Assembly (NCBI GenBank): GCA_000002445.1 | Contig: CP000068.1 | Coordinates: forward strand, 128,001-192,000 | Origin: Trypanosoma brucei | Lineage: Eukaryota | Length of the DNA stretch: 64,000 nt | Direction: 5' to 3' | Shown: piece after piece, positions 1 to 64,000 of the stretch | Layout of the letters: every line of letters begins with the position of its first letter | Numbering within the stretch: position 1 is the stretch's first letter | Notes under the pieces: model-generated | Told to the model about the DNA's origin: nothing | Seen by the model: only the letters and a program-made list of their open reading frames with translations | Database searches by the model: none | Program-made: the position numbers and the translations under genes

Positions 1-692
1 TGGAAAGTGTAGCATTGACATCACTGGGAAAATGGTGCAGTTTTTAAACCCACCAGAAAGTTATAACTCCTGAAACCAATATTTTCCTCAATCACACCTC
101 GATGAAAGGAAGAGGAGCGCCTTCATTTCCGCTGAACAGTCTCTGGAGTTTTCCCCTTCCCTTAATGGGGCTTCTAAGTCTTAGGAGTCGCAAATGTGCA
201 GGAGAGTGCCGGAGGGAGCTTTGCCACACAACTCAATTCAGTGCAAGGTCGGAACAAAAAAGATAACAACAATAACGGCAGACACACTCAACAACCGTCG
301 CCGATTCGCCTGTGATAACGCACCACTTCACTGTTTCAACGAAAAGGCAGCAATCAATCACACAGCTGAGTATCCATCCATCCGCCGAAAAACACGCCGG
401 CGTATATCTGCGTTTTTTTTTAAATGTACGTGCGGGATTCCCACCTACAAATGTATTGTGATGTGACGTGGTGGTGACTCTTGCACTACTAACCGATGAC
501 AAACGCACAAAGCAGGTTGTTGAAAAGGCAGTGAAAAAACACATTTAACCCGCAACCATAATCCCGGTCTATGGATCAACAGCAAGTTATGTGACGGGGA
601 ACAGTACAAGGCGTCAAATAAACATATATATATTAATGCAAGAACGAGTTAAGCAACGCAGCGAAAGTATGAGACAACCCCACACGTACACA

Positions 693-714
693 AACACACA
701 CACACACACACACA
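693..714. repeat. (CA)n microsatellite
   Basis: acacacacacacacacacacaca read directly. Confidence 0.9.
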
Positions 715-1278
715 ACTCGTGGCGGGGAAACCGTAATATTAGCGTTATTATTGCCGTTGGTGTCGATACACTCGCACGCATCCGAAGGCAAGACCGACTC
801 GGACCTCCCTCTGTTGTGTGTTTGTCTTTTTCGTTTGTTTTCCGTTTTTTGTTGTAGCTTTTTACTTTGTACCAATCGGCTTCTTAGAAAGTCCACAAAT
901 CAAGCATTCCCAATATTCCCCCTTCCCTTACACTCACCCATTAATAGCACACGGCTTACATACTGGGAAAGGAAAAGGAAGAAAAGTGCAAAACAAAAAA
1001 AAAGATTAAAAAATAATAGCAACTGTATTCCGATTGACGGAAGGGAGACGGAAGGGGGGGAGAAAAAAGCAACAAAGAGAGTGAAAAAAGTTAATCATGT
1101 CAGGTCCGTCTACCGGTTTGAAGCGGCTGGCGACCCCGACGCGGATACGAATATAGTTGATGTCGGAATATCGGTTTCATTGGCGGTGCAACATGCTTTC
1201 ACCTTTTTCTTGCATGGAGGGGGGGGAGGGATTATTTTCCTTTCCACATGTTGTGTTGTGTTGTGTTGTTGTTGTTTT

Positions 1279-2460
1279 TCACTCCCTCAGGTAACTTGGT
1301 GCCTGTTTCCCATTGGTCTCCCCTGCGGCCACATCTTCTTTTGTTCCCGGCCGCCGCTTCCGCAAGAAAAAAATTGTGACAGCGACAATAATGAGGAAAA
1401 GGGGAACGACGGCGCACACCACGTAAATGGCAATACGTGTGCCGCTGGACAACTCGGAGGTTCCTCCTTCGGAAAGTTTATCATCATCCTCAATAACTCC
1501 GTCCTCTTTTTCCGCATCATAATCCTCACCCACTTGTTCCACTTTAAAGTCCTTACCGGGACCAGCGACGGGTTTCAGCGCGGCATCCACATGTTGCACC
1601 TGATCCTTCACTCGGTCAACGGCATTCTGCACCGCCTGACAGGCATCCACGACAGGTTTCATTGCATCAATCGCTTTTTTGTAATGCTCAATCCATCCGC
1701 TCTCATCAACGGTGCATGCAGTTGATGTGAAGTATCCGTCCATTCGACACGCGGTCTCGGCGTATTCATTACGGTGGGTGGGACTCGAAGGCTTTGGTTT
1801 AACATCATTCCACTTTTCCATGGCAGCTCCCATTCCGAGATGATCCAAACCTTTCGGTTGGCCTCTGCACTCGATTTCATAAATGCCTTCACCCACAGAT
1901 TTTGTAGACACACCCCGGCAGTTGTTGTTTTCGTTGTCACTATGCGCGTTACTGGGTTTTTTGGATATGGTCTGGCAATAACTCCTCAACACTTTTCTAA
2001 TGCCGGTGTCTTCCGATTCTCCCACTGCCTTCCTGGCGGGCTCCTTGACTTTTGATATGCCACTTTGAATAACCCCAAGTTGCTTCTCAACTTCCGTCTT
2101 GGCGCTGCCGACAACCGCTAGCGCCTCGTCAAGTTCTTTCTTTGCTTTTTCTACCGCCGCCAGGTCTTTTGATCCCTTCCCGTCTGACAGTTTCTCAAGT
2201 CCCTCGCGCTCCTTCTTTATTAAATCAGTTGCGTTATCGATGTACGTAATCTTGTGTTTCGTATGATTTACGATATTTTTTTCACCCTCCCCCACTGTAT
2301 TCGCAAGAGTGTACAAACTGCATAATATTTTCGCACTATTCGCATCGAAGTGTCCGTCTGCTGGTTGCTGGTTCTCGGCAGAGGCAAATGATACCAAAGT
2401 GAACCAAAACGGCACCAGGAGTTGAAGCGACATCTTCACACGCATGAAATACATATGCAT
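1279..2460 (-). CDS. ISG-like type I transmembrane surface glycoprotein (invariant-surface-glycoprotein-related family), paralog 1
   Basis: 393-aa ORF. N-terminal hydrophobic signal peptide (LQLLVPFWFTLVSFASA). Cys-containing extracellular domain with N-glycosylation sequons. A single C-terminal TM helix (IAIYVVCAVVPLFLIIVAVTIFFL) is followed by a short basic/Lys-containing tail (RKRRPGTKEDVAAGETNGKQ...). Shares conserved blocks with the two downstream paralogs (VLRSYCQT...NNNCRG vs VLTIYCNT...NNNCDDG). The ISG65/75-like assignment comes from architecture and memory, not a search. Confidence 0.55.
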   Translation of the reverse strand: MHMYFMRVKMSLQLLVPFWFTLVSFASAENQQPADGHFDANSAKILCSLYTLANTVGEGEKNIVNHTKHKITYIDNATDLIKKEREGLEKLSDGKGSKDLAAVEKAKKELDEALAVVGSAKTEVEKQLGVIQSGISKVKEPARKAVGESEDTGIRKVLRSYCQTISKKPSNAHSDNENNNCRGVSTKSVGEGIYEIECRGQPKGLDHLGMGAAMEKWNDVKPKPSSPTHRNEYAETACRMDGYFTSTACTVDESGWIEHYKKAIDAMKPVVDACQAVQNAVDRVKDQVQHVDAALKPVAGPGKDFKVEQVGEDYDAEKEDGVIEDDDKLSEGGTSELSSGTRIAIYVVCAVVPLFLIIVAVTIFFLRKRRPGTKEDVAAGETNGKQAPSYLRE

Positions 2461-2550
2461 ATATGAATATATGAAAATATGAACTGATATACGAATATAT
2501 TACAAACGAGGAGTGTAAAATCACTTCACTCTTGCCGAATTTTTTTCTTT

Positions 2551-2568
2551 AAAAAAAAAAAAAAAAAA
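2551..2568 (-). promoter_or_regulatory. Polypyrimidine tract (A18 on + strand) upstream of ISG-like paralog 1 - putative trans-splicing signal
   Basis: Homopolymer 90 nt upstream of the start at 2460 on the coding strand. A trypanosomatid trans-splice acceptor requires an upstream polyY tract. Confidence 0.4.
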
Positions 2569-3025
2569 GAGTGCTCCCCACTGCAGACGCAAGAAGACAA
2601 TATCCGATACTGTAGCTATTGTGTCTATTTTGATTCCTGTGTGTATGCAAAGAAAACAAAAATGGACAGTGGGACAAAATAATTTTCAATCCCAGCAAGT
2701 TGCCTACAGAGAAGTTACGGAGCTAAAGCAAACAGCAGTGCCAATAATGACGATAACAACAATAAATGAATTCAAATAACCGCTGGATAAAAGCGTCGTA
2801 TTCGCTCAATAACACTCTTTACATTACTTCAACATGTTGCTGCGTTTGGACTGGAAGTGCACTGAGGAGGGGGAAAAAAAAAAAGAAAGTAACGCATGCA
2901 ACGACTGCATCTTTTCCTTTTCAGTATTGATAAAGGCGAGGAAACGGGAAGGAGGAAGAGGCGGTGTTCGTGAATCAGCGAAACCGAATTGAATATCAAA
3001 AACAAGAAAAAAAAATGGAGAAACG

Positions 3026-4147
3026 CTAACAATCCTCTTCTTCCTCAGCGACTGCGGAAACGGGAGCGTAAGCACTCTGCACCTTCAAGCTGTTCTTTAT
3101 GCAGCGAAATAGCAAGAAACCGAGAACCAAAAAGAGTAACGAAGCAGTCACCACAATTATGCACGTGACAATGTCCTTCGATATTATTCCGTCTATAGAC
3201 GATTTCAATGACTTCTTCTCATGGTGCTTTCCAGTCGGGGTAGAGGATCGCACCAATTCCTTCAACGCATTCTTGTGCTTTTTCAACTCCTCAGCAGCGT
3301 TATGAACACTTTTTGTTGCCTCCTCCAACTTCTTAAGTTCATGTAGGGAAGAATTATAATCTCCCGTCCATTCCTCCTCAGGCACCGTACACGGACCCTC
3401 TGAAGCATATCCGTGACTTATGCAACTCGCATTCCATTGCTTGCTCGTATGTTTAACAGCTGCAAGCCCCGGTTTTGCACCATCCCAAGCGTTTATTGCA
3501 TTCGACATGGCCTCATATGTGACGTTAGCAGCAGTCACATTATCAGAACCTCCAATACTCTTACAATCAATTTTGAAGGCACCGGCTCCAGCAGCCGCAG
3601 CAATGCCATCGTCGCAGTTATTATTCACATTATGACTCTTCTTACCTTCCTTTGCACCAGTAATTGTTGTATTGCAGTATATCGTCAGTACCTTATTCAT
3701 TCCTTTGCTCTCAGAATCCCCCACTGCCTTTTTTGCGTGTTCCACGGCTTTGCTGGAGGCGTTTGTAATAATTTCATGTTGCTTCTTCACTTCTTCATCA
3801 GCTTTTGCGCTGGCGTTCAACACCGCATCGAGATGCCTCTTTATCGCATCCCCCACCGTTGCGTTCTTTGCTTTTATGGAGTCAACTAACTTACCAACCT
3901 TCTGCCGTGTCCTGTTCAAAGCAGAGGATGTGTTCTGAATAAACTTAATCTTCTGTGCTGTGGTATTTAAAATACCATCCGCAACACTTTGCATGGATCC
4001 CGCAAGGCCATACATGATGCATAATGCCCTAGCTCCTTCTTTATTAAATCTCTTGAGAGCAGGGCGCTGGCCTTTCTCAGCCGCAGCAAATGCAACGGCA
4101 GTAATTACTGATGCCAAAATGTAGGAGTGACGCAATCTTGCGCCCAT
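3026..4147 (-). CDS. ISG-like type I transmembrane surface glycoprotein, paralog 2
   Basis: 373-aa ORF. The first ~60 aa and a central ~150-aa block are identical to paralog 3. Own TM (IVTCIIVVTASLLFLVLGFLLF) and an acidic tail ending ...AVAEEEEDC. An identical 150-bp upstream region is shared with paralog 3. Confidence 0.55.
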   Translation of the reverse strand: MGARLRHSYILASVITAVAFAAAEKGQRPALKRFNKEGARALCIMYGLAGSMQSVADGILNTTAQKIKFIQNTSSALNRTRQKVGKLVDSIKAKNATVGDAIKRHLDAVLNASAKADEEVKKQHEIITNASSKAVEHAKKAVGDSESKGMNKVLTIYCNTTITGAKEGKKSHNVNNNCDDGIAAAAGAGAFKIDCKSIGGSDNVTAANVTYEAMSNAINAWDGAKPGLAAVKHTSKQWNASCISHGYASEGPCTVPEEEWTGDYNSSLHELKKLEEATKSVHNAAEELKKHKNALKELVRSSTPTGKHHEKKSLKSSIDGIISKDIVTCIIVVTASLLFLVLGFLLFRCIKNSLKVQSAYAPVSAVAEEEEDC

Positions 4148-4300
4148 ACCTTTACTACTAGTTTCAACGACACACTAAGCCTGAAATGCAATAACCACAA
4201 CACATCCACATTCATTTTTTTTATACGTACAAATACGTACAAATATATAAACAAGGGGAAAACATTGTATAAAACAGTAATTAGGAGTAACAAAGATGCA
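4148..4300. repeat. Duplicated 5' flank of ISG-like paralog 2 (copy A of a ~150-bp segment shared with 6298-6450)
   Basis: Sequence ctttactactagtttcaacgacacactaagcctgaaatgcaataaccacaacacatccacattcattttttttatacgtacaaatacg...aggagtaacaaagatgcaac is present at both loci, directly upstream of the identical start regions of paralogs 2 and 3. Confidence 0.8.
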
Positions 4301-5163
4301 ACCTAATGAAAGCAATGCACGAAATCAAACGATGCACCAAATGGCACTGTTGAAACACCGCTTTAATCATAAAGTCACGAACCGTATGTTTTCAGTGCAT
4401 GGTGACATGGTGAGTAGACAGGGGAACACTAAGCCAAATGAAAATTTTATGGATTACCACGACACCAACACTGGTCGCAACGGCCACGAAATGAGGAGAG
4501 GGATGCGGGGGGGAGGGGAAAAAAAAAAAAGAAAAAAGAAAAATTAGCAAAACAAAAGATAAAGGGAAGCAACGAAATGATCGAAGCTGGTTATAAGAAG
4601 GAATCCAAAAGAAATCCAACGAAAGAAAGAAATGAAACAAACCAAAACATCTGGCGTGAGTAACATGTTGTGTGAGCATGTCTGTCAGTTTACCCACTAA
4701 TATACAGTAATAAGAAAGATAACCCTCCAAATCCGCCTCAAGAACAAAATCCCTAAAGAAAGGAACGCCTCAATTCAAGTTGCGAAGACACAAAATTGTG
4801 TGAGTGTATTCACCGCACTGTAAACCCACTCCAACAAAAACAACGTAATTCTAACGAAATGACAACGAGTGGACAAAGCGTATAAAATAGGTATGAAAAT
4901 AACAGCAACTATAATCGTAAAGCATAGCAAGACCAACGCATTACGCATTACGAACCCAAGCACACTAACGACAACCTCGTCAAAACATACACATCCAACC
5001 GCTCCACCGCATCGGAAAGGAGAAAGGAGAAAGTCGGCAGACTCATGCACAGGTGACGGAAAATCTTCCGTTGCAAAGAAAAAAAATGAGAGAGAGCGAA
5101 GTCGAGCAAACGAAACACAAAAATAAACAAAAAAAGAACACAAACATTGTAACGGCACGACGA

Positions 5164-6297
5164 CTATATCATGAGTCGAGACCCTGACCTCTTGGTCCCA
5201 AAAGCGCTACCTCTGTTAAACCCGCGACGATTCATTAGCAAAAGTAATACACTAGTTGCGGGCACTATAGCCACAAAGCAAATGGCAACGGCAACAAGAT
5301 AACCAACAATGTCCGTGCCGCGATCCGAACTGTCGGGTGCCGGGACCAATGGTTCCGTAAGAGAATCATTACGATTTAAGTTGGAGGATCGCATCAGCCG
5401 CTGCACCACATCACCCGTCTGCGTTTTCATACCCTCAGCAGCGTTATGAACACTTTTTGTTGCCTCCTCCAACTTCTTAAGTTCATGTAGGGAAGAATTA
5501 TAATCTCCCGTCCATTCCTCCTCAGGCACCGTACACGGACCCTCTGAAGCATATCCGTGACTTATGCAACTCGCATTCCATTGCTTGCTCGTATGTTTAA
5601 CAGCTGCAAGCCCCGGTTTTGCACCATCCCAAGCGTTTATTGCATTCGACATGGCCTCATATGTGACGTTAGCAGCAGTCACATTATCAGAACCTCCAAT
5701 ACTCTTACAATCAATTCTGAAGGCACCGGCTCCAGCAGCCGCAGCAATGCCATCGTCGCAGTTATTATTCACATTATGACTCTTCTTACCTTCCTTTGCA
5801 CCAGTAATTGTTGTATTGCAGTATATCGTCAGTACCTTATTCATTCCTTTGCTCTCAGAATCCCCCACTGCCTTTTTTGCGTGTTCCACGGCTTTGCGGG
5901 AAGCGCCAGCAATAATTTCATGTTGCTCCTTTAGCTTTCTTTGGCCCCAGTCGAGAACTTCAAGTGCATCCTCTAGCTCCTTCTTTGCCCTGCTAAACTT
6001 TGCCGCATCTTCTATTGTCTCACCTTCCTCACGCTCCATCTGAACAACCTCCTCATGCCTAGCTTTAATCAGAACGAATGCTTCTTCAATATAAGCGATT
6101 TTATCGTGCATACTCTTTAAAATACCATCCGCAACACTTTGCATGGATCCCGCAAGGCCATACATGATGCATAATGCCCTAGCTCCTTCTTTATTAAATC
6201 TCTTGAGAGCAGGGCGCTGGCCTTTCTCAGCCGCAGCAAATGCAACGGCAGTAATTACTGATGCCAAAATGTAGGAGTGACGCAATCTTGCGCCCAT
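5164..6297 (-). CDS. ISG-like type I transmembrane surface glycoprotein, paralog 3
   Basis: 377-aa ORF. N-terminus MGARLRHSYILASVITAVAFAAAEKGQRPALKRFNKEGARALCIMYGLAGSMQSVADGIL is identical to paralog 2. The middle segment and C-terminus diverge (TM IVGYLVAVAICFVAIVPATSVLLLL, basic tail MNRRGFNRGSAFGTKRSGSRLMI). Confidence 0.55.
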   Translation of the reverse strand: MGARLRHSYILASVITAVAFAAAEKGQRPALKRFNKEGARALCIMYGLAGSMQSVADGILKSMHDKIAYIEEAFVLIKARHEEVVQMEREEGETIEDAAKFSRAKKELEDALEVLDWGQRKLKEQHEIIAGASRKAVEHAKKAVGDSESKGMNKVLTIYCNTTITGAKEGKKSHNVNNNCDDGIAAAAGAGAFRIDCKSIGGSDNVTAANVTYEAMSNAINAWDGAKPGLAAVKHTSKQWNASCISHGYASEGPCTVPEEEWTGDYNSSLHELKKLEEATKSVHNAAEGMKTQTGDVVQRLMRSSNLNRNDSLTEPLVPAPDSSDRGTDIVGYLVAVAICFVAIVPATSVLLLLMNRRGFNRGSAFGTKRSGSRLMI

Positions 6298-6450
6298 ACC
6301 TTTACTACTAGTTTCAACGACACACTAAGCCTGAAATGCAATAACCACAACACATCCACATTCATTTTTTTTATACGTACAAATACGTACAAATATATAA
6401 ACAAGGGGAAAACATTGTATAAAACAGTAATTAGGAGTAACAAAGATGCA
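6298..6450. repeat. Duplicated 5' flank of ISG-like paralog 3 (copy B)
   Basis: Identical to 4148-4300 by direct comparison. Continues into the 216-bp repeat listed below. Confidence 0.8.
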
Positions 6451-6649
6451 ACAGGTCACAAGTTGAACAAAACAACACGAGCACTAACATAGACTATGCA
6501 TAAATATATATAGATAAATAAAGATAAATATATTTATGCCGAGTGTATGATGTCACGGTAAATAGAGCATGGCATGAAATAAAACTATTACACCATAATG
6601 CTACTGACCTCATACCACTCACGTAACGCTCAGGAACAAAAAAAAGGGG
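6433..6649. repeat. ~216-bp direct repeat, copy 1 (downstream flank of trans-sialidase-like gene / upstream of ISG paralog 3)
   Basis: aggagtaacaaagatgcaacaggtcacaagttgaacaaaacaacacgagcactaacatagactatgcataaatatatatagataaataaag...cgctcaggaacaaaaaaaaggg recurs essentially identically at 9491-9706. Confidence 0.85.
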
Positions 6650-6962
6650 TTGGAACAAAAAAAGAAAATTATATGTATCGTGTCTCACATACAACAGAAC
6701 CACCTTAGATCATGTGATAAAGAGAAAAAAAAAATATAACCGTGCTCTCAGAGTGCCGGAAGCAGTCTACTGATGTCATTAACATCAGAAGAAAACCGGT
6801 AGCACCTGATATGTTATAGTTGACATCCTATTTGTAAAAATAAAATCGTTGAAACATACTCGCTTAAATTTACCGTCTTGAGTCTACCATTAAAGTTATT
6901 AAATGAAATTCATGTCTGCTCGTATTATCCTCCTCACGCTGAAATAACATGGATTATAGACC

Positions 6963-9317
6963 TCATTTCCTTACATCCAGTGTGTCATCAGTGATATCCA
7001 CAGTGTATGGGTTATATCCCGCCGGCATCTGTGGTAATCCCGCACCCGGTCGCATGGCAGCGTTTTGGGCTGCCCTCCGCTGCCGCAATACGAAGAACCC
7101 AACCAAACCAAGCACGATAAGTAACGCTGGGACCACTACAGCCGCAATCCATGCCAGGTTGCGACCACCCGATTTACCGCCTTGACCATCCCCATGATCT
7201 CCATTATCCTCATCCTCGTCTTCCAAGACAGCATCAAATGTACTTCTGTGCTTTACTGCAAGTAGCGCCTTCACATCAGCTACGCTTAGCTCATGGCTGT
7301 ACAAAAGCATGTTGAATACGGTAACACTCAGGTCGCCAGTTGCCTCACCCTTTCCGATCACTCGCTCGTTGGCTCCAACATATATCTCGTGTATCTCTGC
7401 CGACTGCGACAACGGCACAATACTGCCCTGACCATCCCCTACACGATTCCCGTCAATGTACGTATGGGCAACGCCGCCTCGCACGGTCAAGACAACCTGG
7501 TAGGTTTTCCCCTCTTCCAGAGCGAGTGTTTTGGCGCCAGCTGTCGTACCACTCAATTGGGTCCACGCCTTTTCGTCGTACCAGATACCCACGTCTGCAA
7601 TTAAGCCGGATTTGTTCCTCACGCCCACTCCAAGAAGTGGAGTGGGGTTCTTTGGTGCCTTATGGACGGCCACGCTCATCACGACTGTCAGCCCGTTGTC
7701 AATCAAATGGTACACTTTATTCTCATTTTTGCCAGATACGGGAAATACAACATGTGCGGCGCGTGTGCCCAAAGTGAAACCGGTGGTGACCCTCTTTACA
7801 GGGCCTTGTAGCGCACCATCCATGCCAAGGTATCCGTCACGCCAATGCGTGCGGTTGGCCACTTCAGACCAAAACCCAACGAGGCCCACCGTTGGGTCAA
7901 ACTTTGGCGCTGACGTGCTCTCCTCGCCCGTAGTGCCATAAAGCGCCATCACACTCCCGTCCACCTTCCTCCACAAACCCACCACTGCCTTCAGTTCATG
8001 CACACGGTCGGTGAGGTCGGTAAAGAAAATGCTTTTCAACTGGCTGAAACCCTCCTCATGCAGGGAGTACAGCCCACTCTCAGTGTGCAGGAGGGCGCTA
8101 AAAGATAACATGGATAAATGACCAGAGGAAATCGCCCCGAGGCAATGCGTCCGCTTGCTATCCGTCACCCAAAGGAGGAGCGGCCTCAATCCCGCATTCC
8201 CTGAATTGAAGAAGGCGCGGTAAGCAAATAGGATCACATCCGACCCATCCACCTTCATGTTCACGAAGTCACCTCGGTCGTCGTCATCGGAGTGATACTG
8301 GAAATTGGACAGTGCGTGCCTTTCACCCTCCGTAGCGTCAGTCCACGTCATCCCCACGTCTACGGATCGATACATCTTGTTTTTCGTCTGGTGTGCAACT
8401 ACAAGCAGCAATTCCTTCTTCCACACAAGCAGGCTGGGCTCCGTGCAATCGTCGATGTCCAGTTTAGCCGGGGTGAAGCTCCATGACTCACTCTCGTGCT
8501 TATAACGCGCAATAACGCATGTCTTAGCCCCACTCTCAGCGGACGCGACGAGAGGGAAAAGTATGGTGTCGCCCACAACAGCACCCTTTCCACCACTCTC
8601 GAAGAATTCCTTCCATGAGTGCTCCAATAGCGGCCTCTTGAACGTATCAGTCAGCGATGAAGGCTTATTCCACTTCACAACCTTGCCATCTTCCGCACCG
8701 CGGCCGCCGATAGTGCCCACGAAAAGCTTCACCTCCAAGTCGAACGCACCCTCTTGAGGTTCTACATCCTTCGCCTTGTTGCTGCTGAGTGAAAGAAGGA
8801 AAATCTTATCCTTCAGTACTATTGCCCTGGGGCCGTATTGAGCGTAGCGATGATCGGCCACCGGCTCATTCACGAAAACATTCTCAGTCTTCCATTTTTT
8901 CTCTGACATCCAACCCGCCGCCTGTGCGCTCTGGTGAGTCTCGCCAAGTGCAATAGTCTTTAGCCACACTCCGGCGTATCCGGCAGTCCACGCGTTATAT
9001 CGTGCTTCAGCGAGGGCAACAACACTCCCACCCACCGCCACGAGTGAATTACCTTCGAATAAACCGTGTTTCACATCATGACTCGAGTCACTGTGCGACA
9101 ACAAACTTTCTCTATTCCACGGTTTGAATAATTCCACCCTCCGCTTCTCAACTCCTGCAGGTTGGGAAGATGAGCCATTACTGCACACGGGGAGCAAAAG
9201 GACTGAAGCAACCAATAGTAGTAATGGTGTGTGCATCCTTTTGTAACTTTTCTCCCGTGTAGGGAAGTCATCTTTCATCCATACTCTCATGCTGGTACCT
9301 GGCTCCTGCAAATGCAC
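6963..9317 (-). CDS. Trans-sialidase/sialidase-superfamily protein, membrane-anchored, probably non-catalytic
   Basis: 784-aa ORF. The signal peptide probably starts at the internal Met (MHTPLLLLVASVLLLPVCSNG, near 9236). N-terminal RRVELFKPW resembles the TS N-terminus. One Asp-box SxDxGxTW (YRSVDVGMTWTD). C-terminal lectin-like domain carries the family motif VTVxNxxLYxxxL (VTVFNMLLYSHEL). C-terminal TM (IAAVVVPALLIVLGLVGFFVL) plus a 40-aa cytoplasmic tail. The FRIP motif position reads FEGN, i.e. the Arg is missing. Confidence 0.7.
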   Translation of the reverse strand: MHLQEPGTSMRVWMKDDFPTREKSYKRMHTPLLLLVASVLLLPVCSNGSSSQPAGVEKRRVELFKPWNRESLLSHSDSSHDVKHGLFEGNSLVAVGGSVVALAEARYNAWTAGYAGVWLKTIALGETHQSAQAAGWMSEKKWKTENVFVNEPVADHRYAQYGPRAIVLKDKIFLLSLSSNKAKDVEPQEGAFDLEVKLFVGTIGGRGAEDGKVVKWNKPSSLTDTFKRPLLEHSWKEFFESGGKGAVVGDTILFPLVASAESGAKTCVIARYKHESESWSFTPAKLDIDDCTEPSLLVWKKELLLVVAHQTKNKMYRSVDVGMTWTDATEGERHALSNFQYHSDDDDRGDFVNMKVDGSDVILFAYRAFFNSGNAGLRPLLLWVTDSKRTHCLGAISSGHLSMLSFSALLHTESGLYSLHEEGFSQLKSIFFTDLTDRVHELKAVVGLWRKVDGSVMALYGTTGEESTSAPKFDPTVGLVGFWSEVANRTHWRDGYLGMDGALQGPVKRVTTGFTLGTRAAHVVFPVSGKNENKVYHLIDNGLTVVMSVAVHKAPKNPTPLLGVGVRNKSGLIADVGIWYDEKAWTQLSGTTAGAKTLALEEGKTYQVVLTVRGGVAHTYIDGNRVGDGQGSIVPLSQSAEIHEIYVGANERVIGKGEATGDLSVTVFNMLLYSHELSVADVKALLAVKHRSTFDAVLEDEDEDNGDHGDGQGGKSGGRNLAWIAAVVVPALLIVLGLVGFFVLRQRRAAQNAAMRPGAGLPQMPAGYNPYTVDITDDTLDVRK

Positions 9318-9490
9318 GGGTTATATTCCGATAAAATTCCCCACGTTATCTTTTCACAATAATCGTCACTTGAGTCAGGCCTTCCGTCTATGAGGCGCGT
9401 TAGGCTCTGTATTATTTCACTGTAGGCGATCACTTGCTTTTCTTGTGTGAATGTCTGAATAAAAGTTAATTAAAAGCAAATGAAAATTAT

Positions 9491-9706
9491 AGGAGTAACA
9501 AAGATGCAACAGGTCACAAGTTGAACAAAACAACACGAGCACTAACATAGACTATGCATAAATATATATAGATAAATAAAGATAAATATATTTATGCCGA
9601 GTGTATGATGTCACGGTAAATAGAGCATGGCATGAAATAAAACTATTACACCATAATGCTACTGACCTCATACCACTCACGTAACGCTCAGGAACAAAAA
9701 AAAGGG
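9491..9706. repeat. ~216-bp direct repeat, copy 2 (upstream flank of trans-sialidase-like gene)
   Basis: Identical to 6433-6649 by direct comparison. Together the two copies bracket the trans-sialidase-like ORF. Confidence 0.85.
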
Positions 9707-10372
9707 AGCTGGAATAGAAGAGGTTAAGAAACACGCGTTGCAGTGCTCATCCCAATTCGTGTTAAAGCTACATGGGGGGAAAAAATGATATAATAAATGC
9801 AAACATGAAGAATGTCACTAACACTATTCTTGAGAGCGCTGTTGATTTTACTACTGGAAATCTTCTTCAAGAGTGGCAAGTTGATTTGCATTGATGTTTT
9901 TATACCTCCAATAACAACACCTTAAAGGTAGAACCCCTATTGTTTCCCTCCTTCGCGTCGCAGCAGAGTAACAAAAATGGTTTTGTCCATCAGACATATT
10001 ACGGAAAAAAGTGAAAGCAAATACATTCCATTTTGTTTCTTTTCAAACACAAAAAAAAAACAGATGGAAAAAAAAATACCAATACCAATATGATTCCGGA
10101 CACTTTTGCAAGTTATTGAGGTTGTCAATATCCTCATCTCGCAAAAAATTCAGGCATTCCCAAGTGTTAACCTTATGAGCCGAAATCTTCACATTATTTT
10201 TAAATAAAAAAAAATAAAAATAAAAAAAACAGCACGGACAGGGGCCCCCAACACATGTGTCCCCCACCCCCGGGCCCTCCCAGCCCTCTTTCCTTCAAAT
10301 AGAAACGACAACAAACCTCTTCACACATTCGCCTCCTTCGCAATGCTATGGAACACGAGGGGAAAAAAACAG

Positions 10373-10444
10373 CATCCGTGACAGGATTCGAACCTGCAAC
10401 CCTCTGATCCGTAGTCAGATGCTCTTCCATTGAGCCACACGGAC
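10373..10444 (-). tRNA. tRNA-Arg (anticodon ACG)
   Basis: Reverse complement folds by eye into a cloverleaf: GTCCGTG-TG-GCTC-AATGGA-AGAGC-A-TCTGA-CTACGGA-TCAGA-GGGTT-GCAGG-TTCGAAT-CCTGT-CACGGAT-G. The anticodon loop CTACGGA gives anticodon ACG. Canonical GGTTCGAATCC T-arm. 72 nt, no encoded CCA. Confidence 0.8.
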
Positions 10445-11450
10445 GTGGCGGCGGGGCGGAAAGCACAATGAGTTGTGAGCGGAAAAAAATTCAAACCCAA
10501 AAAAATTCAAACCCAACAAAAACGGCAGCGAGCTGACAACCGATATGTTCCACACCGCGCCGCAATTCGTGCGAGCCAACCCGGATCCAAGATGATATGC
10601 GATGCTCCTTTTTTACAACGTGTCACACGCAAGTGGAGTAATATGAACAATAATATAAAAAAAGGGAGAGAGGAATGGCAAACACTCAACAGACATGATC
10701 CCACCCCACGTAAATGTGTAAACTTTTTCATTCGCCCCTATTGAAAGGGTCTATTTTGCTAATGGCAATGTTTTTTTTTTTTGCCCTTTCATTTTTAAAG
10801 GGCAGCAAAAGCACATAACCGCCAGCGATGATAGTGCCGGTGCGGAAGTCAGCGTTAAGTTACCGCCGCGCATTTCAAGTCGTATATCTGATCATTGGGC
10901 CCCCTTTGGCCAAAAGGCTACACACACACACACACGCACACCTCCGCGGCGCACCGTGACTGAGAAGGAAACGCCGTCAACTTGATGTGACTATTGCTGA
11001 GTGTTTTTCATGCGCCAAGGTGCGACTCAGTTAAACAAATAAAACTGGGCATGCATGTGTAGCATGATAACCCTACATCACACTTTTACCCCTTTTTTTT
11101 CCAATCCCCAGAAGAGCAACGAAAAGAAATGGTGGAGGGTGCATTCAGGATTTTTTTTTTAGAAAAGCGATGAATCAGTACATAGTCATATCCAACAGAA
11201 AAAGAAAAAGCAAAGAAAGAAAGAAAGAAAGAAAAAGAAAAACACTGTCACAGCATCTGTCATAACGATAGCACCAGCAGAATACTGGTGAAAATATGGA
11301 GAACTTGTGGCGCCCATACGATATTTTCGTCGCTACCCAACGCGGGCATGCACGCACTCTTTCCACATTCCTTTCTGCATTCCCTCTTCCACACCCCCGC
11401 ACCTCACACAGTTTTCAATACTACACCACCACCCACTCCTCACAACTGCC

Positions 11451-12941
11451 TTAGTTCCAATTCCGCACGATCTTTCCGTCCCAGTTCAACTTCTCCCCCT
11501 TCTGCATGGCGTAGTAGCGATGCGTCTTCCAGCGACGCCAAGGTGAACCCGACTTACCCCAATGCGGGTTTGCTTCCCAGTATTTCTCAATACGCTCCTG
11601 CAACAGCGGCGTGAAGTGGCGGGCCAAACCCTGCACGGGCCATGCCGCTGCGGTTGCCAACGCACAGATGGTTCGCCCCTCCAGTTGTTTAGACACATCG
11701 AGCATGGTTCCAACCTCTTCCATACGTGCGTTACCGTGGACGAAGCGTTGCATCATCTTTTCGAGCCATGGGCTTCCTTCACGGCATGGCGTACACTGGC
11801 CACATGACTCATGGGCATAAAACATAGATAAGCGATGGATAGCCGCGATAAGGTCGGTAGATTTATCCATCACTATCACCGCTGCGGTGCCGAGGCCTGT
11901 TTGCGCCTCCTTCAGCGCATCGAAATCCATGAGGACGTTATCACAAATGCTCTTTGGAATAAGAGGACAAGAAGAGCCACCAGGAATGACAGCGAGGAGA
12001 TTGTCCCATCCACCCCGCACGCCACCAGCATGACGCTCAATGAGGTCCCGCAAAGGAATACTCATCTCCTCCTCTACTGTACAGGGCCGGTTGACGTGAC
12101 CGCAAATGCAGAACAGTTTTACCCCAGCATTGTTGCGTCGACCAAATGAATTAAACCACGACGGGCCGCGCCGGAGGATTGTTGGTGACACGGACACGGT
12201 CTCCACATTTGTCACAGTGGTGGGACACCCATAAAGACCGACATTGGCCGGAAAAGGGGGTTTAAGACGTGGCTTTCCTGGTCCACCTTCAATGCTTGAA
12301 ATCATCGCAGTTTCCTCCCCACAGATGTACGCTCCCGCACCGCAGTAAGTGTATAAATCAAAATCGTAACCGCTTCCGCATGCATTGCGGCCCAAGTAAC
12401 CCCGCGCATACGCCTCTTTAATTGCCTGATCCACAGCCCTCCACTCATTGTAAAACTCGCCTCGTATGTAAATGTAACCGTAACGCGCCCGCATGGCAAA
12501 ACCTGCAATGAGAGCCCCCTCTACCAATTTGTGTGGTTCATGCCGCATAATCTCTCGATCCTTACACGTCCCTGGTTCCGATTCATCTCCATTAACGACG
12601 ATGTAACTTGGGCGGCCGTCAGGTTTGGATTTTGGCATGAAGGACCATTTGAGTCCCGATGGGAAACCGGCTCCGCCGCGGCCACGGAGTCCACTGGCCT
12701 TAATTTCATTTATAACCCAGTCGTGTCCCTTCAACAGCAAATCGCGGGTACGATACCAATCCCCTCGTCGCTCAGCACTATCAATATCTGTGCCAAAATC
12801 CTGATAAAGATTAACAAAAATGCGGTCCTGATCCTTCAATCCACCGTGTACCCGCTGCTCCTGCTGAGTTGGTGGTGGTTGAGAAGCTGCTGCCTGAAGC
12901 AAAGACCCCGTAGCGGAAAGAAAACCCACACGCCGGAGCAT
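11451..12941 (-). CDS. NDUFV1: NADH dehydrogenase (ubiquinone) flavoprotein 1, 51-kDa subunit of respiratory complex I (NuoF homolog)
   Basis: 496-aa ORF. Contains the diagnostic NAD/FMN-binding region [19 protein letters not shown], and 4Fe-4S cysteine cluster residues near [13 protein letters not shown]-terminal presequence-like region. Confidence 0.85.
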
Positions 12942-13042
12942 TAATAACTACACACAAGGTTCAATTTGATTACACAAACGCACACAACCACAAATGGTAA
13001 AGGATGTGAATGCCAAAGCGCCTGTTAAGTGAGGAACCTTTT

Positions 13043-13079
13043 AAAAAAAAAAAAACACACACAAAGAAAGAAAAACAAT
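13043..13079 (-). promoter_or_regulatory. Polypyrimidine tract upstream of NDUFV1 - putative trans-splicing signal
   Basis: The + strand reads aaaaaaaaaaaacacacacaaagaaagaaaaacaa (T/C/G-rich on the coding strand), ~100 nt upstream of the start at 12941. Confidence 0.4.
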
Positions 13080-14106
13080 CCGCGGGCTACGAGCAATAAA
13101 AATTCTGAACGATTTAGTCGCTGCTATTGTTGTTCTTGTTGCTCCCTTGATGATTATAATGATGATGATAATGATGTATATACACACGCGCCCACCTAAC
13201 AGGCACACTACAACTAATTACTACGACTATTAGAAATGATATCTTCCACTACCGCTGCGACTACTGACTGTACACGAAAAAATAAAAATAAAAATAAAAA
13301 AAGAAAATCCGCTACAACCACCACCGTCTTTCCCACACTTTATTTTTTTTTCTCCTTCTCCTTTCTCGCCCTTCGCTTCCTTCTAATAAACTCGGACAAA
13401 ATGTGGAGTCGTGACTGTCTCTTCGTTCTCTTGTGTGTTTTCCTCTATTATTGTTATTATTCTTTTTTTTTTTCTCTCTTCCTTTACTTTTCTTTACTGC
13501 CCTTTGGCGTGGTTGAATCCGCTATTTCCCTAAATGTTGGTTGGGAAGACTTAAGGGCAGGCGGGAAAGAAGGAAGGAAATAGCAGAAAAAAAAAAAAAA
13601 CTCTGCTTCGTCCCGCACAACAAAACACGCGCACGCACCTAATGTAAACCTTCCACTAGTGGACGGATGTTTTTTTTTTACAAAAAAGAAAAAAAAAGTC
13701 ACATGAATAAATGAAAGAGAAAAAGTAAAAGTAAAAAAAAAAAGAGAGAGAAATAGAAACACAGAGATATGAAGCGAGAAAGTAGAGAAAACGAAAAAAA
13801 TTCATACACCATGCAGGCAAACAGCAAACAAGAAATTACCGCAGTAACATAACGGTTGGACGCAAAATACCAATCGTACACCATTATTATTATTTGGCAC
13901 TCTCTCACCCCAAAAAAAAAAAAAACAAAGGTGCCATAAACAACTCATCAAAAATAACAGGAAAAGTAGAAAATAAATAAATAAACATGGAGTGCAATGT
14001 GAAGCCACACCGCAAAGCGCCGTACAGCACGGTTTGTAGTGGGAGCAAATGTAATCATTTGGCAACAATGCAAAATGGTGAAGGGTTGATGTTTGGCAGT
14101 GGTATT

Positions 14107-14117
<11 letters not shown>

Positions 14118-14142
<25 letters not shown>

Positions 14143-14143
14143 T
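14118..14143. repeat. (AT)n microsatellite preceded by (AC)4
   Basis: Read directly. Confidence 0.9.
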
Positions 14144-14421
14144 CAAATATGCATTTACGTACAAGAAAAATGCACACATGTCCGTGTGTGATGCTTTCCA
14201 GTGGGTGAACAATCATCAAATATGTCTACTCAAATTTTACAAGAAAAAAAATCCTGCAGATGGGCACAAATCAGGCAGCCGTGCACCTTTCCAGTAGAAT
14301 ATCATAAGGCAGCAGCAACACATGCGGTAATTAAAGATGTATTCGAAAAATAAAATAAAAATAAAATAAGCTTTATTCCCTCGCCAAACATCATCTCGCA
14401 CCATATCAAGTTGCATTTCCC

Positions 14422-14754
14422 TCATCCTCCTTCATTACCATCACTGCTATTGTTGTTGTTGTTATTATTATTATTATTAATATTATTATTGTTGTGATGA
14501 GTCCAGTTGGGGAGACACCCCGCGAGATGTTGCGCCTGGCAGCTGTGAAATTGTTCCGTAGCTTCCACACAATTTGGAGCCCAAAAACCCTCCACTTCAA
14601 TGCAACGCTGCGCAATGGCCCTCAACTCAACACATGGCGTAATTTCCTCCTGTTCTGCAAGCCGACGCTTAAAACCCTCCGGAACTTCCTCCCAAGGCAT
14701 TTGCCGGCCATTACCCACCGCATAAGTCGTACCGCCACCCTTCAATACAACCAT
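14422..14754 (-). CDS. Small twin-Cx9C (CHCH-domain) protein, putative mitochondrial intermembrane-space protein
   Basis: 110-aa ORF whose first ~85 aa are high-complexity. Two Cx9C pairs: CVELRAIAQRC and CVEATEQFHSC, separated by ~10 aa. The C-terminus runs into a poly-Asn tract encoded by an (AAT/ATT)n microsatellite. The true start may be the internal Met (MPWEEV...). Confidence 0.5.
   Translation of the reverse strand: MVVLKGGGTTYAVGNGRQMPWEEVPEGFKRRLAEQEEITPCVELRAIAQRCIEVEGFWAPNCVEATEQFHSCQAQHLAGCLPNWTHHNNNNINNNNNNNNNNSSDGNEGG
14450..14492. repeat. (TTG/TTA)n trinucleotide microsatellite (encodes poly-Asn at C-terminus of the Cx9C ORF)
   Basis: ttgttgttgttgttattattattattattaatattattatt read directly. 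Confidence 0.9.
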
Positions 14755-17421
14755 AATAACTTCTTTTATTTTTATTTTTATTTTTATTTTATTTTGCCGT
14801 TCTTCTTCTTCCTCTTCCTCCTCACAAGCACTGCCGATATGAAATTAAAAGTATCTAATTGATCAACTAATTAATTAAAATAACTAATGAACTAATGAAC
14901 TAATACGTTGGGGTTAATTGTGGTGAAATGGCCAGAATGAAACAGAGTGATGAGGGTTTAATTAATAAATAAACAAACCCAAACACCCGTACACTTCAGT
15001 TAATGAAGTTATTTCTTCCCTTCAGTCCTTTATTGGACTGAAGCCGTGTGTAACTTAATAACTTGCATATATGACACAACACACAGCAAAAAGAAAAAAA
15101 AGGAAGGAGAAAAAAAGTAAAGAAAAGTAAAGACTTGCGTTACAACACACAACAGCGCAATCATGAAGCACTCCAGCGTCAAAAAAATAAGGTGGAGTTA
15201 CAAATCTTATTTTGTAACCGTCTTTTTTTCTTTAAATAATAACAATAATAATAATTTGTTTATGTATTATTGTTGTTGTTGTTGTTTCTTTATTATTATT
15301 ATTATTTTCCTTTCCTTCATTTGACAGACCTGATACGGCCGAATTGGCTGGCCGCCGGGTGTAGAAAGTAAACCATTTTGGGACATAAACATAAAATTAA
15401 TTAATTAATTAGAAGAAGAGGAGGAGGAAAAAAAAAAAGAGGCATAACGAAAGTGACATTTACTCACTTTGCTGCTCACTCAAAATAAAACAAAACAAAA
15501 AAGAAAAGAAAAGAAAAGAGTTGGGGCACACCGCATTTCCTCATTAATAAAATATTCCTTTGGATTTGTTTTTTTTCTTTTTCTTTTCTTCTCTTCTTTT
15601 GTGTGCGCTGGCGAAGTTCCGCTGATGGGGGAGAAAAGAGAGGAAAAAAAAAAAGAGAAAAAGAAAAACAGGGATTTGTTCCCAAAGAAAAATAAATTAA
15701 ATAAACATGTGAATGGAAGGAGGGAGAAACAAAAAAAACAAATAAATAAATAATAATAATAAAAAGAAAGAAAGAGGGGCCACTGAGACAATTTGCTGCC
15801 ACAAAGAGGAATCCCTCATATCCACTCCCTTTTATTTCCTTCCATTACTAAATCTTTTTTTTTTCGCTTCGTTTCGTTTTTGTTTTTGTTTCGTTTCGTT
15901 TTTGTTGTTAAAAAAAAAAAAAAAGAGGAACGTGTCAGAAATGAGTAAATGATTTAAGGGAATCTTAAATAAATAAATGCATGGGAAATGTTGAGGATGA
16001 TTTGATACCGACGACATATCGCCCATTTATTTTTTGTTGTCGTTTGCTTTTCTTTTTCTTTTTCTTTTTTTCTTTTTTTTTTCAAGAAAAAAAAACTGCG
16101 CGCGATATTCCCTTTATTTATTCATTCATTCATTCTCACTTTAATTCGTACCTATCCGTATGATGATAATAATAATAATAATAACAACATTAATTATTAT
16201 ATTGAAATGCTATACCTTGAAATAGTAGTAGGTAATGATAATAAAATAGATTTTTTTTAAAAAATAAAAACACAACACACAACACACAACACGCCACCAA
16301 ATCATATGAAACGTAATAAAATATCAACAGCAGAAATAATAATAATGTTTGTTGCCGTTTCATATCGCATAATATATTTTACGCATGGACCTGCAGCAGG
16401 AGGTTTAAATGAGGCATTTTGGGAGATAATTCGGGCTGAAAGTCTCGAAAAAATGAAGAATAAAAAAATAGAATAAAAAAAACCGTCAAAAGGTGAGTTG
16501 TGAAGCATTGCAATGCAGCGAAGACGCAGCGATATAAATAAATATAAATATATGATAAATAAAATGATAATGATATAAACAAATCATTTTATTTTACCTT
16601 ATTTTAATATCTTCCTCTTTCCCCTCCAGTGTGCAGTTACGCATGTCCATTTTCTACCATAAACACAATAAACAACACATCTTTTATTTATTTATTTTTT
16701 TCTTTTCTTTTCTTTTCCTTTAAAATTTTTTTAAAAAAAAAAAATTATGTTTAGGCTGCAGGTCATCCCACCCACCCATTTCAAACACTAATTCGTTTTT
16801 GGTTTTGTTTTTTTTTTTAATTTTCCCTCCTCTTTATTTCCTCTGCTTGCGTTGTTAAAATCATACAACCTCTTAATTATTTTCAGCACTCTGACAAAAA
16901 CCAACAGAGGTGCGAAATAAATATTTTTCTCCCTCACGCGTCTCCTCTATTTTTTTTTTCACAAATAAAATAAAAGAAATTCATCAGGTCACTTCACCAT
17001 CTACAAATTATTAATTATTTTTCCTTTGATTTGCTTCGTTATTGACGTTACTATCACACTTTTTTTTTCTTTTTCCTTTTTGAACTACAGCCAACTGGGT
17101 TGTTCATTCTCCGAAACAAAAAAAAACAATAAAAATAAATAAAAATAAAGTGGCTAAATTATAAACAAACACTTTCACCACAATGTCACCCACTTGCAAA
17201 CTTATACTCACACACTCACAATCTCACATACACAGAAACATATAAATATATAAATATATATAATATTTCTTTTTAAAATTTCTCAGCTTCCCATTCCAGA
17301 AATGCCGGTAAACATCTCCTCCTCCTCCTCTACTTTATTCTCTTTTTTTTTCTTCTTTTTTTCTTCTTTTTTTCTTCCTTCACCACATGCACTTCTTTTT
17401 ATTATACTTTCCCCTCATCTC

Positions 17422-19164
17422 TCACATAATCTCAACAAGTTTTGTCTTCCGTGCCGCCAAAACAATACCGGACCGCTTGGAACGCCATAATGTTGCGTAA
17501 CACACAAGCGCTGATAATGTCATGGAAACACTCATCACAACACACACAAACGCATAACTCCCATTATTACGAAGTTGAATAGTTGCTTGCATGGGAGGTG
17601 CCACAAAACCACCCACCACACCTGCGAGAAATACAGCACCAAAATAAAAACCCAAATTAGGTCCATACAAATGCGTAGCGATAAGAGTTGGCATCACGGC
17701 AAACATACCCGCCATGCAGAAACCAATGATGCAAAGCAACAACGCAAAGGCAACGTAACTGCGGCCAAGGGCGAGAAGGCCACAACCGATACCACCAACA
17801 GTAGCACAGAAAACATATGCAAATTCAGCAGTAACTAATGAGGCGAGCCAACCAACAAGTACGGAACCAACAACTTGAAAGACACCATAAAAAGTGAAGA
17901 GGGTGGCGGCAACATCAGTTGGAATGGGCGGTACACCTGCATAAACAGTGCCTGGTTTACCCATAGACGAAATGTAAGGCACGGCTGCGTAAATGAGCGA
18001 GTAAAAAGCCCAACTGTATATGAACCAGCAAAGAAAGTTACCCATGAAAGGGAGAGTAAACATAGAGAGGAATAGTTCCCATGGTGTGAGCTTGTGGGTG
18101 TGGAGACTGCGTATTACCTGTGGTTCGTCTGCATCCATACTTGTATCCATATCAACATCAATAGCAGATGCAAAGGTGTTGTTCCTTTGACTTTGTTCAG
18201 TAACGTCCAAACCCTCACCATCATTCCCATTTTGCTGATTCGTGCCCACACCCCTCCCGTTAGGTGGAACCTTTGAGGTGTTGGTATGGCTGCCATTTTT
18301 CCTGCCCATTTCCCTCACGTCTTCTTTACCTTCATTGTGTCCATTATTCGCTGCTCCTTCTCCCCCCACAGTTGCCGGTTCATTACTTCTTCTGACCAAA
18401 CTTCCATTACCGGATTTATTTCCTTCCCGGGTTTCATCATCAGCGCTGCTGTCGTCTCTTTTGGGTTCACGGCGGCGAGCGGAAAGGGCGGTTGCGAGCA
18501 CTCCAATCGCACAAAATATCGACATAAGTTGAAAAGCCTTACGCCAGCCATATGCAACAACCCATTTCCCTGCTAATGGTGGAATAATGGCACTTCCAAT
18601 ACCTCCACCAGCAAAGTTAATTCCCATAGCCAGTCCCTGATAACGATTGAACCAAGAACTAGTTGCAGCAGCCCCAGGTGATAACATACATGCCGTACCA
18701 ATAGATGCAAAAAGGCAGTAAGTAAAAGTTACAACATAAATGTTCGCGGCGAGGGTTGAACTGATCCACAAACCAGTGAAGAGCAAAATGGTGGAAAGCG
18801 CCATCATGAACCGCGGCGGGAGCCGATCGACACAAAATCCTGCGAGAACACCAAAGGCAGGTGAAAGCCCCAACGAAACGGAATTTCCAAGACTAATTGC
18901 CGTTATGGAGGGAAACCCAAGTGACGGATCATTGTGCATATCCTCTGAGAAAATGGAATAACTGTTGTCAATACCATATGACATCAGTTGCATCAACAAC
19001 CCCGAAAGGGCCACGAGGTAACCGATTGGGTGGTCGGCGGGTTTACGGGTGAAACTTGGAAGCATAACTTTTTGCTTTTCTTCTTCTTTTCCGTATATAT
19101 TTAATATATATATATATATATACTTTCTGCTTATGCTCGTATTGGTATTCCGTTTCTCACCCAC
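17422..19164 (-). CDS. Major facilitator superfamily (MFS) transporter
   Basis: 580-aa ORF with ~12 predicted hydrophobic helices in two 6-helix halves. These are split by a long hydrophilic, N/G-rich central loop. The true start is likely the internal Met MLPSFTRKPADHP; the preceding residues are low-complexity. Confidence 0.7.
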   Translation of the reverse strand: MGEKRNTNTSISRKYIYIYILNIYGKEEEKQKVMLPSFTRKPADHPIGYLVALSGLLMQLMSYGIDNSYSIFSEDMHNDPSLGFPSITAISLGNSVSLGLSPAFGVLAGFCVDRLPPRFMMALSTILLFTGLWISSTLAANIYVVTFTYCLFASIGTACMLSPGAAATSSWFNRYQGLAMGINFAGGGIGSAIIPPLAGKWVVAYGWRKAFQLMSIFCAIGVLATALSARRREPKRDDSSADDETREGNKSGNGSLVRRSNEPATVGGEGAANNGHNEGKEDVREMGRKNGSHTNTSKVPPNGRGVGTNQQNGNDGEGLDVTEQSQRNNTFASAIDVDMDTSMDADEPQVIRSLHTHKLTPWELFLSMFTLPFMGNFLCWFIYSWAFYSLIYAAVPYISSMGKPGTVYAGVPPIPTDVAATLFTFYGVFQVVGSVLVGWLASLVTAEFAYVFCATVGGIGCGLLALGRSYVAFALLLCIIGFCMAGMFAVMPTLIATHLYGPNLGFYFGAVFLAGVVGGFVAPPMQATIQLRNNGSYAFVCVVMSVSMTLSALVCYATLWRSKRSGIVLAARKTKLVEIM

Positions 19165-19658
19165 ACTGCTTTTTTTTGTTTTATTTTGTTTTGTTTGTTC
19201 TGCTTGACTTTATTTTATTTTTTTTTATTATTATTATTTTTTTTTTTCCTTCACCCCCTTCAACTTACACTCCGCGCCTCTCTCCCTTAATTCAATGTGT
19301 AATGTTGTATCCCCGGGTTCCTTCTCGTCTTAATGTAAATTTGATGGGCACTTCGGTGTGATTTACAGATTTCAACTGAATATATAAGTGAACACGCCAC
19401 CACTTATTGAATAATACGAAACGGAAACGGCAGCGACTCCACAACAAATATGTTGCTGTCAGTAACACTTCAAGTTCTTTACTTCACTGTTTTACTAATA
19501 CGCTTGATTGATTTGTTTGTTTGTTTGTTTCGTTATTGTTATTGTTATTGCTATTCTTCACTTTGGTATGATTATCACTTGTGTAGCTCCCCTAATATTG
19601 TCCAGTTGTTTGCTTTAAAATAATATCTTACTATTCATTTTGTATTTATATTTGTGTG

Positions 19659-19681
19659 CATGTGTGTGTGTGTGTGTGTGT
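19659..19681. repeat. (TG)n microsatellite
   Basis: Read directly. Confidence 0.9.
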
Positions 19682-19782
19682 TTTTTAATTTTGAATTTGT
19701 GTAACCCACGTAATGTCAACGACAGTAGTGGAAATAAAGTTAATTTGTTTTGTTCAAAGAAAGTTAAGAAAAAAAAAATCCG

Positions 19783-19808
19783 AGAGGAGAGGAGAGGAGA
19801 GGAGAGGA
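19783..19808. repeat. (GGAGA)n pentanucleotide repeat
   Basis: gagaggagaggagaggagaggagagg read directly. Confidence 0.9.
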
Positions 19809-20180
19809 AATTGCATGACATGAATTACAGAACACCTACTTTTGGTTTATGTTTCTCCAAGAAAGAAAGAAAAAGAAAAAAAAAGAAAATCAATCACTTT
19901 TCCCAATGAGAAAAATATTTACAATCTCTAATTTTCTCCATACGTGTCTCTTCTCTCATAATCTTCCCAATATTTATATTTATATATGCTTTCAGACAGA
20001 AAAACGGGCATTAAAATAAATACAAAATGATAAGGTGTAATAAGGAAAGATAATGAAAACGACGAGAAAGCAAAAAAAAAAAAACTTCAAAGAAAAAAAC
20101 TTAAAGAGGATAGACAAAGATAAAGATATATGCTTCCATGCCCACGCAAAAGGAAGTTTATGTGTATGAAAGGGAGAGAG

Positions 20181-20206
20181 AGACAAGACAAGACAAGACA
20201 AGACAA
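20181..20206. repeat. (AGACA)n pentanucleotide repeat
   Basis: agacaagacaagacaagacaagacaa read directly. Confidence 0.9.
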
Positions 20207-21690
20207 AGGAAAGAAAAGAGAAGATAAAAAGAAGATAAAAAGAAAAAAAGGAATGAAAGAAAACACTGAGACTGAGGCTTCAGAGCCTAACGGTCGGAGG
20301 AGAAGTAAATATTTTTTTTTTAAAACAAAAAAAAGGTAAAGAAGGAACGCATGACGAGATGTGCAATCACTTGCATATAAATGTTGATCATAATTATTAT
20401 CGCACATGCATGCATAAATGCATATAAATATAAATATATATATATATTTATATTTATATTATTTGTGTGACCACTACACATGACGTGGGGAGGCAAAAAA
20501 AAAAAAAAGTAGCTGTTTAAAATACAACATATGACGCGAAGAGCAAAAAGAACCATCACCAAAAACTCAAGGTTCTCACAAGAACAAATTAAAAAAAGAA
20601 AAAAGAAAAAAAGAGAAACCAACAACTATCCCTAATAGGAATATAATACTTTAGAGATGAGACGTCTCTCCCTTCTGTTTCTTCTCACTTGAACCCACAT
20701 GTGGTGCGCTTCATTTCTGATGTTAAATCACGTCATTATAAATTTTTAAAACATGTACCGCCACCATCACCAGCGCGTTTCCCTCCTCCCCCCTCCTCCT
20801 CCGTTATTTTCTTTTTTTTTTAAAAATAAATACACGCGTATCCCTTAATTATTTCCCTTAACCAAATGCATTCCCCTCATTCAAAAATCACTTATCATTT
20901 CCCCATTTTTTTCATCGGCACTTTTGGCGCTTTTGGCGTTGTTTTATTCTCTGCTTTTTTTTTTCTCTTTTCAACATTGCGGTCAGTTGATTGGTTCCGT
21001 TATTTCTTCAATGAGTCACATTCATATATATATTTTTTTTATTTTATTTTATTTTTTCTCACGCCCTCACACAACCAGACACACATCCAAGTGCGTTTAT
21101 ATATATATATATATACATGTATTTATGTATTTATATGAGCGTCTTCTTTTCTTTTCTTTTTCTTTCCTCCTTTCCGAAACATTTAATCAAATATTCGCTA
21201 CACGTTTTATCATCTCTCTTTCTCTCGTTTTCTTTCCTCTTTTTTTTTCTTTTATTTTTCCATCCTCCTCGCTTCATATTGTGCCGTACACCTCTCTAAG
21301 CAGCGTTTAAAAAAAAAAAAAAAGACGAAAAACAAAACAAAACAATCACACACATTTTTTTTTTAAAAATCATTTTTTGCGCTCGCGCTGTTTTGGCGTT
21401 TCCAAACAAACGCATGGGGTTAAATGCGCACATACGCACATACGCACGTATGTAGTCATAAGAAAAAAAAAAACACACAGAACAGCAAATTATAAATAAT
21501 AAATAACGGTAAGAAGCAACAAAAACTATTATAATAATTTTGAAAAAGAAAAATAAAAAAAAGAAAAAAAAACAATCACCTGCAAATCGAAATCTCGAAG
21601 GAAAGGGGGAAAAGGAAAGAAAGAGAGAAAGAAAACAATGCGAACACAGACACATACACGCGTGCATATGCAAATACGCAACCATGTAAG

Positions 21691-21820
21691 TAAATATATA
21701 TAAATAAATAAATATTTATATTTATATATTTATATATATTTATATATATTTATATATTTATATATTTATATTTATATATTTATATATTTATATATATTTA
21801 TATTTATATATATATATACA
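21691..21820. repeat. AT-only minisatellite, unit ~TATATATTTA (8-10 bp), ~13 units
   Basis: tttatatatttatatatatttatatatatttatatatttatatattta... lies directly 3' of the RING-finger gene stop. Confidence 0.85.
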
Positions 21821-21850
21821 TACCATTACACCTTTGTAGGAAATACTAAC

Positions 21851-22804
21851 TCACCTCGTAATACTCCACATGAGTGGCCCGCGCCTGCAGAAGGGACAAT
21901 TGCCCAAAAGTTGTGCATCTCCAACGCATAAAATGTTTCCACAACACAAAAGCTCCACAAAACAACCTTCAGGTGGAGCCTCTAAACATACACCGCACAC
22001 ATCCTCCGATTCTCCAAAAGGTGCTGATGACTGCAGAAAAGCTGGTGGGACAAGTTGAACAGCGGGGGGCACCGATATAACCTTTTCTTTTCCGCCTCCT
22101 TGCGAAACTGTGGATGAAGCCAAAGTAGACAAGGAAGCATTTGCCGCATCTCTTTGCTCACCATCACCATCACCATCATCACTAGAATATCCTCGCCTAA
22201 GTTGGTTCCCTCCACCACCATAAACATTATTGTTATTATTATTATTATTATTGTCATTGTTGTTATTATGACTACTATTACCATTACTATTTCCCTCCCT
22301 CTGTAAGTTGGCAGCACCGACACGGTTAAGGCTTAGGCATCCGCTACCACTATGGCGCCCAGCCAAAAGAATATTTGCATTTGCCTCTGCAACACTACTG
22401 CTGAAGGGTTCAGATGAGGTGGCACTACGCTCTGCCATTTCTATTCCCCTCCGTGTGGGTGCCATTACATTTGATTCTGCTGCATATGTCACCGCTATGG
22501 TGCTTGCCGCTGGAGAATTCATTCCCGTTCCCGTTCCCGTTAATCTTCTTCTTTCTTCTGTTGTTGTTGATGGGGGTGTTGGGGATTGCAGTAGCCGGCG
22601 TTGTCCAGCAGCATGCATTACCTTAAGGAGTGTTGGTTGCGAGAGTTTTATTGCCCGCCTCCGCTTGTTGCTGTCGTTGATGTCCGTCACGTCCACGTGT
22701 TTGCTCTCTGTTAGCGTTGATTTCGAAGGCAAAAGGGAAAGCAAAAGAAGAAAAATAAAATAAAATACTGGAAATACAGAAAATACTAACAGCGAATACG
22801 TCAA
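21851..22804 (-). CDS. RING-finger (C3HC4-type) zinc-finger protein with poly-Asn low-complexity region
   Basis: 317-aa ORF. The C-terminus CGVCLEAPPEGCFVELLCCGNILCVGDAQLLGNCPFCRRG fits the Cx2C...CxH-like...Cx2C RING spacing. Internal NNNNDNNNNNNNNN tract. Confidence 0.55.
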   Translation of the reverse strand: MTYSLLVFSVFPVFYFIFLLLLSLLPSKSTLTESKHVDVTDINDSNKRRRAIKLSQPTLLKVMHAAGQRRLLQSPTPPSTTTEERRRLTGTGTGMNSPAASTIAVTYAAESNVMAPTRRGIEMAERSATSSEPFSSSVAEANANILLAGRHSGSGCLSLNRVGAANLQREGNSNGNSSHNNNNDNNNNNNNNNVYGGGGNQLRRGYSSDDGDGDGEQRDAANASLSTLASSTVSQGGGKEKVISVPPAVQLVPPAFLQSSAPFGESEDVCGVCLEAPPEGCFVELLCCGNILCVGDAQLLGNCPFCRRGPLMWSITR

Positions 22805-23642
22805 GTTTGTACTAGAGGCATGAAAACGGCAGAAACCGCGACTACCTTCTCCTCGGACACCTTTACACGTTTCTCATTAAGCACTGCAATTCCCTTTCCA
22901 CCACTCAACAAATAACATACAAATAACGTGACTGTTTCAATCTCACCGGATGACCTGGAAAGAAGCGCCCGCAATGGAAGTGTCTTCATGACGCCCATCA
23001 CACAACACAATCGAACTGTAAAAAAAAAAAAAGAAAAATGCGACCTAACTTTGTGTCCCTCATTTGTTCCTTTCAATATTTAATTGCATGGGGAATGTAA
23101 TTATGGGAAAGCGCGTTGCGACTGCACAAATATATATATAACAGGTTGCCGTAGCGTACCCCATTATGTAGATGTCAACGTGTCCCAATGAGCAACGCCT
23201 TAGTATTTATGTCTCCGCTACTGGCCGTCACCACCGTTGCATTTCCTCCACAACTCACCGACCGAAAGGGAAAAAAAAAAAACTGAGAACGGAAAAGACG
23301 CTTTCCGGTGCGAATAACGAAGAAAACTGTTAGGAAGGGAGCACCCACTTGGATAAAGCCAAAAAAACGATATTTGCTCTTCCCTTTCGTGCGTAACCCC
23401 TCTCCTTGAGCTATGGAACAACAATTGTGCCATGTGCCAAACGATGCTCGAAGTCACAAGTAACCGGCCATAAGTAACTGCGACGCACGGCAGCGAAAGC
23501 AATCTCCATGTGTAACTAGTAACCACAGCGCACATATATACGCATATGTGCATATATATGTTTATAAACATGTGGGCGGGTGGGTGAACCCCGTTCAAAC
23601 CATTTCACTCCCCTCCCATCAGCCTCCACTTCAGTGTAATCC

Positions 23643-26420
23643 TTATTCCTTTTCATTTTGCGGTGCTGGCTGATGTCGATTATGTTGCTGTTGTTTCTCC
23701 AAATGTTGTTTCAGCAACTTTCGTTCCCTGTTTAACACGATAAGCTCCCGCCGCTCTCGCTTCGTCATGCGATTCCGCCGTGTCTCACTCGTGCAAACCG
23801 CTGCTGAGGTTTCAGGAAAATAAAGCGAGGGTGATGACTGCACCAATGATGGAGATGCTAACGCACCTCCCGCAACCTCCAATACCCCGGGCACCGATGA
23901 GCATATTTCACCACCACCATCCTCCTTATTTTCATCCTTCCGCACATCGCACTTATTTCCTCCAGTTATTCCCCTATCCAACTGTGCTGAGTGAAACCGC
24001 TGCGACGCCACACGTTTTCGCATAAGCTTCTCTCGGTAATGCATGTACGCTTCATTATCCGGAAGTTCCGTCTGGTCCATCAACTCTCTCAAGTCAGGGA
24101 CTCCACTTGAGCCCATGCACATTTCCCGAACCGGCCTGACAGCAGGTGGGGGATGCGTCTTCACAAAGACAAGCAAACGGCGTACAATTTTTAAGGAAAC
24201 GCGCTGCGGGATATTGTATAACAACTGAAGCGAAGGGTGAGATGGAAGCTCCTCGCTGCAGTAATGTACACTACTACTTGGATACCATAACACGAGACGG
24301 CCTCCCATTACCAGAGCCTCCGCAGCAAATAACATGAGATCCAGCACAATGTCACTGACGGCGTAGGAGGTTGATGGCGTCTCAACTGCTGTGGTTTTGG
24401 CTGACCTTGCATCATCATTCATTTGATTCTCACATCCTTCATCATCGCGTCGCTCGCCACAGGTGTCTCTAGCGTTAGAAGTATTTTTCATGGAGAGTTC
24501 AGTATTCAAGTAGATTGGCGTTTCGTTCAACACCTTCCCCGTCGATTGCTGCCCACTACCATCCTCACTAATTTCACGCAGCCTGTGAGCATTTCCTCCG
24601 CTGCCTTTATTTCCCTCATCATTATGTGATGTCACCGCCACACGCCCTCGTCCCTCGTTATCACCCGTACTCATCGCCACAGTATTCGTTTGCTTCGGTG
24701 CTGCACTTTTACGTGGCTCACGTATACCGTACGGAGGATCCGTTACGATGGCGTCAAGAAACCCCTCGCACAAGCGCGCTTCACTCACGGCTGCCATGCC
24801 CAACCCGTCACTGACGTTGTTGCTTGCGTCATTGCTGCCATCACGGCTAACATCATTCGTAACATTACTGATGCATGGACCGTTGGCAGTGCTCCCAAAA
24901 CCCTCGAAATTCGCGGCAACATTTTTAAGAGAGCCGCCACGTCCCCAACCCCTCAGGCGTAGAGTCTTTTCCCATAGTGCAAAATTCATCCGCACCCGTT
25001 CTGGTGGATTCAAACCGTAAATCTTAAAATTCGTCCTAACGGTGGGACCCTCAAGTGCCTCCTCCAGTGGAACACCGGCACGTTGAAGAGCCTCCTCCCC
25101 TAAAGCTCGCACTGCTGCAGCCCGCTGTTGTCGCTGTTGTGCACTCCGCAACCCCCGTTGGGTTCCCCGCTGCATTGCCCGACCGTCAACATCACCAGCG
25201 AATGTTACGGCACCGTAGTGGGCCGCCGCCACCAAAACACCGCATGTCCCGGCGAAGGGGTCGAATACAAAACTACCACGGCGAACGCACGCAAGATGAG
25301 CCATTACAAAAGCAGGCTCAGGTGGCATAGAAGTGGTCCCAATATAAGGCCGGCACTGAAGGCTGTAGCGGGTGAGAAGACCCTGACGGGAAGATCCAAC
25401 AACAAAAGTGCCACAGAGAACCCGCTGGACGGGACCCGACGGACTCCACCCGGCCTTAGCTCCCGGTGGTGCGTTTTCCACCGCATGCTCCAAAATCAAA
25501 AAAATGTCTTCACAAGGAAGCCCGCTTTCTCTGACCTCCTCGTCCTTCTCACTTTTCTGTTTCTTACAGCCACAAGTGGCGCTAAGTGATATTCCAATAG
25601 CATCAGCCAAACGAATAGCGAGGGCGTCCTTCTCCTCAGCAGAGTAGTGGCGTCCCACCGTTTCCACACGCACAGAAACGGCATCTCTTTTGTCGGCACC
25701 ATGACCTTTGGTGTCAGCAGCGTTGATGTTGGTATCGGAGCCTCTCCTTCCCATTTCCTCCCCCTCTTTTACCTTATGCGGTATCGATACCTGACTAACT
25801 TGATACAACTGCTTCAGTAACGGGGGCCCTACCAACGAGTCGCGATTATACACACAGCGGCTACATTCCCCTACACCGTTGCACCCAGCACGTGTAGAAT
25901 AACAACTCAAAACAGTCTTATCGGTGAAGGCAATGGCGCTATCACTACCATCGTTGCCGCTCATATTGGAAGCAGGGTTGTTATCGCATTTGGCTCCACC
26001 CGAACCATGTGCAACTTTGCTGCCACCAGCACGACCATCGGCAGCGTCAGCGGCACCGCATACCCCATGAACACAGTTCTTGTGAATGTTCAACTGATCA
26101 GAAGTGTGCTCGAAAGCAGTGATGGAAACATTACGGCAGTGACTCTCACAGACGAGTAACAACCCTTCCATTGTGGCAGCCGCCGCGATGAGTTGATAAA
26201 TTGCTCTCACCAGCATGCAGCGAGCGGCTACGCCACGGACAACATCCACCGATGCGGCCTCAAAAACACAAAATAGTGAAAGTGTTGAATCTGCGTGGAG
26301 CCATGGAGGACGGTGGAGAAGTTCAATGGTCTCCCCAAGCGCTGAAGCCGCGGACTGAAGTTCAGCTACACAAAACGGTGTAAGAGTTGGGGAACAAGCA
26401 AACCAACAAAAAAATAACAT
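23643..26420 (-). CDS. Trm11-like RNA (guanine-N2) methyltransferase with large insertions (DPPY-motif class I MTase)
   Basis: 925-aa ORF. SAM-binding motif I FDPFAGTCGVLVAAAHYGA and catalytic motif IV DAIVTDPPYG are separated by an unusually long, S/N-rich insert. The N-terminal region could be THUMP-like. Confidence 0.55.
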   Translation of the reverse strand: MLFFCWFACSPTLTPFCVAELQSAASALGETIELLHRPPWLHADSTLSLFCVFEAASVDVVRGVAARCMLVRAIYQLIAAAATMEGLLLVCESHCRNVSITAFEHTSDQLNIHKNCVHGVCGAADAADGRAGGSKVAHGSGGAKCDNNPASNMSGNDGSDSAIAFTDKTVLSCYSTRAGCNGVGECSRCVYNRDSLVGPPLLKQLYQVSQVSIPHKVKEGEEMGRRGSDTNINAADTKGHGADKRDAVSVRVETVGRHYSAEEKDALAIRLADAIGISLSATCGCKKQKSEKDEEVRESGLPCEDIFLILEHAVENAPPGAKAGWSPSGPVQRVLCGTFVVGSSRQGLLTRYSLQCRPYIGTTSMPPEPAFVMAHLACVRRGSFVFDPFAGTCGVLVAAAHYGAVTFAGDVDGRAMQRGTQRGLRSAQQRQQRAAAVRALGEEALQRAGVPLEEALEGPTVRTNFKIYGLNPPERVRMNFALWEKTLRLRGWGRGGSLKNVAANFEGFGSTANGPCISNVTNDVSRDGSNDASNNVSDGLGMAAVSEARLCEGFLDAIVTDPPYGIREPRKSAAPKQTNTVAMSTGDNEGRGRVAVTSHNDEGNKGSGGNAHRLREISEDGSGQQSTGKVLNETPIYLNTELSMKNTSNARDTCGERRDDEGCENQMNDDARSAKTTAVETPSTSYAVSDIVLDLMLFAAEALVMGGRLVLWYPSSSVHYCSEELPSHPSLQLLYNIPQRVSLKIVRRLLVFVKTHPPPAVRPVREMCMGSSGVPDLRELMDQTELPDNEAYMHYREKLMRKRVASQRFHSAQLDRGITGGNKCDVRKDENKEDGGGEICSSVPGVLEVAGGALASPSLVQSSPSLYFPETSAAVCTSETRRNRMTKRERRELIVLNRERKLLKQHLEKQQQHNRHQPAPQNEKE

Positions 26421-27823
26421 TGTATGTCACCGTCATGTGATGAGCGATTGCGTATCCGCGGCTTTCCTGGTGAACACACGCTCGAGAGTTAGCGCGCGCC
26501 TCCAACTCGCTGTAGGTCGTCGGTGCCTCAGCACAGTGCAGCTCGTCTTTCTTTTTTTTTTATGAAATCCACGATACCTCCCCACAGTTCGTTTGTAAAC
26601 GATAACTTTTCTCTTTTATGTGGTTTCGCTTCACTTCCTGCTATTTCTCCTCCGCTTACACGTTTCTGCTAAGTATCACAACACTGAAACATAGAAGCAC
26701 AGTATTACAGGCAGTGTGGAAAAAAATAAGAAGCAAAGGGCTCTGTCTGAAACGACAAGTAACGCGGGGTTGGGAAGGGAATATTAAAGGGTAAACGTAT
26801 ACACCGGTATGAGTGTGTTTTGGTGTTGTGTGTTTGGACGCGGAGACAATAGCAGTGGCGAGAAGAGAAAAAAAAAAGCGATGGAAGGGGGTTTTGATAA
26901 AGTATACGCCATTCCAACACACATGCACAAAAAAGAAAAAAAATGGCGGCGCCACAGGGAAGGATGCCTGTGTGAATCTGCCTGTCTATTTGTTGCTAGT
27001 GTTTTAAGAGGATAAATAAAGGCGTCACCACTCCACGGATGGGCGTAGAAAACACGAAATAGTTTCTCCCCTCATCATTTACATGAACTTGTACATATAT
27101 CACACCAGATGCACAACAACGCAGACAAATATCTTCCCCTTTCATCCCGCACATGCTTCACACTCCCAACTCCAAAAGACTACCAATACAAGTTTTTAAC
27201 CATATCTTTCCTCTTATGCAGCTTCCCCAACACAGGCGGCAACGTACATACGTGTGCAAAATGAAGATTTAATAAAACTATCACCCTTGACTTTATTGTA
27301 CATTTGATTTTCGGACTTTCTGTCCTCTTTCGGTCTCTCCATCTTTACATTTGCCATCCCCATTGTGTTACGGACGCGCTTACCCAGCTTAGCACATCCG
27401 AGGTGTTCGGTTGATCCATGTGTAGCCATGGCCATACATCCCCTTCTGATATACCCTCAAATTTGAAAAAAAAAAAAAACCTGCTCTCCCTCTCTCCTTC
27501 TTCTCCCTATCATCAACATTTATCTTAAACAAATCATTGCCTCTAATGAATCTCTACTACTCACCACGGGTGCGTGCAGGAGGAAAATAAAAAATGGAGG
27601 TCATGATTGTTACTAGCATATCATGGAACTGCAGTTCAGCACCTTTGAAGGGATTTTCGTAGCTGCCCTTCTCACCGCGCACCGTCCAGCAGCGCAGTTA
27701 ATCTTACGGAAGCAAAGCGCAAAAAGGCCCGTCACCCAGACGCCCGCTCCAGTTGCCTCTAATCCCTTTTGTTCCTTTTCTCCATCTTTGGATGCTGCAT
27801 TGTTCTCTCTCTTCATAATTCTT

Positions 27824-30800
27824 CTATAGCTGAACTGAATACTTGTCGGTCTGCGGAGTTGGGTTGTTCTTGTACAACGCCGAAAGCCTTGGATCGTCCG
27901 CGAGCTTCTGCGCTAACTTGGCGTACCTCTCGCTTGCACGATCAATATGCTTCACGAGTAGCTCGTCTAGTGTTTTCATGCGCCATGTGGCCTCCTTGCA
28001 GTATTGGGCAAACTCCTTCGCATCCCGTGCAACTTCACCACTGGTGGTTACAGCAACTGCAGCACTTGTGCTTGCAAGGGCATTCGCAGTGATTGTGCAG
28101 GATGCACCCATGACGCTTGGTATCCCTGTAACTGCCTCCCCTAATGCACCGCCACCTGTAGCAGCAAGGGCCACAGAATCTGACATGTCCTTCTGCTCTG
28201 CAGCTCCAAGTACTCCCTGGATGCTGCACGTCTCCACCCCTGAAGCCTTCACGGTGGACTCCACACCCGCCACAGCCGCATCAACGTTGCTCTGATAGTT
28301 GGCCTGACGACGAGTGAGCTCCTCCCTTTCCTCATCCATCTGTTTTTGTATAATACGACCGCGATGGATAAGGCGCTCCTTCAACTCACGTAGGGCCTCA
28401 TCTCGTACTCGGCGGGCTTGGTCCATGGTGAGGGCAACATTCATGTAGTCACCACTGAATGTGGTGGGGAGGTCAAGCTTCGCGATGTATGGCGCAAGGT
28501 AATCGCAGCGTGCCTCCTCACGCAGAGCCTCTTCAGCAAGTCGGCGTCTACGCTCCGCTTCAGTCTCACGAGGACGGTTGCGAAGCGTGTCAAAGACGGA
28601 CACAACAGCGGGAACGCGGCGCTGTTTTTCGTTTGCCAGAGCGACACGCTTTGAGGGACAAAGTCCGGGCAGCAAATACTCTTGATTCTGCGCCTGCGAT
28701 TTCTGCTCGGCGACGGGTGTCAGTTGAGCACCAGCGAGGCCTCCCAGTTCGACCGATGACCGCTTAGCAGCTTCCGCTTCGTCAGGACCTGCAACCGGAC
28801 CCGATGGCTCACGTGTGGACTCCACAATGGCATTGCATTCCGCCAACGAGGCCCGTACACGCCCTTGACACATCGTGACCCACCACCGCAGTCGGTTGCG
28901 CTCATTACACTGTTCCATATCCGATGGGGGTGTCGCGTTTGGCATCATAACGATGATAGATGGCAACGTACCTGAAATGCTCCCTTTCGGCCCCGCCACG
29001 GCGCTGAGAAGGCATTCCTCACCAGGGTCAGTTTTGGGGTACATGCGATAGGGACGGATGATACTCCCCGGCCGGTAATGGAAATAAACCCACATTTCAC
29101 CACCCTCAGACAGCGACCCCACACTGCCAGTAGACGGACCTGCGCACACCGGTGACAATGCAGCCGACGCGACAAGCTGTGGATGCATTGTGCCTGTAGC
29201 GGCACGTGCAGCGGCTACCGCAGCAGGGCGCACAAAGACGTATTTGGCCACATCGTCGTCAGGGGGGATGGTCTCATTGCGATGATACTTCTCACTCATT
29301 CGGATGGGTTCCGCACGTTGCGTGTCATCCGCACCCCGCACGCTCCCCTTAGTAGAGGGGGAACTTCCAACTTGTTGCGAATTGGTGTGGGACAAGTTGT
29401 ATCCCATGTTGAGTGCAGCCACATTATCGAAGGTGGCACTTCGGTACCATAACCGGTCATCGCGCCCTCTGTAAAACTCCTTCACCTTGCGAAGGGCGCG
29501 ACTCTCGTAGAAAAACTCCTGTCTCCGCCACAAGCCATCGTTACGGGCATCCCAGTAAAAGGTCATAGTTCGCTGCACACCTGGCTCGTACGTAAGTAAC
29601 CGCAGCCCCCCTACTGAAGTCTGCAACATTCTGCCACGTTCGAACCACTCTTGCATCAGGCGGAAGTTACCACTTTGTACCACAACATCAACCAACGGGA
29701 TGAGCTGGCTATTGGAATTCGACACGGTCCGTTCCCTCATAAAGGCACCACTGCTAAAGCTCCGGTGCCGCACAAAACTCCGACGCTTACCCACATTCGT
29801 CTCCCGAAATTCGTCGTCTAATGCGCTCGTCACTATATTTCTCCTCAAACCCGCCCTTTGCTGAGCCCCGCTCGAGTAATCGTAATCCGTGTCGTACGGT
29901 TCTTTTCCCTCTCCCTCCGCTGCCGGAAGTGCAACTAAACCTTCACCTCCAGACGCAGCGGCAGCACCACTCCTAAAGTCACTCACACTGTTCGTCCGCC
30001 TCATGAATGCGGATGCCGTGGGGTACACCGACCGGCGGCGCAGTTTATCCGCACGATGCTCAAAAAGCAGATGTATTTGTGCCTGACTGGGATATTGCGT
30101 ATCCGGCAAATAGACCTCAAGCACACGATGGTCAGGCATTAGATACGCGGCGTAGCGAAACACATCTGCATTGACATAGCGAGTGAATTTCATACCACCT
30201 GGATAACGACTTTCATACTGGGCCCGGTTCAATGTTAATTCTTCCACCCACGAAGCACAACAAAAGTGGACCGCACGGTCTCGCGTAGTTTGCATGAGAT
30301 GCGTCAGTCCTCCTGCCAAAGTGGAAAATCCCCCGCTAAATGTGCTACCGGGATGCTGTGCTGGAGATCCCTCATCATTGTAGCGCCGCCTCATGCCTGC
30401 CGAGTTACCCAACCCTCGGCTTCCATATACTGCTGATGGGCTAGCGCTTAAAACGCCGCCTCCGCTTCCAGGAGTGGCCCCCAAGTGCACTTGGCCCCCA
30501 AGTGTACTGAGGGGAGTGCCAACGAAATTATGCGAAATGTTGCGCTCGTCCTCAACGTCCAGTTCAAAGAGAACCGCTTCCCATTGAGATGCATCCTGAA
30601 GATCAGGCACCAGTGAACTGACAGCGGCGTCGGGGGTGAGGTTGACGAAATAGTTGTCACCATTGAAAACACCCTCAACACCCGTGTAAAAGCTATCGGC
30701 GTCACCCGGCGCGATGAGGTCGCCCCGGGAAGGTTCGACGAATACGGGCTCACGTACGCTCTTGCGCCCACCAGGGAGAACAAGTACCCAACTGTGAAGC

Positions 30801-32044
30801 CGTCGAACAGGTGGGAAGTTGACTGACTCGCCTTTTGCAGGTCCCTTAACGGCGTCATCCCCCCCTATTACAGATGCGGCATCAGCATTTCCACACCTTG
30901 CCGGGTTGTTGAAAGCATTGAAGCTGGTGTTAGGACCACAAAGGGGGCTCGTAGCACCCACCACATTATTAGCCAAGGGGCTACAGAGGCTAACGCTGTT
31001 CGCGTAGCTCTCGCTGGCCCCCTGAACCCTTGATCCCGCAAAGGATGTGTTACTTCTCGTGTCTTTGTCGTCGTCCTGCTGATGGTGGTACTGGGAGTAC
31101 ATATCAATCTCATCAGCAGGGCGGAGCACCAGGCGGTCCTTTACAAGTGCTGCATACTCCGCATCAACCATGTCGCTGCCATCATCATCGGCATCAGAGT
31201 CCACATAACAGCAGTAGTCATCCGTCACGGGAGCCTTTGTATTGGCATTTTCCTCCCTTCCACCGGTGGTGCCAACCACGTTGCTGCAATACGTACTGTC
31301 TTTGTTGCTGGTCCTGCGCTTGCTTTTGCTCTTTCCGCTAGTCGAAAGCTCCCCATATTCATCTGTCCATTCCCGTTGTGAACTGTCATTCTCGCACACG
31401 GCGCGTTCAGCGTAGCCCACCACCACGTAGGCGTTGTACCCCACTCCCACAAGCAACGAAGTGAGAAGTATGCTCAACTCGAAGCAATTGCCAATCTGCC
31501 ACTGTAGCGTCGTGGCTGGGGAAACCACCACTTCAGGAAGCCTTTCCGTGTCTTCAAGTATCTCATACCGCATATACCCCGCAAGGAACCTCGCACACGA
31601 ACCCACATCAAACAATTCATCAAAGGGAAAAATGGTGGGCCGAATGAAGGTGCATATCATCTTTCGGGTGCGACACTCATTCAACGGGGCAAGAAGCTGC
31701 GGCGCACGCTTAGGAAAATACTCATGAAAGTGAGATTGGAACCTCCTAGTAGCTTTGAAGATGCTCTCCTCTGCCGGACTAATCTCCGTGTAGGAGGGGG
31801 GAAAACCCTCCTTGCGAAGCCAGTGGGTGAGACGCTCCGCTCTCGTGGCCTCATAAGGAGCTGGTGACAAGGTTGCGGGCCCGGGTACCTTCTCTTCTCC
31901 TCCTTCTTCAGCATCAGTGGGAGTCGCAGTTCCCAAACCAACCTTTGCTGTGTTGGCGACGGCGCCGCCTCTTCCTGGTGAAGTCCCGGGGACGCTTGCG
32001 GTCTTTCCGCCGATGCGGCGTATTGGTGGTAACATCAACTTCAA
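27824..32044 (-). CDS. Large hypothetical protein (1406 aa) with transglutaminase-like (TGc) core and C-terminal coiled coil; possibly flagellar/axonemal (DRC7/CCDC135-like)
   Basis: The segment QIGNCFELSILLTSLLVGVGYNAYVVVGYA matches the TGc consensus G-x-C-x-E/D-x-A-x-L...G-x-x-A-R/Y-x-V-x-G-Y. Long low-complexity stretches. A C-terminal charged heptad-like region (RRRLAEEALREEAR..., RELKERLIHRGRIIQKQMDEEREELTRRQ). The DRC7 link is inference only. Confidence 0.45.
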   Translation of the reverse strand: MKLMLPPIRRIGGKTASVPGTSPGRGGAVANTAKVGLGTATPTDAEEGGEEKVPGPATLSPAPYEATRAERLTHWLRKEGFPPSYTEISPAEESIFKATRRFQSHFHEYFPKRAPQLLAPLNECRTRKMICTFIRPTIFPFDELFDVGSCARFLAGYMRYEILEDTERLPEVVVSPATTLQWQIGNCFELSILLTSLLVGVGYNAYVVVGYAERAVCENDSSQREWTDEYGELSTSGKSKSKRRTSNKDSTYCSNVVGTTGGREENANTKAPVTDDYCCYVDSDADDDGSDMVDAEYAALVKDRLVLRPADEIDMYSQYHHQQDDDKDTRSNTSFAGSRVQGASESYANSVSLCSPLANNVVGATSPLCGPNTSFNAFNNPARCGNADAASVIGGDDAVKGPAKGESVNFPPVRRLHSWVLVLPGGRKSVREPVFVEPSRGDLIAPGDADSFYTGVEGVFNGDNYFVNLTPDAAVSSLVPDLQDASQWEAVLFELDVEDERNISHNFVGTPLSTLGGQVHLGATPGSGGGVLSASPSAVYGSRGLGNSAGMRRRYNDEGSPAQHPGSTFSGGFSTLAGGLTHLMQTTRDRAVHFCCASWVEELTLNRAQYESRYPGGMKFTRYVNADVFRYAAYLMPDHRVLEVYLPDTQYPSQAQIHLLFEHRADKLRRRSVYPTASAFMRRTNSVSDFRSGAAAASGGEGLVALPAAEGEGKEPYDTDYDYSSGAQQRAGLRRNIVTSALDDEFRETNVGKRRSFVRHRSFSSGAFMRERTVSNSNSQLIPLVDVVVQSGNFRLMQEWFERGRMLQTSVGGLRLLTYEPGVQRTMTFYWDARNDGLWRRQEFFYESRALRKVKEFYRGRDDRLWYRSATFDNVAALNMGYNLSHTNSQQVGSSPSTKGSVRGADDTQRAEPIRMSEKYHRNETIPPDDDVAKYVFVRPAAVAAARAATGTMHPQLVASAALSPVCAGPSTGSVGSLSEGGEMWVYFHYRPGSIIRPYRMYPKTDPGEECLLSAVAGPKGSISGTLPSIIVMMPNATPPSDMEQCNERNRLRWWVTMCQGRVRASLAECNAIVESTREPSGPVAGPDEAEAAKRSSVELGGLAGAQLTPVAEQKSQAQNQEYLLPGLCPSKRVALANEKQRRVPAVVSVFDTLRNRPRETEAERRRRLAEEALREEARCDYLAPYIAKLDLPTTFSGDYMNVALTMDQARRVRDEALRELKERLIHRGRIIQKQMDEEREELTRRQANYQSNVDAAVAGVESTVKASGVETCSIQGVLGAAEQKDMSDSVALAATGGGALGEAVTGIPSVMGASCTITANALASTSAAVAVTTSGEVARDAKEFAQYCKEATWRMKTLDELLVKHIDRASERYAKLAQKLADDPRLSALYKNNPTPQTDKYSVQL

Positions 32045-32133
32045 ACACCCCGCACTACCACCGCAGTGTAACGGATTGTATACACTACTGGCGTATGATA
32101 AACAAAGTGAAGTTATCTACAAACTCGCGTACG

Positions 32134-32151
32134 TATATATATATATATATT
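32134..32151. repeat. (TA)n microsatellite
   Basis: Read directly. Confidence 0.85.
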
Positions 32152-34089
32152 TATTTATTTTTGTATATAAGTTCACTCGTCTGACGTCCCTGCAAATGTG
32201 AATTTAGAGACTGGAAGGGGTGAAGGTAACCGCTCTATTTGGTTACACACTACCTATTTATTGTCAGTGGTGTTGGCGCTATTTTGCTCTCTTCCTTTTC
32301 TCCCTCTAATTATATTTCTACTCCCCGTACTTATTTATCTATTTGTGTTAATGCACACGGATTCCAGGGTAAAGTGCAGTGAAGGCACTAGCAACTGCTG
32401 CCACCATTATCATCACAAAGAAGAAAAAGAGGTCAAAAAAACAAAAAAAAACATCAAAAAGAATAGAGGAGGAAAGAAAGAAAAAGTGAAGTGCGTATTA
32501 AAAAAAAAGTTTTGCGCCGCACACGTGGAGGAGCCAATTAAGGTGTGATGAATATTTCGATTACAGTCCGTACTGAACAGCGGCAACGGACACAACATAA
32601 CGTTTTCAACCGCAGCCTATTGGCGGGAGTAGAGGTATACGGGACAAAAATAAGTGGAAAGGGGGAAAAGGGAAACAGAACGAGAATTCATGCTAACAAC
32701 TGACTACAAAGATATGGTACACGCATGTGTTACAAAAGGGGAGGCTAACAAACAGTAACCACCCGTACCACATACAACTTACACTACACGAATGGAAACA
32801 CAAAATGAAGTAAAAGAAAGTGAAAGCGACAATGAGGAGCCTCCCCACCCTCATGCGCATACACACCTATCTCCCCTGAATCACTTTGCTCCCAATTACG
32901 CGGCTGAACCACATCTCTTTGAAACACCTTCTGAGCACAACCTTCCATCCATGAGAACATACAAATTATATGCATATGTGCTCATCATCGGAAGCTGCAT
33001 TGCATCGGAAGGAGGAAATAGAAATAATAAAAATATCACCACCTATAATCATCATCTCTTTCCCCCTCCCTCAAACTCTTTCTCTGATCACGCAGTCAAC
33101 TGAGCAACTGACTCACGGGTACTTCAACTCACTACATGCTTTCACTTGTCCATATTTCCCTCATGCGAAACATTTCAACTTCGATATTCAATTCCCTTCG
33201 AAACGAAACGGCCACAGGAACAGAAACAGGAAAAAAAACGATAATGGTAACAATTATAATACCTCGTAATTTCACTCGCCTTCCTTGCATTTGATAAGCT
33301 CTACTTGACGTTTTTTTTTCCTTTTTTCCTTTTTTCCTCTTCTTTCTTGTTCCACAAACACACATACCCGTCCCCCACCCCTTAAGTTATTTTTTCATCT
33401 GTTCACACAGAGCCCCTTCACTTAACCGTGAACTAGTGAAAGGATGAGGAGAAGAATGAGGAAATACAACAGGAAAAAAAAAAAGAAAATAGATTTTGTG
33501 GCCGATAACACTCCACTCGTTTTAAGTCACCTAACGCCCAAACAAAAAACATATGCACGTGATTTCAAAAAGTGAAAATTTTTCTTGTTTTTTTTTGTGT
33601 GGGGAGGGGGGGAGGGGCCTCTCCCAACTCCAATCATTCCTTCAAACCGTCACCTTCAAAACTGTTTGAATGCGCCGTTTCGAAGCACCGGTGGTAATCG
33701 CGGTAGTAATAACAGAAGTGAAGAAACCCGAGTGATGAATCAGGGAAAAAAACAACAAAGGGACGAAAGTTTTTTTAAAAAAGAAAAAAAAACAAGAAGA
33801 AATGGCATCACACAAACATATGCGTATATTAACAAATATGCAAATGCGAAAAGCAATGCTGCTCTGTCTCCCTTTTTTGACTTAAAATATTCGCTAATAT
33901 TGCAACAATGATCCCCTCCCCTCCTCTTCATGTCGTACGTCAAATACTTCTCATTTCGGAACAAATACGCACCACACGACTGAAATTATCCCCTCACCAC
34001 CTGTGGTTACAATTCAATAACCATTCACCAATTATAAATGCTACCGTCCGCAAGTAACACCAAACCATCTGTACATTTTACCCTTCACA

Positions 34090-34473
34090 TCACTTCAATG
34101 CTTCAGGCCTTGCAATAAGCACCGTTTCGTAATGGCTGCGGCAATACAAATCCCAATAGAAAAGTCCCCACGTCCAACATCCCACCGCCAATGCTGCACA
34201 ATACAACGGCGTAATGGTCAACAAATTCACAAAATGTGGAATGGCAAATAACCCGCCGAGGTCGAGCTTGCGGACGAGTTCATAATTCATGAAAGCGGCT
34301 TCATTTCTTGCGCCCACTTCTGCGCCTTTAGCACTGGCCTCATATGCATGAGAAGAGCGAACATGCGCATGCATCGGTTGCATGGATGTTTTTGGTTCCG
34401 TCACTGCCGCAGATGAGAGACGTACCCGAGACGGAGCAGTTGCAGTGGCAAGTCGAATGATTGAGCGCCGCAT
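34090..34473 (-). CDS. Small hypothetical protein with mitochondrial-presequence-like N-terminus and one/two TM segments
   Basis: 127-aa ORF. Arg/Ser/Thr/Ala-rich N-terminus (MRRSIIRLATATAPSRVRLSSAAV). C-terminal hydrophobic stretch (LGGLFAIPHFVNLLTITPLYCAALAVGCWTWGLFYW). Isolated in a ~4.8-kb region that otherwise lacks ORFs. Confidence 0.4.
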   Translation of the reverse strand: MRRSIIRLATATAPSRVRLSSAAVTEPKTSMQPMHAHVRSSHAYEASAKGAEVGARNEAAFMNYELVRKLDLGGLFAIPHFVNLLTITPLYCAALAVGCWTWGLFYWDLYCRSHYETVLIARPEALK

Positions 34474-36932
34474 AATTTTGAAATGGGGCTTTTTGGTTAT
34501 TATATTTGATTTCTAAAACAAAAAAGTAAAAAAAATAAGAAAATAAATGAGTTTTCTGAGCTGATTTATAAGCTGTGATTTTACCAACTACTGCTTTCTT
34601 TGAAAGTTACTTCCTATGTATTCGACCTCCTTCCTGTTGAGGAAATGATACAGTAAGATTGATTTGACGTTGTTTTTCTTCTTTTAAAAATAAAAAAAAT
34701 AAAAACCAAAGCAAAGCGAAGAAGGAGGGGGAAAAAAAAAGCAACATAAACAAGGAATAAATAACAAAACAAAGAGGGAAAACAGGAAGAGAAAAGGATC
34801 AATGAAAGGAAGTTAAGAAATAATATAATATGTTAACTGTTGTGTGCACAGACGAGAATGGGAAAATACAAACAAACACTTCTATTTAAAAAATACACGC
34901 ATTGATATGCCCAATTTTGAACGTCATTCGGCGCACTGCAAATGAAATGAATAAATATACGCGCGACTGCATATAGAAACGCTCAAAGTGCTGCGCATAC
35001 CACACAAAAAAAACAAAATAAAATAAATTTACACGTTTGCGCTTCCCCTACAGAAGATATCGCACACGCCGCAAGAAAATGGAAGAGAGGTGCTTTTATA
35101 AAGTAACACGTAACTGCACTCTACGAGCGTAGTTGCTTGCTTATCATCCTAATCAATAAATAAATAAATGTATAAAATATATTTATGCTCATGTGGACAT
35201 ATATATATATATATATGTGTGTGTGTGAGAGAGAGTTTGCTTATGTTTTCTACTTTTCCATCTTTAAAGGGAAAAAAAAACTTTGCAATAGGGAACAGGA
35301 AGAACTTCAACTAACGCACCATAAACTTTCAAAAAAAAAGTGATAGAGAAAGAGAAAGAGGGAGAACAAAACGGAGAGGAGTGGGGGAGAAAAAAGAAAA
35401 CTAATAAAACTAACTATACGGGAATGAAAAAGAAAAAGAGGGAAGGAGGCACAAAAATTATACGAAATGAAGCAATAAATACAAAGCAAACATATGCGAG
35501 ACGTGATGAATCCCCAACATGTCATTCGCAATTGTGCAAATCACCAAAACAGAATAAGTGAATGGACGCAAGAAGAAAAAAGAAATGGAAGAGGAAATAG
35601 GTGCGCACTACGTTACATACGCTTCCGGCTGTGTGGTGTTTCTTTTTGCTTACCGACAGTACTGTAATCCATCGCATTATTCGGCTCTTTCATAAATTCT
35701 TCTCTCTTTATTTCTTTCTATTTCAATATATTTATTCATATACGTACATGTGTGCATGTGACTTGTTTTGGTTTGATTAGGTTTGGTTTGCATCACTCCC
35801 TTCATTATTTAATCATATTTTTATTATTTCCTCTCACATTGCATCCAAGAAGAAACACACACATACATTCCCCAACATCCATCTCTCTTTTTGATTCCTT
35901 TTCCATTCCCTCCTCTCATCCAAGTTAATTATTCGAAACGACCATTTTTTCGGTGTTAAATTTATCATCATCAATTTATATATATATATTTATATAAATA
36001 TAATTACCGGCAATCCGTCAACTCTAAACATAGCCTTATGTTACAAAAAAAGAAAAAAAAACACAAATTCTTCTTCTGCATTCCCCTGCCGTTTTGTTCG
36101 GTATCACTTGCCGCCTCTCCGTCTCTAACGGCACCGCACGCATTACACCTCAGTGAATATCAATATGCAAAACAGAGCTGCATGTTGGGCTTTATTTTCT
36201 TTTACGGAGGGACGGAAGATTTAAAAAAAACAAAAGAAAAAAAATGCAGGCACAGACACAAGCGCACATATTGTGCAAAAAAAAAAAAAAAGGACAAATT
36301 CCCACGCTGCTCAGCACCGTTCACACACGCGCATCACACGGTAACCCACAATCGTTGTAACTAGCAAAAATGATGATGATGATAATAATAATAATAATAC
36401 AGTGGCAATTGTACTGCCCATTACGACATGCTGCCGCTCGTCATTACTATTTCAAAGGTTTACATCCGCAACATTTTTTCCGTCAACAAAAGTAAAGAAA
36501 GGGACAGAAAGCATCAAGCGTGGTCTGCATCAACCCAACAGCACAATCTGAAGAAAGAAAAACAAAAAGACAGTCCGCCCAAAGAAAACGAAACACACTC
36601 GCATACGTGAAGACATGTACATACCTTCCAAACGGCGCAAATACGGACTAATTGATATAACAAAAATAATAATAATAATAACAATAATAATAATAAAAGG
36701 AAATTCGAGCCATTTAATCGCACAAAAGAAATTTGGAATTAGGTAACGAAACGTTGAAAACAGAACCTGCCGAGTCTTTGCCTAAACTTCCATGAAATAA
36801 TGAGAGCGCGGGAAGGGACCGAGATTAGAAGAACATGACAGGAAAAGAGGGCCGCTAAAAAAAAAAAAAGACTCCCGCATCCGCCTATGCAAAATCATGG
36901 TCCCCTCCCGCCGCGCACTACCTCCACTAATG

Positions 36933-38528
36933 CTACCTAAATCCGCTACTATTATTATTATTATCATCAGAGGTACTATCACTACTGCTATTGTTGTCAA
37001 CGCTATTGCTATCAACGGTACCACCAACACCTGAGCCCAAACTGCTATTCATAATGTTCGGGTCTGCGCCGACTGCTGGCACCTTCGCATCACCAACATT
37101 ACCACCACAACTATCGCTGACGGCACGGAATACAGAAAGTGCCTGAGCTGTAAATGCAGCGGGGTCACTAACCGGCAGCCCTGAACCTCCACCACCAAGC
37201 ACCACAGTATTGGACCGCCGCGCAAGCTCCCCAAACTTCTCAATATATTCCTCCGCCACCCGTAGCGCCACCGCGTCACGGAAACTTTGGGGATTTGGTG
37301 ATGCATTAAATGCATTGGCAACCGTCCCAACACTGCGACCGACCGCATCCGCCTTTAATGCCATCGCCGCCGCCTCCGCCTCTGCGCGAAGAACCGTGGC
37401 ATATTTTTGTGCCCGTGCAGCAAGTCGCTGCGCTCGCCGGAGTCCTCCCGCCCGATTAATCCCCGCCTGCGCCTCACCTTCACTCTGCAATATCAGTTGT
37501 CGCTTACGTCGTTCCGCATCGGCCTGCAGGTCCATAGAGCGCCGAACCAACTCACTGACAGTGATGTCGCGTATCTCATAGCGTTTGCATTCGATTCCCC
37601 AATCTGCTGCTTCACTCCGAAGCACCTCAACGATGTTCTTGTTGAGTGACGCCCTCTCGCGAAACAGAGTGTCAAGGTCAAGTCGTCCAATCTCGCTCCG
37701 CATTGTTGTCTGTGCTAGATTGAGCAAATTGTAAATGGGATTCTCAATGTTGTAGCTGGCCTTGCACGTGTCCACGATGCGAAGGAAGAGCACACCATCA
37801 ATCTCAACCATAACATTGTCACATGTGATGGCTGATTGGTTTGGTATCTCGATACCTTGCTCTTTTACGCTGTACGCGTACCGTATCTTATCCACAAACG
37901 GGATCACAAACCACCAACCGGGGTCTAATGTGCGGTGGTACCGCCCGAGACGCTCCACAACATATTGACGACCCTGTGGGACAATGTTCAAAATAGTGTT
38001 ACGCGGCACTCGCTCAATGAAAGAGGAGGGATGAACAGGGGAACGGAAGGGGCGGGACACAAACGGCAGTCGACCCGAACCAACAGGACCGCCACCACCA
38101 GCGCCACCACCAGCGTTCCCACCGCTACCTGCAGCAACGGCGTTGCTGTTATTGTCGATAGAATAGTTGGGATCACCACTTCCAGCATAATATCCGCCTC
38201 CCATGTAATTCGAGGCAGCACCGCCGTATGGAGACGGAGGCTGGGAGTAGTTGTAACCGCCTGCACCGGCACTACCGGAGTGGTACATTCTGAAGGTGCC
38301 ACCCAACGAAGTGGCACTAACCCCGCACCCGCTTGACACCGACACGCCACATCTGCGAAGTCCGCTACCGACGAGGCTGATGGCTCTCACACCAGCGGCG
38401 GTACAATCAAATGAAGCGGTGGTGCCTCGGGGAAGAGTAGGCGGTGGAGTGTAAACAATACATGTTGGGGCAACATGCGTGCCGGGGAGGGAAAGCGTTC
38501 GAGACGAGTGCACCAAACTACGTAACAT
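36933..38528 (-). CDS. Stomatin-like protein (SPFH/band-7 domain), probably mitochondrial SLP-2-type
   Basis: 531-aa ORF. The central SPFH domain (VPQGRQYVVERLGRYHRTLDPGWWFVIPFVDKIRYAYSVKEQ...DNVMVEIDGVLFLRIVD...WGIECKRYEIRDI) is followed by a coiled coil (AERRKRQLILQSEGEAQAGINRA). Long G/S/N-rich N- and C-terminal extensions. Confidence 0.75.
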   Translation of the reverse strand: MLRSLVHSSRTLSLPGTHVAPTCIVYTPPPTLPRGTTASFDCTAAGVRAISLVGSGLRRCGVSVSSGCGVSATSLGGTFRMYHSGSAGAGGYNYSQPPSPYGGAASNYMGGGYYAGSGDPNYSIDNNSNAVAAGSGGNAGGGAGGGGPVGSGRLPFVSRPFRSPVHPSSFIERVPRNTILNIVPQGRQYVVERLGRYHRTLDPGWWFVIPFVDKIRYAYSVKEQGIEIPNQSAITCDNVMVEIDGVLFLRIVDTCKASYNIENPIYNLLNLAQTTMRSEIGRLDLDTLFRERASLNKNIVEVLRSEAADWGIECKRYEIRDITVSELVRRSMDLQADAERRKRQLILQSEGEAQAGINRAGGLRRAQRLAARAQKYATVLRAEAEAAAMALKADAVGRSVGTVANAFNASPNPQSFRDAVALRVAEEYIEKFGELARRSNTVVLGGGGSGLPVSDPAAFTAQALSVFRAVSDSCGGNVGDAKVPAVGADPNIMNSSLGSGVGGTVDSNSVDNNSSSDSTSDDNNNNSSGFR

Positions 38529-39252
38529 AAATGAAAGGATAACGGTGCGATACGTATATCTCTTTTACAAAGAGAAAAAAAAAAGAAACAAATAAAACAA
38601 AACAAAGGAGAGCACTATGGGGAGAAGGGTGATGAGGAAAGGAACAGTATGATATATGCATAGCAACAATAGCACCAACAACCGGAAATTATTTGAGGGA
38701 AAAGGGACGAGGCGTATGCACGCAATTATGTCGGGGGTTTTACCAAGATTTACTCCCAATGTTTGTTTTAATCCCGTTGTGAGGTGTGAGCGTAGATATC
38801 CGTCTATACGAATAGGTAAAAAAAAAAGTGGAAAGAAGGTGAAAATAGGGGGAAACGCTAGTAGATCAACATTAGGGAGAACTTAGAGGAAATAAGCAGA
38901 CCCGTTTGGCGACAACACCAGCATCAGAGTCCCTGCAAATTCATGACAGTAGTTGTCGTGACAACAGGTATAAAATATTTAACAATGTGTCCAAGCAAAG
39001 ACTGAACAGAACGGTTATGGAAGGAAAACAAAAAAGCAAATACAAAAACAAATAGCACGAAAGAGGTCACAGATGTATCAGTCGAGTTGAAAGTATGCCG
39101 TGGCCTCCAGTTATGTGGAAGAAACTCTCCAAGGGGTGACATAATAGGGCGTAACAAGAGTTTGCATACTTTCTTTTCAAATAAACACACACGCATACGT
39201 GCATGTATGCACTATACAAGCGCTGTTGACGACGCTAACATTACAAATTACA

Positions 39253-41238
39253 TCAGACGCTAGTTTTGTTGTTGTTGCTGCCCCCGTCACCGTCGCCGTT
39301 ATTTCCGCCTGCGCTGTTCCCGCTGCTACCGGTGTCGTTATTGTTAGCTCCCTTACCTGAGAGAACGGACTCGTAACCGCGACCCACAATCAGCAGCTCC
39401 CTCAATCGCGTGACAGCAACCGCCCGCTCTCGATCCGTTAAAACATGTTCATAATGCGCGGGATGCACTGGCACACCCGAATCACCACATCCCCCCATGT
39501 CCCCATTGCCCTCACATGCAGATGCGGCTGCGGCCAGACTCTGTTCCTTATGTAGTTCCCGTATGGTTGAAGCCACCGTGCCGTCAGCAATTTCCCTCTC
39601 CCGTACCTCGTGGAGCATTACTAAATGATGTAGTAGCATAGATCTCCCAACGGCATCCAGCACGTAATTAGGAGTGAGACCCAACCGTTCCGCTTCCTCG
39701 TTGCGTCCTGACGGGGGTATGGGCGGCATGCACAAGAGCCGGAAGAAGTGCTCCCAGAAAGCACCACCAACGTAGAACCTGTAGTACCGTAGTGCGAATG
39801 GAAGGCAGAGACTCCGCATAGGATCCTCAGTAAGGTCTCCATGTTGTTGCGCCGCTTGAGCCCGCGAAACAGTTGCCGTCACCTCCTTTGCGAAAACGGT
39901 ATGTGCTATACACTCCGTGATGTATGCAACAGTTTCTGCATCCGCAACACTGCTATAACTACAACTGCCGCTGTTGACGCCATTAGGACAGTTAAGAGAA
40001 CCACCATTGTCGCAGCGGCATGCCTCCACTACACGTTTTAACAGTAACGGCCTGTCATGGGCAAACGTCTCAGCCAGCGGGAAGGGTTCATACCGCTTGA
40101 GTAGTGAACGGTAGTAAATCACCTCCATATCATTTAGTGCTGCCCAGGAGGCAGCAGAGGTGTACAGTCGAAGTCGATCCTGCTGGAGCTGCCGGAACTG
40201 TTCTTCCTTCTGTCCTTCATCTCGATTTGGCTGCTGTTTCGTATCGTCGCTGTTATGGTTGGTACGCGTGTTGCTCTTTGGTGCCAGCAGAGCAGCTAAG
40301 TTCAACAGTGAAGACACCGCCCGCTCATCCTCCCGCATGTTTACCAGCAATGACGCCCTCCATAAGTACAACGACACGATCTCCTCCCGCAGTGCAGCCT
40401 CTTCTAACAGAGGATTCACTCCACCTCCTCCCACAGCGCTTTCACTACCGTACTTCAATGCGGCGGGGCTCACCTCGCAAGCTTCACCACCTGCACTATA
40501 AGAGTAATAGCCACTATCACCACCTCCTCCTCCATTGAAACCAACATGACAGCCAATGCTCGTGGCGCTAGCATCACTGTACTGATGTTGAAGTTGAAAA
40601 GCGCTGCTCAATACGCGACCACCTGCCGCCAAACGAATCTCTGCATCAACTAACTGCTGAATTCCGTGAACAGCCGCCGCCAACCTCTCCTCGCGAGCTA
40701 GTTTAATCAACCCCCGAATTTTCGGTGTAGGGGCATCATCGACTTCATAAGCGAGACGTACTGCAAGCACCTCCGCGCCTTTGGTTATCGGCCGCATGGC
40801 AAAGCAACGGGGGAAACGGCACACGCTACTACCCTTTATAGTCATGCTGAGCATGGAAGCCGCATCACTGGTGCCGGATGTTGTGGTGGAAGTGGGGCCC
40901 ATCTTAGAATTATCAGATACATGGCCGCCGCTTGTGGCCATGTGCGGTCCATCACTCGGCTCAATCCTTTCACAGCAACAGCAGCGCCCGCTGGCACCAC
41001 ACCGATACTGCAGATCAAAAACGGTGTGGCGAATGCCCATCTCCCGATGCAGTGCTTCCGCCTCACTGCTCGCGGGACCGACCGAACCGAACAAACGCCG
41101 ATGCACCACCTGCCGCAACTCTGCTGTAGTTGGAGCCTGTGGGAAGCTTTTGATTAAATCACTGCAGTCGACCTCGGCACGGGGTAATTGCCGCTTCGAC
41201 TTCCATGCGCCCATGACGTGCGAAAAGAACGTCCTCAT
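39253..41238 (-). CDS. Hypothetical protein (661 aa)
   Basis: Long uninterrupted ORF on the cluster strand with complex, non-repetitive composition. No family recognised by eye. Confidence 0.5.
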   Translation of the reverse strand: MRTFFSHVMGAWKSKRQLPRAEVDCSDLIKSFPQAPTTAELRQVVHRRLFGSVGPASSEAEALHREMGIRHTVFDLQYRCGASGRCCCCERIEPSDGPHMATSGGHVSDNSKMGPTSTTTSGTSDAASMLSMTIKGSSVCRFPRCFAMRPITKGAEVLAVRLAYEVDDAPTPKIRGLIKLAREERLAAAVHGIQQLVDAEIRLAAGGRVLSSAFQLQHQYSDASATSIGCHVGFNGGGGGDSGYYSYSAGGEACEVSPAALKYGSESAVGGGGVNPLLEEAALREEIVSLYLWRASLLVNMREDERAVSSLLNLAALLAPKSNTRTNHNSDDTKQQPNRDEGQKEEQFRQLQQDRLRLYTSAASWAALNDMEVIYYRSLLKRYEPFPLAETFAHDRPLLLKRVVEACRCDNGGSLNCPNGVNSGSCSYSSVADAETVAYITECIAHTVFAKEVTATVSRAQAAQQHGDLTEDPMRSLCLPFALRYYRFYVGGAFWEHFFRLLCMPPIPPSGRNEEAERLGLTPNYVLDAVGRSMLLHHLVMLHEVREREIADGTVASTIRELHKEQSLAAAASACEGNGDMGGCGDSGVPVHPAHYEHVLTDRERAVAVTRLRELLIVGRGYESVLSGKGANNNDTGSSGNSAGGNNGDGDGGSNNNKTSV

Positions 41239-42898
41239 TTCCTCCGGTTGAATTTGCGGGACAAGTCACTTACAGCCGTGCGCTGCGGTGTTATCCCTTG
41301 CGTTTTGTGTCCCTTCCCCTCGCTGGAGGTGCAGTACGCACTATTTTTCTTTTTTTCCTTAGACTTCTTCTTCCCTTTATCGTCAGCACACTTCCGCTTG
41401 GCCCTGTCAGGTAACGACTCCCTTCCCCTTATTTTGTTTTCTCCGTTTGGGTGGAAAATGAGTGGGGATGTTTCTTTCGTTGTATGTTTAGAGAGAAAGG
41501 CCCGAATGTTTCCGTCGGGGCACAAAAAGAGATATAACAGTAGACGAGGCAGATGCAAGTGATAGTACAGGCCTCTGGTATGCAAACAAAAATGGCTAAG
41601 CATATGCATCTGTGTAGCTTTAAATACACAATGATGTGTTTACGCACAACAGTAGCAGCCATCCTTCTTGTGTGGATAGTAGCGCGGCAAATCCGAAAGC
41701 GGAGCAAATCACAAACGGAAGGGACTGGTGACAAGTACCAAAATAAAAAGGTAGCACGTGCGTTATTTGCACCGTAAGAGGATGACAAGAAAGCGGAGGG
41801 AAGGACATCCTGTGCGTGTGAAGTTGCACCCAATAGCGAATAGAAGCGAAGCAAAAAGGAAGGAAGAGGAAGAAAAAAAAAAGTCAAATGTGTGACACAA
41901 AACGGAACATCTCCCGGTGAGTTCAAATTCCATCGGGCCTTCCCTGCGCCCTCAGGAATAAGCAGGGGCATTTGAGCCATTATCCTAAATATCTCTTGGT
42001 GTCGAGGCACATCATCTCCCTCTGAACCCTTCAATTCCTTCATCTTGTTTTATCAGACGTGGCGCAAGGGAGGAAAAACACCACAGAATCAGTTCGGAGA
42101 TAGTTTGACTCATGAAGGTAAACAAATGATTCCCAACAAAATGGGTTTCACTCCCAACCCCGACCTGTTACACATGTAAAGGAGGTTTAAAAAATAAATC
42201 TCTCGTCCTCTCCCCCCCCCCTGAGGATACGACGGCTCATGCGACCCCACCTCGTGAAAGCACACGTTACCTTGTTTTTACTTTCTGATTTCCCGTTCTC
42301 TCTCTTCGTTTGTTTGAGCTTTCCCCCCCCCTCCGCTTGCCCTGTTACTCCTCAACCCACTCTTCAAATCCCAATGGAACCTTTTCTCTCTTCACACTTG
42401 AAATTGATGCAGCTAATTGACGGCAGGCCACATATCCTCCTCATTTCAGTTAAGCTCCCCAAACTCCCAACTTAAGTCTTCCTTCCTTCCTTCCTTTTCT
42501 CCTTTCTGCTGCCCCCCTCCCGCTACACCTCCCGTGCGAACATATGAACCCCCACTTCAAACACCGTTAACACGGACAGACACTCAGCAACGGCGATCAT
42601 CATAGTAAAGATGGTAATGAAGAAGAACCTTTAAAAGTGACACCAAACCGATACAAAAGAGCAAGAAAAAAAACAGGCACTCACCAAGAATTCAAAGCAC
42701 GTTGGAGTGGGGTCACAACACCAAACTAATTCAACGCTCACACAACAGTTTGCCTCATGCATTTAGGGAGTCATTTAACCTCAAAGGAAAAGAAGGAAAT
42801 CACAGCAACCCCCCTGCAGATGACACAAGTGTTTAGTTTGGCATTTCACTCATCCATCAGTCACCACCACGTCTTTTCTCACAGTCCCACAACATTTA

Positions 42899-42920
42899 CA
42901 TATATATATATATATATATA
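42899..42920. repeat. (TA)n microsatellite
   Basis: Read directly. Confidence 0.85.
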
Positions 42921-43220
42921 CCGGCACACCGCAGACATTATCGGCAGGGCCAATAAACGAGATAATGCAGATGTGCAACAATAACAATAACAGCACGAAT
43001 GAATGAATGAATGAAGCGGAAGGGAACGAAAGTAAAGCTAAAGGCCAAGCAAGAAGGCAAGGAAACAGCGCTGGTGTGGATGATGCTCAGAAGCCGTGGG
43101 AGCCTCAACCTCAACAATAATAGTGCGAAAGAAATTATGCACGCACGTATGTGCACATAAGCGCAACCGCACGGAGGAAAGATCAAAAAAAAAAAAAGGA
43201 GATTCGTCTCCGCGGCCTGC

Positions 43221-44372
43221 TTAAAATATGCTCACGTACTCATCTACGCGGTGCATCATCCCCTGTGCGATGCAGTCGGCAATCCAGTGCAAATTACTAA
43301 CCTCAAGCTCCTTCAGTTTGGCCCACGCGTAGAAAACACCATATTGAAACTGTCGACTGAGAGCATCTCTATACAAGGCCACAGTCACCTCCACAAACCG
43401 CCGTTCCAACGAAGAGGCACCTGCCGCAGAAGCTCCAGTTTGGCCAGATGCAGCGCCACTAACGGCATTATTGCCCCTGTTGTTGTTACCCCCCTTAGCA
43501 GAAGAAGAGGAAGTAGAGTTGTACCGGCTGTCATCAAGCAGTTCATGCATGAGTCCAAAACGCCGGACTCGCTCGCGAAGCTGCTCCACGCTCTCAGCCT
43601 CCGCGATATCGTCGTGGATGTCGACCAGTGACCCAAAACTCGGGAACAGCCGCCGCCTGTCAGTTGCATGGATGTCGGGAACGCCCATTGTGTTCACAGT
43701 ACTCCTTAGCACTGTCAGGTCTGCTTCAAGCTCCAGTAGTGGACACATTACTTCCGCAGTTGCGCCACCCAGTTCACAACAGAGATCGTAGAACTGTTCA
43801 TAGTAGTTCTTCATTAGCATGCCCTGGATGTACTCCACAGACAGCTCATCCAGATCACTCTCCAGGCCACCGTTGGCGTTGAAGAAACGACCGACTGGAC
43901 TGTCAATCAGAACCACCTCAAACATTTCACGCACGTCAGCCGCAGCGGTTAAACTGGCAAGTTCAGGGAACCAGCCGAGAGGATGGCAGCGGGTCAACAA
44001 CTGCATGCCGTCACGCCCACTGCGCTTTGCGATGATGAGCTTCAGCACGTTTGCGATCATGTGTTCGTACGTGATGAAATCGAGGAAGTGGGATAGCGGT
44101 GGCGCCGCCCAAGACCTTAGCTCACGCAACTGTTTCGCATAATGTTCCTGTGCACGCTCGACAATAACTCGGGCGCTCAACTGTGCCTGCCCATCATGCT
44201 GCAGGAAATTACCATAATCTGTGACCTGCAACTGTGACTTCATGTCACCCAGTGAGTCACACTGGACCAAACTGGCGTATTCTTCTGGACGGAGAAACCC
44301 GTCCTTGTAGCCGTGGACAATGGCCTCGAGGGAACCATCATACACGTTGAAGTTCAGAATTCCTCGCCCCAT
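43221..44372 (-). CDS. Vacuolar ATP synthase V0 subunit d (AC39/Vma6 homolog) with low-complexity insertion
   Basis: 383-aa ORF. N-terminus MGRGILNFNVYDGSLEAIVHGYKDGFLRPEEY matches the subunit-d start (FNxDxGYLEgxvRG...). Conserved C-terminal region ...YGVFYAWAKLKELEVSNLHWIADCIAQ. A ~35-aa S/N/G/A-rich insert (STSSSSAKGGNNNRGNNAVSGAASGQTGASAAGASS) is atypical for this protein. Confidence 0.75.
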   Translation of the reverse strand: MGRGILNFNVYDGSLEAIVHGYKDGFLRPEEYASLVQCDSLGDMKSQLQVTDYGNFLQHDGQAQLSARVIVERAQEHYAKQLRELRSWAAPPLSHFLDFITYEHMIANVLKLIIAKRSGRDGMQLLTRCHPLGWFPELASLTAAADVREMFEVVLIDSPVGRFFNANGGLESDLDELSVEYIQGMLMKNYYEQFYDLCCELGGATAEVMCPLLELEADLTVLRSTVNTMGVPDIHATDRRRLFPSFGSLVDIHDDIAEAESVEQLRERVRRFGLMHELLDDSRYNSTSSSSAKGGNNNRGNNAVSGAASGQTGASAAGASSLERRFVEVTVALYRDALSRQFQYGVFYAWAKLKELEVSNLHWIADCIAQGMMHRVDEYVSIF

Positions 44373-44914
44373 TATAATAATATAGTGTAGCTACTGACGT
44401 ACCTGCCTCTTTTCGCTAGTTTTCCTCCAGGGGCACTGACACAGTATTAAAGAAGAAAGCAGCTACAAACAGAACGCTCAGATCGATGTCGTTTCCAACT
44501 CCTACCAGCCTTCTTCGAACCTCCTTTCCCGTACCTGTCTAGAGTGTTAACGGAACCTTCTCCACCCACGTCACCCAATACTAAATAAAAGCAACTCTGT
44601 CTGTGTATCACCTGTTCTCTACCCTTTATTTGCGTATTCCTTCCCTTTAACAGCAACACAAGCGAACAAGTCAAGCGATGGGGGGAAAAAGCAACAATAA
44701 CAACAATAAGCGAAAGTAGGAAAGCAAATGCATAAGTGCGTGCGCCCGTTGCTTCGTTATGAGAGGTATGTCATTTGTCGCTGTTGTGACGGTGGTGATT
44801 AAATAAAGAGCTCCCTTACCGGGCGAATTTAAATACGAACGCGTTAAGGTGTGTGCACACACTCTCGCAAGCCGCACCCGCACAAGAACAGTGCACGTTT
44901 AATTAAGCAAGCAT

Positions 44915-46432
44915 TTACCATTTATTCCCCGCACCCGTTCCCCACGCCTCCTCCCAGCACTTGGGCCTCCATCGCGTTGAGACGGGTGGAGGCTGAAATG
45001 GCTCCCGGGCGCCGTCCTTGTCAATGGGATTGCGACCTTCCCTAATGTCACCTAAGTCCGTCAAACCCAACTCCTTCCGAATCGCCAGCCGCTCGTCTTC
45101 TAACTGATCAGCCTCAATTCGGAGCCGCTCCAGCTCCGGAGTGGTGAGGTCCGGAACGGCATCATGGTATGGAATACCCAGGTCTGTCCTCTCCCAGTAG
45201 TGAGCAAATGGCTCACCATCTGGGTCATTTGGATCATCTGACGTGGGCTTGCGTACAGGGTGCTGCTTCTTATTCATCCGCACTTGACGTTTGTACTCAA
45301 GCTCTTGCCACGCCATGTTACGGAAAACGTGGCCCAACTCAGTCCGCATCACTTCAACTTCCTCTTCATTGTAAAAAAGATCCCCACGAACAAAGCCAAG
45401 GGTCCACGTAGCACCGCTCTTCGCCTTTTGAGTGTACTCGGTTTGTGGGTTGTGCTCAGTTTGTCGCAATGGTTTCGTGGCCCTGTGGGCATCCCCGTAA
45501 ACCTGATCATCATCAAGCTCCTGAAAGGTTTGTTGCGAGCGGTTCATGTGGGCCATTATGCGCATGAGTGCGTCTTCCACCTCCTCATCATCTAAGATCA
45601 TGGGACCGAAGTACGACTTCTTGTAGCTGCGACTATGCTCCTCCTCTGCCACACTGGGTGGGTCTCCGCGGTGACCGCGCATCCACCGCTCCCATAACCT
45701 ATCGTCTGTGGCCAGTGTCCCATACGGGAGGTGCTTCTTGTTGCTATCTTTGCGATACATGCGACGCTGTTCCTCCCGCCCCTTTTGGAACTGCCATGTG
45801 ACGGTAAACTTATTACCAAATCGGTCCTTCGCGATGAGGCGTTCCTGCGTGAAAAAGAAGCGGATGTAATTCCAGTAGAGCAGCTCCCACCACATAATGA
45901 TGCGGTTGTCAGCTAGCCCCGAAAAGGAATGCTGTAACTTTACACTTTTGTCACCAAATGCGTCAACAGAACGAGTATATGGCACACTAGTGTCCGACTC
46001 TTCACGGATGCGCTGCCGCGCAGCAGCGGCAACCTCAGGGCCGGAAGTTTGCTCCAACTCCGTTGTGTATGCCTCCAGCTTGCGCTCCTCCCGCTGCTGC
46101 AACGCTTCCTCCTCCAACTGACGCTTGGCTTTGGCGGCTAATAGCTCCTTCTCCTTAATTGCCCACGCTACTGCGTCCTCCTGCCTGCGTTGAGCATAAA
46201 CCAGCTTTGATGTGATATCACTTGTCTCGTCTGCCATGCCTCGGATATTCGAAAGAACGGTTGCTATTGTCAAGCGGTGCCTGCGGCTGACACAGTAGCA
46301 ACCACTCAAAGGCAGCGCAGGATGGCTTACAGCCGTCAACTCTGACGGATGCACAGTGGTCGCCCACACCAATGGGGATAGATGATATTTCCTCATTTGT
46401 GGCCGTTGCGCGTGCTTCTCACTCACCCCCAA
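44915..46432 (-). CDS. Hypothetical protein (505 aa), weak NDUFA12-like motif (DRFGNKF) - function uncertain
   Basis: Long ORF. The segment ERLIAKDRFGNKFTVTWQF is faintly reminiscent of the NDUFA12/NDUFAF2 signature (GxxxVGxDxxGNKYYE). The rest is charged and coiled-coil-rich. Starts are ambiguous (MRKYHL... or MADETSD...). Confidence 0.3.
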   Translation of the reverse strand: MGVSEKHAQRPQMRKYHLSPLVWATTVHPSELTAVSHPALPLSGCYCVSRRHRLTIATVLSNIRGMADETSDITSKLVYAQRRQEDAVAWAIKEKELLAAKAKRQLEEEALQQREERKLEAYTTELEQTSGPEVAAAARQRIREESDTSVPYTRSVDAFGDKSVKLQHSFSGLADNRIIMWWELLYWNYIRFFFTQERLIAKDRFGNKFTVTWQFQKGREEQRRMYRKDSNKKHLPYGTLATDDRLWERWMRGHRGDPPSVAEEEHSRSYKKSYFGPMILDDEEVEDALMRIMAHMNRSQQTFQELDDDQVYGDAHRATKPLRQTEHNPQTEYTQKAKSGATWTLGFVRGDLFYNEEEVEVMRTELGHVFRNMAWQELEYKRQVRMNKKQHPVRKPTSDDPNDPDGEPFAHYWERTDLGIPYHDAVPDLTTPELERLRIEADQLEDERLAIRKELGLTDLGDIREGRNPIDKDGAREPFQPPPVSTRWRPKCWEEAWGTGAGNKW

Positions 46433-47654
46433 AAAAAAAAAAAAACTGCTACCGCCCCCGCCGATACGTGCCCTTCTTCTATTTACGTACTTGTTTACGC
46501 CTTTACCGCTCTACTACCGTTGTGAATGTCCCGTTCTCACGCTACGCACCTTAGCAGCTCAAACTACACCCCAGCTGTACTATGTGGGACTATTGTGCAT
46601 GAATTCAGAAAAATGTGTGGGAGTTGTAAACAACAGCACTACTTCACTCGCACCAGAAAGTACCAACTGCAACTCTCTACACACGCACACGTCTGACAGT
46701 TGTTCGAGCTGACCGTCGAATTGGAAAGGAAGGGACGCATTTATATGCATAAATGGGGGACGATGAGGGGAGTGAGCAAAGCACGGAGCACAATAAAAAC
46801 GTCTAACGCACGGAGGTGATCACTTCCAATTGTAAAAGAGGGGGAGATAACCGCACACAAACGTACGTGGCGTGTTGTGCTCACTTCAACTTTCTCAGCA
46901 ACTCCTTTTGCCTGCTCACCTCCCTTGGCCTGACGCCCAAGCAGCCGAGAAACTGTTTGGGCCACGTGCACTTCACTCGTTGGAGAAAAACAGCAGCGAT
47001 AGCTTTTAAAAAGAAAATAATTTGGGGGCTCTATGGATCCTTTTGACAACAGCAGCACAAACAAGAATAAGCAATGGAAAAGAGGGACAGGAAAAAGTAA
47101 GAATGTGAAACGTTCAAACGGTACGAGTCACATTAATACAGTTTCGTTTGTGCTTTTACCATTATGGGGGCAACGAACTCTTATGGTCATCCGTTCACTC
47201 AAAACTGCACAATATGTACCCGTGGAGTTTTGTCTTGCATTGGCCCTTTACACGCACCATATACGAACACCTTCAGGACCTTTTGCGTTTCTTCGTGTCA
47301 AATGCCCGGCATATCTATGTTGCATTCCATAGGAATGCGATGCAAATACGTATCTATTTCACCGTCATGTAACCTCTCACGCAAACGTACGTGCTGCAAC
47401 GCCATGCCCCACCCTACCCGACGATCTGCACAACCCTATCGATATCTCACTTTTTTTCTTTATGGGTACTGCTTGACCCATCCTCTTTTAAAGGAAAAAA
47501 GACAGCAGAACAACACTGCCCGCGCAGAGCCCAGACGAACAGCCACCACAGCGGCACAAAGGTAGACTAAAAGAAGAGCAGCATACTTCATAGCGCCGCC
47601 ACCCTCTCGACTTTAGTTCTTCGTCCGCCTCAGGGGGGTAAACGAAGGGGAACG

Positions 47655-50600
47655 TCAGAACTCATCCCGTTTCCCCACCTTTGTCCGAGCTACAACATCT
47701 AGCAGCTGTTTTGAATTAGCACCATGGGCGTAGTCGTTAACACCGTACCCTAACGAGCTCACCCTGCGGGTGGGCGTCACTGTTGATTGCCTTTGGTGGT
47801 GCTGTTGCTTCAATATCCCCCTCAATCCTCCGCCATCGCGTGCACGCGATGGCGATCGAGTGCCAGAGATAACTGGTCTCGCGGGGCCGCGCAGCGACTC
47901 TTCACGTTCTAATCCACGAAAAAAGAGCCCTTGCGCCTCATTGCCGATCTGGCGCCGGTCGCGGCCGCGGCGCGAAGCGTCTGTATCCCCAACATCGGGG
48001 TACGCGGCGGTACTGTCCGGTGAAATAACGATGGAACTACCGGTGTTATGCAAGGAACTCATATGCAGGGTGTAGTCTTCTTCATTACTGCTACGAGGCC
48101 GGGCTTGTCCACCGCCAGCTGCATACGACTTTCCTGACACGGTGGTGCGAACAGACAGCGAGCCACCGGGGGACCGCTTGACGTTTTCACAGTAACGATC
48201 TCCAGTGGTGCCGGGCTTCCGGTTTCGGGCGCGCTGTCTACTGGCTACCACCGCAGCTGGCCGGTTCGTGGATTTCAAGACCCCAGATCCATGGTGTCCC
48301 TTTGGCTGGTTTCCACAAACGCAGTCATGGTATGCGTGATAATTGGCGTAAAGGCCATCCATCAACTCTTCCATCCCGTCCCGATACTTCCGGGAGTGTG
48401 GCGAAGAACGACGAATTGGTGCTGCTGCCGTTGGCGCTGCAGCATTTGCCGATGACAGTGAGGACGGTGACGCAGCCACCCTGACTGGTGTTCGAGGGTT
48501 TGCTTGGGGCGACTGACCACGTAAAGCCGCTGACAGCGATGGAGGTGTCCGGGTTACAGGGGCCCGAGTCGCGGATGTCGTCCTCCTGCCGTCTGACTTG
48601 GTTTGCAGGCCACCAACCATATCGCTGACAGCGCCTCCTCGGGAGCGACCGGCATGCCGCTGCCTGGTGGACACATCACGCTCGTGGGCATTCACACCTT
48701 CACTGTGTGATCTGTAGTGTTGGGTAGATGGAGCGCGGGTTGTGTACTTCGTCCCCCCAGAAGCTAAGACAACTGTGTCTCTTGCTGCTGGTGAGTGTCT
48801 TCCTTCGTCGTAGGATTGAATGATGCCCTGAGGTCGCTGCTGTATCTGCAGACCTTGTGATGGTGGTTGGAAGGACGGGGGCGATGCACTCATCTCACCC
48901 ATGGGGGACAGCTCCTTATTACCTGAACGTGGTGGAGTGGTGGGAGGAGCGAAAGATGGAGAACTCTTGCCATATTGCATGGCATTTCCTTTTTGCTCCC
49001 TCACCAAGGGCGCCCCTGCCGTAGATCCCCTTGTTGCAAGACCCCGTTGAAATGCGGCAGTGGAAACAGAGGCTCCACTATAAAAATCACTCTCAGTATC
49101 CATCATAACCCTTCGCCTTGAGCCTTCCGACGCCGTTAGCGTTTTCGATGTAGAGTCCAGAACTGTTGCCACGGGAGGGTAAGATATGTCCGAGCCACGG
49201 CGCCCACAAACACCACGCAGCTCGTCAGTCAATTCCTTCATTACCTCTGCAACGTGCAAAAGAGCGTCGTCCCTACCAGGAGCAACAGCACTCGGCGGAG
49301 GAGCCCGGCCCACGCCGGGGTGAATGCCTTCATCATCTATGGTGATGGTTGTGACTGGAGACGGTGACACCGGTCTTTCTAACCCGCTCGGCCTCTTCTC
49401 CTGTTGATGTTGTTGAACTATGGGCAGCGGGGGCGGTGGTTGAAGCTGATCATCTGGCACATGGTGTTGCCTCCTCCACCGTCGGAGCTCAGCGCGTGAC
49501 ACTGCAGCTTCGGATAAAGCCTTGTCCCTTCCCTGTTCCGCAACAGCGACACTCTCGCGTAGAAGTTGTAGCTGCTCTTCTAGTTGCTGTGTTCTCTCAC
49601 TGTTGCTACCACTGAGAGAAAGAACCTCTTGTGCCACTTGAAACATATGGGCGATTACTTTAAGCACGATGTCATCCTTCTTGAAATGAGACACTTTTGG
49701 GCGGGAATGGCCAGGTGGAAGCGGTGGTTTCGGCACCTCCTCCCCTGAATCACGAACATCTTCAACCTCAAGTTCATCCCGTGCATCGCTGCACCTATCG
49801 CAACTCTGGTTACCATGTGGCTGCAACTGATTTCCCTCAACTACAGACATCACCTCCTCTTCTGCAACAACATCCTGGCGAATGCAAGCAGTCAAAACAT
49901 CTTCTGGTAAGGGATGAAGGGAAGTGATAGTAGCTCCAGTTGTATCCACCCAATTAACATACATAGCACAAATATCCACCACGTCATCAACTAATTCACG
50001 CAGTTCTGCAGCTGTTTCAGTGCGTTTGTGAAGCTTTTCCAGGATGCCGATGAAGCCACTACTTAACTGCTCAAGGGCAGCTGACCAAACGCAAGGTCCC
50101 TCGCCACCCACGCGACTGAAGAAGTAGCACCCGCGTTGCCGCTTAGCACGTTCATGGATAAGTATGTAAAGTTCACGAAGCATTTCGGGGTCCTGACCAA
50201 AGCCTCGCTTCACATCGAGTTCAATGTAATACTTGAGCATTTCAGCGATGAAATGCTGCATCGATTCCGTGTCCTTTTGCAATAAGATGGCGGCGAGCTT
50301 GTAATCGGTACTAAACTTCGCCAAAGCCTGGTAAACAGCGGTCACGTTTGACTCCACTATGCGGAGAAGCTTTTCGTCAGACACATAGGTTGCACCATCA
50401 CTTCCCTTCGACTCTATGTTAGCCGCAGCCCCTGAGCCGCTGTTATGATCGCCTTCAATTCCAGCAGTACCCTCCTTGCTACCTTTCCCACCAACGGCCC
50501 GCAGCGTATTGAGATCTAGTTCAATATAGTCATCGTCACCGAACCCATCAGCGAAGACCAATTCATCACTGTTTCCACCGCTGCCCCGGTTTCCGACCGC

Positions 50601-53600
50601 AACAGGGATGGCTAAGTAGCGTACACTTAACAGACCGGAGACCATTGTGCGCAACTTTCCCACCATTTCGTACAGTCGTGTAATTCGGTGGTCTGCGGGA
50701 AGAATACGATCAGCGGGCGCATTCTGAAGCAACAGCGACATCACCTCATTTCGCGCATCCGCATCATCCTTCTCACCGGTAACTGTTCTACATGCTTCAC
50801 TATCACCGGTATCAGCGCTGCTTTTTCCGCTGTTAAGAATGTTCAGTAGCGCTTTATTACCACAACTGGTAACTCCGGTCCTCTTTTTTCTCTTGGACTG
50901 GGCGGCGTCGATGGCACGATCGAGAACCGGTAATATCCCATCAGCGAAGTGCATGAGTGTTGTGTCGATGTCCAGAAGCGCTTCGGTGCATGAATCTAAA
51001 TTTGGGGGAGCCACATTTGCGTTGCAAAAGAACCGGTGAACAGCAGCGAAGTATTTCACCAACTTTTTCTGAGTGTGCAGATGATCCTCAGTCGTCTCAT
51101 GCAGCCGAGTAGCCCATCTACCAAACTTCCGAAGCAGCACAGCCAGCGCCTCCTCATTCACCTCCTGTTGCTTCTGTAGACGCTCTTCGTCGGCTCCGTT
51201 CCATTCACTGTCTGGGTCACCGCCATCGCCTTCGTCTTGCCGTTGCTTTAATCGGCTTTTATCATCGTCACGGCATTCCTGCTCCCGCAGCACCGTCTCC
51301 ACCACATCGTCCTCTGCACACTCATCTGTACCCAAGAGATAAAGTGACCGCTTGATCCGCTGCCCCGCTTCTGCCAGCCGCTGCAAAATTACCTGAATAG
51401 CCTGACGGAAGGTCACCACTTCCTCGCGCCACTGCTTGCGCTCCTCCTGCAACAAGAGTAGTCGTGACTGCTGACTTACACGATCACAGAGAGCTGTATT
51501 ATCTTTGAGCCGCGATTCAACGAGCTTCAGTGCCTCAAGCAACTCCCCGTCAGTAACCGACTGCCCCGCATCCGATTTGGTAAGGTCAGCCCGGAGTGTT
51601 TGCTTGAATGCCGAAGCCACAGCAGCAGGTGAAGTAGTATTAGATGCGGATGCGGTGGGAGCAGAGGGTGATTGCAGGGACTCTGGTCGGCCATCATGCT
51701 CAAGGCGAAAAGCGAGCTCTTCAACACCCACGGCACGGCAAAGCGCCCCCACTGTATTGCATATGCGCGCCCAACGCTTCCCACGAGGGATATTGGACTG
51801 AATTAGATTATCGAGCCGCACCTTGTTTGCTTCGTAGGCATGCTGCAGCCGGTGGTATCGCGTTTTGATGAGTTTCATGCGCTCGTCCAGGTCCCGAAAT
51901 ACGGTAGTCGCCAAAGTTATCGAATGGGCTCCAGTACTCCCCTGGTTATTACCTGGTGCTGCATCGACTGCGCAGTCTTTCACGGCGGGGACGTCATCCG
52001 TGAGCTCGTCAGAAAGGGCATTGATAACGGCCTCAGCCTCCACAGAGTTAGCTGAAATGAGTAGTATCTCCTTGCACCGCTTAACGAGCTGTTTCCCACC
52101 CTCCCGCACGATTTCCTCCAAGCGGGCCTTCTCCATTCGGCTATTTGCACCTGAAGCCTGATGTTTGTGTTGTTCTTGAACCCACTGTTCCTGTCGCCTT
52201 TTCAGCAGCTGCACCATTTCCAGTAAGTTATTCACAGGGGGCTCAATTTCAACAGCTCCTTCACACGAACTGGGCGACGTTCCCGTAGGAAGTAGCTGGG
52301 CCAACTCGCACAAACACTGCTGAATCAGCGCGTTGTCCGCAGAGGAACGGGTGTCACAACGCTCCCCCAGTACCCATCGCCGCAGTTGGTCCACTGTGCT
52401 GAGGAGTGTTGTCATCGTTGAGTCGTCAATGCACTGAACATTTCCACATGCAAGACTGTCAGCTAGCTGAGAAACATTGGTACACAACTCCCTTATATGG
52501 GGTACAAGGGTGTCTGGAACATTTGACTGCGCGGCGAAGCGCTGCACAACAGATTCCACATATCCCGCTAATGCGTCCTCATCCTGCGGCGCTTTGGTCG
52601 GTGACAAACACGTTGGGTCAGTATCCCCCTGCGACGAACCATCACCATCAGGCAGCCAGCGGAGAATTCGCATCAGTATCTCCCTCATTTTCTTTCTGTA
52701 ACCCTGCAAAGACTCCTGGTTTACATTCTCCTCTTTCTTGAGCTGGTGATCTACCAACAAACCCAAATGCTGAGCCATCTCGATAGCAGTGCTGTGCCCA
52801 CTTACGACGGTGTCATCTGACAGCTTCCTCGAGAATCTATCGTCACTGCACTCGCTCGCACTGCGGTCGTCACTGTGCCTTAGTTTTCGTGTTATTTCGG
52901 CCAGCTTTGACCGAACCTCCTGCTCCCTCTCCGCTAGCGCAGCTATCATATCCCTAGCAGACTCGAGAGACGTGCGCATATGGTCGAAAACAACCTCGGC
53001 TGAAGAGCTCGTTGGCCACCCCCTAAGATGATTTGGGACGATGTTTAAATGAAAACGTTGATTTACTTGTGTCATAATGGATATCACATCTTTGAATTCC
53101 CTTTCGATCCACTGATCGTTAGAAGAAACGCTTACATTAGGTCTGTCCGACAGCAATATTGCCCGTTCCTGCTCCACTGTAGGCGGCGACACAACGCCGC
53201 ACGAGCTAAATCGGGACATTGCAGCCTTCTCATATTGGTGAAGAAGAGCAGAACAGGTATGAACGTCCCTTCTAGCAAATTCTAAGTCCTTCGTCAGCTT
53301 TAGCGTCAGGGAAGGTGCTTGGCCTACTGGGACCCCTGGGGATGCCCCAAGTATGTCCATAACTTGTCGTAACGTCTCCTTGTTATCCTCATCTATGGTT
53401 CGTTCCACAGCACAGGGTCTGCAAGAGCTCATCATATCAAGTATTTCCCCCAACGATGACTCGCTATCATAACTTTTGCATATCCCATTCCTCTCCGCAA
53501 GTTTCCGCGCGGTCTTCTTACATTTCTCAACCTGCATGAGAACTTTGAGGAAAGGGCTCTCATTGACGTCATCAAAGTCTTTGCCCGTACTAGCACCCTC

Positions 53601-54038
53601 ATTCACATGGCCAGATACTTTCCTTCCGGTTAGGTGATACAGAGTTTCGCCAACTATGTCAGCTACTCTAGAACTTGTGATCGCAACCTCGCCACCTCTC
53701 ATCTCTATCCGCTTCTTCAAATGCATAATCGCCCCCAACAAATCGCGCATGGGAGAATCCACTCCCTCATTTTCCAACAGCCAAACGATGCGGGCTTCTA
53801 GCTCTTCGGTAAATACAGGTTCATCAGCTTTTCCACGTCCCATTGCCTCTGCTAGAACTGCCGTTGTGATATCACGAACAGCAGCAGAGTTTCTTAGATG
53901 AACAGAAGGAGCTGTCGGTGAAGAGTGCATGCGGATATCCCCCCTGGCAGTGGGTGTATCGTTGCTCTCTTGTGACTTCTTAAATGAAGTCCATAACCGG
54001 GCATGCGCATTCGCCCAGTCGTACTTTTGCCCTTCCAT
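47655..54038 (-). CDS. Very large hypothetical protein (2127 aa) with Ser/Pro/Arg-rich C-terminal third
   Basis: 6.4-kb uninterrupted ORF on the cluster strand. The N-terminal two-thirds are complex and helical. The C-terminal ~700 aa are low-complexity (PPSAVAPGRDD..., RSPSRARDGGG...). No family recognised. Confidence 0.55.
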   Translation of the reverse strand: MEGQKYDWANAHARLWTSFKKSQESNDTPTARGDIRMHSSPTAPSVHLRNSAAVRDITTAVLAEAMGRGKADEPVFTEELEARIVWLLENEGVDSPMRDLLGAIMHLKKRIEMRGGEVAITSSRVADIVGETLYHLTGRKVSGHVNEGASTGKDFDDVNESPFLKVLMQVEKCKKTARKLAERNGICKSYDSESSLGEILDMMSSCRPCAVERTIDEDNKETLRQVMDILGASPGVPVGQAPSLTLKLTKDLEFARRDVHTCSALLHQYEKAAMSRFSSCGVVSPPTVEQERAILLSDRPNVSVSSNDQWIEREFKDVISIMTQVNQRFHLNIVPNHLRGWPTSSSAEVVFDHMRTSLESARDMIAALAEREQEVRSKLAEITRKLRHSDDRSASECSDDRFSRKLSDDTVVSGHSTAIEMAQHLGLLVDHQLKKEENVNQESLQGYRKKMREILMRILRWLPDGDGSSQGDTDPTCLSPTKAPQDEDALAGYVESVVQRFAAQSNVPDTLVPHIRELCTNVSQLADSLACGNVQCIDDSTMTTLLSTVDQLRRWVLGERCDTRSSADNALIQQCLCELAQLLPTGTSPSSCEGAVEIEPPVNNLLEMVQLLKRRQEQWVQEQHKHQASGANSRMEKARLEEIVREGGKQLVKRCKEILLISANSVEAEAVINALSDELTDDVPAVKDCAVDAAPGNNQGSTGAHSITLATTVFRDLDERMKLIKTRYHRLQHAYEANKVRLDNLIQSNIPRGKRWARICNTVGALCRAVGVEELAFRLEHDGRPESLQSPSAPTASASNTTSPAAVASAFKQTLRADLTKSDAGQSVTDGELLEALKLVESRLKDNTALCDRVSQQSRLLLLQEERKQWREEVVTFRQAIQVILQRLAEAGQRIKRSLYLLGTDECAEDDVVETVLREQECRDDDKSRLKQRQDEGDGGDPDSEWNGADEERLQKQQEVNEEALAVLLRKFGRWATRLHETTEDHLHTQKKLVKYFAAVHRFFCNANVAPPNLDSCTEALLDIDTTLMHFADGILPVLDRAIDAAQSKRKKRTGVTSCGNKALLNILNSGKSSADTGDSEACRTVTGEKDDADARNEVMSLLLQNAPADRILPADHRITRLYEMVGKLRTMVSGLLSVRYLAIPVAVGNRGSGGNSDELVFADGFGDDDYIELDLNTLRAVGGKGSKEGTAGIEGDHNSGSGAAANIESKGSDGATYVSDEKLLRIVESNVTAVYQALAKFSTDYKLAAILLQKDTESMQHFIAEMLKYYIELDVKRGFGQDPEMLRELYILIHERAKRQRGCYFFSRVGGEGPCVWSAALEQLSSGFIGILEKLHKRTETAAELRELVDDVVDICAMYVNWVDTTGATITSLHPLPEDVLTACIRQDVVAEEEVMSVVEGNQLQPHGNQSCDRCSDARDELEVEDVRDSGEEVPKPPLPPGHSRPKVSHFKKDDIVLKVIAHMFQVAQEVLSLSGSNSERTQQLEEQLQLLRESVAVAEQGRDKALSEAAVSRAELRRWRRQHHVPDDQLQPPPPLPIVQQHQQEKRPSGLERPVSPSPVTTITIDDEGIHPGVGRAPPPSAVAPGRDDALLHVAEVMKELTDELRGVCGRRGSDISYPPVATVLDSTSKTLTASEGSRRRVMMDTESDFYSGASVSTAAFQRGLATRGSTAGAPLVREQKGNAMQYGKSSPSFAPPTTPPRSGNKELSPMGEMSASPPSFQPPSQGLQIQQRPQGIIQSYDEGRHSPAARDTVVLASGGTKYTTRAPSTQHYRSHSEGVNAHERDVSTRQRHAGRSRGGAVSDMVGGLQTKSDGRRTTSATRAPVTRTPPSLSAALRGQSPQANPRTPVRVAASPSSLSSANAAAPTAAAPIRRSSPHSRKYRDGMEELMDGLYANYHAYHDCVCGNQPKGHHGSGVLKSTNRPAAVVASRQRARNRKPGTTGDRYCENVKRSPGGSLSVRTTVSGKSYAAGGGQARPRSSNEEDYTLHMSSLHNTGSSIVISPDSTAAYPDVGDTDASRRGRDRRQIGNEAQGLFFRGLEREESLRGPARPVISGTRSPSRARDGGGLRGILKQQHHQRQSTVTPTRRVSSLGYGVNDYAHGANSKQLLDVVARTKVGKRDEF

Positions 54039-54290
54039 CAGATTAACCGAAGATAACGTTCAATAAGGGGATAAAAACGACGACCTTCCCACTAAATGCT
54101 ATCGTTGATTAAAAAAATGCATAAAGAGTGGAACGTGAAGGTTGTGGAAGAGCACCGCTTTTCCCTTGTGAATAAACACACAGTACAACTAGACAGCAGC
54201 ATTGGGGCCAACCAAATGAAAATAGTGCATAATAACTGAGTTAAAAAGACATAAACGCGGACGTTAAATTTTCTTAACCTTTGCCATCCA

Positions 54291-54698
54291 TTAAGATTGC
54301 TGCTGACGTCTTTGGATTTGTGAGTGCTTCGCCTGCATCTTCCGGAATAGTTCCTCAGACTTTTGTTGCCCGCTGCGTTGCTTGTTCTCTAGGTCAGCAA
54401 TAGCGGCGTCCGTCCTTTTGAGCTCCCCATTGATGTACTCAAGACGATTCTGTACAATTGCCTTAGCATCGCTCTGGTCCTGTGGAATTAGTGCCGGTCC
54501 GATAAGCTTGTATACCTTGGAATCTGGTTCTAGTCGGTTGATTTCATCCCTTACTATTTCGTTTTCAGACTTTTGAGCACCAAGTCGTTGGCGCGCATCA
54601 ATTAGCTTCGCCTTCTTTTCTCCGAGCTCCTGGTTTTCCTTGAGAAGCATTTGAAGCTGATCGCTCATTGCCTTAATCTCGGGTGGAACCTGCTGCAT
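54291..54698 (-). CDS. Prefoldin beta-type subunit
   Basis: 135-aa ORF, coiled-coil / beta-hairpin / coiled-coil. Central KVYKLIGPALIPQDQSDAKAIVQNRLEYINGEL is typical of prefoldin beta subunits (PFD1/PFD6 class). Confidence 0.7.
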   Translation of the reverse strand: MQQVPPEIKAMSDQLQMLLKENQELGEKKAKLIDARQRLGAQKSENEIVRDEINRLEPDSKVYKLIGPALIPQDQSDAKAIVQNRLEYINGELKRTDAAIADLENKQRSGQQKSEELFRKMQAKHSQIQRRQQQS

Positions 54699-55104
54699 GC
54701 CCTCTCAGCGCGTACAGATGTAGGTGAGTTTGGTCGCGGTGGCGCAGTTCACGTGGTATAAGATCCTTCCTTCTATTTACTACAAGCTATATAATATAAC
54801 GCTATAGCTAAAGCCGCTCACTTCTGAGTGCATACAGATGTGAAAAGAAAGGCGTTAAGGATAAATCAAAGGTAAGAAACGCTTCATCCGGGTAAGCCAC
54901 AGGGAGTCGTAAGTATGACACGACAGTGCCGAAAAGACGTAGTTAGATGGAAACAACCACTGCGTATGCCGCCGTATGCGTCACTAGTACGCATGTCTGA
55001 CTTCCGTTGATCTCCACTATGTGGTGTCGCGGGAATGCACCTCAAACAGTGCTGAAGAAACCTCGTAAATACATATCCAAGTATGTCGACGGTATTCATA
55101 AACA

Positions 55105-56508
55105 TCAAGCTTTTCGCTTACGATCAGCTTCAAGATTTCCCTTATTCACAATTGGCCATGAATCAATCTGTACCAAGAAGGGCAGGTACATGTATACCTT
55201 GTCGCGGTACCTCTTATCTTCTTCAATTGGGTTACGCTCAAGATACACGGTCTTCAAAGTGCTTGTGAAGCCACTTAACTTTCCTACCTCTTCCCAATCT
55301 GCTATATTTCCATCAGTGAGCCAAAACTCCTCAAGTTTGGGCATGGTTTGCGGATTGATCTCTTCAGCGTCGATTGAACATATCGAGTTGAAACTAAAAT
55401 CGATAATTTTGATTGTTGATAGGTGTCGCACGTTCCCAACAGAAGTAAGGCCGTTCTCGGACAAGTATACTTCCCTCAAATTAGGATTGGCCTTTGCTCC
55501 CAAGAAGTTTTCCGCATCAACAGAGGTAATTCGGTTTGCCTGCAAACTAAGGATCTCTAGCGAAACCAATTTGTGAAGCGCGGTACCAATGGAACTTATC
55601 TTATTCTTGCCGAGCCACAACTGTTTCAACTTCGTCAACTTCTCCAACCCGGAACCGATGGCACGTAAACGGTTGCCCCCTAATTCAAGTAACTCAAGGT
55701 TCACCAGAGAATCAAGATTTTTAACCTCTTTAATTTTATTTTCGACCAGATAAAGCTCTCTCAGCGTACCCCCGATGGAATCGAGTCCACCGATTTCACG
55801 AATCTGATTGTAACTTAGGTCCAATTTCGTGAGACATTTGTATGCGTTGGGGAGTGTTTTCGTCGTGGGCGGGTCACCAGGGACTGTTACTGTCTCGAAA
55901 AAATCGTTCAGCTTACGAATTTTGTTGTCGAAAAGATCCAACTCATCAAGGCGATCGGCGAGGTCCTCAGGAAACGGAATAAGATCATGCAAGAGATTCT
56001 TGCGCAAGGAAAGGGATGTGCATTCAGTCAACTTGTCAAGCTCAATTTCAGCCACTGAAAACAGGCGAATATTATTTATCTCTATGATTTTGCTCTTCGT
56101 ATCAATCCTAAGAATAGCCTCCGCCACCTGACGGTATCTATCTTCATCTCGAGTAATGCTTGGAGGCACTTCCTCGCCGTCACTTTCAATGTCCGTGCGT
56201 TTCTCAGAAGGTATCTCTTGAGCACAGAACATGGCCTCAAGGCCTAGCCTTAATTTTTGGTTCCGTTGCTCTTTTTCGTTGGCGTCCGGTTCTGATTTCC
56301 CACCCTCCTGTGACATAGTTGCGACTTTTTTTTTTAGAAGAGTACAAAAAGATGGTATAGATGTCAGCAGAACCAAGACGACGGTGATAAGCAGCAGATG
56401 TAAATGCAACAAGGACGGGAAGAAGTACAATTTATTATTGTAGATCACAAGCCTCTTGACCTCCCGTTCATACAACCAATAGCGCGTCTCGAACGTCCTC
56501 GAGCGCAC
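55105..56508 (-). CDS. Leucine-rich-repeat protein (SDS22/LRR-22-residue type)
   Basis: At least 10 tandem ~22-aa LRRs (LDLSYNQIREIGGLDSIGGTLRELYLVENKIKEVKNLDSLVNLELLELGGNRLRAIG...). The probable true start is the internal Met MSQEGGKSEPD (~56316); the longer ORF N-terminus is hydrophobic low-complexity. Confidence 0.7.
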   Translation of the reverse strand: MRSRTFETRYWLYEREVKRLVIYNNKLYFFPSLLHLHLLLITVVLVLLTSIPSFCTLLKKKVATMSQEGGKSEPDANEKEQRNQKLRLGLEAMFCAQEIPSEKRTDIESDGEEVPPSITRDEDRYRQVAEAILRIDTKSKIIEINNIRLFSVAEIELDKLTECTSLSLRKNLLHDLIPFPEDLADRLDELDLFDNKIRKLNDFFETVTVPGDPPTTKTLPNAYKCLTKLDLSYNQIREIGGLDSIGGTLRELYLVENKIKEVKNLDSLVNLELLELGGNRLRAIGSGLEKLTKLKQLWLGKNKISSIGTALHKLVSLEILSLQANRITSVDAENFLGAKANPNLREVYLSENGLTSVGNVRHLSTIKIIDFSFNSICSIDAEEINPQTMPKLEEFWLTDGNIADWEEVGKLSGFTSTLKTVYLERNPIEEDKRYRDKVYMYLPFLVQIDSWPIVNKGNLEADRKRKA

Positions 56509-56981
56509 TATGAACTCGCATGTCCCCGGGTAGGGTCGGAATTCCCCGCCTGTTTCCTCTTCCTTTCGGCGTGTCTTCGCCGAATGCTCTTAACTCCGTG
56601 AATGATTTGTTTGCGCAGCTGTTTGAATCCCTTCTGTCTCTTATTGATCACATGCGGGAACTGAACAGCTGCAATTTGTTGTGCTAATGGTTTCTCAGCG
56701 ACGCGTTTAGTAACGGGCCCTAGTCCCATAGACTCCTCCAGCTTCAGCTGGTCGTCGTGCTTCTGCTGGAACCTCTTGCGTTTTATTTGGCGCGACCCCC
56801 GAAGACCCCGTGGGGTTTTCTTGCCTGTATTTTTACCCTGTGCGTGTGTCACGATGGCAACCCTCAGTCCTCTCCCGAATCCACGGCCCATTGAACCCGG
56901 ATTTCGTGTAGATGAATTAATACGTTCAGGTTCCCTCCAGTCCAAAAAAAAAAACAGTGTCGAGAAAGAGACAAAAGTCAA
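56508..56981 (-). CDS. Possible small, highly basic (Arg/Lys-rich) protein
   Basis: 157-aa ORF. The internal Met MGRGFGRGLRVAIVTHAQGKNTGKK... is followed by a K/R-rich sequence. No family recognised. Shares a boundary nucleotide with the LRR ORF, and both cannot be full length. Confidence 0.25.
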   Translation of the reverse strand: MTFVSFSTLFFFLDWREPERINSSTRNPGSMGRGFGRGLRVAIVTHAQGKNTGKKTPRGLRGSRQIKRKRFQQKHDDQLKLEESMGLGPVTKRVAEKPLAQQIAAVQFPHVINKRQKGFKQLRKQIIHGVKSIRRRHAERKRKQAGNSDPTRGHASS

Positions 56982-59900
56982 TATGCAAACGCAGACGCAA
57001 AAGAAAGTTCAAGCGGACAAATTAGATCGGAACAAAATCTGCTAAAGCGTAATCCATTATAATCATGTGAAAAGGAGTGACCTTTCATCCAAAGGGGAAC
57101 TCTTAGAAATGAAAAAAAATATGTAAATGTTGCTTAAAATGGTGACCACGCGTGGCCGGTGGGCGTATTTCACCCCATTTGGGTGCCGAGATAATATGAT
57201 TCAAATTGCGATAAAGCGAATATGTGCAACTGATACTAGTGGATGTTCGTTGCTGCATCATCAGTGAGCACAGACAGATGCAAAGCGTACCAGACTTATA
57301 ACCCTTTCAAACAAAAAGATATCTCACAGCCGTGGAGAAATAAATAAATACCTCAAACGCAACACAAAATGAAACATAGGTTCATAACGAAAAACTTTTT
57401 TTTAATCCTTGTAAAAGAGCTTATTCATTCTGCAGGTCACAGAAGTAGAAGAAGTGCGGGTAGGGGAATAGGTCGAAACTGACGGCTGTCCCACAGTAGC
57501 TCTCCTGCATTAACAGTGGAGCTGTTGCTCAAATTCAAAAACTATTTGATGGTACAAACGAGCAGGAAGAACGATGAAGAGCCACGGATTCAGCCTATAA
57601 TACCATCTTCTTGCACGTCAAGCGCCTAACACAAAGCTACAGCACGACAACCCATTGAGCAGGATGTGGTCCAGTGCGAAACAAACGGTCGTTGAATTGT
57701 GGCACCAGCGCTTTGAGCTGTAGACAACGGAATTCTTCATCGCAAACACACCTGCAGTGAGAAGGGCAGTAAGAGACAGAGTTGCAGCCAGGTGAAGAGG
57801 GAATCACAACGTTCAAAGAGACAGAGCAGTTAATCCATACCGAATAACTCATCGCCGGTCTCACCGCCTCGCAGTACCGTGCATCAGACAAGACAGTTGA
57901 CAGTTGAAACAAAAAAGGAAGACAGGCACGAGAAACCACTTGACTGCCACCAGTCCGTCATTCCGAACACGTAGAAGGAACGCCGTTGAACTGAAAACGG
58001 CACCAGGTCATTTGATTTAACTTGCAAGCATCCACAGCTCAAGGGTATCAAAGACTTTTCGCGAAGATAACACAGCTCATTCCTTCATCGGGCCCTCCTG
58101 AACAATTGGAACACACAAAAATACCTCCTCAGAAGGGCTTTCAGGAAAACATCAGCACCGAATCAACATGGAAACACAAAAATAATTTCGGGCCATCTAG
58201 TTTAATCTCACGAGTTCGCCCCATTCACGGTGTCATGAGCAACCCTCACGGATTATCAAAAGATTAAAGTGCATATCGAATAAAATCGAGAAACGCTTTA
58301 GATGTAAGGCACCCCTGCTACACATAATAAACACAGTGCGAAAACCTCTCCCGGCCAAATCCCCTCCCTTCGTGTACGTGCCGCACCTCTGGAATACAAA
58401 GAACGATCGCGGCAAATATAAAAAAAACCGCTTCGGAATGCTGTACATAACCATGGACCACACAAACACACAAAAAACACGACAAAAAGCGAACACCCAT
58501 CGGGGCGGAACAGAAATGATCAATCCGGGAAACGCAAACCACCACGAAATGATCCGTAAAGCAAAAAAGAAAAAAATGGCGCTACACGGCAAACCCTCCG
58601 CCACCACTGCCCCTCCGGTAGCACACCACACGCGACCAAACACCCACCATCGTTTCGGCGTGTACCCCGTCAACATGGCTCCACCGCCCAGCACTTCACC
58701 CGGGGGGGACTGGGCAGCTGTATGCATCCAACCCCTTAGTGACCGGGGCTGTCGGTCGGCTGCTGGTTGCTGGAGCAATGGGGGGAAGTGGCAAATTGGC
58801 TCCCCGGTGTGGGAAGTGATATCCTTACGGCCCTCCCCACGCTCTTGCACGTTCCCGTGGGCGCGTAGGGGCAACTTCTGCCATGGGAACGCACCATAGA
58901 TAGCGGTACTCCACTCATCGCTGCATCGTAAGGGACCATCTCACCGAAGTGTCCTTGTATTAAAGGGAGTTTGCTTCCGCATTTTGAGGGAGACACATCC
59001 ACGCGACGAAGAAATGAAATGCAAAATGATACCCGTATTTCCGGAGCACTGGAAGAGCAAACCCCTTCAGGAGTTGATGAGTGTTAAAGCCGGAACAGGG
59101 CGGGATGGCCACAGTGCGGGGTTCTACAAAGGTAAGAAAGCGCGGGAGAGTGAAAATTTGGCCAACAGCCGAAAAGGGGCCGCGGGTAGTACCCGCGTCG
59201 ATACATTTACGAGGGTTAGAGGCAAAAACAAAACTGGAACTCAGCAAATTGCGCCCAGCGAAAGTCGCGCCGCGCGTACATGTGAGTATAAATTGGCGTG
59301 GCTTAGGTTAGTGTCCACGCACCCGGCTACACAGCGGAGGATACTGTGTTGTAAAACGGCGCTTGGAAGAACTCTTGATTAGAAAAAAAAAGCAAAAAAG
59401 GGAGCTCCACGGGAAAATCTCCAGACTGCAAGCGAGCTCCAGCACCAGGCCTAGCCATCCACGGGGAGTGTGGTGTCAAGCTAGATCCCGACATTGAATC
59501 CAACCGGAAGGCACGATTAGAATACGATAGAAACAGGCGTCGACGTGGATGCTGCTCAAATTAGTTCTTACAGCCATCACCACACACTACTCGAATGGAA
59601 TAGAGCCGATTGAGCGGCTTACCAATGAACTTGCGTGCCTTGGCTGGGAAATTCTTTACGAGGATATGTCAAGAAACGTCAGGAGCTTCGAAGAGGGAAT
59701 TACCAGAAGTGAGGGCCTATGAACCCAAATTACTGACCATGGGAGCGCCGGAATTACCAACAGCTAAATTCTGCACAGGAACCGCGCCTGTGGGAGATAT
59801 TGTATGCTGAGAAGGAGTGAAGAGGCTCTGTAGGAAGAAGAGGCACCGCTTACTGGGGTTATATTTCACCACATGGAACACACTGTGACGCCGAAACTGC

Positions 59901-60899
59901 AGAGAAAGGGTGTTTTAATATCAGCCTTGAAGGCACACGAGCCTGTAATAAAGGTGGCATCACTCCTGCAATTTACAGTACGAATACTTTCTACAAGTCG
60001 ATGGAAAGAATGGTTGTCAGGATCCCGAAAGATCAACTGCGTAGCCTACTTCACCCACAACTGCCAAGGACTCATGCCCTCAACTGCAAGGGTTAAAGCA
60101 CGTTTGTTTAGTGTAATAATTGAGGCAGAATAGTCTGCACCTTACCTACTCCTACATATAGAAGAGATTTATGATAAAAGATATAATTAATTAAATGACC
60201 AATCTTAGGGTATCCCGGTAAGCTTTTTCAATGTAGATAAAACTCCCAATATTAAGACAATGAAAGAAACAAAACACTTACGATAAGGAATTGGTGAAAG
60301 CGTTCTCATCCCGCCTCCCGCGCTCCCTATCACAAGTTCCACCCTTTCGCTAAGTCCGATGGAAAAACTGCCCTCCTCCGTGAGATACCATCAGCGAAAT
60401 TCGCTAATGAAACAACATAGTCTCAAAGAGCCTCGATGCCTTCCTCCAGATAAGCATGATCTATTAAACTTACTTCTTGAACCGAAGCATCGGAGTGTGT
60501 GTTACCTTTTTTCGTGACATGCATAACTGTAGTATTATCCACACATACGTGAATATTATTAAGCAGGCTGCCCTGAAAAGCTCTCAATGCCAATGTCACT
60601 GCTCTCGCCTTGGTATGAGAGATACAATGTGGAGGTTGTTCTCACTGGCCTCCTGAAGCCCATACTTTCCCGCTGTCCTTAAAAAGTAAGGCTCCCCAAC
60701 CGTGTATAGAAGCATCGGTAACCGATGTTGCAGAAGTCAGTAATTACCTTGACGGCTTAACGGGTTCTTTTTCGATCAACCCGCTTAGTCACTCCTGCCC
60801 CATGCGGATTGCCTGGAGGGAAAGCCGTGCCATGTCGTTCTGCGCCAAGACACACCTGTTGAGCTCCGACAAGCGCCGTCTTACCATCTTTAAGAAAAA

Positions 60900-61806
60900 A
60901 TAATGTCGGAACAGAGAATCTCCCCGCACCCCCGCCGCATACATCATTCGGGATACTATGCTCTCCAAATTGTCAACAGTAACCCTCTCAGTGGGATAGC
61001 CTCCCTGAGCTTCCGCACCGTTTTTTTGCTCAATGGCACCATCTTTGAACCATGACCAAAGTGGACTCCAATGAAATCATATAGTGCGGTGATGGACTTG
61101 CTTTTCCATGAAGTTGCGCCGCGCTGTAACATGTTTCTTCTAATCACCTTGTTCCATCAGTTTACAACTTCCCGTGGACTGCTAATACGAATATTATCAA
61201 TCCACACATGTACTTTTAGCTACGAAGGCGCTGCATATTCAGCTTTCACTACTGCAGAGTCCCCGGCCAATACACACGGGGCCGTGTGTAAGACTCCCGG
61301 GCCACACTTGTAACCCATAGGAAGTCGGGCAAGTTCCACGAGCTTTCCACCTGCCGTCCGGCATAAGAAACCTGATCGGGTGTCCATCAGCAAGCCCGCT
61401 TTTAAGAAAACGAAGCTTTTAAATCACAAAGCGCTGCACCCTCATCATGGACAGCATCCAGGTAGCGTGGCACGTGTCCCAGAGGAACAATAGCTTCATA
61501 ATCGTCCTGTGCATTCTTAGACTTTGGCCATGTAATGATTCGCCCTCGACAACCCGTTGGCTTCTCTTCCAGCACCGTGAAGGGCACCACCCAACCCGTG
61601 GTAGGGTTGTTGGACACTTTCTGAATTGTACCCTCTCTTTCCACGGTGATAGTATTCTGGTCTGAAATCGTCAATTTTGGCTCGTATTCCCGACCTTCTT
61701 TCCTGGCCGGTCTGCGCATGGTCTCCCAAACATCATTGAAGAGCTGTAAATATTGACTATTCAGTCGTTGCTTGATCCATTTTAGCGATAAAGTCTCCAC
61801 ATTCAT
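60900..61806 (-). pseudogene. Reverse-transcriptase fragment, catalytically degenerate
   Basis: RT motifs read on the minus strand: GWVVPFTVLEEKPTGCRGRIITWPKSKN, LPMGYKCGPGV (resembles F-x-x-LPFGL-x-x-AP) and WIDNI in place of the catalytic Y-I/V-DD, interrupted by in-frame stops. Confidence 0.55.
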
Positions 61807-63039
61807 CTGTTGTTACGGTAACTCCTGTTGCTCAGTATCCGAGGCGACCTTGGTTTGATGGGTGCGTCGGAGAATGTTGTGTCTCTGAAATAAAGGTCCT
61901 GTCCTATTATTTTTATCGTTGGATTCTGAACCTTCCACAGTAACGTGGCCCACTCACCCTCCGTTTCTACATGAGCGCTGTTAGATTTACTGACTTGTTT
62001 AGCACAGCCACCCATGGCCCTAAATACCTAGTGGTGCTCCGACGAAATTCCATGGGGTCCGCGTGTTTTCCCATCTTGGCCAGAATGCGTGAGTCGAGGT
62101 CGTTTTCTATCACCGCTACGGTCGCATGAGGTAGAGACCCTCTTTTTTATAGAATGCATCGTCATTCCGTAAGGTTTCAGAATGTTTTCCATGTCCCTTC
62201 TGCTGATGGTGGTTAGTTTTTCTTCATCCGCCCTCCACCTTACGACTTTCTTCAACTTTTTGGCGTCCTCGCCCGCGATGACGACATTTCACGCTGCTCT
62301 GTGGGGATCTAACTTGGATGTCTTTGGGATGCCCCCCAGTCGACGATTAGTGCCTCCTCGTCCTGAGGATGAGCGACAAAATTTTCCTTTTGCGGCGACG
62401 CAATCTCTCCCCAACGACTGGCAGTGACCCAAGCCAGACGCATGGCCACTCGCTCCCTTTCCTGTTCCATTGTGTCGCTTATCATGTCCAGTTCCCACAT
62501 CTCCATGGGGCAGGCCTGCTTTATTGGTGGTTCTGCCACTTTTCTCTGCAAACCTTTCAAAAGGATTCTTGTTGGTGCCTTTTCCGCTGTCAGCATCACA
62601 AAAGAGTTCTTGTATACTGCACAGCGTTGCTTTTGGCCAGCTGCAAGCTCACAATGAAGACGGGAACATTCCCCTCGCTTGGCTCCACGTTGTGCTTTGC
62701 CACAGACTCGCAGAATCTCCTGAGAATCGACCCCAACTGCTCCCATATTGACTGTGTCCAAATTCTTTTTGCGATGTGATTCGCTTTTGAAGCCCACGCC
62801 ACCATAATCGTATCGTGGGTGGTTTTATAATGATAACTTCCTTTGCCGGTGTTTTCGTAGGGCGCAAAACTGGGGATGCCGTTTCTCTTGCTGGCTCTCT
62901 TCCCTCTGTGTCCTCCTCTACCATGAGACCTTTCCCCGGCAAGTTTTCCGTGGCATTTCTCCATTCGCTATTACCCACTTGTGGGTCCTTGGCCCCGTAA
63001 CCATGGACACGGATTCCAATATTTTCTCGGCCCCGAAGC

Positions 63040-63429
63040 TTACTGTTTCCGGGGCCGACATTCGCTTTTTGGCTTCCACGGAACCTTGGCATCCTTAACG
63101 AAGCATGACGTACTGTAGTGCCACAACTTCCCACATCGGAAGCATCGTATTCTGCTAACTTGGGAAGTCGGTTTTTGAACTTTGGGGTATGCTTGATGGT
63201 ATGGATCCTCGTCCCTCCTTGAGTCATGTACTGCCTTTGCAAACGCTTCCACTCGCACCCCCGAGTGGGCTCTCTCTGTTTGCAAGACTCGAAGATAAGT
63301 GTGAATCGACCTCCCGACTGTTATCCCACCTTCTGAGAGGCCTTCCAATCCTACTGCATTTATCCACGCCGCAAATTGCTCCCAGACGCATTGTAACCCG
63401 TGATCCGATTTTTGTGGTAATGGGAACAA
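63040..63429 (-). pseudogene. Gag-like fragment with CCHC zinc knuckle
   Basis: C-x2-C-x4-H-x4-C (CFRCGKLWHYSTSC) in the 129-aa ORF. Overlapping alternative-frame ORFs (62649-63242, 63224-63574) indicate frameshift decay. Confidence 0.55.
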
Positions 63430-64000
63430 TTCTTTGTACGCAGTTAAAAAACTGTTCCGGTGATGTCTCTGTCATGTATTCGATTTCCCCTTCAAACGTC
63501 CGCATATTTTCTTCAGGGCGAAAACCCTTGTCCACAAAGTTATTTTTTAACCGCTGAATGCCTCTGATTCCCACCTTGGGGTTCCTTACATATTTACCGC
63601 TTGATTTCTGAGTAAACTGTGATTTGTATGACTCAAAAGTGAACTTTATTTCTATTCTACCTTTTCCTTTCGATCTGATTCATTCTTCACTCTCTCTCTT
63701 GTTCGACAACTGGATCCGTTTTATGTGTGGCGTCCGTATTTGCTAATATATTTCAGTGGTGTAATCCAGCTGTTATCGATTCAATGACAGCTTCCAACCC
63801 ATTGATATGGAAGAGCACCTGTTCCATTTCCCCTCTCAAAGCACAATTTTCTTGCATGAACCTTTCAACTTGCCCATTCAGTTCCATCGACTGGTTTTGC
63901 ATTCTCCAGTGCTCATCATTCATCTGTGCTCTTGTCATTTCGTACTGTTGGTATAAATTAGACTTATTTGCCTCTAGTGCTAGACATTCGTTACGAAACA

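Follow-up and report, generated by a model that had tools for sequence, protein, structure and literature searches.

A tandem trio of ISG65-75 family genes on Trypanosoma brucei chromosome 5 includes an apparently old paralogue and a mosaic gene pair

Bloodstream trypanosomes use their invariant surface proteins as receptors for molecules of the host. Complement C3 is the ligand of ISG65, suramin is taken up through ISG75, and the two proteins have been considered as vaccine candidates. The long disordered linker of ISG65 lets its helical bundle reach above the VSG coat. In the T. brucei C3/C3b receptor ISG65 (436 residues; PDB 7pi6, 7zgj, 8ovb, 9a3g), the linker to the transmembrane (TM) helix has 73 residues (PMC9424271), Arg77 hydrogen-bonds the TED domain of C3, and C3d binding is abolished by Y293A and reduced by W211A (PMC10140031). 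ISG75 (PDB 8rd2) has 522-523 residues (PMC4619645) and a long helical/disordered C-terminal extension (PMC11065263). HDX-MS and SAXS revealed TbgISG43 (Tbg972.5.200) as a three-helix bundle whose membrane-proximal linker is disordered (PMC11065263). ISGs are divided between endosomes and the surface (PMC4587319). The ER-resident, ISG-lookalike IGP family is marked by PF16825/DUF5075 and a C-type lectin-like domain, and IGPs and ISGs are independent clades (PMC4497807).

The window analyzed here is a 64,000-nucleotide stretch of T. brucei brucei TREU927 chromosome 5. The locus is very probably a co-transcribed tandem trio of ISG65-75 genes with a receptor-like role, consisting of an ancient member (Tb927.5.410, hereafter.410) and a gene-conversion mosaic formed by Tb927.5.420 (.420) and Tb927.5.430 (.430). 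The three-gene tandem array of the original prediction corresponds to three intact minus-strand ORFs that are exact matches to TREU927 proteins.
1279..2460, minus strand: Tb927.5.410, intact ORF, 393 residues, 42.9-43.0 kDa, pI 5.9.
3026..4147, minus strand: Tb927.5.420, 373 residues, 39.8 kDa, pI 9.1, 11 N-X-S/T sequons, identical to AAZ11157.
5164..6297, minus strand: Tb927.5.430, 377 residues, 40.6 kDa, pI 8.1, 6 sequons, identical to AAZ11158.
The trio sits among housekeeping genes, with the ISG75 array (Tb927.5.350-400) on one side and the trans-sialidase gene Tb927.5.440 on the other, and the gambiense assembly has the same layout and gene order. All window ORFs of at least 200 residues share the minus strand, in keeping with a single trypanosome polycistron. 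No ISG75 fragment truncated by the start of the window was found, and the fragmented ORFs at 61-64 kb had no Pfam match. The three genes are already annotated and recognized as ISG-family members, all three having been labeled ISG65-like in 2008 (PMC2443814), and their identification is not new.

All three gene products are type I membrane glycoproteins belonging to the ISG65-75 (PF11727) superfamily. The PF11727 profile matched.410,.420 and.430 over positions 2-281 of 281 with 296.6, 311.5 and 311.0 bits (cut-off 25.1) and E values between 2e-88 and 6e-93 (.420, 6.1e-93;.430, 8.9e-93). ISG65 chains were the only sequence relatives in the PDB. A three-paralogue profile was searched with HMMER against 1.8 billion representative sequences (E ≤ 0.001) and returned 11 matches, all of them trypanosome ISG-family proteins; ISG75 was absent from these 11. 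This exhaustive search reached the wider family, and the three word-indexed searches, which gave names only, retrieved the three genes and their T. b. gambiense orthologues. The original ISG65/ISG75-like assignment was made on architecture and agrees with the PF11727, PDB, HMMER and structural matches. The trans-sialidase family was ruled out for the three ORFs on Pfam, and the IGP family was rejected because Pfam gave no DUF5075 or C-type lectin match at E ≤ 1. OrthoFinder groups the trio with Tb927.2.1600 and Tb927.10.9450 in a single hierarchical orthogroup (PMC10361982). These two proteins, Tb927.5.610/.630 ('acidic phosphatase, ISG65-like') and TbgISG43 have PF11727-type ectodomains like those of the trio, and the trio is 18-22% identical to Tb927.2.1600 and the acidic phosphatase-annotated protein. 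The mass of TbgISG43 favors the gambiense.410 orthologue (42.9 kDa) and the N-terminal boundary of its construct (residue 22) favors.420/.430, so neither fits fully; its published residue numbers are an exact fit to none of the compared sequences (PMC11065263).

The proteins share a layout of signal peptide, three-helix bundle braced by disulfides with a cysteine-containing, loop-rich head between helices 2 and 3, short low-complexity linker, TM helix and cytoplasmic tail. The predicted signal peptide, cysteine-containing ectodomain, single TM segment and short tail were borne out by hydropathy and by the alignment of the cysteines. The N-termini are basic and then hydrophobic, ending in ASA/E or AAA/E (KD11 maxima 1.95-2.54), and each protein has a single C-terminal hydrophobic segment (KD19 peak 2.7-3.1) followed by a tail of 19-24 residues with 1-2 lysines. 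Signal peptides and TM helices were called from hydropathy and homology, and in.410 lie as follows.
2377..2460, minus strand: predicted signal peptide of.410, residues 1-28, ending ...SFASA/EN, from hydropathy.
1363..1434, minus strand: TM helix of.410, residues ~343-366, KD19 peak 3.08.
The true start of.410 may be Met6 or Met10; residues 3-4 vary by strain (MHMYF versus MHTEF) and the remainder is 98% conserved. Its tail (RKRRPGTKEDV...PSYLRE) is ISG64/65-like, aligning with VKRRRNNSHDV of ISG65 and with ISG64. Six ectodomain cysteines are in register, at positions 43, 160, 180, 197, 244 and 255 of.430 and 43, 168, 181, 200, 240 and 251 of ISG65. Across a 22-sequence alignment, four of these columns do not vary and the other two show conservation of 90% or more. 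The conserved blocks first used to relate the genes are present as SYCQTIS, NENNNCRG and KWNDVKPK in.410 and as IYCNTT, NVNNNCDDG and AWDGAKPG in both.420 and.430.

The.410 ectodomain modeled by AlphaFold from the 22-sequence alignment is a three-helix bundle, in line with the fold that had been anticipated. Its best structural match is ISG65, followed by MISP, HpHbR, ISG75 and GARP. HpHbR, the factor H receptor, GARP and MISP are three-helix-bundle receptors that, unlike the trio with its TM helix and tail, are GPI-anchored; the cysteine-rich head of the ISGs is missing from them, and no sequence similarity to the trio is detectable. The.430 model (5-sequence alignment) was poor, with a pLDDT of 48, and was used for secondary structure alone. 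Confirmation of the fold adds little that is new. The trio proteins (373-393 residues) are shorter than both ISG65 and ISG75, and have neither the ~520-residue size nor the extended C-terminal helical region before the TM helix of ISG75. The distance from the last bundle helix to the TM helix is ~47 residues in.410 and roughly 20-35 in.420/.430. The trio linkers, put at about 30-48 residues in the comparison with ISG65, are not the long ~73-residue disordered linker of ISG65 sensu stricto.

The mRNAs of.420 and.430 are upregulated 3.5-5.1-fold and 2.1-2.2-fold in bloodstream forms (PMC2443814), and.430 also has a higher translational efficiency in this stage (PMC4210626). The Lister 427 counterpart of.410 was detected by 8 peptides and 346-fold enrichment in a surface-labeled bloodstream proteome (PMC4587319 supplement). 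HyperLOPIT lists.430 as a 'secretory/endocytic 1' marker alongside p67 (Tb927.5.1810) (PMC10361982 Supplementary Data 5), and it groups with lysosomal and endocytic markers. The literature search returned no surface evidence for.420.

Two readings of what these proteins do compete with a receptor-like role distinct from that of ISG65. The trio could be functional equivalents of ISG65, that is, further complement C3/C3b receptors. ISG65 is their best sequence and structural relative and shares the fold and cysteine framework, and binding to complement components is known for several three-helix-bundle proteins of trypanosomes (10.64898/2026.08.17.745214), but identity to ISG65 is only 24-25% and the interface residues are not conserved. 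Arg77 and Tyr293 fall opposite gaps in each trio protein and in the two T. congolense relatives, and Trp211 aligns with valine or leucine. The trio bundle is shorter than that of ISG65, without the helix 1 and last-helix segments (10 and ~17 residues, confined to ISG65/64) that bear Arg77 and Tyr293, an absence that hinges on the alignment because gap placement in long helices is uncertain. Since the hot-spot residues fall in insertions that the trio lacks, the alignment argues that C3 binding in the ISG65 manner is probably not to be expected. Moreover, a screen of 37 proteins together with iterative-BLAST ISG homologues gave signals only for ISG65, the factor H receptor, Tb927.10.3620 and Tb927.11.1470, in a panel that may omit.410-.430. 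We regard C3/C3b receptor activity in the trio as improbable. The other reading confines the trio to internal secretory or endo-lysosomal compartments. It is favored by the marker class of.430, by the failure to find.420 and.430 in the examined supplementary files of the Gadelha surface proteome (PMC4587319), and by the IGPs, which show that ISG-like architecture does not guarantee a surface location (PMC4497807). This is unlikely given the enrichment of.410 after surface labeling and the lack of IGP domains in all three proteins, and because ISGs occur in both endosomes and the surface, the endocytic class of.430 is compatible with surface cycling. We favor a receptor-like role: in bloodstream forms, the trio are most likely receptor-like proteins of low abundance, as are ISG65 and ISG75, and would cycle between the cell surface/flagellar pocket and endosomes, with the helical bundle binding a host macromolecule. 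This most likely function is an extrapolation from ISG65 and ISG75, to which identity is only 14-25%, and a literature search found no ligand assignment for.410,.420 or.430.

The original prediction singled out the 3'-most gene as the more divergent member, and.410, the most downstream on the coding strand, is indeed 28% identical to.420 or.430, which are 69% identical to each other. BLASTP E values of 1e-39 to 8e-40 place its kinship with the pair far above chance. The nearest relatives outside T. brucei are CCC90321 and CCC90319 of T. congolense IL3000 (E = 2e-58 and 5e-62 with the three-paralogue profile), annotated as '65 kDa invariant surface glycoprotein' or conserved hypothetical. They have 365-374 residues, a length like that of the trio, but are only 31-34% identical to it in BLAST alignments. 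Their accession numbers are two apart, which suggests that they also form a tandem array. CCC90321 is the reciprocal best BLAST match of.410 (180 and 206 bits; other candidates, 129-133), and CCC90319 is that of.420/.430. These orthology assignments derive from reciprocal BLAST scores and carry no bootstrap support.

The.420/.430 pair is a sharp mosaic. Over the 5' flank, signal peptide and head-proximal core, the two genes are 99-100% identical and undergo concerted evolution, and these stretches are interrupted by segments of dissimilar sequence.
3966..4302, minus strand: block A of.420, 155 nt of 5' flank plus codons 1-60, 100% identical to 6116-6452.
6116..6452, minus strand: block A of.430, 100% identical to 3966-4302.
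3762..3965, minus strand: block B of.420, codons ~61-128, C-terminal half of helix 1, H1-H2 turn and N-terminal half of helix 2.
5906..6115, minus strand: block B of.430, same structural position, no sequons.
3289..3761, minus strand: block C of.420, C-terminal helix 2, cysteine-rich head loops and N-terminal helix 3, ~99% identical to 5433-5905.
5433..5905, minus strand: block C of.430, ~99% identical to 3289-3761.
3026..3288, minus strand: block D of.420, helix 3 end, linker, TM helix (~3107-3172) and tail RCIKNSLKVQSAYAPVSAVAEEEEDC.
5164..5432, minus strand: block D of.430, helix 3 end, linker, TM helix (~5236-5310) and tail NRRGFNRGSAFGTKRSGSRLMI.
The blocks were placed on the helices from secondary structure and the published ISG65 topology (PMC9424271), and not from coordinates because of the poor.430 model. 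The upper limit first given for the array, position 6450, is the noncoding end of the upstream block that the two genes share. Block B is 46% identical in DNA between.420 and.430, equal to unrelated flanks, and block D is at noise level (47%), with the divergence running on into the 3' flank. In block C, both paralogues have the same three brucei-versus-gambiense substitutions, and strain-specific substitutions common to the pair are confined to this block.

Two further explanations concern the history of the array. The original prediction cited lineage-specific surface-protein diversification, which would make.410 a recent duplicate that diverged fast under immune selection. Its position in the same tandem array as.420/.430 fits this account, as does the frequent species-specific diversification of trypanosome surface-protein arrays, of which the species-specific clades of tandem duplicates in Fam49 are one case (PMC3605285). 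The T. congolense matches argue against it: because.410 and.420/.430 each have their own reciprocal best match there, the split between them would predate the two species. In addition, brucei and gambiense.410 share 98% identity, so the gene is not evolving fast now, and its two sequons and ISG64/65-type tail are common to other family members. Recent origin of.410 is thus highly improbable, and these comparisons identify it as an old paralogue and not a fast-diverging copy. The recent dynamics lie in the.420/.430 gene-conversion mosaic and not in.410. The mosaic itself could stem from collapse or chimerism of a repeat in the reference sequence, since it contains a perfect repeat of 337 nt and a near-perfect one of 473 nt, with copies separated by 2.1 kb, and such sequence can be mis-assembled. 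The chance of such an artifact is close to negligible: independent assemblies of T. b. gambiense DAL972, T. b. equiperdum and T. equiperdum contain the same mosaic protein pair, as does a second haplotype entry for TREU927, the gambiense locus keeps the gene order, and an artifact does not account for shared strain-specific substitutions in block C only. The.410 and.420/.430 lineages are distinct conserved genes with counterparts in T. congolense.

Within the mosaic, gene conversion would maintain identity across the 5' flank, signal peptide and head-proximal core, and the H1-H2 hairpin end, linker, TM helix, tail and 3' flank would be different modules. The.420 module is predicted to be heavily N-glycosylated. 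With different modules and the.420 sequons, the two proteins probably differ in ligand face or shielding, trafficking and mRNA regulation. A more tentative proposal, which we consider possible though doubtful, is that.420 and.430 are kept as a receptor pair with the same head and different bases. Ongoing conversion would homogenize the signal peptide, the cysteine-rich head and the portion of the bundle next to it. The base module forming the H1-H2 hairpin end (C-terminal half of helix 1, turn, N-terminal half of helix 2 and helix 3 end), together with the linker, TM helix, tail and 3' UTR, would be protected from conversion. The two proteins would then diverge in trafficking and in the specificity or shielding of ligand binding. 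This module corresponds to the ligand-binding region of ISG65. If the proposal is correct,.430, without sequons there, could be an open receptor and.420, with six, a glycan-masked variant. The pair is a natural domain swap in which the heads are identical but the bases, glycosylation, TM helices and tails are not, and could reveal which part of an ISG sets ligand binding and which sets trafficking. All six asparagines in block B of.420 lie within N-X-S/T sequons, a count reached in 0 of 20,000 shuffles. Block D of.430 is nearer to T. congolense CCC90319 than is block D of.420 (32% versus 16%).

Exact-sequence look-up identified the products of three intact open reading frames as Tb927.5.410, Tb927.5.420 and Tb927.5.430 of Trypanosoma brucei brucei TREU927 chromosome 5 (.410,.420 and.430 below).

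1279-2460, minus strand: Tb927.5.410, intact ORF, 393 aa
3026-4147, minus strand: Tb927.5.420, intact ORF, 373 aa
5164-6297, minus strand: Tb927.5.430, intact ORF, 377 aa

All ORFs of ≥200 aa in the 64-kb window lie on one strand, an arrangement typical of polycistronic units in trypanosomes. Orthologues of the three genes in T. b. gambiense, T. b. equiperdum and T. equiperdum are 98-99% identical. The next coding-strand gene upstream of.430 is Tb927.5.440 (6963-9317), which has Pfam domains BNR_3 and TS_C and is named as a trans-sialidase in PMC3605285. Gene order is kept in the T. b. gambiense assembly (trans-sialidase,.430,.420,.410), where the.410 orthologue is followed, past the start of the window, by an ISG75-type gene on the opposite strand (FN554968.1 19583-20659);.410 therefore appears to be the final gene of its transcription unit, opposing an ISG75 array over a convergent strand switch. 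The gambiense ISG75-type product (358 aa) looks truncated compared with the 522-523 aa of ISG75, and bases 1-1278 of the window contain no ISG75 fragment.

In all three proteins the N terminus is basic, then hydrophobic, and ends in ASA-E or AAA-E, a single strong hydrophobic segment lies close to the C terminus ahead of a tail of 19-24 residues, and the ectodomain has six cysteines aligned in register across the three; the signal peptide and transmembrane calls are based on hydropathy and homology. These features bear out the three-gene array with a common architecture that had been proposed from the sequence alone, and the motifs quoted in that original prediction are present in the ORFs. 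The more divergent member is.410 as proposed, which is 28% identical to both.420 and.430 (BLASTP E = 1e-39 to 8e-40) versus 69% between.420 and.430. The calculated isoelectric points of.410,.420 and.430 (5.9, 9.1 and 8.1) differ strongly though the fold is shared. Within.410 codons 1-5 (2446-2460), residues 3-4 vary (MHMYF in TREU927 versus MHTEF in gambiense/equiperdum) while the remainder is 98% conserved, and translation may actually begin at Met6 or Met10.

All three proteins match Pfam PF11727 (ISG65-75, invariant surface glycoprotein) over profile positions 2-281 of 281 with scores of 297-312 bits versus a gathering score of 25.1. Among solved structures, ISG65 chains are their sole sequence relatives (E = 3e-11 to 1.6e-8), and ISG65 cysteines 43, 168, 181, 200, 240 and 251 align with those of the three proteins. 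A HMMER profile built from the three proteins and searched against 1.84 billion representatives found just 11 proteins, every one with an ISG-family name or in an ISG cluster. Two are from T. congolense (E = 5e-62 and 2e-58); the others are ISG65, ISG64, Tb927.2.1600, T. vivax ISGs, an ISG-like entry labelled 'acidic phosphatase' and a chromosome 11 protein described as 'ISG65-like'. Together these matches establish the membership in an ISG65/ISG75-like family that had been suggested.

The family assignment is already known. Koumandou et al. 2008 listed all three genes as 'ISG65-like', with.420 and.430 up-regulated in bloodstream forms and the.410 transcript among the few responding to serum level, DTT and clathrin knock-down (PMC2443814). 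In bloodstream forms.430 ('ISG65/75 domain protein') is favoured at the level of translation, according to ribosome profiling (PMC4210626). The Lister 427 counterpart of.410 was detected with 8 peptides (26.7% coverage), was 346-fold enriched after surface labelling and was placed in cell-surface phylome family Fam49 (Gadelha et al. 2015 supplement, PMC4587319). Moloney et al. 2023 included.430 in their list of 'secretory/endocytic 1' markers and assigned the three genes, Tb927.2.1600, Tb927.10.9450 and a single T. congolense gene to one orthogroup (PMC10361982). The products of two of the three genes carry the UniProt name 'Invariant surface glycoprotein', and no report of a ligand or function for any of them was found in the literature searched.

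Structure prediction, a check proposed along with the original prediction, was used to analyze the ectodomain fold. The.410 model (aa 28-300, alignment of 22 family sequences) has a mean pLDDT of 82.7 and a pTM of 0.78, with long helices at aa 40-93, 100-146 and 257-295 and a small sheet-and-loop region separating helices 2 and 3. A Foldseek search of the PDB with this model placed ISG65 at the top (9a3g, E = 1.8e-9; 8ovb_C, 5.9e-9; 7pi6_A, 1.9e-5), followed by ISG75, MISP, HpHbR, GARP, the transferrin receptor and the factor H receptor. The full-length.430 model, built from 5 sequences, is poor (pLDDT 48); it again has three long helices and ISG65 as its top-ranked match. The helical bundle is thus present in the.410 model and its best structural match is a surface protein, so neither of the outcomes named as refuting the original prediction (best hits to a non-surface family, or a missing bundle) was obtained. 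Taken together, the three gene products are shown to be type I glycoproteins of the ISG superfamily whose bundle resembles that of ISG65.

Lineage-specific diversification of surface proteins had been proposed for this type of locus, but comparison with T. congolense IL3000 did not bear out a recent, fast divergence of.410. Reciprocal best BLAST hits pair.410 with CCC90321 (180 and 206 bits versus 129-133 for the alternatives) and.420 and.430 with CCC90319 (163-183 versus 119-140 bits); the orthology assignments are based on BLAST scores. Because the hits pair with separate T. congolense genes, the split between.410 and.420/.430 is judged to be older than the divergence of T. brucei and T. congolense. 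A recent, fast-diverging copy is therefore less likely, and.410 is an old paralogue with its own T. congolense counterpart. Given these counterparts, describing the gambiense entries as 'T. brucei spp.-specific protein' is too narrow. The.410 tail (RKRRPGTKEDV...PSYLRE) is comparable to that of ISG65 (VKRRRNNSHDV) and is of the ISG64/65 type.

Comparison of.420 with.430 revealed a mosaic of four successive blocks.

Block A, 3966-4302 (.420) and 6116-6452 (.430), minus strand: 337 nt, comprising 155 nt of 5' flank and codons 1-60; 100% identical
Block B, codons ~61-128, between A and C, minus strand: 46-47% alignment identity
Block C, 3289-3761 (.420) and 5433-5905 (.430), minus strand: ~99% identical
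Block D, codon ~291 onwards, minus strand: end of helix 3, linker, TM, tail and 3' flank; 46-47% alignment identity

The identity in blocks B and D is the same as for unrelated intergenic DNA. An assembly artefact is a less likely origin for such a mosaic and was rejected because independent assemblies contain the same proteins. Three brucei-to-gambiense replacements in block C (I to V, A to V and H to Q) are shared by both paralogues at homologous positions 164/162, 232/230 and 271/269, and the paralogue distribution of a K/R polymorphism at 194/192 varies from strain to strain. This pattern indicates that block C evolves in concert, and continuing gene conversion confined to blocks A and C is the simplest reading. 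Block D of.430 is nearer to CCC90319 than is block D of.420 (32% versus 16%). A 217-nt stretch 5' of.430 (6432-6648) is 100% identical to a stretch 5' of Tb927.5.440 (9490-9706), and its last 21 nt overlap the block found upstream of both.420 and.430; the patchwork thus extends to the intergenic regions, presumably involved in RNA processing.

All six asparagines in block B of.420 lie within N-X-S/T sequons, a number never reached when the segment was shuffled 20,000 times or drawn 20,000 times from the composition of the remaining ectodomain. Block B of.430 has zero sequons. Two of the six are common to.410 (N61/N65 and N72/N76), which argues that the.420 module is ancient and not foreign. 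The mosaic, the concerted evolution and the differential glycosylation predicted from the sequons are modest new descriptive points.

In the.430 and.410 models, block B runs from the middle of helix 1 through the H1-H2 turn to the middle of helix 2. In ISG65 the H1-H2 turn and the C terminus of the last bundle helix lie together at the bundle end distal to the head loops (PMC9424271), and blocks B and D, apart in sequence, should therefore together make one contiguous bundle end, a placement derived from topology and not from coordinates. This variable part would match the ligand region of ISG65, and the correspondence suggests that.420 and.430 differ in specificity or glycan masking. The proteins would be receptor-like, binding some host macromolecule and shuttling from the surface or flagellar pocket to endosomes and back, and the three distinct tails and 3' flanks would confer distinct trafficking and mRNA control. 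The literature basis for this mechanism is bloodstream-stage expression (PMC2443814, PMC4210626), surface labelling of.410 (PMC4587319) and the endocytic-system class of.430 (PMC10361982); residence in internal compartments is less likely.

Complement C3 is the ligand of ISG65, and a role as C3 receptors is also less likely for the three proteins. In ISG65, Y293A abolishes C3d binding, R77 forms a hydrogen bond and W211A weakens binding (Sulzen et al., PMC10140031); the numbering was confirmed on the gambiense ISG65 sequence. R77 and Y293 are located in segments of 10 and ~17 residues that are present in ISG65 and ISG64 and, in the alignment, absent from.410,.420,.430 and both T. congolense relatives, and the W211 position is V or L in the aligned proteins. 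ISG65 also has longer bundle helices and a 73-residue linker to the TM (PMC9424271) versus ~47 residues in.410 and fewer still in.420 and.430. The three proteins probably do not act as ISG65-type C3 receptors, with gap placement inside the helices uncertain enough to make this evidence good, not conclusive.

Tb927.5.440 (minus strand) encodes 784 aa counted from a GTG, versus 775 aa for the gambiense protein, and belongs to a basal-branching trans-sialidase lineage without a T. vivax orthologue (PMC3605285). Its C terminus consists of a hydrophobic segment, RQRR and a 35-residue tail, and the product looks transmembrane-anchored. The remainder of the polycistron (11451-56508, minus strand) consists of ordinary housekeeping genes.

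11451-56508, minus strand: complex I 51-kDa subunit, MFS transporter, DRC7-like flagellar protein, Band 7/SPFH protein, V-ATPase subunit d, prefoldin subunit and LRR protein

Several ORFs in this interval, one of them 2127 aa, have no Pfam domain. Between the housekeeping genes, G+C is markedly low at 14001-22000 and 32001-36000 (0.32-0.40 versus 0.45-0.55 elsewhere in the window). Short overlapping ORFs without a Pfam match cluster on both strands at 61400-63560, and one of them (63040-63429, minus strand) contains a C-X2-C-X4-H-X4-C zinc-knuckle-like string (CFRCGKLWHYSTSC); the cluster may be a degenerate retroelement.

Follow-up and report, generated by a model that had tools for sequence, protein, structure and literature searches.

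The genes Tb927.5.420 and Tb927.5.430, adjacent members of a small array, are identical at the nucleotide level in some segments and strongly diverged in others, which raises the question of how this patchwork arose and whether the identical or the divergent parts were replaced. The window analyzed is a stretch of 64,000 bp; the features under study are listed in Table 1. Both predicted proteins matched Pfam profile PF11727 (ISG65-75) over positions 2–281 of 281, with E-values of 6e-93 (Tb927.5.420) and 9e-93 (Tb927.5.430) and scores of 311.5 and 311.0 bits, respectively, against a curated cut-off of 25.1. Each possesses a signal peptide, called by eye from MGARLRHSYILASVITAVAFAAA/EKG, a single C-terminal TM helix, and a short tail containing lysine, as is typical for type I topology. 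AF2 models (pLDDT 77.5 for Tb927.5.420 and 74.8 for Tb927.5.430) displayed the same architecture for both, and a Foldseek search with the model of Tb927.5.420 returned ISG65 (8ovb_C; E = 1.3e-10, TM-score 0.75 on the target) and also ISG75 (8rd2; E = 1e-6). The ectodomains are thus predicted to adopt an ISG65-like fold, a three-helix bundle with a cysteine-rich membrane-distal head, and residues C43, C158, C178, C195, C242, and C253 were invariant or nearly so. Tb927.5.430 is included in a ribosome-profiling table (PMC4210626), and no localization of either protein was found in the literature searched.

Table 1. Positions in the window of the genes, identical and divergent segments, and repeats.
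Feature	Location	Strand	Basis or partner
Source of window	T. brucei TREU927, chromosome 5		
Tb927.5.410, 393 aa, third and distant ISG-like paralog of the array	1279..2460	-	Pfam match
Tb927.5.420 CDS, 373 aa, ISG65-75 family type I membrane protein	3026..4147	-	ORF; exact match XP_844716
Tb927.5.430 CDS, 377 aa, ISG65-75 family type I membrane protein	5164..6297	-	ORF; exact match XP_844717
Block A, Tb927.5.420 copy (5' flank and codons 1-61)	3966..4302	-	337/337 identical to 6116-6452
Block A, Tb927.5.430 copy	6116..6452	-	BLASTN/MAFFT alignment
V1 of Tb927.5.420 (codons 62-117)	3796..3965	-	alignment
V1 of Tb927.5.430 (structural position as in Tb927.5.420)	5942..6115	-	alignment
Transition zone of Tb927.5.420	3754..3795	-	partner 5898-5941 in Tb927.5.430
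Block B, Tb927.5.420 copy (codons 132-286)	3289..3753	-	464/465 identical to 5433-5897
Block B, Tb927.5.430 copy	5433..5897	-	alignment
V2 of Tb927.5.420 (end of helix 3, linker, TM helix, tail)	3026..3288	-	alignment
V2 of Tb927.5.430 (linker, TM helix, tail)	5164..5432	-	alignment
TM helix of Tb927.5.420	aa 326-347, nt 3107-3172	-	hydropathy (peak 2.9)
TM helix of Tb927.5.430	aa 330-355, nt 5233-5310	-	hydropathy (peak 2.7)
Upstream repeat of Tb927.5.430	6432..6655	-	99.1% identical to 9490-9714
Repeat partner, 5' of trans-sialidase gene Tb927.5.440	9490..9714	-	alignment

Segment borders were determined by BLASTN and MAFFT alignment of both gene regions, with the genes oriented on the minus strand. 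The first identical tract, block A, comprises 337 bp without a mismatch, 155 bp upstream of the ATG and 182 bp of coding sequence, nicely matching the initial annotation, which had claimed identity over about 190 bp plus 150 bp of upstream flank. The flank contains a polypyrimidine tract, a probable splice acceptor, and the 5'UTR, and the coding part encodes the signal peptide and the beginning of helix 1. No similarity between the two genes was detected by BLASTN or MAFFT further upstream than 155 bp from the ATG. The second tract, block B, is 465 bp long and encodes the last portion of helix 2, the cysteine-rich head, and the greater part of helix 3. Its sole mismatch (AAA/AGA; K192 in Tb927.5.420, R194 in Tb927.5.430) is located at a polymorphic site, as the Tb927.5.430 state also occurs in the Tb927.5.420b allele and in the OVI copy. 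A second identical stretch of about 460 bp had been noted before, and its length was confirmed; however, the proposed start at the motif KQHEII was not, as this motif lies in a non-identical transition zone with 12 paralog-specific differences in 42 bp that are fixed across all genomes compared. Downstream of block B, about 19 codons at approximately 63% identity form a short gradient instead of the abrupt border described previously. Beyond these codons similarity is lost, and none was detected by BLASTN or MAFFT in the linker, TM helix, tail, stop codon, or 3' flank, so that the complete difference through TM helix and tail held up. The longest identical run within the coding sequence was 284 nucleotides (337 including the flank); when the columns were shuffled 10,000 times, the longest run averaged 21.5 and never exceeded 52. 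The pairwise alignment thus bears out that blocks of identity alternate with diverged segments.

The segment between the two blocks, V1, has a length of 170 bp in Tb927.5.420 and 174 bp in Tb927.5.430 and exhibits 41% nucleotide and 21% amino acid identity between the genes. In Tb927.5.420 it spans the turn between helices 1 and 2 together with the adjoining halves of both helices, C-terminal in helix 1 and N-terminal in helix 2. Identity amounts to about 50% at first and second codon positions and to 28%, the random level, at third positions, indicating that V1 is homologous but saturated. Accordingly, of the earlier description of this region as some 200 bp of unrelated sequence, the strong divergence stands while the lack of relationship does not. 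V1 of the two genes has 47% and 53% nucleotide identity to that of the distant paralog Tb927.5.410, in both cases more than the 41% between Tb927.5.420 and Tb927.5.430. A recent conversion from Tb927.5.410 into V1 of Tb927.5.430 was also considered and was rejected, given that nucleotide identity there is only 53%. Segment by segment, Tb927.5.410 is about 50% identical to both genes at the nucleotide level throughout (27–28% at the amino acid level), and it is not involved in the conversion between Tb927.5.420 and Tb927.5.430. V1 and V2 of the two genes are as diverged from each other as they are from Tb927.5.410. V2 of Tb927.5.420 was only 9–18% identical to every relative examined; V2 of Tb927.5.430 was 31% identical over the segment to the T. 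congolense homologue P0013, and its TM helix and tail resemble those of the homologue. The cytoplasmic tail of Tb927.5.420 consists of 26 residues (RCIKNSLKVQSAYAPVSAVAEEEEDC; two lysines, net charge −2) and that of Tb927.5.430 of 22 residues (NRRGFNRGSAFGTKRSGSRLMI; one lysine, net charge +6). Six N-X-S/T sequons are present in V1 and the transition zone of Tb927.5.420, which together have a net charge of +6; their counterparts in Tb927.5.430 have no sequon and a net charge of −7. This ectodomain contrast is the larger difference between the proteins and had been overlooked in the initial annotation.

Both genes were resolved in three assemblies only, those of TREU927, T. b. gambiense DAL972, and T. 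b. equiperdum IVM-t1 (PacBio), which represent haploid consensus sequences. The same two-gene mosaic with paralog-specific SNPs was present in all three; the IVM-t1 copy of Tb927.5.430 shows an apparent 1-bp deletion. At sites 3737, 3459, and 3341 within block B, the two TREU927 copies agree with each other, as do the two DAL972 copies, but the state differs between the two genomes. At site 3502, both copies of IVM-t1 have a derived state. Likewise, the replacements I162V, A230V, and H269Q of DAL972 are present in both proteins. Such strain-specific substitutions common to both paralogs of a genome indicate that conversion went on after the strains had diverged. In block A, sites 4282 and 4258 are paralog-specific in DAL972 and IVM-t1, and TREU927 has the Tb927.5.430 state twice, indicating a conversion from Tb927.5.430 to Tb927.5.420 in the TREU927 lineage. 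Outside the tracts, sequences grouped by paralog across the genomes, and orthologues differed at 0–2 positions in V1 and V2. The earlier proposal of segmental gene conversion between tandem copies is thus strengthened by the concerted substitutions and the stable borders. It does not extend to the suggestion that the tails had been swapped, as V1 and V2 are as far apart as from Tb927.5.410, their synonymous sites are saturated, no donor was detected among predicted proteins, and the TM helix and tail of Tb927.5.430 are similar to those of the T. congolense homologue. Old, conserved between strains, and lacking a detectable donor, the divergent parts, including the tails, were retained, and the identical blocks are most probably what was overwritten. 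An apparent absence of Tb927.5.430 in T. equiperdum OVI was discarded because the deletion sits exactly on an N gap. A contig of T. congolense contains the end of a 410-like gene followed by a single 420/430-like gene, and this species seems to possess only one 420/430-like type.

Taken together, it is very likely that Tb927.5.420 and Tb927.5.430 are old tandem paralogs of the ISG65-75 family that have been partly homogenized by repeated, short, non-reciprocal homologous recombination, i.e., gene conversion. The direct observations behind this conclusion are the mosaic itself, its presence in three assemblies, the concerted substitutions, and the great age of the divergent parts. Tandem arrays of T. 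brucei, those of ISG65 and ISG75 among them, have been described to undergo concerted evolution and gene conversion (PMC1855330), and homologous recombination in this organism is sensitive to the length of the substrate and is hindered by mismatches (PMC1904282). Conversion would hold the two tracts of 337 bp and 465 bp virtually identical and would be unable to spread into V1, V2, or the outer flanks. With about 40–45% identity, these segments would be too diverged for strand exchange, and the borders would therefore sustain themselves; selection may additionally reinforce them. Both the recombination pathway and the block by heterology at the borders are what we infer. The outcome would be two type I membrane glycoproteins that share the signal peptide, 5'UTR, and membrane-distal half and that differ in the membrane-proximal end of the bundle, linker, TM helix, cytoplasmic tail, and 3'UTR. 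The two may also differ in ligand, glycosylation, trafficking, turnover, or mRNA regulation.

Alternatively, the genes might represent a recent whole-gene tandem duplicate in which V1, V2, and the 3' flank of one copy were later replaced by ectopic conversion or recombination from ISG-family sequences elsewhere. The ISG75 array is reported to undergo ectopic conversion (PMC1855330), and V1 and V2 of Tb927.5.420 stand apart from all relatives examined (9–27% identity). However, V1 and V2 were matched by orthologues alone in protein libraries of 5.8 billion sequences and 1.84 billion representatives, including the TREU927 and DAL972 proteomes, in searches that covered predicted proteins only, as opposed to unannotated or subtelomeric pseudogene sequence. 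The C-terminal 87 residues of Tb927.5.420, used as sole query, matched nothing, not even the protein itself, and this search was too insensitive to count. In addition, the outer 5' and 3' flanks are unrelated as well, which a recent duplication of the whole unit does not predict, and the cross-strain data place the overwriting in the identical blocks, so that we consider such an import improbable. It is very improbable that V1 and V2 of recent duplicates diverged in place under very strong diversifying selection, exerted, for example, by host immunity or ligands. The contrast in charge and sequons of V1 could be adaptive, but its third codon positions are at the random level (0.28) with first and second positions at about 0.5, the non-coding flanks are equally unrelated, and V1 does not display a single difference among TREU927, DAL972, and IVM-t1. 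Finally, although short-read assemblies break at this locus and the N gap of OVI is located exactly at the expected position of Tb927.5.430, an assembly chimera or collapsed repeat of the reference genome is extremely improbable, as the occurrence of the mosaic in three independent assemblies excludes it, and separate transcripts, both upregulated in bloodstream forms, have been reported for the two genes (PMC2443814).

The products of the two genes can be compared to ISG65, a receptor for complement C3 (PDB 7pi6, 7zgj, 8ovb; PMC9424271, PMC10140031). The Pfam domain, three-helix bundle, cysteine-rich membrane-distal head, type I topology, and short tail of ISG65 are also predicted for Tb927.5.420 and Tb927.5.430, and the family cysteines that form disulfide bonds in ISG65 are conserved. 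In contrast, identity to ISG65 is only about 23%, the linker to the TM helix comprises approximately 25–40 residues versus 73 in ISG65 (PMC9424271), and the tails contain one or two lysines versus three or four (PMC4619645). Residues R77 and Y293 of ISG65, which contact the TED of C3, are opposite alignment gaps; given these gaps and the short linker, the genes were not classed as C3 receptors. According to secondary-structure order and the published ISG65 topology, on which placement in the fold rests rather than on measured distances, the divergent segments are predicted to lie at the end of the helix bundle nearest to the membrane, where ISG65 has its ligand site. By analogy with work on ISG65 and ISG75 (PMC4619645), a tail-dependent difference in turnover or localization, as put forward in the initial annotation, may reasonably be expected.

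We regard it as possible, albeit rather unlikely, that the mosaic represents a selectively maintained design of two modules, in which conversion keeps signal peptide and head common to both genes and the membrane-proximal end, TM helix, tail, and 3'UTR are held apart. If so, both proteins would present the same exposed antigenic or decoy face and would look alike to antibodies, while the receptors would differ in ligands or in glycan shielding (six additional N-glycans and a charge of +6 versus none and −7), and trafficking or turnover would differ as well. The pair constitutes a natural domain-swap experiment, with identical heads on different stalks, anchors, tails, and 3'UTRs, which makes it easy to trace ligand, glycosylation, surface residence, and turnover of an ISG-type receptor to the part that determines them. 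It is also a compact and datable case of conversion and divergence coexisting inside one ORF in trypanosome surface-gene arrays.

Similar arrays have been described for T. brucei. In those analyzed by Jackson 2007 (PMC1855330), tandem paralogs of one polycistron are likewise homogenized in concert within a genome, and structural heterogeneity and remodeled intergenic or UTR sequence limit conversion; an ISG75-related tandem pair is described there as 'concerted at the N-terminus'. Tb927.5.420/430 differ from these arrays in that a single ORF contains two conversion tracts interleaved with two saturated segments and in that the mosaic borders are identical across subspecies. Neither that paper nor the supplements examined mention the Tb927.5.410–430 array, and the mosaic is not discussed in the literature found citing these gene IDs. 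As far as the summary in PMC1855330 goes, conversion in the tandem arrays of PGK A/B/C and of the hexose transporters THT1/THT2 has generated chimeric genes whose products are, as here, mostly shared and differ in a segment that sets localization or stage-specific expression. According to the same summary, the functional consequence has been demonstrated for PGK and THT, whereas for Tb927.5.420/430 we infer it. Mosaic VSG genes of the same organism are also patchworks of surface-protein genes made by short, homology-bounded conversion tracts (PMC13233330); these mosaics create new antigenic variants in infection, whereas conversion between Tb927.5.420 and Tb927.5.430 removes variation and the product is strain-invariant. 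What is new is this example: the genes were already annotated, conversion in T. brucei tandem arrays is well documented, and no view is overturned.

The sequence further upstream of Tb927.5.430 duplicates the stretch that lies 5' of the trans-sialidase gene. A 21-bp junction (GTTGCATCTTTGTTACTCCTA) at 6432–6452, where this upstream repeat overlaps with block A, recurs at 4282–4302 and 9490–9510. In DAL972 and IVM-t1, the two copies of the repeat differ by a 7-bp indel and SNPs, indicating that the repeat was recently homogenized in TREU927. The upstream repeat is thus a third tract, homogenized in TREU927 only.

Both Tb927.5.420 and Tb927.5.430, located on chromosome 5 of Trypanosoma brucei brucei TREU927 (the source of the window), are members of the ISG65-75 family by the criteria tested; the label of C3 receptor should not be applied to them. 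Together with Tb927.5.410 they match Pfam PF11727 (ISG65-75; E ~1e-88 to 1e-93), and no further member of this family was found within the 64 kb window. Bloodstream-form upregulation of 'ISG65-like' transcripts has been separately reported for Tb927.5.420 and Tb927.5.430 (PMC2443814). A small ISG-family protein of chromosome 5, ISG43 of T. b. gambiense (TbgISG43 = Tbg972.5.200), has been characterised biophysically (PMC11065263).

Features of the locus, the mosaic and the predicted proteins (nucleotides, window positions; residues, Tb927.5.420 numbering)
Feature	Position	Strand	Remarks
Tb927.5.410	1279-2460	minus	393 aa; ORF translation = GenBank protein; PF11727
Tb927.5.420	3026-4147	minus	373 aa; ORF translation = GenBank protein; PF11727
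Tb927.5.430	5164-6297	minus	377 aa; ORF translation = GenBank protein; PF11727
Tb927.5.440, trans-sialidase-like	6963-9317	minus	
51-kDa complex I subunit gene	11451-12941	minus	
Block A	4302-3966 (420) / 6452-6116 (430)	minus	337 bp, 0 mismatches
V1	3965-3796 (420) / 6115-5942 (430)	minus	identity 41% nucleotide, 21% protein
Transition	3795-3754 (420)	minus	12 differences in 42 bp
Block B	3753-3289 (420) / 5897-5433 (430)	minus	465 bp, one mismatch (K192/R194)
Helix 1	36-94		AF2
Helix 2, after tight turn	96-142		AF2
Cysteine-rich region	149-245		AF2
Helix 3	260-302		AF2
Low-confidence linker, then TM helix	C-terminal to helix 3		AF2

BLASTN and global alignments of Tb927.5.420 and Tb927.5.430 yielded almost exactly the mosaic described in the initial annotation, with near-identical segments (blocks A and B) and divergent ones (V1 and V2). 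Block A consists of 155 bp of 5' flank and 182 bp of coding sequence, and the 5' flanks beyond 155 bp before the ATG are unrelated. Past block B, similarity is intermediate for about 19 codons, and no alignment extends into the linker, TM helix, tail, stop codon or 3' flank. The longest identical run in the coding sequences was 284, compared to ≤52 in 10,000 shuffles of the alignment columns. An assembly chimera is excluded, as the two-gene arrangement recurs in two further assemblies, that of T. b. gambiense DAL972 and the PacBio-based one of T. b. equiperdum IVM-t1 (L002), the latter collinear with the window across 13 kb. Loss of Tb927.5.430 in T. equiperdum OVI was rejected: the break coincides with a gap of 10 N (9609-9618 of scaffold L003), exactly in place of window 4530-6648 (Tb927.5.430 and flanks), and is uninformative. 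This gap and the Tb927.5.430-type base that the OVI Tb927.5.420 copy carries at the sole block B mismatch suggest a collapsed repeat. The IVM-t1 orthologue of Tb927.5.430 has a 1-bp deletion (GGAACA to GG-ACA, L002 ~8250, window ~5885) that shifts the frame near codon 136; no gene is called at this site. The deletion either is a PacBio error or marks a genuine pseudogene in this tsetse-independent lineage.

Both paralogs of TREU927, DAL972 and IVM-t1 were aligned. Within block B, the two copies differ at one site in TREU927 and at none in DAL972, while comparison of copies between these two genomes gives 4-5 differences. At positions 3737, 3459 and 3341, the TREU927 copies agree with each other, and the DAL972 copies agree on a different base; at site 3502 a derived base is common to both IVM-t1 copies. 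At the protein level, the DAL972 replacements I162V, A230V and H269Q occur in both paralogs. These strain-specific bases common to both paralogs support gene conversion as the cause of the mosaic, as initially proposed, and as a process that is ongoing. Block A sites 4142 and 4058 are paralog-specific in DAL972 and IVM-t1, and in TREU927 both genes have the Tb927.5.430 state, which indicates a 430-to-420 conversion in this lineage. Tb927.5.420b, from the alternative TREU927 haplotype, differs from Tb927.5.420 by I44V and K192R; since R192 is the Tb927.5.430 state, the sole block B mismatch is polymorphic between haplotypes. The 12 transition differences and the whole of V1 are invariant among strains for each paralog, and thus the borders of the mosaic are stable.

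A further tract was found upstream. A 225-bp repeat directly 5' of Tb927.5.430 (6432-6655) and 5' of Tb927.5.440 (9490-9714) is 99.1% identical. The repeat ends in the 21-bp GTTGCATCTTTGTTACTCCTA, which occurs 5' of all three genes (Tb927.5.440, Tb927.5.430 and, at 4282-4302, Tb927.5.420) and coincides exactly with the 5' edge of block A. The two repeat copies differ by several SNPs and an indel of 7 bp in both DAL972 and IVM-t1; in TREU927 they are nearly identical. By this comparison, the upstream repeat was also converted recently, and in the TREU927 lineage only.

The cytoplasmic tails had been regarded as 'swapped', and a recent exchange is not supported. Identity in V1 is 51%, 49% and 28% at first, second and third codon positions, so the V1 copies are homologues that have reached saturation, and recent divergence under selection is ruled out. 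Identity between the two V1 copies (41%) is below that of each to Tb927.5.410 (47% and 53%), a gene ~50% identical to both in every segment. Protein libraries were queried with Tb927.5.430 and with a profile of all three paralogs. Apart from orthologues, the only matches were more distant ones (two T. congolense proteins, ISG65, ISG64-like proteins and T. vivax ISGs), and a donor for V1 or V2 was not among them. In both V1 and V2, Tb927.5.430 is 31% identical to the T. congolense homologue P0013, compared to 24% and 18% for Tb927.5.420; the TM helix of Tb927.5.430 visibly resembles that of P0013. From these sequence comparisons we concluded that the divergent segments probably represent old sequence retained in place, with Tb927.5.420 as the more derived copy. 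In T. congolense IL3000 (contig CAEQ01001743), a single 420/430-like gene (1806-2930) is preceded upstream by the end of a 410-like gene (2-105, C-terminal part), opposite to the T. brucei order (430, 420, 410); no second 420/430-like copy occurs within 1.7 kb downstream.

Most likely, conversion would proceed by RAD51-type homologous recombination among misaligned tandem copies, sister chromatids or homologues. Tracts would initiate within identical blocks, span a few hundred base pairs and abort once identity drops to ~40%. Abortion at heterology is consistent with the strict substrate-length dependence of T. brucei recombination and its hindrance by mismatches (PMC1904282), and with structural heterogeneity limiting concerted evolution in T. 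brucei arrays (PMC1855330). Selection may also help to retain the borders. Jackson (2007) described concerted evolution with allelic and ectopic gene conversion throughout T. brucei tandem arrays, including the ISG65 and ISG75 arrays and chimeric PGK genes (PMC1855330). The Tb927.5.410-430 array is absent from that survey, and its mosaic is not mentioned there or in other papers citing the gene IDs. The pair is therefore a well-resolved new case of a known process, and its main value is that of natural chimeras for dissecting ISG-type receptor modules.

AF2 models (pLDDT 77.5 and 74.8) have the same architecture in both proteins. Foldseek matched ISG65 (8ovb_C, E=1.3e-10) and also ISG75, and a sequence-profile search found ISG65 structures at E ~1e-19. 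Since the membrane-distal head of ISG65 is formed by loops from helix 2 to the last long helix, the bundle's membrane-proximal end is predicted to comprise V1, the transition and the start of V2. The signal peptide, the head, most of helix 3 and the distal halves of helices 1 and 2 would lie in blocks A and B. In an approximate alignment (23% identity), R77 and K97, contact residues of ISG65, map to V1, and its contact residues Y293 and E302 to the block B/V2 border. V1 plus transition carries six N-X-S/T sequons and a net charge of +6 in Tb927.5.420, compared to none and -7 in Tb927.5.430. The tails are RCIKNSLKVQSAYAPVSAVAEEEEDC (Tb927.5.420; net -2) and NRRGFNRGSAFGTKRSGSRLMI (Tb927.5.430; net +6), with two lysines and one, respectively, in contrast to 3-5 in ISG65 and ISG75 (PMC4619645). 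The TM-plus-tail of ISG75 alone suffices for deubiquitinase-dependent stabilisation (PMC4619645); by analogy, the two products could plausibly turn over at different rates. Upstream of the ATG, block A holds a polypyrimidine tract and AG dinucleotides, so both mRNAs probably have a common splice site and 5'UTR; their 3'UTRs would be unrelated.

Elsewhere in the window, G+C is markedly low at 14001-22000 and 32001-36000 (0.32-0.40, compared to 0.45-0.56 in the remainder), and these far-apart AT-rich parts share a 29-bp perfect inverted match (14108-14136 and 35199-35227).

Follow-up and report, generated by a model that had tools for sequence, protein, structure and literature searches.

The trans-sialidase-like gene that stands next to three ISG genes on chromosome 5 of Trypanosoma brucei is bracketed by two perfect copies of one non-coding segment. 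This raises the question of whether the gene was inserted into an ISG array, whether an ISG-type upstream module was recruited in front of it, or whether the repeat arose in another way. The window analysed comprises 64,000 nucleotides, positions 128001-192000 of chromosome 5 of T. b. brucei TREU927 (offset 128000), and exact matches of the Tb927.5.420 and Tb927.5.430 proteins fix the locus at this offset. Moreover, four of four published splice-site coordinates land on an AG in the window, and the published 5' and 3' UTR lengths recover the ORF ends, for the genes as tabulated by Kolev (2010, PMC2936537).

Tb927.5.410,.420,.430,.440 and.450 are all encoded on the minus strand (Table 1). The sialidase gene Tb927.5.440, which has been named TS-like E (PMC3121479), has NDUFV1 (Tb927.5.450) as its upstream neighbour. 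With a bacterial GTG start its ORF would extend over 6963-9317; the annotated ATG at 9290 is exactly the position that one obtains, with the 128000 offset, from the splice site and the length of the 5' UTR tabulated by Kolev. The protein is 99% identical to a T. b. equiperdum trans-sialidase, and its 90%-identity cluster contains the TREU927 protein XP_844718 and gambiense proteins. For Tb927.5.410, the poly(A) site given in Table S13 agrees with a 290-nt 3' UTR (Kolev 2010, PMC2936537). Upstream of the sialidase, the tRNA-Arg(ACG) is conserved in gambiense and equiperdum, and the reported start of Tb5.NT.13 at 11091 is preceded by an AG and a 51-nt polypyrimidine tract. A tblastn search with the three ISGs and the sialidase retrieved no remnant of either family in 9300-11450 (best E 0.98), which rules out a degenerate upstream gene copy.

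Table 1. Features of the sialidase-ISG region, in window coordinates.
Feature	Position	Strand	Basis and remarks
Tb927.5.410 (ISG-1)	1279..2460	-	ISG65-like, 393 aa; Pfam
Tb927.5.420 (ISG-2)	3026..4147	-	ISG65-like, 373 aa; Pfam and exact protein match
Repeat S at ISG-2	3966..4302	-	self-BLAST
Tb927.5.430 (ISG-3)	5164..6297	-	ISG65-like, 377 aa; Pfam ISG65-75; exact match XP_844717
Repeat S at ISG-3	6116..6452	-	first 182 nt of CDS, 5' UTR, splice site, polypyrimidine tract
Tb927.5.430 trans-splice site	6330..6332	-	AG 6332-6331, first exon base 6330; in repeat S, outside R
Repeat R copy A	6432..6648	-	between Tb927.5.440 stop codon (6963) and Tb927.5.430 acceptor (6330)
Predicted TS-like E poly(A) zone	6496..6548	-	predicted from identity with 9554-9606 and position
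Tb927.5.440 (TS-like E)	6963..9290	-	trans-sialidase-like, 775 aa; Pfam BNR_3 and TS_C
TS-like E trans-splice site	9454..9456	-	AG 9456-9455, first exon base 9454; unique sequence outside R
Repeat R copy B	9490..9706	-	ends 36 nt upstream of TS-like E splice acceptor
Poly(A) zone assigned to Tb5.NT.13	9554..9606	-	chr5 137554-137606, in copy B (Kolev Tables S7/S13, PMC2936537)
Tb5.NT.13	9554..11091	-	novel trans-spliced, polyadenylated transcript, 1537 nt (Kolev 2010 Table S7, PMC2936537)
tRNA-Arg(ACG)	10372..10444	-	Rfam 66.3 bits; ARAGORN; embedded in Tb5.NT.13 region
Tb927.5.450 (NDUFV1)	11451..12941	-	NADH dehydrogenase 51-kDa subunit; Pfam Complex1_51K, NADH_4Fe-4S

A repeat search and self-BLAST showed the two copies of the segment, here called repeat R, to be identical at 217 of 217 positions in direct orientation. 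The perfect repeat reported in the earlier note was thus confirmed on realignment, with its coordinates corrected by one base. A perfect pair of 217-mers is impossible by chance in 64 kb and R is therefore real; in extended form (6432-6655 and 9490-9714) it covers 225 nt at 99.1%. The copies had been described as lying immediately beside the sialidase ORF: they do bracket the gene, but copy A ends 314 nt beyond the stop codon and copy B 200 nt ahead of the annotated ATG. They share one orientation within a single transcription unit and have sharp borders to unrelated flanks: at the 5' edge the 100% identity decays to background over about 20 nt, and at the 3' edge it is lost abruptly. The sequence around the 5' edge is a T/C-rich tract in which the two sites show a degenerate likeness, and that around the 3' edge is pyrimidine-rich. 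Copy A carries four of the six ATTTA pentamers of the intergenic region between TS-like E and ISG-3. The sole inverted repeat around the R-bracketed unit is weak and AT-rich (62 nt, 74%) and lies inside both copies, so that it does not form a terminus of the unit; the predicted fold of R is unremarkable (z = -1.57).

The annotated Tb5.NT.13 ends inside copy B, which makes up its final ~100-150 nt, and the copy-A equivalent of its poly(A) zone lies 166-218 nt ahead of the Tb927.5.430 acceptor. Two Logan RNA contigs (L005 and L006) run from the TS-like E splice site across the CDS to 6616, 33 nt into copy A. The TS-like E mRNA thus enters copy A, and an end of the contigs inside R is what a de Bruijn graph would give at the branch where the paths of two expressed transcripts come together. 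Polyadenylation of this mRNA within copy A is predicted from these positions; no poly(A) site of Tb927.5.440 appears among the Kolev table entries listed (PMC2936537). Since multi-mapping reads were placed pseudo-randomly in that study, as its description states, poly(A) tags in R are not attributable to copy A as against copy B. TS-like E is tabulated there at 21 and Tb5.NT.13 at 2 RNAs per cell, about a tenfold difference, so that tags credited to Tb5.NT.13 may largely derive from the sialidase mRNA.

Comparison with other trypanosomes allowed us to place R in time. T. b. gambiense DAL972 (L003) and T. b. equiperdum (L001), which were assembled independently, both have the two copies in place, and their A copies show the same four differences from B; at four of four of these sites the TREU927 copy A has the B state. 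Furthermore, both TREU927 copies carry a T>A change (GTGACC as against GTGTCC in all four other copies). The four A/B differences in gambiense and equiperdum imply that the perfect identity in TREU927 results from gene conversion in that lineage. Paralogous TREU927 copies thus share lineage-specific states, an argument for concerted evolution built on one common lineage-specific substitution and four homogenised sites in three genomes. In T. equiperdum OVI the scaffold is broken by an N-gap right at the copy A border, and it is uninformative for this copy. In T. congolense, which has no DNA similarity to the locus outside the CDS, the best-matching sialidase is followed directly by an ISG-like gene, and no direct repeat was found around this sialidase. 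The T. congolense contig is without NDUFV1 and tRNA-Arg, so that orthology of the flanks is unproven; even so, the sialidase-ISG pair without a repeat suggests that the adjacency is most likely older than R. The synteny comparison proposed earlier thus found the sialidase in gambiense, equiperdum and T. congolense alike, the last without the repeat. Loop-out deletion of the gene between the copies, which had also been suggested, is mechanistically possible, but Tb927.5.440 is kept in all genomes examined.

Taken together, these data make it likely that R is an ordinary duplicated and gene-converted intergenic mRNA 3'-end region, each copy serving the transcript upstream of it. R would be 217 bp of the region in which adjacent mRNAs of a Pol II polycistron are processed; it would contain an AU-rich 3' UTR tail, a zone of poly(A) addition and, ahead of the next gene's splice signals, the first pyrimidine-rich stretch. 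Copy B would end the non-coding Tb5.NT.13 and copy A the TS-like E mRNA, and neither would give the downstream gene its splice acceptor or 5' UTR. The duplication, on the T. brucei branch, would be younger than the divergence from T. congolense and older than that of brucei, gambiense and equiperdum from one another. Judged from the junctions, the repair mechanism that made the copy may have been ectopic gene conversion between intergenic regions, primed by short homology and possible in either direction, as the likeliest route; a second, later conversion in the TREU927 lineage would then have homogenised copies A and B, which would account for their being perfect. R points to neither a new kind of element nor a new mechanism, and its practical consequences are small.

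The same 3' ends could be read in a more functional way, namely that R is a portable 3'-terminal regulatory cassette. If so, Tb5.NT.13 and TS-like E would share an AU-rich terminal stretch of 100-150 nt with four AUUUA pentamers, ZC3H20 would bind and stabilise both in procyclic forms or, alternatively, Tb5.NT.13 would compete for ZC3H20, and this common function would be the reason for the conversion that matches the copies. We consider this improbable.

We regard it as equally improbable that the sialidase gene entered an ISG-type intergenic region as a unit, bringing ~170-200 nt of 5' and 314 nt of 3' flank with it, R being a 217-bp target-site duplication. A sharp-edged 2.84-kb unit between direct repeats would fit such an event, and so would the continuation of copy A into the 5' flank of ISG-3. 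As noted earlier, this copy does run on into a 5' flank common to ISG-2 and ISG-3: it overlaps by 21 nt (6432-6452) with repeat S, a 337-nt segment that is 100% identical between the two genes. The description of R as an ISG intergenic module did not hold, however, as R lies upstream of ISG-3 only; it shares 21 nt with the ISG-2 upstream region, not the other 196 nt, and nothing with that of ISG-1. Against an insertion into the array, the sialidase is located at the edge of the ISG cluster and is preceded by Tb5.NT.13, tRNA-Arg and NDUFV1; upstream there is neither an ISG nor a pseudo-ISG. The probably older T. congolense adjacency without a repeat also speaks against it, as does the absence of transposon features, only a cellular sialidase gene and its own UTRs lying between the copies. 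Target-site duplications of trypanosome retroposons measure about 12 bp, and 217 bp is far longer.

R-like sequence upstream of ISG-2 was considered and rejected. The collinear alignment was no better than shuffled sequences (103/1000), and a stricter BLAST gave no match at E <= 0.05. A single non-collinear local match of 48 nt (z ~4.9) was equivocal and was set aside. In a lenient BLAST the ISG-2/ISG-3 alignment reaches 4418/6566. The two genes are themselves mosaic: an identical (100%) tract of 337 bp and a 513-bp tract of 98% identity have divergent patches between them.

That R is a piece of a dispersed repetitive element, present twice at this locus by chance, appears very unlikely. Its AT-richness and the A8 run that ends its plus-strand reading would fit such an element, but two copies only were detected in the 64-kb window and likewise two in each 22-kb orthologous locus. 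Degenerate homology goes on for ~20 nt beyond the A-run, so the run is no retroposon tail. Target-site duplications were not seen in the flanks, and R matched no Rfam family, the only Rfam hit in the region being the tRNA, outside R.

A common trans-splicing or 5' UTR cassette, with the sialidase and ISG-3 mRNAs starting at the same repeat-borne acceptor, was the other proposal of the earlier note, and it is hardly tenable; for the major acceptor sites it is already refuted. R does start with a T-rich tract and AG dinucleotides after it (CCCTTTTTTTTGTTCCTGAG), and it ends in a pyrimidine-rich stretch of 25 nt, 34-60 nt ahead of the sialidase acceptor, to whose polypyrimidine tract R may contribute a part. 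The tabulated splice sites are 137454 for TS-like E (5' UTR 164 nt) and 134330 for Tb927.5.430 (5' UTR 33 nt; Kolev 2010 Table S12, PMC2936537). In L005 and L006 the 3' end of the spliced leader is joined directly to ACATTCACAC, i.e., at 9454, which independently confirms the Kolev site for TS-like E. Spliced-leader mapping thus assigns different acceptors to the two mRNAs: they differ in sequence and both lie downstream of R, 9454 by 36 nt from copy B and 6330 by 102 nt from copy A. The AG of Tb927.5.430 was checked in the sequence, and its polypyrimidine tract (6414-6373) belongs, like the acceptor, to repeat S. As both acceptors lie outside R, neither 5' UTR (9454-9291 and 6330-6298) contains any of it. 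In addition, TS-like E is procyclic-enriched (PMC3121479, PMC3973304), while Tb927.5.420 and Tb927.5.430 are bloodstream-enriched (PMC2443814). The genes downstream of R thus follow opposite stage patterns, which speaks against a common expression module.

Least credible of all is an error of the reference assembly or consensus that would make the copies look perfect. Short-read assemblies do break here (the OVI gap at the copy A edge, the Logan contigs that stop at R), but both copies occupy the same positions in the gambiense and equiperdum assemblies, and the TREU927 chromosome is presumably finished and BAC-based, with R shorter than a Sanger read and its flanks unique.

For R as a duplicated 3'-end region, the consequences concern mainly the reading of data. 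On the TREU927 reference, a read that falls in the final ~100-150 nt could come from TS-like E or Tb5.NT.13 alike, which confounds the poly(A) sites, the annotated 3' UTRs and the expression estimates of both, and short-read assemblies break at R. The 615-nt '3' UTR' of TS-like E, described for its ZC3H20-dependent regulation, would, if counted from the stop codon, contain all of R and most AUUUA motifs; fine-mapping of the ZC3H20-responsive element should reckon with the second copy. The locus may also serve as a clean, small case in which a conversion between intergenic regions can be dated by comparing subspecies of T. brucei.

Concerted evolution with ectopic gene conversion has been described in tandem gene arrays of T. 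brucei (Jackson 2007, PMC1855330). The present locus resembles these arrays in its direct repeats within one polycistron, in perfect-identity tracts with sharp edges beside unrelated sequence, in a lineage-specific state common to paralogous copies and in the same mosaic pattern of the neighbouring ISG-2 and ISG-3; it differs in that the R tract is purely intergenic and lies beside a gene of another family, the sialidase, rather than forming a repeating gene unit. As Glover, Jun and Horn showed (PMC3045614), one end of a gene conversion in T. brucei can be resolved by homologous recombination and the other by microhomology-mediated joining. A short ectopic copy with one end in homology and the other in microhomology would be common to this one-sided conversion after double-strand breaks and to R, whereas that work was experimental and interchromosomal and the mechanism proposed for R is read from junction sequences that do not tell donor from recipient.

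In the polycistrons of trypanosomatids, polyadenylation is coupled to trans-splicing. The regions concerned have been mapped genome-wide (PMC2936537, PMC2926603). Like them, R spans a zone of assigned poly(A) sites ~100-150 nt upstream of an acceptor (9554-9606 as against 9454); unlike them, one 217-bp segment would serve two transcript pairs, with the acceptors outside the repeat. The pairs around R are Tb5.NT.13 followed by TS-like E, and TS-like E followed by ISG-3, each with its own acceptor.

The perfect direct repeat that the earlier note had described around the trans-sialidase-like gene (here called R) was confirmed, with coordinates right to one base, since realignment gave 217 of 217 identical positions. 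It was recovered both by a repeat search of 4000-14000 and by a self-BLAST of the whole window, the latter lengthening the match to 225 nt at 99.1%, and the two copies are spaced 3058 bp apart. According to the self-BLAST, just three repeats of at least 100 bp exist in the entire 64 kb, all within this cluster: R, a second repeat (S) common to the upstream flanks and CDS starts of ISG-2 and ISG-3, and a third pair within these two genes. The 21 nt at 6432-6452 belong to both R and S, so this 21-mer is present three times in the window (also at 4282-4302 and 9490-9510). Two independent chromosome-scale assemblies put both R copies in identical places, which shows that the repeat is real and not an assembly artefact. 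Short-read assemblies are interrupted at R, as seen in Logan RNA contigs that terminate there and in an N-gap at 6649 in the T. equiperdum OVI scaffold. This gap (CZPT02001363.1, 9609-9618) lies exactly at the edge of copy A and the sequence restarts at 4529, skipping ISG-3; a real deletion of ISG-3 was rejected in favor of an assembly break caused by R and S.

Features of the sialidase-ISG locus (window positions; long ORFs of the locus are on the minus strand without exception)
Feature	Position	Strand	Remarks
ISG-1 (Tb927.5.410)	1279-2460	minus	ISG65-75 family (Pfam)
ISG-2 (Tb927.5.420)	3026-4147	minus	ISG65-75 family (Pfam); exact-sequence look-up, T. b. brucei TREU927
ISG-3 (Tb927.5.430)	5164-6297	minus	ISG65-75 family (Pfam); exact-sequence look-up, T. 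b. brucei TREU927
Sialidase ORF	6963-9317	minus	BNR_3 and TS_C (Pfam)
tRNA-Arg(ACG)	10444-10372	minus	
Tb5.NT.13	11091 to 9554		PMC2936537
NDUFV1	11451-12941	minus	complex I 51-kDa subunit domains (Pfam)
R, copies A and B	6432-6648 = 9490-9706		217 nt, identical
S	3966-4302 = 6116-6452		337 nt, 100%
Third repeat	3276-3787 ~ 5420-5931		513 nt aligned, 97.9%

The sialidase gene is Tb927.5.440, named TS-like E by Ling et al. (2011; PMC3121479). For mRNA ends we used the entries for this locus in the tables of Kolev et al. (2010; PMC2936537), whose chromosome coordinates convert to window positions at an offset of exactly 128000; their splice sites 134330, 137454 and 139091 each fall directly after an AG, and the ORF ends are recovered from the listed 5' and 3' UTR lengths of 33, 164, 253 and 290 nt. 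This places the window at positions 128001-192000 of TREU927 chromosome 5. Transcription proceeds from NDUFV1 through Tb5.NT.13, which these entries give as a novel trans-spliced and polyadenylated transcript, and copy B (9706-9490) to the TS-like E acceptor at 9454, its ATG at 9290 and stop at 6963, and then through copy A (6648-6432) to the Tb927.5.430 acceptor at 6330 and ATG at 6297. Independent confirmation of the sialidase site came from two Logan RNA-seq contigs, retrieved through the gambiense protein, that open with a 3' portion of the spliced leader (...TTCTGTACTATATTG) fused directly to ACATTCACAC, the window sequence from 9454 downward. A splice site carried by the repeat and shared by both mRNAs, as had been proposed, is not supported by this mapping: the two acceptors differ in sequence and both fall outside R, so that neither 5' UTR holds it. 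The Tb5.NT.13 poly(A) sites listed there (137554-137606, window 9554-9606) lie within copy B, and TS-like E RNA contigs cross the CDS and 3' UTR to end 33 nt into copy A, a stop explained by a de Bruijn-graph assembler halting where two expressed paths merge. Taken together, these data make R the end of the upstream transcript along with the spacer and the initial pyrimidine-rich stretch ahead of the following gene; it is not a 5' module. Kolev et al. positioned multi-mapping reads pseudo-randomly, so that poly(A) tags within a perfect repeat are not assignable to one copy, and TS mRNA is about tenfold commoner than NT.13 in their data (PMC2936537); termination of TS-like E mRNA in copy A is thus an inference, backed by the usual spacing of 100-200 nt between poly(A) site and next acceptor.

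Three further observations concern this transcript region. In one Logan contig (ERR7929163, 1-1322), 1.3 kb of unrelated sequence runs into the sialidase mRNA precisely at its splice site (9455) across a short spliced-leader-like CTATTG, and this is probably an assembly chimera through the common spliced leader. For the sialidase, the annotated start codon (ATG at 9290, MRVWMKDD...) lies 18 codons 5' of a signal-peptide-like MHTPLLLLVASVLLLPVCS with an ATG at 9236 on the minus strand, which may be the true start codon. The tRNA-Arg(ACG) gene lies between NDUFV1 and the sialidase, within Tb5.NT.13 and sense to the Pol II polycistron; it is kept in T. b. gambiense (L003, 8847-8919) and T. b. equiperdum (L001, 8844-8916) and was not found on the T. 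congolense contig.

The sialidase-like protein shares 99% identity with the T. b. equiperdum trans-sialidase and 54% with a T. congolense protein. The equiperdum locus is collinear with the window across ~19 kb (97.7% identity), the gambiense locus has the same gene order, and both contain both R copies, which dates the duplication before the split of these lineages and TREU927. In gambiense and equiperdum alike, copy A departs from copy B at four shared sites: a T>C change, a deletion of 4 nt in the AT-rich core with further changes next to it, an A>G change, and the final base. At each of these sites TREU927 copy A matches the B state, and of the six copies only the two of TREU927 have a T>A change (GTGACC), implying at least one later gene conversion that homogenised the pair in the TREU927 lineage. 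Among the three genomes compared, the sequences thus indicate that perfect identity is specific to TREU927. In T. congolense the best-matching sialidase is followed 540 nt on by an ISG-like gene, and this locus showed neither a repeat flanking the sialidase nor any sequence similar to R; most likely, then, sialidase and ISG were already neighbours before R arose. The same contig (CAEQ01002818.1) begins with a partial, inverted sialidase-like fragment (6-251, minus; 52% identity to residues 47-128), ~8.5 kb 5' of the full-length gene, with no ORF of at least 150 aa found in between.

R fits the description of an ISG intergenic module only weakly: outside the 21 nt in common, the ISG-2 upstream region gave no robust similarity to it (one equivocal local match), and for ISG-1 no similarity to R was found. 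Most simply, the overlap is the chance end of the ISG-2/ISG-3 conversion tract (S) inside R, and it is uninformative on which R copy came first. Insertion of the sialidase into the ISG array is disfavored, as is a decayed tandem copy, since no ISG or sialidase remnant was found between NDUFV1 and the sialidase; the T. congolense pair without a repeat likewise speaks against insertion. Tb927.5.420 and Tb927.5.430 are themselves mosaic: residues 1-60 are identical, about 61-125 strongly divergent and about 126-290 nearly identical, the two proteins have unrelated transmembrane and cytoplasmic tails, and in the divergent patch.430 resembles Tb927.5.410 (AKKELEDALEV vs AKKELDEALAV), a pattern suggestive of piecemeal gene conversion between the three ISG65-like genes.

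The observation of R is correct and the phenomenon is ordinary; the functional reading offered, by a common splice site or array insertion, finds no support. The favored route begins with ectopic gene conversion, in which short homology would have primed the copying of R; ordinary conversion between the two 217-bp direct repeats would then have followed. The 5' edge of R falls within a T/C-rich tract in which degenerate similarity between the two sites persists for ~20 nt, compatible with the use of microhomology. 'One-sided' conversions that combine homologous recombination with microhomology have experimental precedent in T. brucei (PMC3045614). A second precedent is the concerted evolution of arrays in this species, with ectopic conversion documented for the nearby ISG75 array as well (PMC1855330). 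Recombination between the repeats could delete the sialidase; every genome and transcriptome examined still has the gene.

Expression of TS-like E is enriched in procyclic forms and its mRNA is stabilised by ZC3H20 via the 3' region (PMC3121479); it also ranks first among genes whose translation is up-regulated specifically in procyclic forms (PMC3973304). Tb927.5.420 and.430 show enrichment in bloodstream forms (PMC2443814). An identical R 5' of oppositely regulated genes agrees with its mapping outside their mRNAs. The practical interest that is left concerns confounded read mapping and the make-up of the TS-like E 3' regulatory region. There is a small, speculative possibility that R is a 3' regulatory cassette common to Tb5.NT.13 and TS-like E. 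The interval from the sialidase stop to the ISG-3 ATG has six ATTTA pentamers, and copy A holds four of these. If counted from the stop codon, the 3' UTR probe, for which PMC3121479 gives a length of 615 nt, would span 6962-6348 and include all of R.

Follow-up and report, generated by a model that had tools for sequence, protein, structure and literature searches.

TbTS-like E of Trypanosoma brucei, a probable non-catalytic trans-sialidase relative with a predicted transmembrane anchor and conserved cytoplasmic tail

TbTS-like E (Tb927.5.440), a previously named and published gene of T. brucei, lies on the minus strand of the window, the 64,000-nucleotide stretch of DNA analyzed here. We consider it probable (roughly 80%) that its product is a catalytically dead relative of the trans-sialidases, a type I membrane glycoprotein that acts as a non-enzymatic binding protein. 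Its predicted layout comprises a signal peptide, the former catalytic beta-propeller, a linker helix, a concanavalin A (ConA)-like domain, an acidic stalk, a transmembrane (TM) helix, and a 40-residue tail. Such a protein would neither cleave nor transfer sialic acid, and its role would be one of binding without catalysis. By analogy, any glycan binding would most plausibly reside in the C-terminal lectin-type domain, the better conserved of the two; the lectin domains of the active TconTS1 and TconTS2 bind oligomannose and galactosyl glycans (PMC4608562).

All 775 residues of the translated open reading frame agree with XP_844718.1/AAZ11159.1/Q57VW9, which is encoded on chromosome 5 of T. b. 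brucei TREU927. The four primers published for TbTS-like E all match the gene flanks (9280-9298, 9308-9324, 6948-6967, and 6921-6938), and the adjoining genes are Tb927.5.410-430. The original prediction had placed an open reading frame at 6963..9317. The frame itself was confirmed, but its start was not: position 9317 opens a GTG, an artefact since the ORF caller used bacterial table 11, and the annotated start is the ATG at 9290. From this first ATG (MRVWMK...), the coding sequence (6963..9290, minus strand) specifies 775 amino acids (aa) and closes with a TGA stop at 6963-6965. All residue numbers given for TbTS-like E count from the ATG at 9290, and all features of the protein described below are likewise on the minus strand.

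The loss of catalytic residues in TS-like E is already known, and its inactivity was inferred earlier (PMC3855035, PMC3795030), in part with a per-residue table of the T. congolense orthologue (PMC3855035). The searchable papers on TbTS-like E deal with its mRNA regulation or list it as inactive or divergent, and do not discuss the TM helix, the tail, or a switch of anchor. Likewise, the searchable literature, which does not reach the original naming papers, was found to contain no mention of a TM domain for TS-like proteins. As a gene call, the locus is ordinary, being annotated and named, and its residual value lies in the anchor.

Membership in the trans-sialidase superfamily, which had been proposed from short motifs, was borne out by matches far beyond chance to Pfam BNR_3 (E=1.8e-33), to Pfam TS_C (E=1.1e-51), and to the TcTS crystal chains (E=2e-60 across aa 50-677). 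The AlphaFold model of the protein (pTM 0.76) matched TcTS in Foldseek with E=3e-40 and a target-normalized TM-score of 0.78. According to this model, the trans-sialidase fold is retained in full and the propeller fold is intact. The former catalytic domain, a six-bladed beta-propeller (aa 50-425; 8016..9143; Pfam BNR_3), aligns from TcTS residue 6 and has pLDDT values mostly above 80; the N-terminal motif RRVELFKPW noticed earlier was located at aa 50-58. The Asp box SVDVGMTW (aa 309-316; 8343..8366) aligns with SSDMGNTW of TcTS and proved to be the sole canonical one in a regex scan. The remaining two TcTS Asp-box positions are degenerate (SEKKWKT and HESESWSF). An inter-domain alpha-helix (aa 427-451; 7938..8012), assigned by DSSP on the AlphaFold model, matches the TcTS linker helix. 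It is followed by the ConA-like lectin-type domain (aa 466-680; 7251..7895; Pfam TS_C), which carries the N-glycosylation sequons N479 and N559, both in the ectodomain and both conserved with T. congolense. The VTV motif reported near the C-terminus was found by alignment and motif scan as VTVFNMLLYSHEL at aa 656-668 (7287..7325); it corresponds to the family signature VTVxNVxLYNR and is degenerate at the last three positions.

The TcTS residue numbering was checked and all 18 of 18 letters were correct. Two of the seven core catalytic residues are kept in TbTS-like E (the equivalents of E230 and E357), and five are lost: R35E, D59 absent, R245A, R314L, and Y342F. At the arginine triad positions, E79, A299, and L368 stand instead of R35, R245, and R314. 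As originally proposed, the FRIP arginine is gone: FEGN (aa 78-81; 9048..9059) lies opposite FRLP of T. cruzi trans-sialidase in both the HMMER and the MAFFT alignment, with Glu79 for Arg35. The T. congolense orthologue likewise has FEGN, and its E86 within this motif agrees with Table 2 of PMC3855035. In the alignments, Phe397 (8100..8102) stands where the active enzymes have the nucleophile Tyr342, and relatives from T. congolense, T. conorhini, T. rangeli, and T. cruzi have Phe there as well. The position of the acid/base Asp59 aligns to a gap, Thr, or Ala in T. brucei. Glu284, equivalent to E230, the partner of the nucleophile, is kept in T. brucei and is Asn in T. congolense. Arg369, which is conserved in T. 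congolense, lies one residue off the R314 position; it was aligned to R314 by HMMER and not by MAFFT, which makes this third arm of the triad ambiguous. Outside the core set, D96 (D96G), W120 (W120V), and W312 have also been lost. An intact Arg triad together with the Tyr nucleophile, sought by alignment as evidence to the contrary, was not found, neither of the two being present. The loss of further catalytic residues, the Tyr nucleophile included, supports the proposal that TbTS-like E is non-catalytic.

The old active-site pocket is also unlikely to bind sialic acid, judging from the substitutions R35E, R245A, D96G, and W120V. By our own count, 8 of 16 comparable old-pocket positions are identical between T. 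brucei and T. congolense, which does not exceed the domain average (56%), and thus no conserved ligand site is signaled there.

TbTS-like E contains exactly two hydrophobic segments, the signal peptide and a 24-aa helix. The N-terminal region (aa 1-40; 9171..9290) consists of a charged extension of 18 to 20 aa followed by the signal-peptide core TPLLLLVASVLLLPVC, and the T. congolense orthologue, too, has a long extension before the hydrophobic core. At the other end of the ectodomain, an acidic, Gly-rich stalk (aa 681-711; 7158..7250) has pLDDT values below 50 and is 32% identical to T. congolense, with indels. The TM helix LAWIAAVVVPALLIVLGLVGFFVL (aa 712-735; 7086..7157) reaches a Kyte-Doolittle maximum of 2.92, and the helix spans residues 712-744 in the AlphaFold model. 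The cytoplasmic tail of 40 aa (6966..7085), delimited by sequence and orthologue comparison, contains an RQRR stop-transfer sequence, a Pro/Gly-rich stretch, and NPY..TDDTLDVRK. The original prediction of a TM helix with a 40-aa tail is therefore upheld by the hydrophobic helix at 712-735 followed by RQRR and a hydrophilic tail. A GPI signal was sought as the opposing possibility, and the hydrophobic segment was found to end 40 residues short of the C-terminus. A type I topology, not a GPI signal, is predicted.

The end of the tail, NPY...TDDTL[D/E]VxK, is common to T. brucei and T. congolense. Among 153 family representatives, a tail of at least 30 aa was found in T. brucei and T. congolense only (one contig product has 21), and 79 of the 153 end in a GPI-type hydrophobic stretch. 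A tblastn search with the tail, covering the window and two loci, gave matches in the T. brucei group and, at E=2.5e-5, in the T. congolense orthologue, and nowhere else. For the TM part, ISG-like TM segments gave weak tblastn matches, which were rejected as reflecting composition only, the composition correction being off. A search for a donor of the tail, with a 74-aa query of stalk, TM helix, and tail against 5.8 billion proteins, returned nothing, the parent protein included, and is thus uninformative. No exact match to a canonical sorting motif was found in the tail, which has low confidence in the model. GPI-anchored proteins have no direct contact with cytoplasmic machinery. The conserved tail would give TbTS-like E direct contact with the cytoplasmic sorting or turnover machinery, beyond the reach of a GPI anchor.

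The switch from GPI to TM anchoring may have come about through C-terminal extension of the old GPI signal. When the T. brucei TM helix was compared with the hydrophobic core of the family GPI signals, none of 500 shuffles attained the observed mean resemblance. For the T. congolense TM helix, the resemblance to this core was no better than that of shuffles. Possibly, then, the TM helix derives from a GPI signal in this way, a reading that the T. brucei helix supports and the T. congolense helix does not.

By sequence comparison, purifying selection acts on TbTS-like E. Against T. b. equiperdum there are 8 synonymous and 9 non-synonymous differences (omega 0.34). Against T. congolense, pN is 0.29 and pS is 0.76; synonymous sites are saturated at this distance, so dN/dS is not computable. 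T. b. brucei, T. b. gambiense, T. b. equiperdum, and T. congolense all carry an uninterrupted reading frame. The most conserved region is the lectin-type domain, at 64% identity to T. congolense, and an ISG-family gene lies downstream of the TS-like E orthologue in both species. In a neighbor-joining tree with 200 bootstrap replicates, TbTS-like E forms a clade with GPI-type proteins of T. cruzi, T. conorhini, and T. rangeli that are likewise catalytically dead (bootstrap 193-194/200), and the active enzymes fall outside it. The clusters of ten further representatives added nothing, containing a single T. carassii protein, a single T. theileri protein, and otherwise contigs from public sequencing runs. 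We infer that catalytic death is older than the split between African and American trypanosomes and that the GPI-to-TM switch belongs on the branch that gave rise to T. brucei and T. congolense.

Comparison with known relatives places these features more precisely. TconTS-Like1 (TcIL3000.0.25120) of T. congolense, the syntenic orthologue, is 54% identical to TbTS-like E, and its residues at the catalytic positions as found here equal those in Table 2 of PMC3855035. The two proteins have in common FEGN, a Phe in place of the nucleophile, a TM helix, and a tail, which in TconTS-Like1 ends in NPY..TDDTLEVSK. However, TconTS-Like1 keeps 0/7 core catalytic residues where TbTS-like E keeps 2/7, its tail is 8 aa shorter, and its TM helix is unlike the family GPI signal. 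The nearest dead relatives (T. cruzi PBJ75403.1 and KAF8291697.1, T. conorhini P0003, and T. rangeli RNF00768.1) are 29-33% identical and share F-x-G-[N/H]-S-L in place of FRIP; most of these American proteins also share Phe at Tyr342 and Gly at D96. Unlike TbTS-like E, they end in a GPI signal of the LLLLLGLWGxxAL type and have no tail. The active enzymes (TcTS 1ms3/1s0i, T. rangeli sialidase 1n1s, TbTS, and TconTS1-4) share the two-domain fold, the linker helix, and the VTV motif. They are only about 26% identical to TbTS-like E, have all seven catalytic residues, FRIP, and three Asp boxes, and in trypanosomes are GPI-anchored or shed, unlike the predicted TM-anchored protein described here.

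The classic precedent for a dead trans-sialidase as a lectin is the natural Tyr342His trans-sialidase of T. cruzi, in which essentially only the nucleophile departs from the active enzyme and which is GPI-anchored. It keeps the Arg triad and therefore still binds sialic acid and galactose. TbTS-like E resembles this non-catalytic protein in fold (PDB 3pjq; Foldseek E=4e-39) but is without the Arg triad and is predicted to be TM-anchored.

The 3' intergenic region (6298..6962, minus strand), which includes the 3'UTR, contains a UAUUUUUUUUU run. As reported previously, the 615-nt 3'UTR mediates ZC3H20-dependent stabilization of the mRNA, which is enriched in procyclic (tsetse midgut) forms (Ling et al., PMC3121479). 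TbTS-like E also heads the list of genes with up-regulated translation in procyclic forms (PMC3973304) and was recovered in cullin-A immunoprecipitations (PMC12816148). In addition, it is listed with nuclear-envelope/ER-associated proteins (PMC7889174), and at steady state it may therefore reside elsewhere than on the cell surface. A perfect 217-nt direct repeat brackets the gene, with a downstream copy at 6432..6648 and an identical upstream copy at 9490..9706. In T. b. equiperdum the copies are 95% identical to each other, and the repeat is absent from T. congolense.

A catalytically dead protein might simply be a remnant of a non-functional enzyme drifting toward a pseudogene. Most catalytic residues are gone, two of the three Asp boxes are degenerate, and the TS-like genes have been termed "degenerated and probably not functional" (PMC3795030). 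However, such decay is very unlikely given a frame that is intact in three T. brucei subspecies and in T. congolense, an omega of 0.34 within T. brucei, a pN far below pS against T. congolense, and the conservation of the lectin-type domain (64% identity) and of the tail end. Moreover, both regulation and translation have been documented for the gene (PMC3121479, PMC3973304), and its product is recovered in pulldowns (PMC12816148). Conversely, TbTS-like E might still be an enzyme, either a sialidase/trans-sialidase or a new glycosidase working through substitutes such as Arg369, Glu284, and Glu412. The intact propeller, the retained E230 and E357 equivalents, and an Arg one residue from R314 would fit this view, but Phe replaces the nucleophile Tyr, nothing corresponds to the acid/base Asp, and R35 has given way to Glu, a reversal of charge. 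As the T. congolense orthologue retains none of the seven residues, there is no shared catalytic set, and positions of the old pocket are not preferentially conserved. Residual catalysis is thus extremely unlikely.

Two further alternatives concern the membrane. The hydrophobic segment could be a GPI signal after all, with the tail removed along with the signal in the ER. In line with this, the T. brucei helix is like the core of the family GPI signals (LLIVLGLVGFFVL versus LLLLLGLWGFAVL), a likeness that 0/500 shuffles match, and small residues (KSGGRN) precede the helix in the manner of an omega site. Against it stands the 40-aa hydrophilic extension after the hydrophobic stretch, and hydrophilic extensions after a GPI signal block GPI addition in model proteins. 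RQRR after the helix fits the positive-inside rule, and the C-terminal motif is conserved between species whose synonymous sites are saturated, as one would hardly expect of a peptide that is cut off and lost. Overall, we regard GPI anchoring as highly improbable. A lectin or cargo receptor of the ER or early secretory pathway rather than the surface, analogous to the type I L-type lectins ERGIC-53 and VIP36, is less remote, though still unlikely. These proteins share with TbTS-like E a lumenal ConA-like lectin fold, a single TM helix, and a short conserved tail, which is a functional analogy only; no sequence relationship is claimed. The type I layout, the binding of high-mannose N-glycans by homologous lectin domains (PMC4608562), and the listing in the nuclear-envelope/ER-associated cohort (PMC7889174) would agree with such a role. 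However, TbTS-like E has an additional propeller and neither a dilysine nor an FF motif; no KKxx or KxKxx retrieval motif was found, the C-terminus being DVRK in T. brucei and EVSK in T. congolense. The cohort listing may also reflect contamination of the fraction or a tagging artefact, since a tag at either terminus would hide the signal peptide or the C-terminal motif.

The reading as a dead, TM-anchored binding protein is the one we prefer. The TS-like E lineage appears to have a conserved cytoplasmic tail in a family otherwise GPI-anchored or secreted, and selection maintains the gene, which is strongly translated beside active TbTS in the tsetse-midgut stage. A wider proposal, put forward tentatively and with considerable doubt, is that TS-like E is one of very few lineages that traded a GPI anchor for a TM helix and tail, turning a dead enzyme into a receptor wired inward. 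If this were true, TbTS-like E could, for example, bind glycans as a cargo or sorting receptor for procyclic surface proteins that bear oligomannose, or it could sense glycans of the host or the tsetse and undergo endocytosis or degradation via its tail. TS-like E would thus offer a tractable case for studying the roles of dead trans-sialidases and the evolution of a TM anchor from a GPI signal.

ORF calling in the window recovered the ORF of the original prediction on the minus strand (6963..9317). Its existence stood, but its end at 9317 did not: the annotated CDS begins with an ATG at 9290 (MRVWMKDDF...), encodes 775 aa, and ends with a TGA stop at 6963-6965. The GTG start at 9317 is an artefact, because a bacterial-code ORF caller was used and the organism is a trypanosome. 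Protein positions given here count along these 775 aa. Its sequence agrees at 100% identity with XP_844718.1/AAZ11159.1/Q57VW9 from T. b. brucei TREU927, and a T. b. equiperdum trans-sialidase is 99% identical to it. In addition, four of four published primers for "TbTS-like E = Tb927.5.440" (supplement of PMC3855035) match the immediate ORF flanks. Given the exact protein match, the neighbor genes, and the primer matches, the ORF is TbTS-like E, a gene that already has a name. In the annotated protein, a charged N-terminal extension of 18 aa, MRVWMKDDFPTREKSYKR (aa 1-18; window 9237-9290, minus strand), precedes the second Met, which is followed by a textbook signal peptide, MHTPLLLLVASVLLLPVCS. 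The N-terminal extension of the T. congolense orthologue is also long (~29 aa), without a Met at the equivalent position.

Placement in the trans-sialidase superfamily, as proposed earlier, was well supported. The protein matched Pfam BNR_3 (E = 1.8e-33) and TS_C, the trans-sialidase C-terminal domain (E = 1.1e-51), and the best solved-structure matches to aa 50-677 were T. cruzi trans-sialidase (TcTS) and T. rangeli sialidase (E about 1e-60). The predicted motifs RRVELFKPW (aa 50-58), FEGN (aa 78-81), and VTVFNMLLYSHEL (aa 656-668) are present, and SVDVGMTW (aa 309-316) is indeed the sole canonical Asp box. In an AlphaFold2 model from a 32-sequence alignment (mean pLDDT 75, pTM 0.76), the propeller was predicted well; the model also has a linker helix (aa 427-451), a lectin-type domain with a beta-sandwich fold, and a helix at aa 712-744, and its confidence is low in both stalk and tail. 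In a Foldseek search against the PDB, the top matches of this model were TcTS and T. rangeli sialidase only (E about 3e-40, target-normalized TM-score 0.78), with bacterial sialidases far lower.

For the catalytic residues, the TcTS sequence was rebuilt from the HMMER alignment, its numbering was checked (18/18 literature residues had the expected letter), and positions were read from two MAFFT alignments of 7 and 24 sequences. The Arg triad of TcTS (R35, R245, and R314) corresponds to E79, A299, and L368, and the nucleophile Y342 to F397, while the acid/base D59 has no counterpart (gap, Thr, or Ala). E230, the partner of Tyr342, and E357, the partner of R35, are kept as E284 and E412. Gly occupies the D96 position, and W120 and W312 are not retained either. 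Thus, the loss of the FRIP arginine was confirmed, with FEGN placing E79 at the R35 position, and no intact Arg triad with a Tyr nucleophile was found elsewhere in the sequence. Arg369, which is kept in T. congolense, lies one residue off the R314 position in an ambiguous register: HMMER pairs it with R314 by opening a gap, whereas reading on from the conserved LxLWxTD strand without gaps puts Leu368 there. The T. congolense sequence P0002 has E86, A306, N375, N291, F404, R104, G160, A183, L184, and V255, exactly the values for TconTS-Like1 in Table 2 of PMC3855035; P0002 is therefore TconTS-Like1, and the alignment is cross-validated. TconTS-Like1 keeps none of the seven core catalytic residues in the MAFFT alignments. 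We infer that TbTS-like E is inactive.

A GPI signal needs a hydrophobic stretch at the C-terminus. A Kyte-Doolittle scan of TbTS-like E found exactly two hydrophobic segments, at aa 21-36 (the signal-peptide core) and aa 712-735 (maximum 2.92). The second is not C-terminal, because RQRR and 40 mostly hydrophilic residues come after it, in agreement with the proposed TM helix and 40-aa tail in place of a GPI signal. From its sequence, the protein is predicted to be a type I membrane protein; the ectodomain N-glycosylation sequons N479 and N559 are both kept in T. congolense. C-termini were also classified for 153 family sequences, essentially those matched when 1.84 billion cluster representatives were searched exhaustively with HMMER. 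A GPI-type hydrophobic C-terminal stretch, such as LLLLLGLWGFAAL, occurred in 79 of the 153, and a hydrophobic segment with a tail of at least 30 aa only in the T. brucei and T. congolense E/Like1 proteins. One further family sequence, P0035 (712 aa, on a 2.6-kb contig from a public sequencing run), carries a basic extension of 21 aa after its hydrophobic segment (…LLGLLGLSALYWAMRRENLISYRKNCLLRRLSSGG); either a second anchor switch or a frameshift/read-through artefact could account for it.

The closest relatives outside Africa are T. conorhini, T. rangeli, and T. cruzi proteins (29-33% identity), which carry F-x-G-[N/H]-S-L at the FRIP site. Most of them also have Phe for Tyr342 and Gly for D96, and all have GPI-type C-terminal signals. 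In a neighbor-joining tree consistent with published trees, TS-like E and TconTS-Like1 were paired in 200/200 bootstraps and joined two T. cruzi proteins (194/200), then T. conorhini and T. rangeli (193/200), with active TcTS and a T. grayi protein that looks fully active outside the clade. Thus, the loss of catalysis in this clade is ancient, and the TM helix with its tail arose newly in the T. brucei/T. congolense lineage. The TbTS-like E helix (…VVVPALLIVLGLVGFFVL) resembles the family GPI-signal core (…VVPLLLLLGLWAFAAL), its mean match to the 79 GPI tails being attained by 0/500 shuffles. However, the T. congolense helix shows no likeness to this core (237/500 shuffles attain the observed value), so an origin of the TM anchor by C-terminal extension of a GPI signal is only a suggestion.

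TconTS-Like1 is syntenic and 54% identical to TbTS-like E overall, with 56% identity in the propeller, 64% in the lectin-type domain, 32% in the stalk, 33% in the TM helix, and 50% in the tail. The T. brucei tail ends in NPYTVDITDDTLDVRK, the T. congolense tail in NPYFMNATDDTLEVSK. A drifting pseudogene was ruled out by the comparison with T. b. equiperdum (8 synonymous and 9 nonsynonymous differences, omega 0.34) and that with T. congolense (pN 0.29 versus pS 0.76, with synonymous sites saturated). Preferential conservation of the old pocket was not found: 8/16 comparable sites are identical between T. brucei and T. congolense, no higher than the domain average, and thus there is no sign of a conserved new binding site there.

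Directly downstream of TS-like E lie three tandem ISG65/75-family genes (Tb927.5.410,.420, and.430; 1279-6297, minus strand), whose products (393, 373, and 377 aa) are far shorter than ISG65 or ISG75. Blocks of 300 nt common to.420 and.430 are 98-100% identical; these two are therefore recent duplicates. An ISG-family gene also directly follows TconTS-Like1, so the pairing is conserved. A perfect 217-nt direct repeat flanks TS-like E (6432-6648 and 9490-9706), one copy in the 3' intergenic region/3'UTR and the other ~200 nt upstream of the ATG. It is arranged likewise in T. b. equiperdum (copies 95% identical) and is absent at the T. congolense locus; it may be a reused intergenic processing region or a past insertion/duplication event. 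The window has 18 ORFs with a length of 200 aa or more, and all but one of them (17) lie on the minus strand, as expected for one polycistronic transcription unit. Among these ORFs are those for an NADH dehydrogenase 51-kDa subunit (11451-12941), an MFS transporter (17422-19164), a DRC7-like protein (27824-32044), and a Band-7/SPFH protein (36933-38528). GC content falls to 32-36% in two regions, one around 14-22 kb and the other around 32-36 kb.

As reported previously, TS-like E mRNA is procyclic enriched and is bound and stabilized by ZC3H20, a zinc-finger protein, via its 615-nt 3'UTR (PMC3121479; confirmed in bioRxiv 10.1101/646547). A UAUUUUUUUUU run in this 3'UTR (6725-6736, minus strand) matches the UAUUUUUU element of procyclic-enriched transcripts (Ling et al., PMC3121479). 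Tb927.5.440 tops the list of genes with translation up-regulated in procyclic forms, next above active TbTS (PMC3973304), and appears in cullin-A immunoprecipitates (PMC12816148) and in a nuclear-envelope/ER-associated cohort (PMC7889174). The best-supported reading is that TbTS-like E would be a nonenzymatic type I membrane glycoprotein in the insect stage of the parasite; its ligand, location, and tail function we infer. Judged by sequence, sialic acid binding in the old pocket is unlikely, because Asp96 and the arginines that bind the carboxylate have been lost. If the protein is a lectin, the better-conserved C-terminal domain would be the likelier binding site; the homologous lectin domains of TconTS1 and TconTS2 bind oligomannose and galactosyl glycans (PMC4608562).

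The original prediction stood as an observation and its interpretation was supported, but TbTS-like E and its pseudo-enzyme status are already known. In the searchable literature, whose scope leaves the original naming papers outside, the TM domain or tail is not mentioned, and the sole under-described aspect is the lineage-specific replacement of a GPI anchor by a TM helix and a conserved tail. This tail is the distinguishing feature of the protein. A GPI anchor does not permit contact with cytoplasmic machinery; the conserved tail would permit contact with the sorting, endocytic, or ubiquitylation machinery of the cytoplasm.

Follow-up and report, generated by a model that had tools for sequence, protein, structure and literature searches.

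Tb927.5.460, a conserved and already catalogued twin-Cx9C protein of Trypanosoma brucei with an asparagine-rich tail of variable length

The 64,000-nucleotide stretch of T. brucei DNA analysed here (the window) contains a long spacer of low-complexity sequence, and the question raised by this locus is whether a small open reading frame within it, which carries the cysteine spacing of mitochondrial intermembrane-space proteins, is a real gene and, if so, to which protein family its product belongs. The spacer (12942..17421) extends from the downstream neighbour, encoding the complex I 51-kDa subunit NDUFV1 (Tb927.5.450; 11451..12941, minus strand), recognised by its ORF translation and published identifier, to the upstream neighbour, an ORF for an MFS-type transporter (17422..19164, minus strand) whose syntenic orthologues carry PF07690 MFS_1. 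All three genes run in the same direction. The small ORF occupies positions 14422..14754 of the minus strand, and both these coordinates and a complete frame from the ATG start to the TGA stop were confirmed by the ORF list and by a database match. Its full translation of 110 aa (MVVLKGGGTTYAVGNGRQMPWEEVPEGFKRRLAEQEEITPCVELRAIAQRCIEVEGFWAPNCVEATEQFHSCQAQHLAGCLPNWTHHNNNNINNNNNNNNNNSSDGNEGG) is identical (100% identity, 100% length) to the T. brucei brucei TREU927 protein XP_844720 / AAZ11161 / UniProt Q57VW7, which is annotated as "hypothetical protein, conserved" and bears the UniProt/UniRef label "CHCH domain-containing protein".

Q57VW7 is the product of the gene Tb927.5.460 (old ID Tb05.29K2.500; 12.193 kDa), which has been catalogued as a Cx9C motif protein, with the motifs at positions (41-51) and (62-72), and placed in the class "MIA substrate-like (domain search)" (Peikert et al. 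2017 and its supplement, PMC5436138). The original prediction had counted the ORF among those that are routinely missed. This was not the case, as the annotation has contained the gene from the reference genome onwards and the 2017 catalogue (PMC5436138) already reported it as a twin-Cx9C protein; both facts were known. A text search of the literature returned nothing under Q57VW7, B2ZWD6 or XP_844720, and nothing relevant under Tb05.29K2.500.

The twin Cx9C helix-loop-helix was located by a motif scan at 14539..14634 on the minus strand. It consists of C41-x9-C51, a loop of 10 residues and C62-x9-C72, and reads CVELRAIAQRC-x10-CVEATEQFHSC. When all six frames of the window were scanned for stop-free twin-Cx9C motifs, Tb927.5.460 was the single match. 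Composition-preserving local shuffles gave 0.27 such matches per window on average, so the motif by itself is only weakly unusual, and we accepted Tb927.5.460 as real on the basis of its conservation, that is, its syntenic orthologues with four invariant cysteines, its dN/dS and its flanks at random-level identity. In T. vivax and T. cruzi the orthologues (88 and 95 aa, respectively) are found in the same order of MFS transporter, small ORF and NDUFV1, and all four cysteines are kept; the loss of conservation at syntenic positions that had been named as grounds for dismissing the ORF is thus not seen. Over codons 1-77 the synonymous sites were saturated (pS 0.67-0.90), pN was 0.19-0.26 and dN/dS was approximately 0.10-0.13, whereas the 300 nt on each side of the gene could be aligned no better than shuffled sequence. 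It is clear that Tb927.5.460 is a real, conserved and translated gene under purifying selection.

Translation is documented by mass spectrometry, a check that had been proposed together with the prediction and that turned out positive: in procyclic whole-cell extracts, 2 unique peptides were detected that cover 23.6% of the protein, at Q = 2e-4 (Peikert et al. 2017, PMC5436138). This coverage corresponds to 26 of the 110 residues and would fit a pair of tryptic peptides, one of 12 aa and the other of 14 aa. Candidate peptides for targeted MS (PRM) would be GGGTTYAVGNGR, QMPWEEVPEGFK and LAEQEEITPCVELR. The mRNA was enriched 10.6-fold in a TbZFP3 RIP experiment, being one of 48 transcripts enriched at least 10-fold, and had a stumpy/slender ratio of 2.59 (PMC3326296). 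The stumpy bias suggests developmental regulation of the mRNA in step with mitochondrial activation.

The part of the protein that is common to the whole family is a core of aa 1-85 (14500..14754, minus strand), delimited by alignments and by dN/dS over codons 1-77. Searching this core against kinetoplastid proteins, as had been suggested, revealed a conserved family with four invariant cysteines. A profile search of 1.84 billion representative sequences gave 15 proteins at E <= 1e-3; beyond the T. vivax and T. cruzi orthologues there were 13 more homologues, reaching as far as DIPPA_20224 of Diplonema papillatum. The family, with 17 aligned sequences, thus ranges over Trypanosoma, free-living or environmental kinetoplastids and Diplonema. 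A profile search with the 17-member alignment added 2 new sequences only, and all matches resembled kinetoplastid or diplonemid proteins. No homologue from outside Euglenozoa was returned by this search or by that of the full library. No match named Leishmania or another genus of Leishmaniinae appeared in the sequence and profile searches, and the small ORF is either unannotated or lost there.

Within the family, C41, C51, C62 and C72 are invariant in 17/17 aligned homologues, and the Cx9C-x9/10-Cx9C spacing is strict across kinetoplastids and diplonemids. The second conserved element is an N-terminal segment, aa 1-29 (MVVLKGGGTTYAVGNGRQMPWEEVPEGFK; 14668..14754, minus strand), which emerged from the conservation of the 17 sequences as a signature of the family. 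In the seven Trypanosoma sequences, which share 47 invariant positions including the four cysteines, the N-terminus MVVLKGGGxTYxVGNGxQM is nearly wholly invariant and its MVVLK start entirely so. In the 17-sequence alignment, G16 and P25 are invariant and G8 and F28 nearly invariant.

The structure of residues 1-85 was predicted with AF2 using the 17-sequence alignment as input. The mean pLDDT of the model was 79.9, and its helices 39-55 and 60-80, with pLDDT of about 94-96, form the predicted CHCH hairpin; a beta-hairpin of low confidence (aa 2-13) and a helix (aa 26-34) precede it. With the motif at aa 41-51 and 62-72 and the two helices modelled at pLDDT ~94, the prediction of a twin-Cx9C (CHCH) hairpin protein was borne out. 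Foldseek comparison of the model with the PDB gave nothing at E <= 0.001; for helical hairpins of such small size, structural matching is not specific. In the CHCH fold, disulfides connect C1 with C4 and C2 with C3. By analogy, the disulfides of Tb927.5.460 would be C41-C72 and C51-C62.

We also noticed a fifth cysteine in the TREU927 allele, encoded by codon 80 (TGT; 14515..14517, minus strand) in the sequence GCLPNW; in the brucei-group alignment T. b. gambiense, T. equiperdum and the remaining sequences have arginine at this position (GRLPNW). The residue is unpaired and lies beside the hairpin with its predicted disulfide staples, a strain-specific oddity.

Behind the core the protein ends in a low-complexity tail, aa 86-110 (HHNNNNINNNNNNNNNNSSDGNEGG; 14425..14499, minus strand), which is not conserved in the alignments. 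It reads HH-N4-I-N10-SSDGNEGG, with 14 asparagines and one isoleucine between them. The asparagine tract (aa 88-102; 14449..14493, minus strand) is encoded, according to its codons and to TRF, by an (AAT)n/(AAC)n microsatellite that is interrupted once by ATT: the codons are AAC AAT AAT AAT ATT AATx5 AACx4 AAT, and TRF reports a trinucleotide array at 14462..14490 with a period of 3 and 9.7 copies. The run had been described as thirteen asparagines encoded by (AAT)n, which needs correction, since the tract is N4-I-N10, interrupted by isoleucine and made of both AAT and AAC codons. That its length is polymorphic was, on the other hand, correctly foreseen, as brucei-group sequences of 105, 110 and 111 aa exist. 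The 90% identity cluster contains proteins of 110, 110, 111 and 105 aa; the 111-aa sequence, from T. b. equiperdum, has one asparagine more, and that of 105 aa has a different end.

The asparagine-rich tail is present only in the brucei group, and the orthologues of T. congolense, T. vivax and T. cruzi end earlier and differently. Low-complexity tails recur independently in the family, with poly-Gln in two environmental kinetoplastid sequences and poly-Pro/Ala in another, and the family core always stops near residue 82, ahead of such tails. Because it is without conservation, we take the tail to be a neutral, disordered appendage; since no orthologue outside the brucei group carries it, functional importance seems unlikely. 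Its length would drift by microsatellite slippage with the core unaffected. An asparagine microsatellite within a coding sequence could be used, as a neutral marker, for typing isolates of the brucei group.

The surroundings of the gene were also inspected. Of the window's ORFs that reach 250 aa or more, 15/16 lie on the minus strand, which fits a single polycistronic transcription unit, with Tb927.5.460 in the same direction. The sole plus-strand ORF of this size (751..1725) overlaps a 393-aa minus-strand ORF (1279..2460) and is probably spurious. The gaps flanking Tb927.5.460 measure 1480 nt (12942..14421) and 2667 nt (14755..17421) in T. brucei and are full of microsatellites and homopolymers (64 TRF rows); the corresponding gaps are smaller in T. 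vivax (431 and 1315 nt) and in T. cruzi (645 and 1758 nt). At 15566..15668 a polypyrimidine and a polypurine tract face each other as 35-nt arms, 77% complementary, around a 33-nt loop. An Rfam scan of the spacer yielded only far-sub-threshold hairpin matches on purine/pyrimidine tracts, several of them, to miRNA precursors and the Phe leader, at this structure, which looks like a low-complexity artefact rather than an RNA gene. In the syntenic locus of T. cruzi there is an extra gene call of 83 aa (2050..2301 of the locus), with no Pfam match, between a methyltransferase-like gene and the MFS transporter.

The protein encoded by Tb927.5.460 is small and acidic, and has neither a presequence nor a transmembrane segment. 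The lack of both, together with the conserved twin-Cx9C geometry, points to an import route into the mitochondrial intermembrane space, where we infer the protein to be resident from these sequence features. To our knowledge, trypanosomes have no Mia40. We consider it rather probable that Tb927.5.460 is a CHCH subunit of the intermembrane space which arrives there by oxidative import and docks on an inner-membrane complex. In such a scheme, the core would begin with a strand-rich segment at the N-terminus, followed by a short helix and then by a CHCH hairpin stapled by two disulfides; the protein would be imported post-translationally into the intermembrane space, where Erv1-dependent oxidative folding would trap it. 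The invariance of the N-terminal module suggests that it serves for docking onto a larger complex, so that Tb927.5.460 may be a small structural or assembly subunit attached by this segment to an inner-membrane complex.

That the ORF arose by chance, within an intergenic spacer or a long UTR, has practically no probability left: the shuffled windows do yield an occasional motif and the surroundings are of low complexity, but a chance ORF would have no syntenic orthologues with invariant cysteines, dN/dS near 0.1 next to unalignable flanks, MS peptides or expressed mRNA, and it is ruled out by the conservation and the peptides. Another reading, which we regard as unlikely, accepts a real protein and places it outside mitochondria, for example as a cytosolic or nuclear helical protein whose cysteines bind metal or stay reduced. 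It agrees with the observation that Tb927.5.460 was seen in whole-cell extracts only and falls outside both the ATOM40-dependent importome and the mitochondrial reference set (Peikert et al. 2017, PMC5436138), and with the fact that the family reaches no cut-off of a curated mitochondrial family. Likewise, in the matches listed from the mitochondrial-fraction and ERV1-knockdown tables of the same study, seen in part, Tb927.5.460 was not found (PMC5436138); the number 20224 of the Diplonema homologue DIPPA_20224 did not occur in the accessible portions of the Diplonema mitoproteome paper and its supplements; and there was no entry for Tb927.5.460 in the available part of the TrypTag paper supplements or in the kinetoplast-loss proteome. 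Organelle proteomes, however, often miss intermembrane-space proteins that are small and yield few tryptic peptides. A location outside mitochondria is also opposed by the Cx9C-x9/10-Cx9C spacing, invariant across kinetoplastids and diplonemids, by the PDB sequence neighbours, which are mostly mitochondrial CHCH proteins, and by the single ratio below 1 on ATOM40 RNAi (0.71, quantified in 1/3 replicates; PMC5436138).

With Pfam, the T. brucei protein alone gave noise only, and the 17 members gave sub-threshold matches only, to NDUF_B7 (6/17), CX9C, COX17, CHCH, UPF0203, COX6B, CMC4 and Pet191, which are not discriminating; the best member scored 21.7 bits against CHCH PF06747 (cut-off 27.2) and 19.7 bits against CX9C PF16860 (cut-off 26.4). 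A profile search of the PDB matched mostly mitochondrial CHCH proteins: Euglena NDUFB7 with an E-value of 1.7e-5, other NDUFB7 proteins with 1-2e-3, CMC4/p8-MTCP1 with 4e-3 to 5e-2 and, as a second group, mS37 of mouse, pig, human and yeast with 4e-4 to 1e-2. The match to Euglena gracilis NDUFB7 (8iuf chain B7, 97 aa) improved from E 0.011, when the profile held 4 sequences, to 1.7e-5 when it held 17. In hhalign it reached a probability of 86.6% over 66 columns, including the stretch W-E-x-[VI]-P-x-x-F-K ahead of the hairpin; the controls, an mS37 fragment and a Chlamydomonas NDUFB7 fragment, gave 53% and 37%, respectively. When the Euglena NDUFB7 fragment was used as the query, only itself was returned. 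In the paper on the Euglena respiratory chain NDUFB7 is not discussed in the main text and the chain is merely named in the supplement. Tb927.5.460 matched no solved T. brucei complex in the PDB sequence search.

These similarities invite the assumption that Tb927.5.460 is the trypanosome orthologue of complex I NDUFB7 (B18), which is located where the membrane arm faces the intermembrane space. Besides the leading PDB profile match, which grew stronger as the family profile deepened, and the hhalign result, the similar size and loop length speak for it, as does the fact that more members (6/17) have a weak match to NDUF_B7 than to any other Pfam family; the gene also adjoins NDUFV1. We nevertheless find such orthology very improbable. 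By published assignment, T. brucei NDUFB7 is a separate protein, Tb927.9.11660, of 26.6 kDa and a member of the importome, and Diplonema has both an NDUFB7 (DIPPA_01509, 254 aa) and DIPPA_20224 of the Tb927.5.460 family. Orthologues of Tb927.9.11660 have been detected in purified trypanosomatid complex I, and the published MS subunit list of that complex contains NDUFB7 and nothing corresponding to Tb927.5.460. The scores of the family members against NDUF_B7 PF05676 are at most 16.1 bits, far under the cut-off of 26 bits, compared with 61.1 for Euglena NDUFB7. The adjacency to NDUFV1 is kept within Trypanosoma only and is lost outside it, and we rejected it as a functional clue; gene adjacency in trypanosomatid polycistronic arrays carries no functional weight. 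There is equally little to recommend the view that the protein is a divergent mS37/CHCHD1 (Mrp10) from the small subunit of the mitoribosome. In its favour are the mS37 chains, which form the second group among the PDB matches by profile, and the hhalign value of the mS37 fragment, but the match is confined to the generic CHCH hairpin, the N-terminal segment of the family has no counterpart there, and no chain of the solved T. brucei mitoribosome was matched in the PDB sequence search.

As judged by sequence comparison, the Tb927.5.460 family is a distinct, uncharacterised CHCH lineage of kinetoplastids and diplonemids whose closest detectable relative is NDUFB7; it counts as distinct since T. 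brucei and Diplonema each encode NDUFB7 in another gene and the Pfam scores of all members stay under the cut-offs. A more speculative idea, to which we give a rather low probability, is that the family split off from NDUFB7 in the ancestor of kinetoplastids and diplonemids and that its MVVxKGGGxxY...W-x-x-VP-x-WFK module docks it, as a subunit or an assembly factor, on a complex of respiration or import in organisms without Mia40.

As a discovery Tb927.5.460 matters little, being real, ordinary and already known, and the value left to it is modest. It belongs to the few conserved CHCH proteins of kinetoplastids and diplonemids without an assigned complex, in a lineage that folds its intermembrane-space proteins without Mia40, and finding its partner would fill in one part of the divergent mitochondrial machinery of Euglenozoa. 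The earlier reading of the locus was right in kind, as regards a twin-Cx9C protein with a polymorphic asparagine tail, and wrong in the novelty that it implied and in its family analogies.

These analogies were with COX17, COX19 and MIC19, and they extend to the twin-Cx9C helix-hairpin architecture that Tb927.5.460 has in common with COX17, COX19 and MIC19/CHCHD3. A closer likeness was not upheld, as there is no CCxC and no Gly2, no Pfam cut-off was reached, and T. brucei has its COX17 (Tb927.3.2650) and a Cox19-like gene (Tb927.10.15790) elsewhere (Peikert et al. 2017, PMC5436138). COX17 as such was rejected because the residues leading into the first Cx9C are ITPC instead of the CCxC copper motif, with no cysteine adjacent to C41, and the Pfam COX17 matches are sub-threshold. 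MIC19/CHCHD3 was rejected as well: the N-terminus begins with MVV, without Gly2 for myristoylation, and the core of 85 aa has no long N-terminal region of the DUF737 type. With mS37/CHCHD1/Mrp10 the protein shares a single twin-Cx9C hairpin, a similar size and weak profile similarity. The resemblance to NDUFB7 goes further, since both are small twin-Cx9C proteins, comparable in length (Euglena NDUFB7 has 97 aa), with a loop of 9-10 residues and a common W-E-x-[VI]-P-x-x-F-K stretch. The two differ, however, in that the NDUFB7 proteins of T. brucei and Diplonema are much longer than those of the Tb927.5.460 family, Euglena NDUFB7 has an 11-residue insertion within the aligned part, and the MVVxKGGGxxY start of the family is left unaligned in NDUFB7.

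TbTim15 (Tb927.2.4445), a Cx9C subunit of the TIM complex that is specific to trypanosomatids and needs Erv1 and TbMic20 for its import into the intermembrane space, is similar to Tb927.5.460 in being a Cx9C protein of the kinetoplastid lineage without a transmembrane domain. It is a separate gene with four Cx9C motifs, a member of the importome and of demonstrated function, whereas Tb927.5.460 stands outside the importome; TbTim15 illustrates what a lineage-specific CHCH protein can do.
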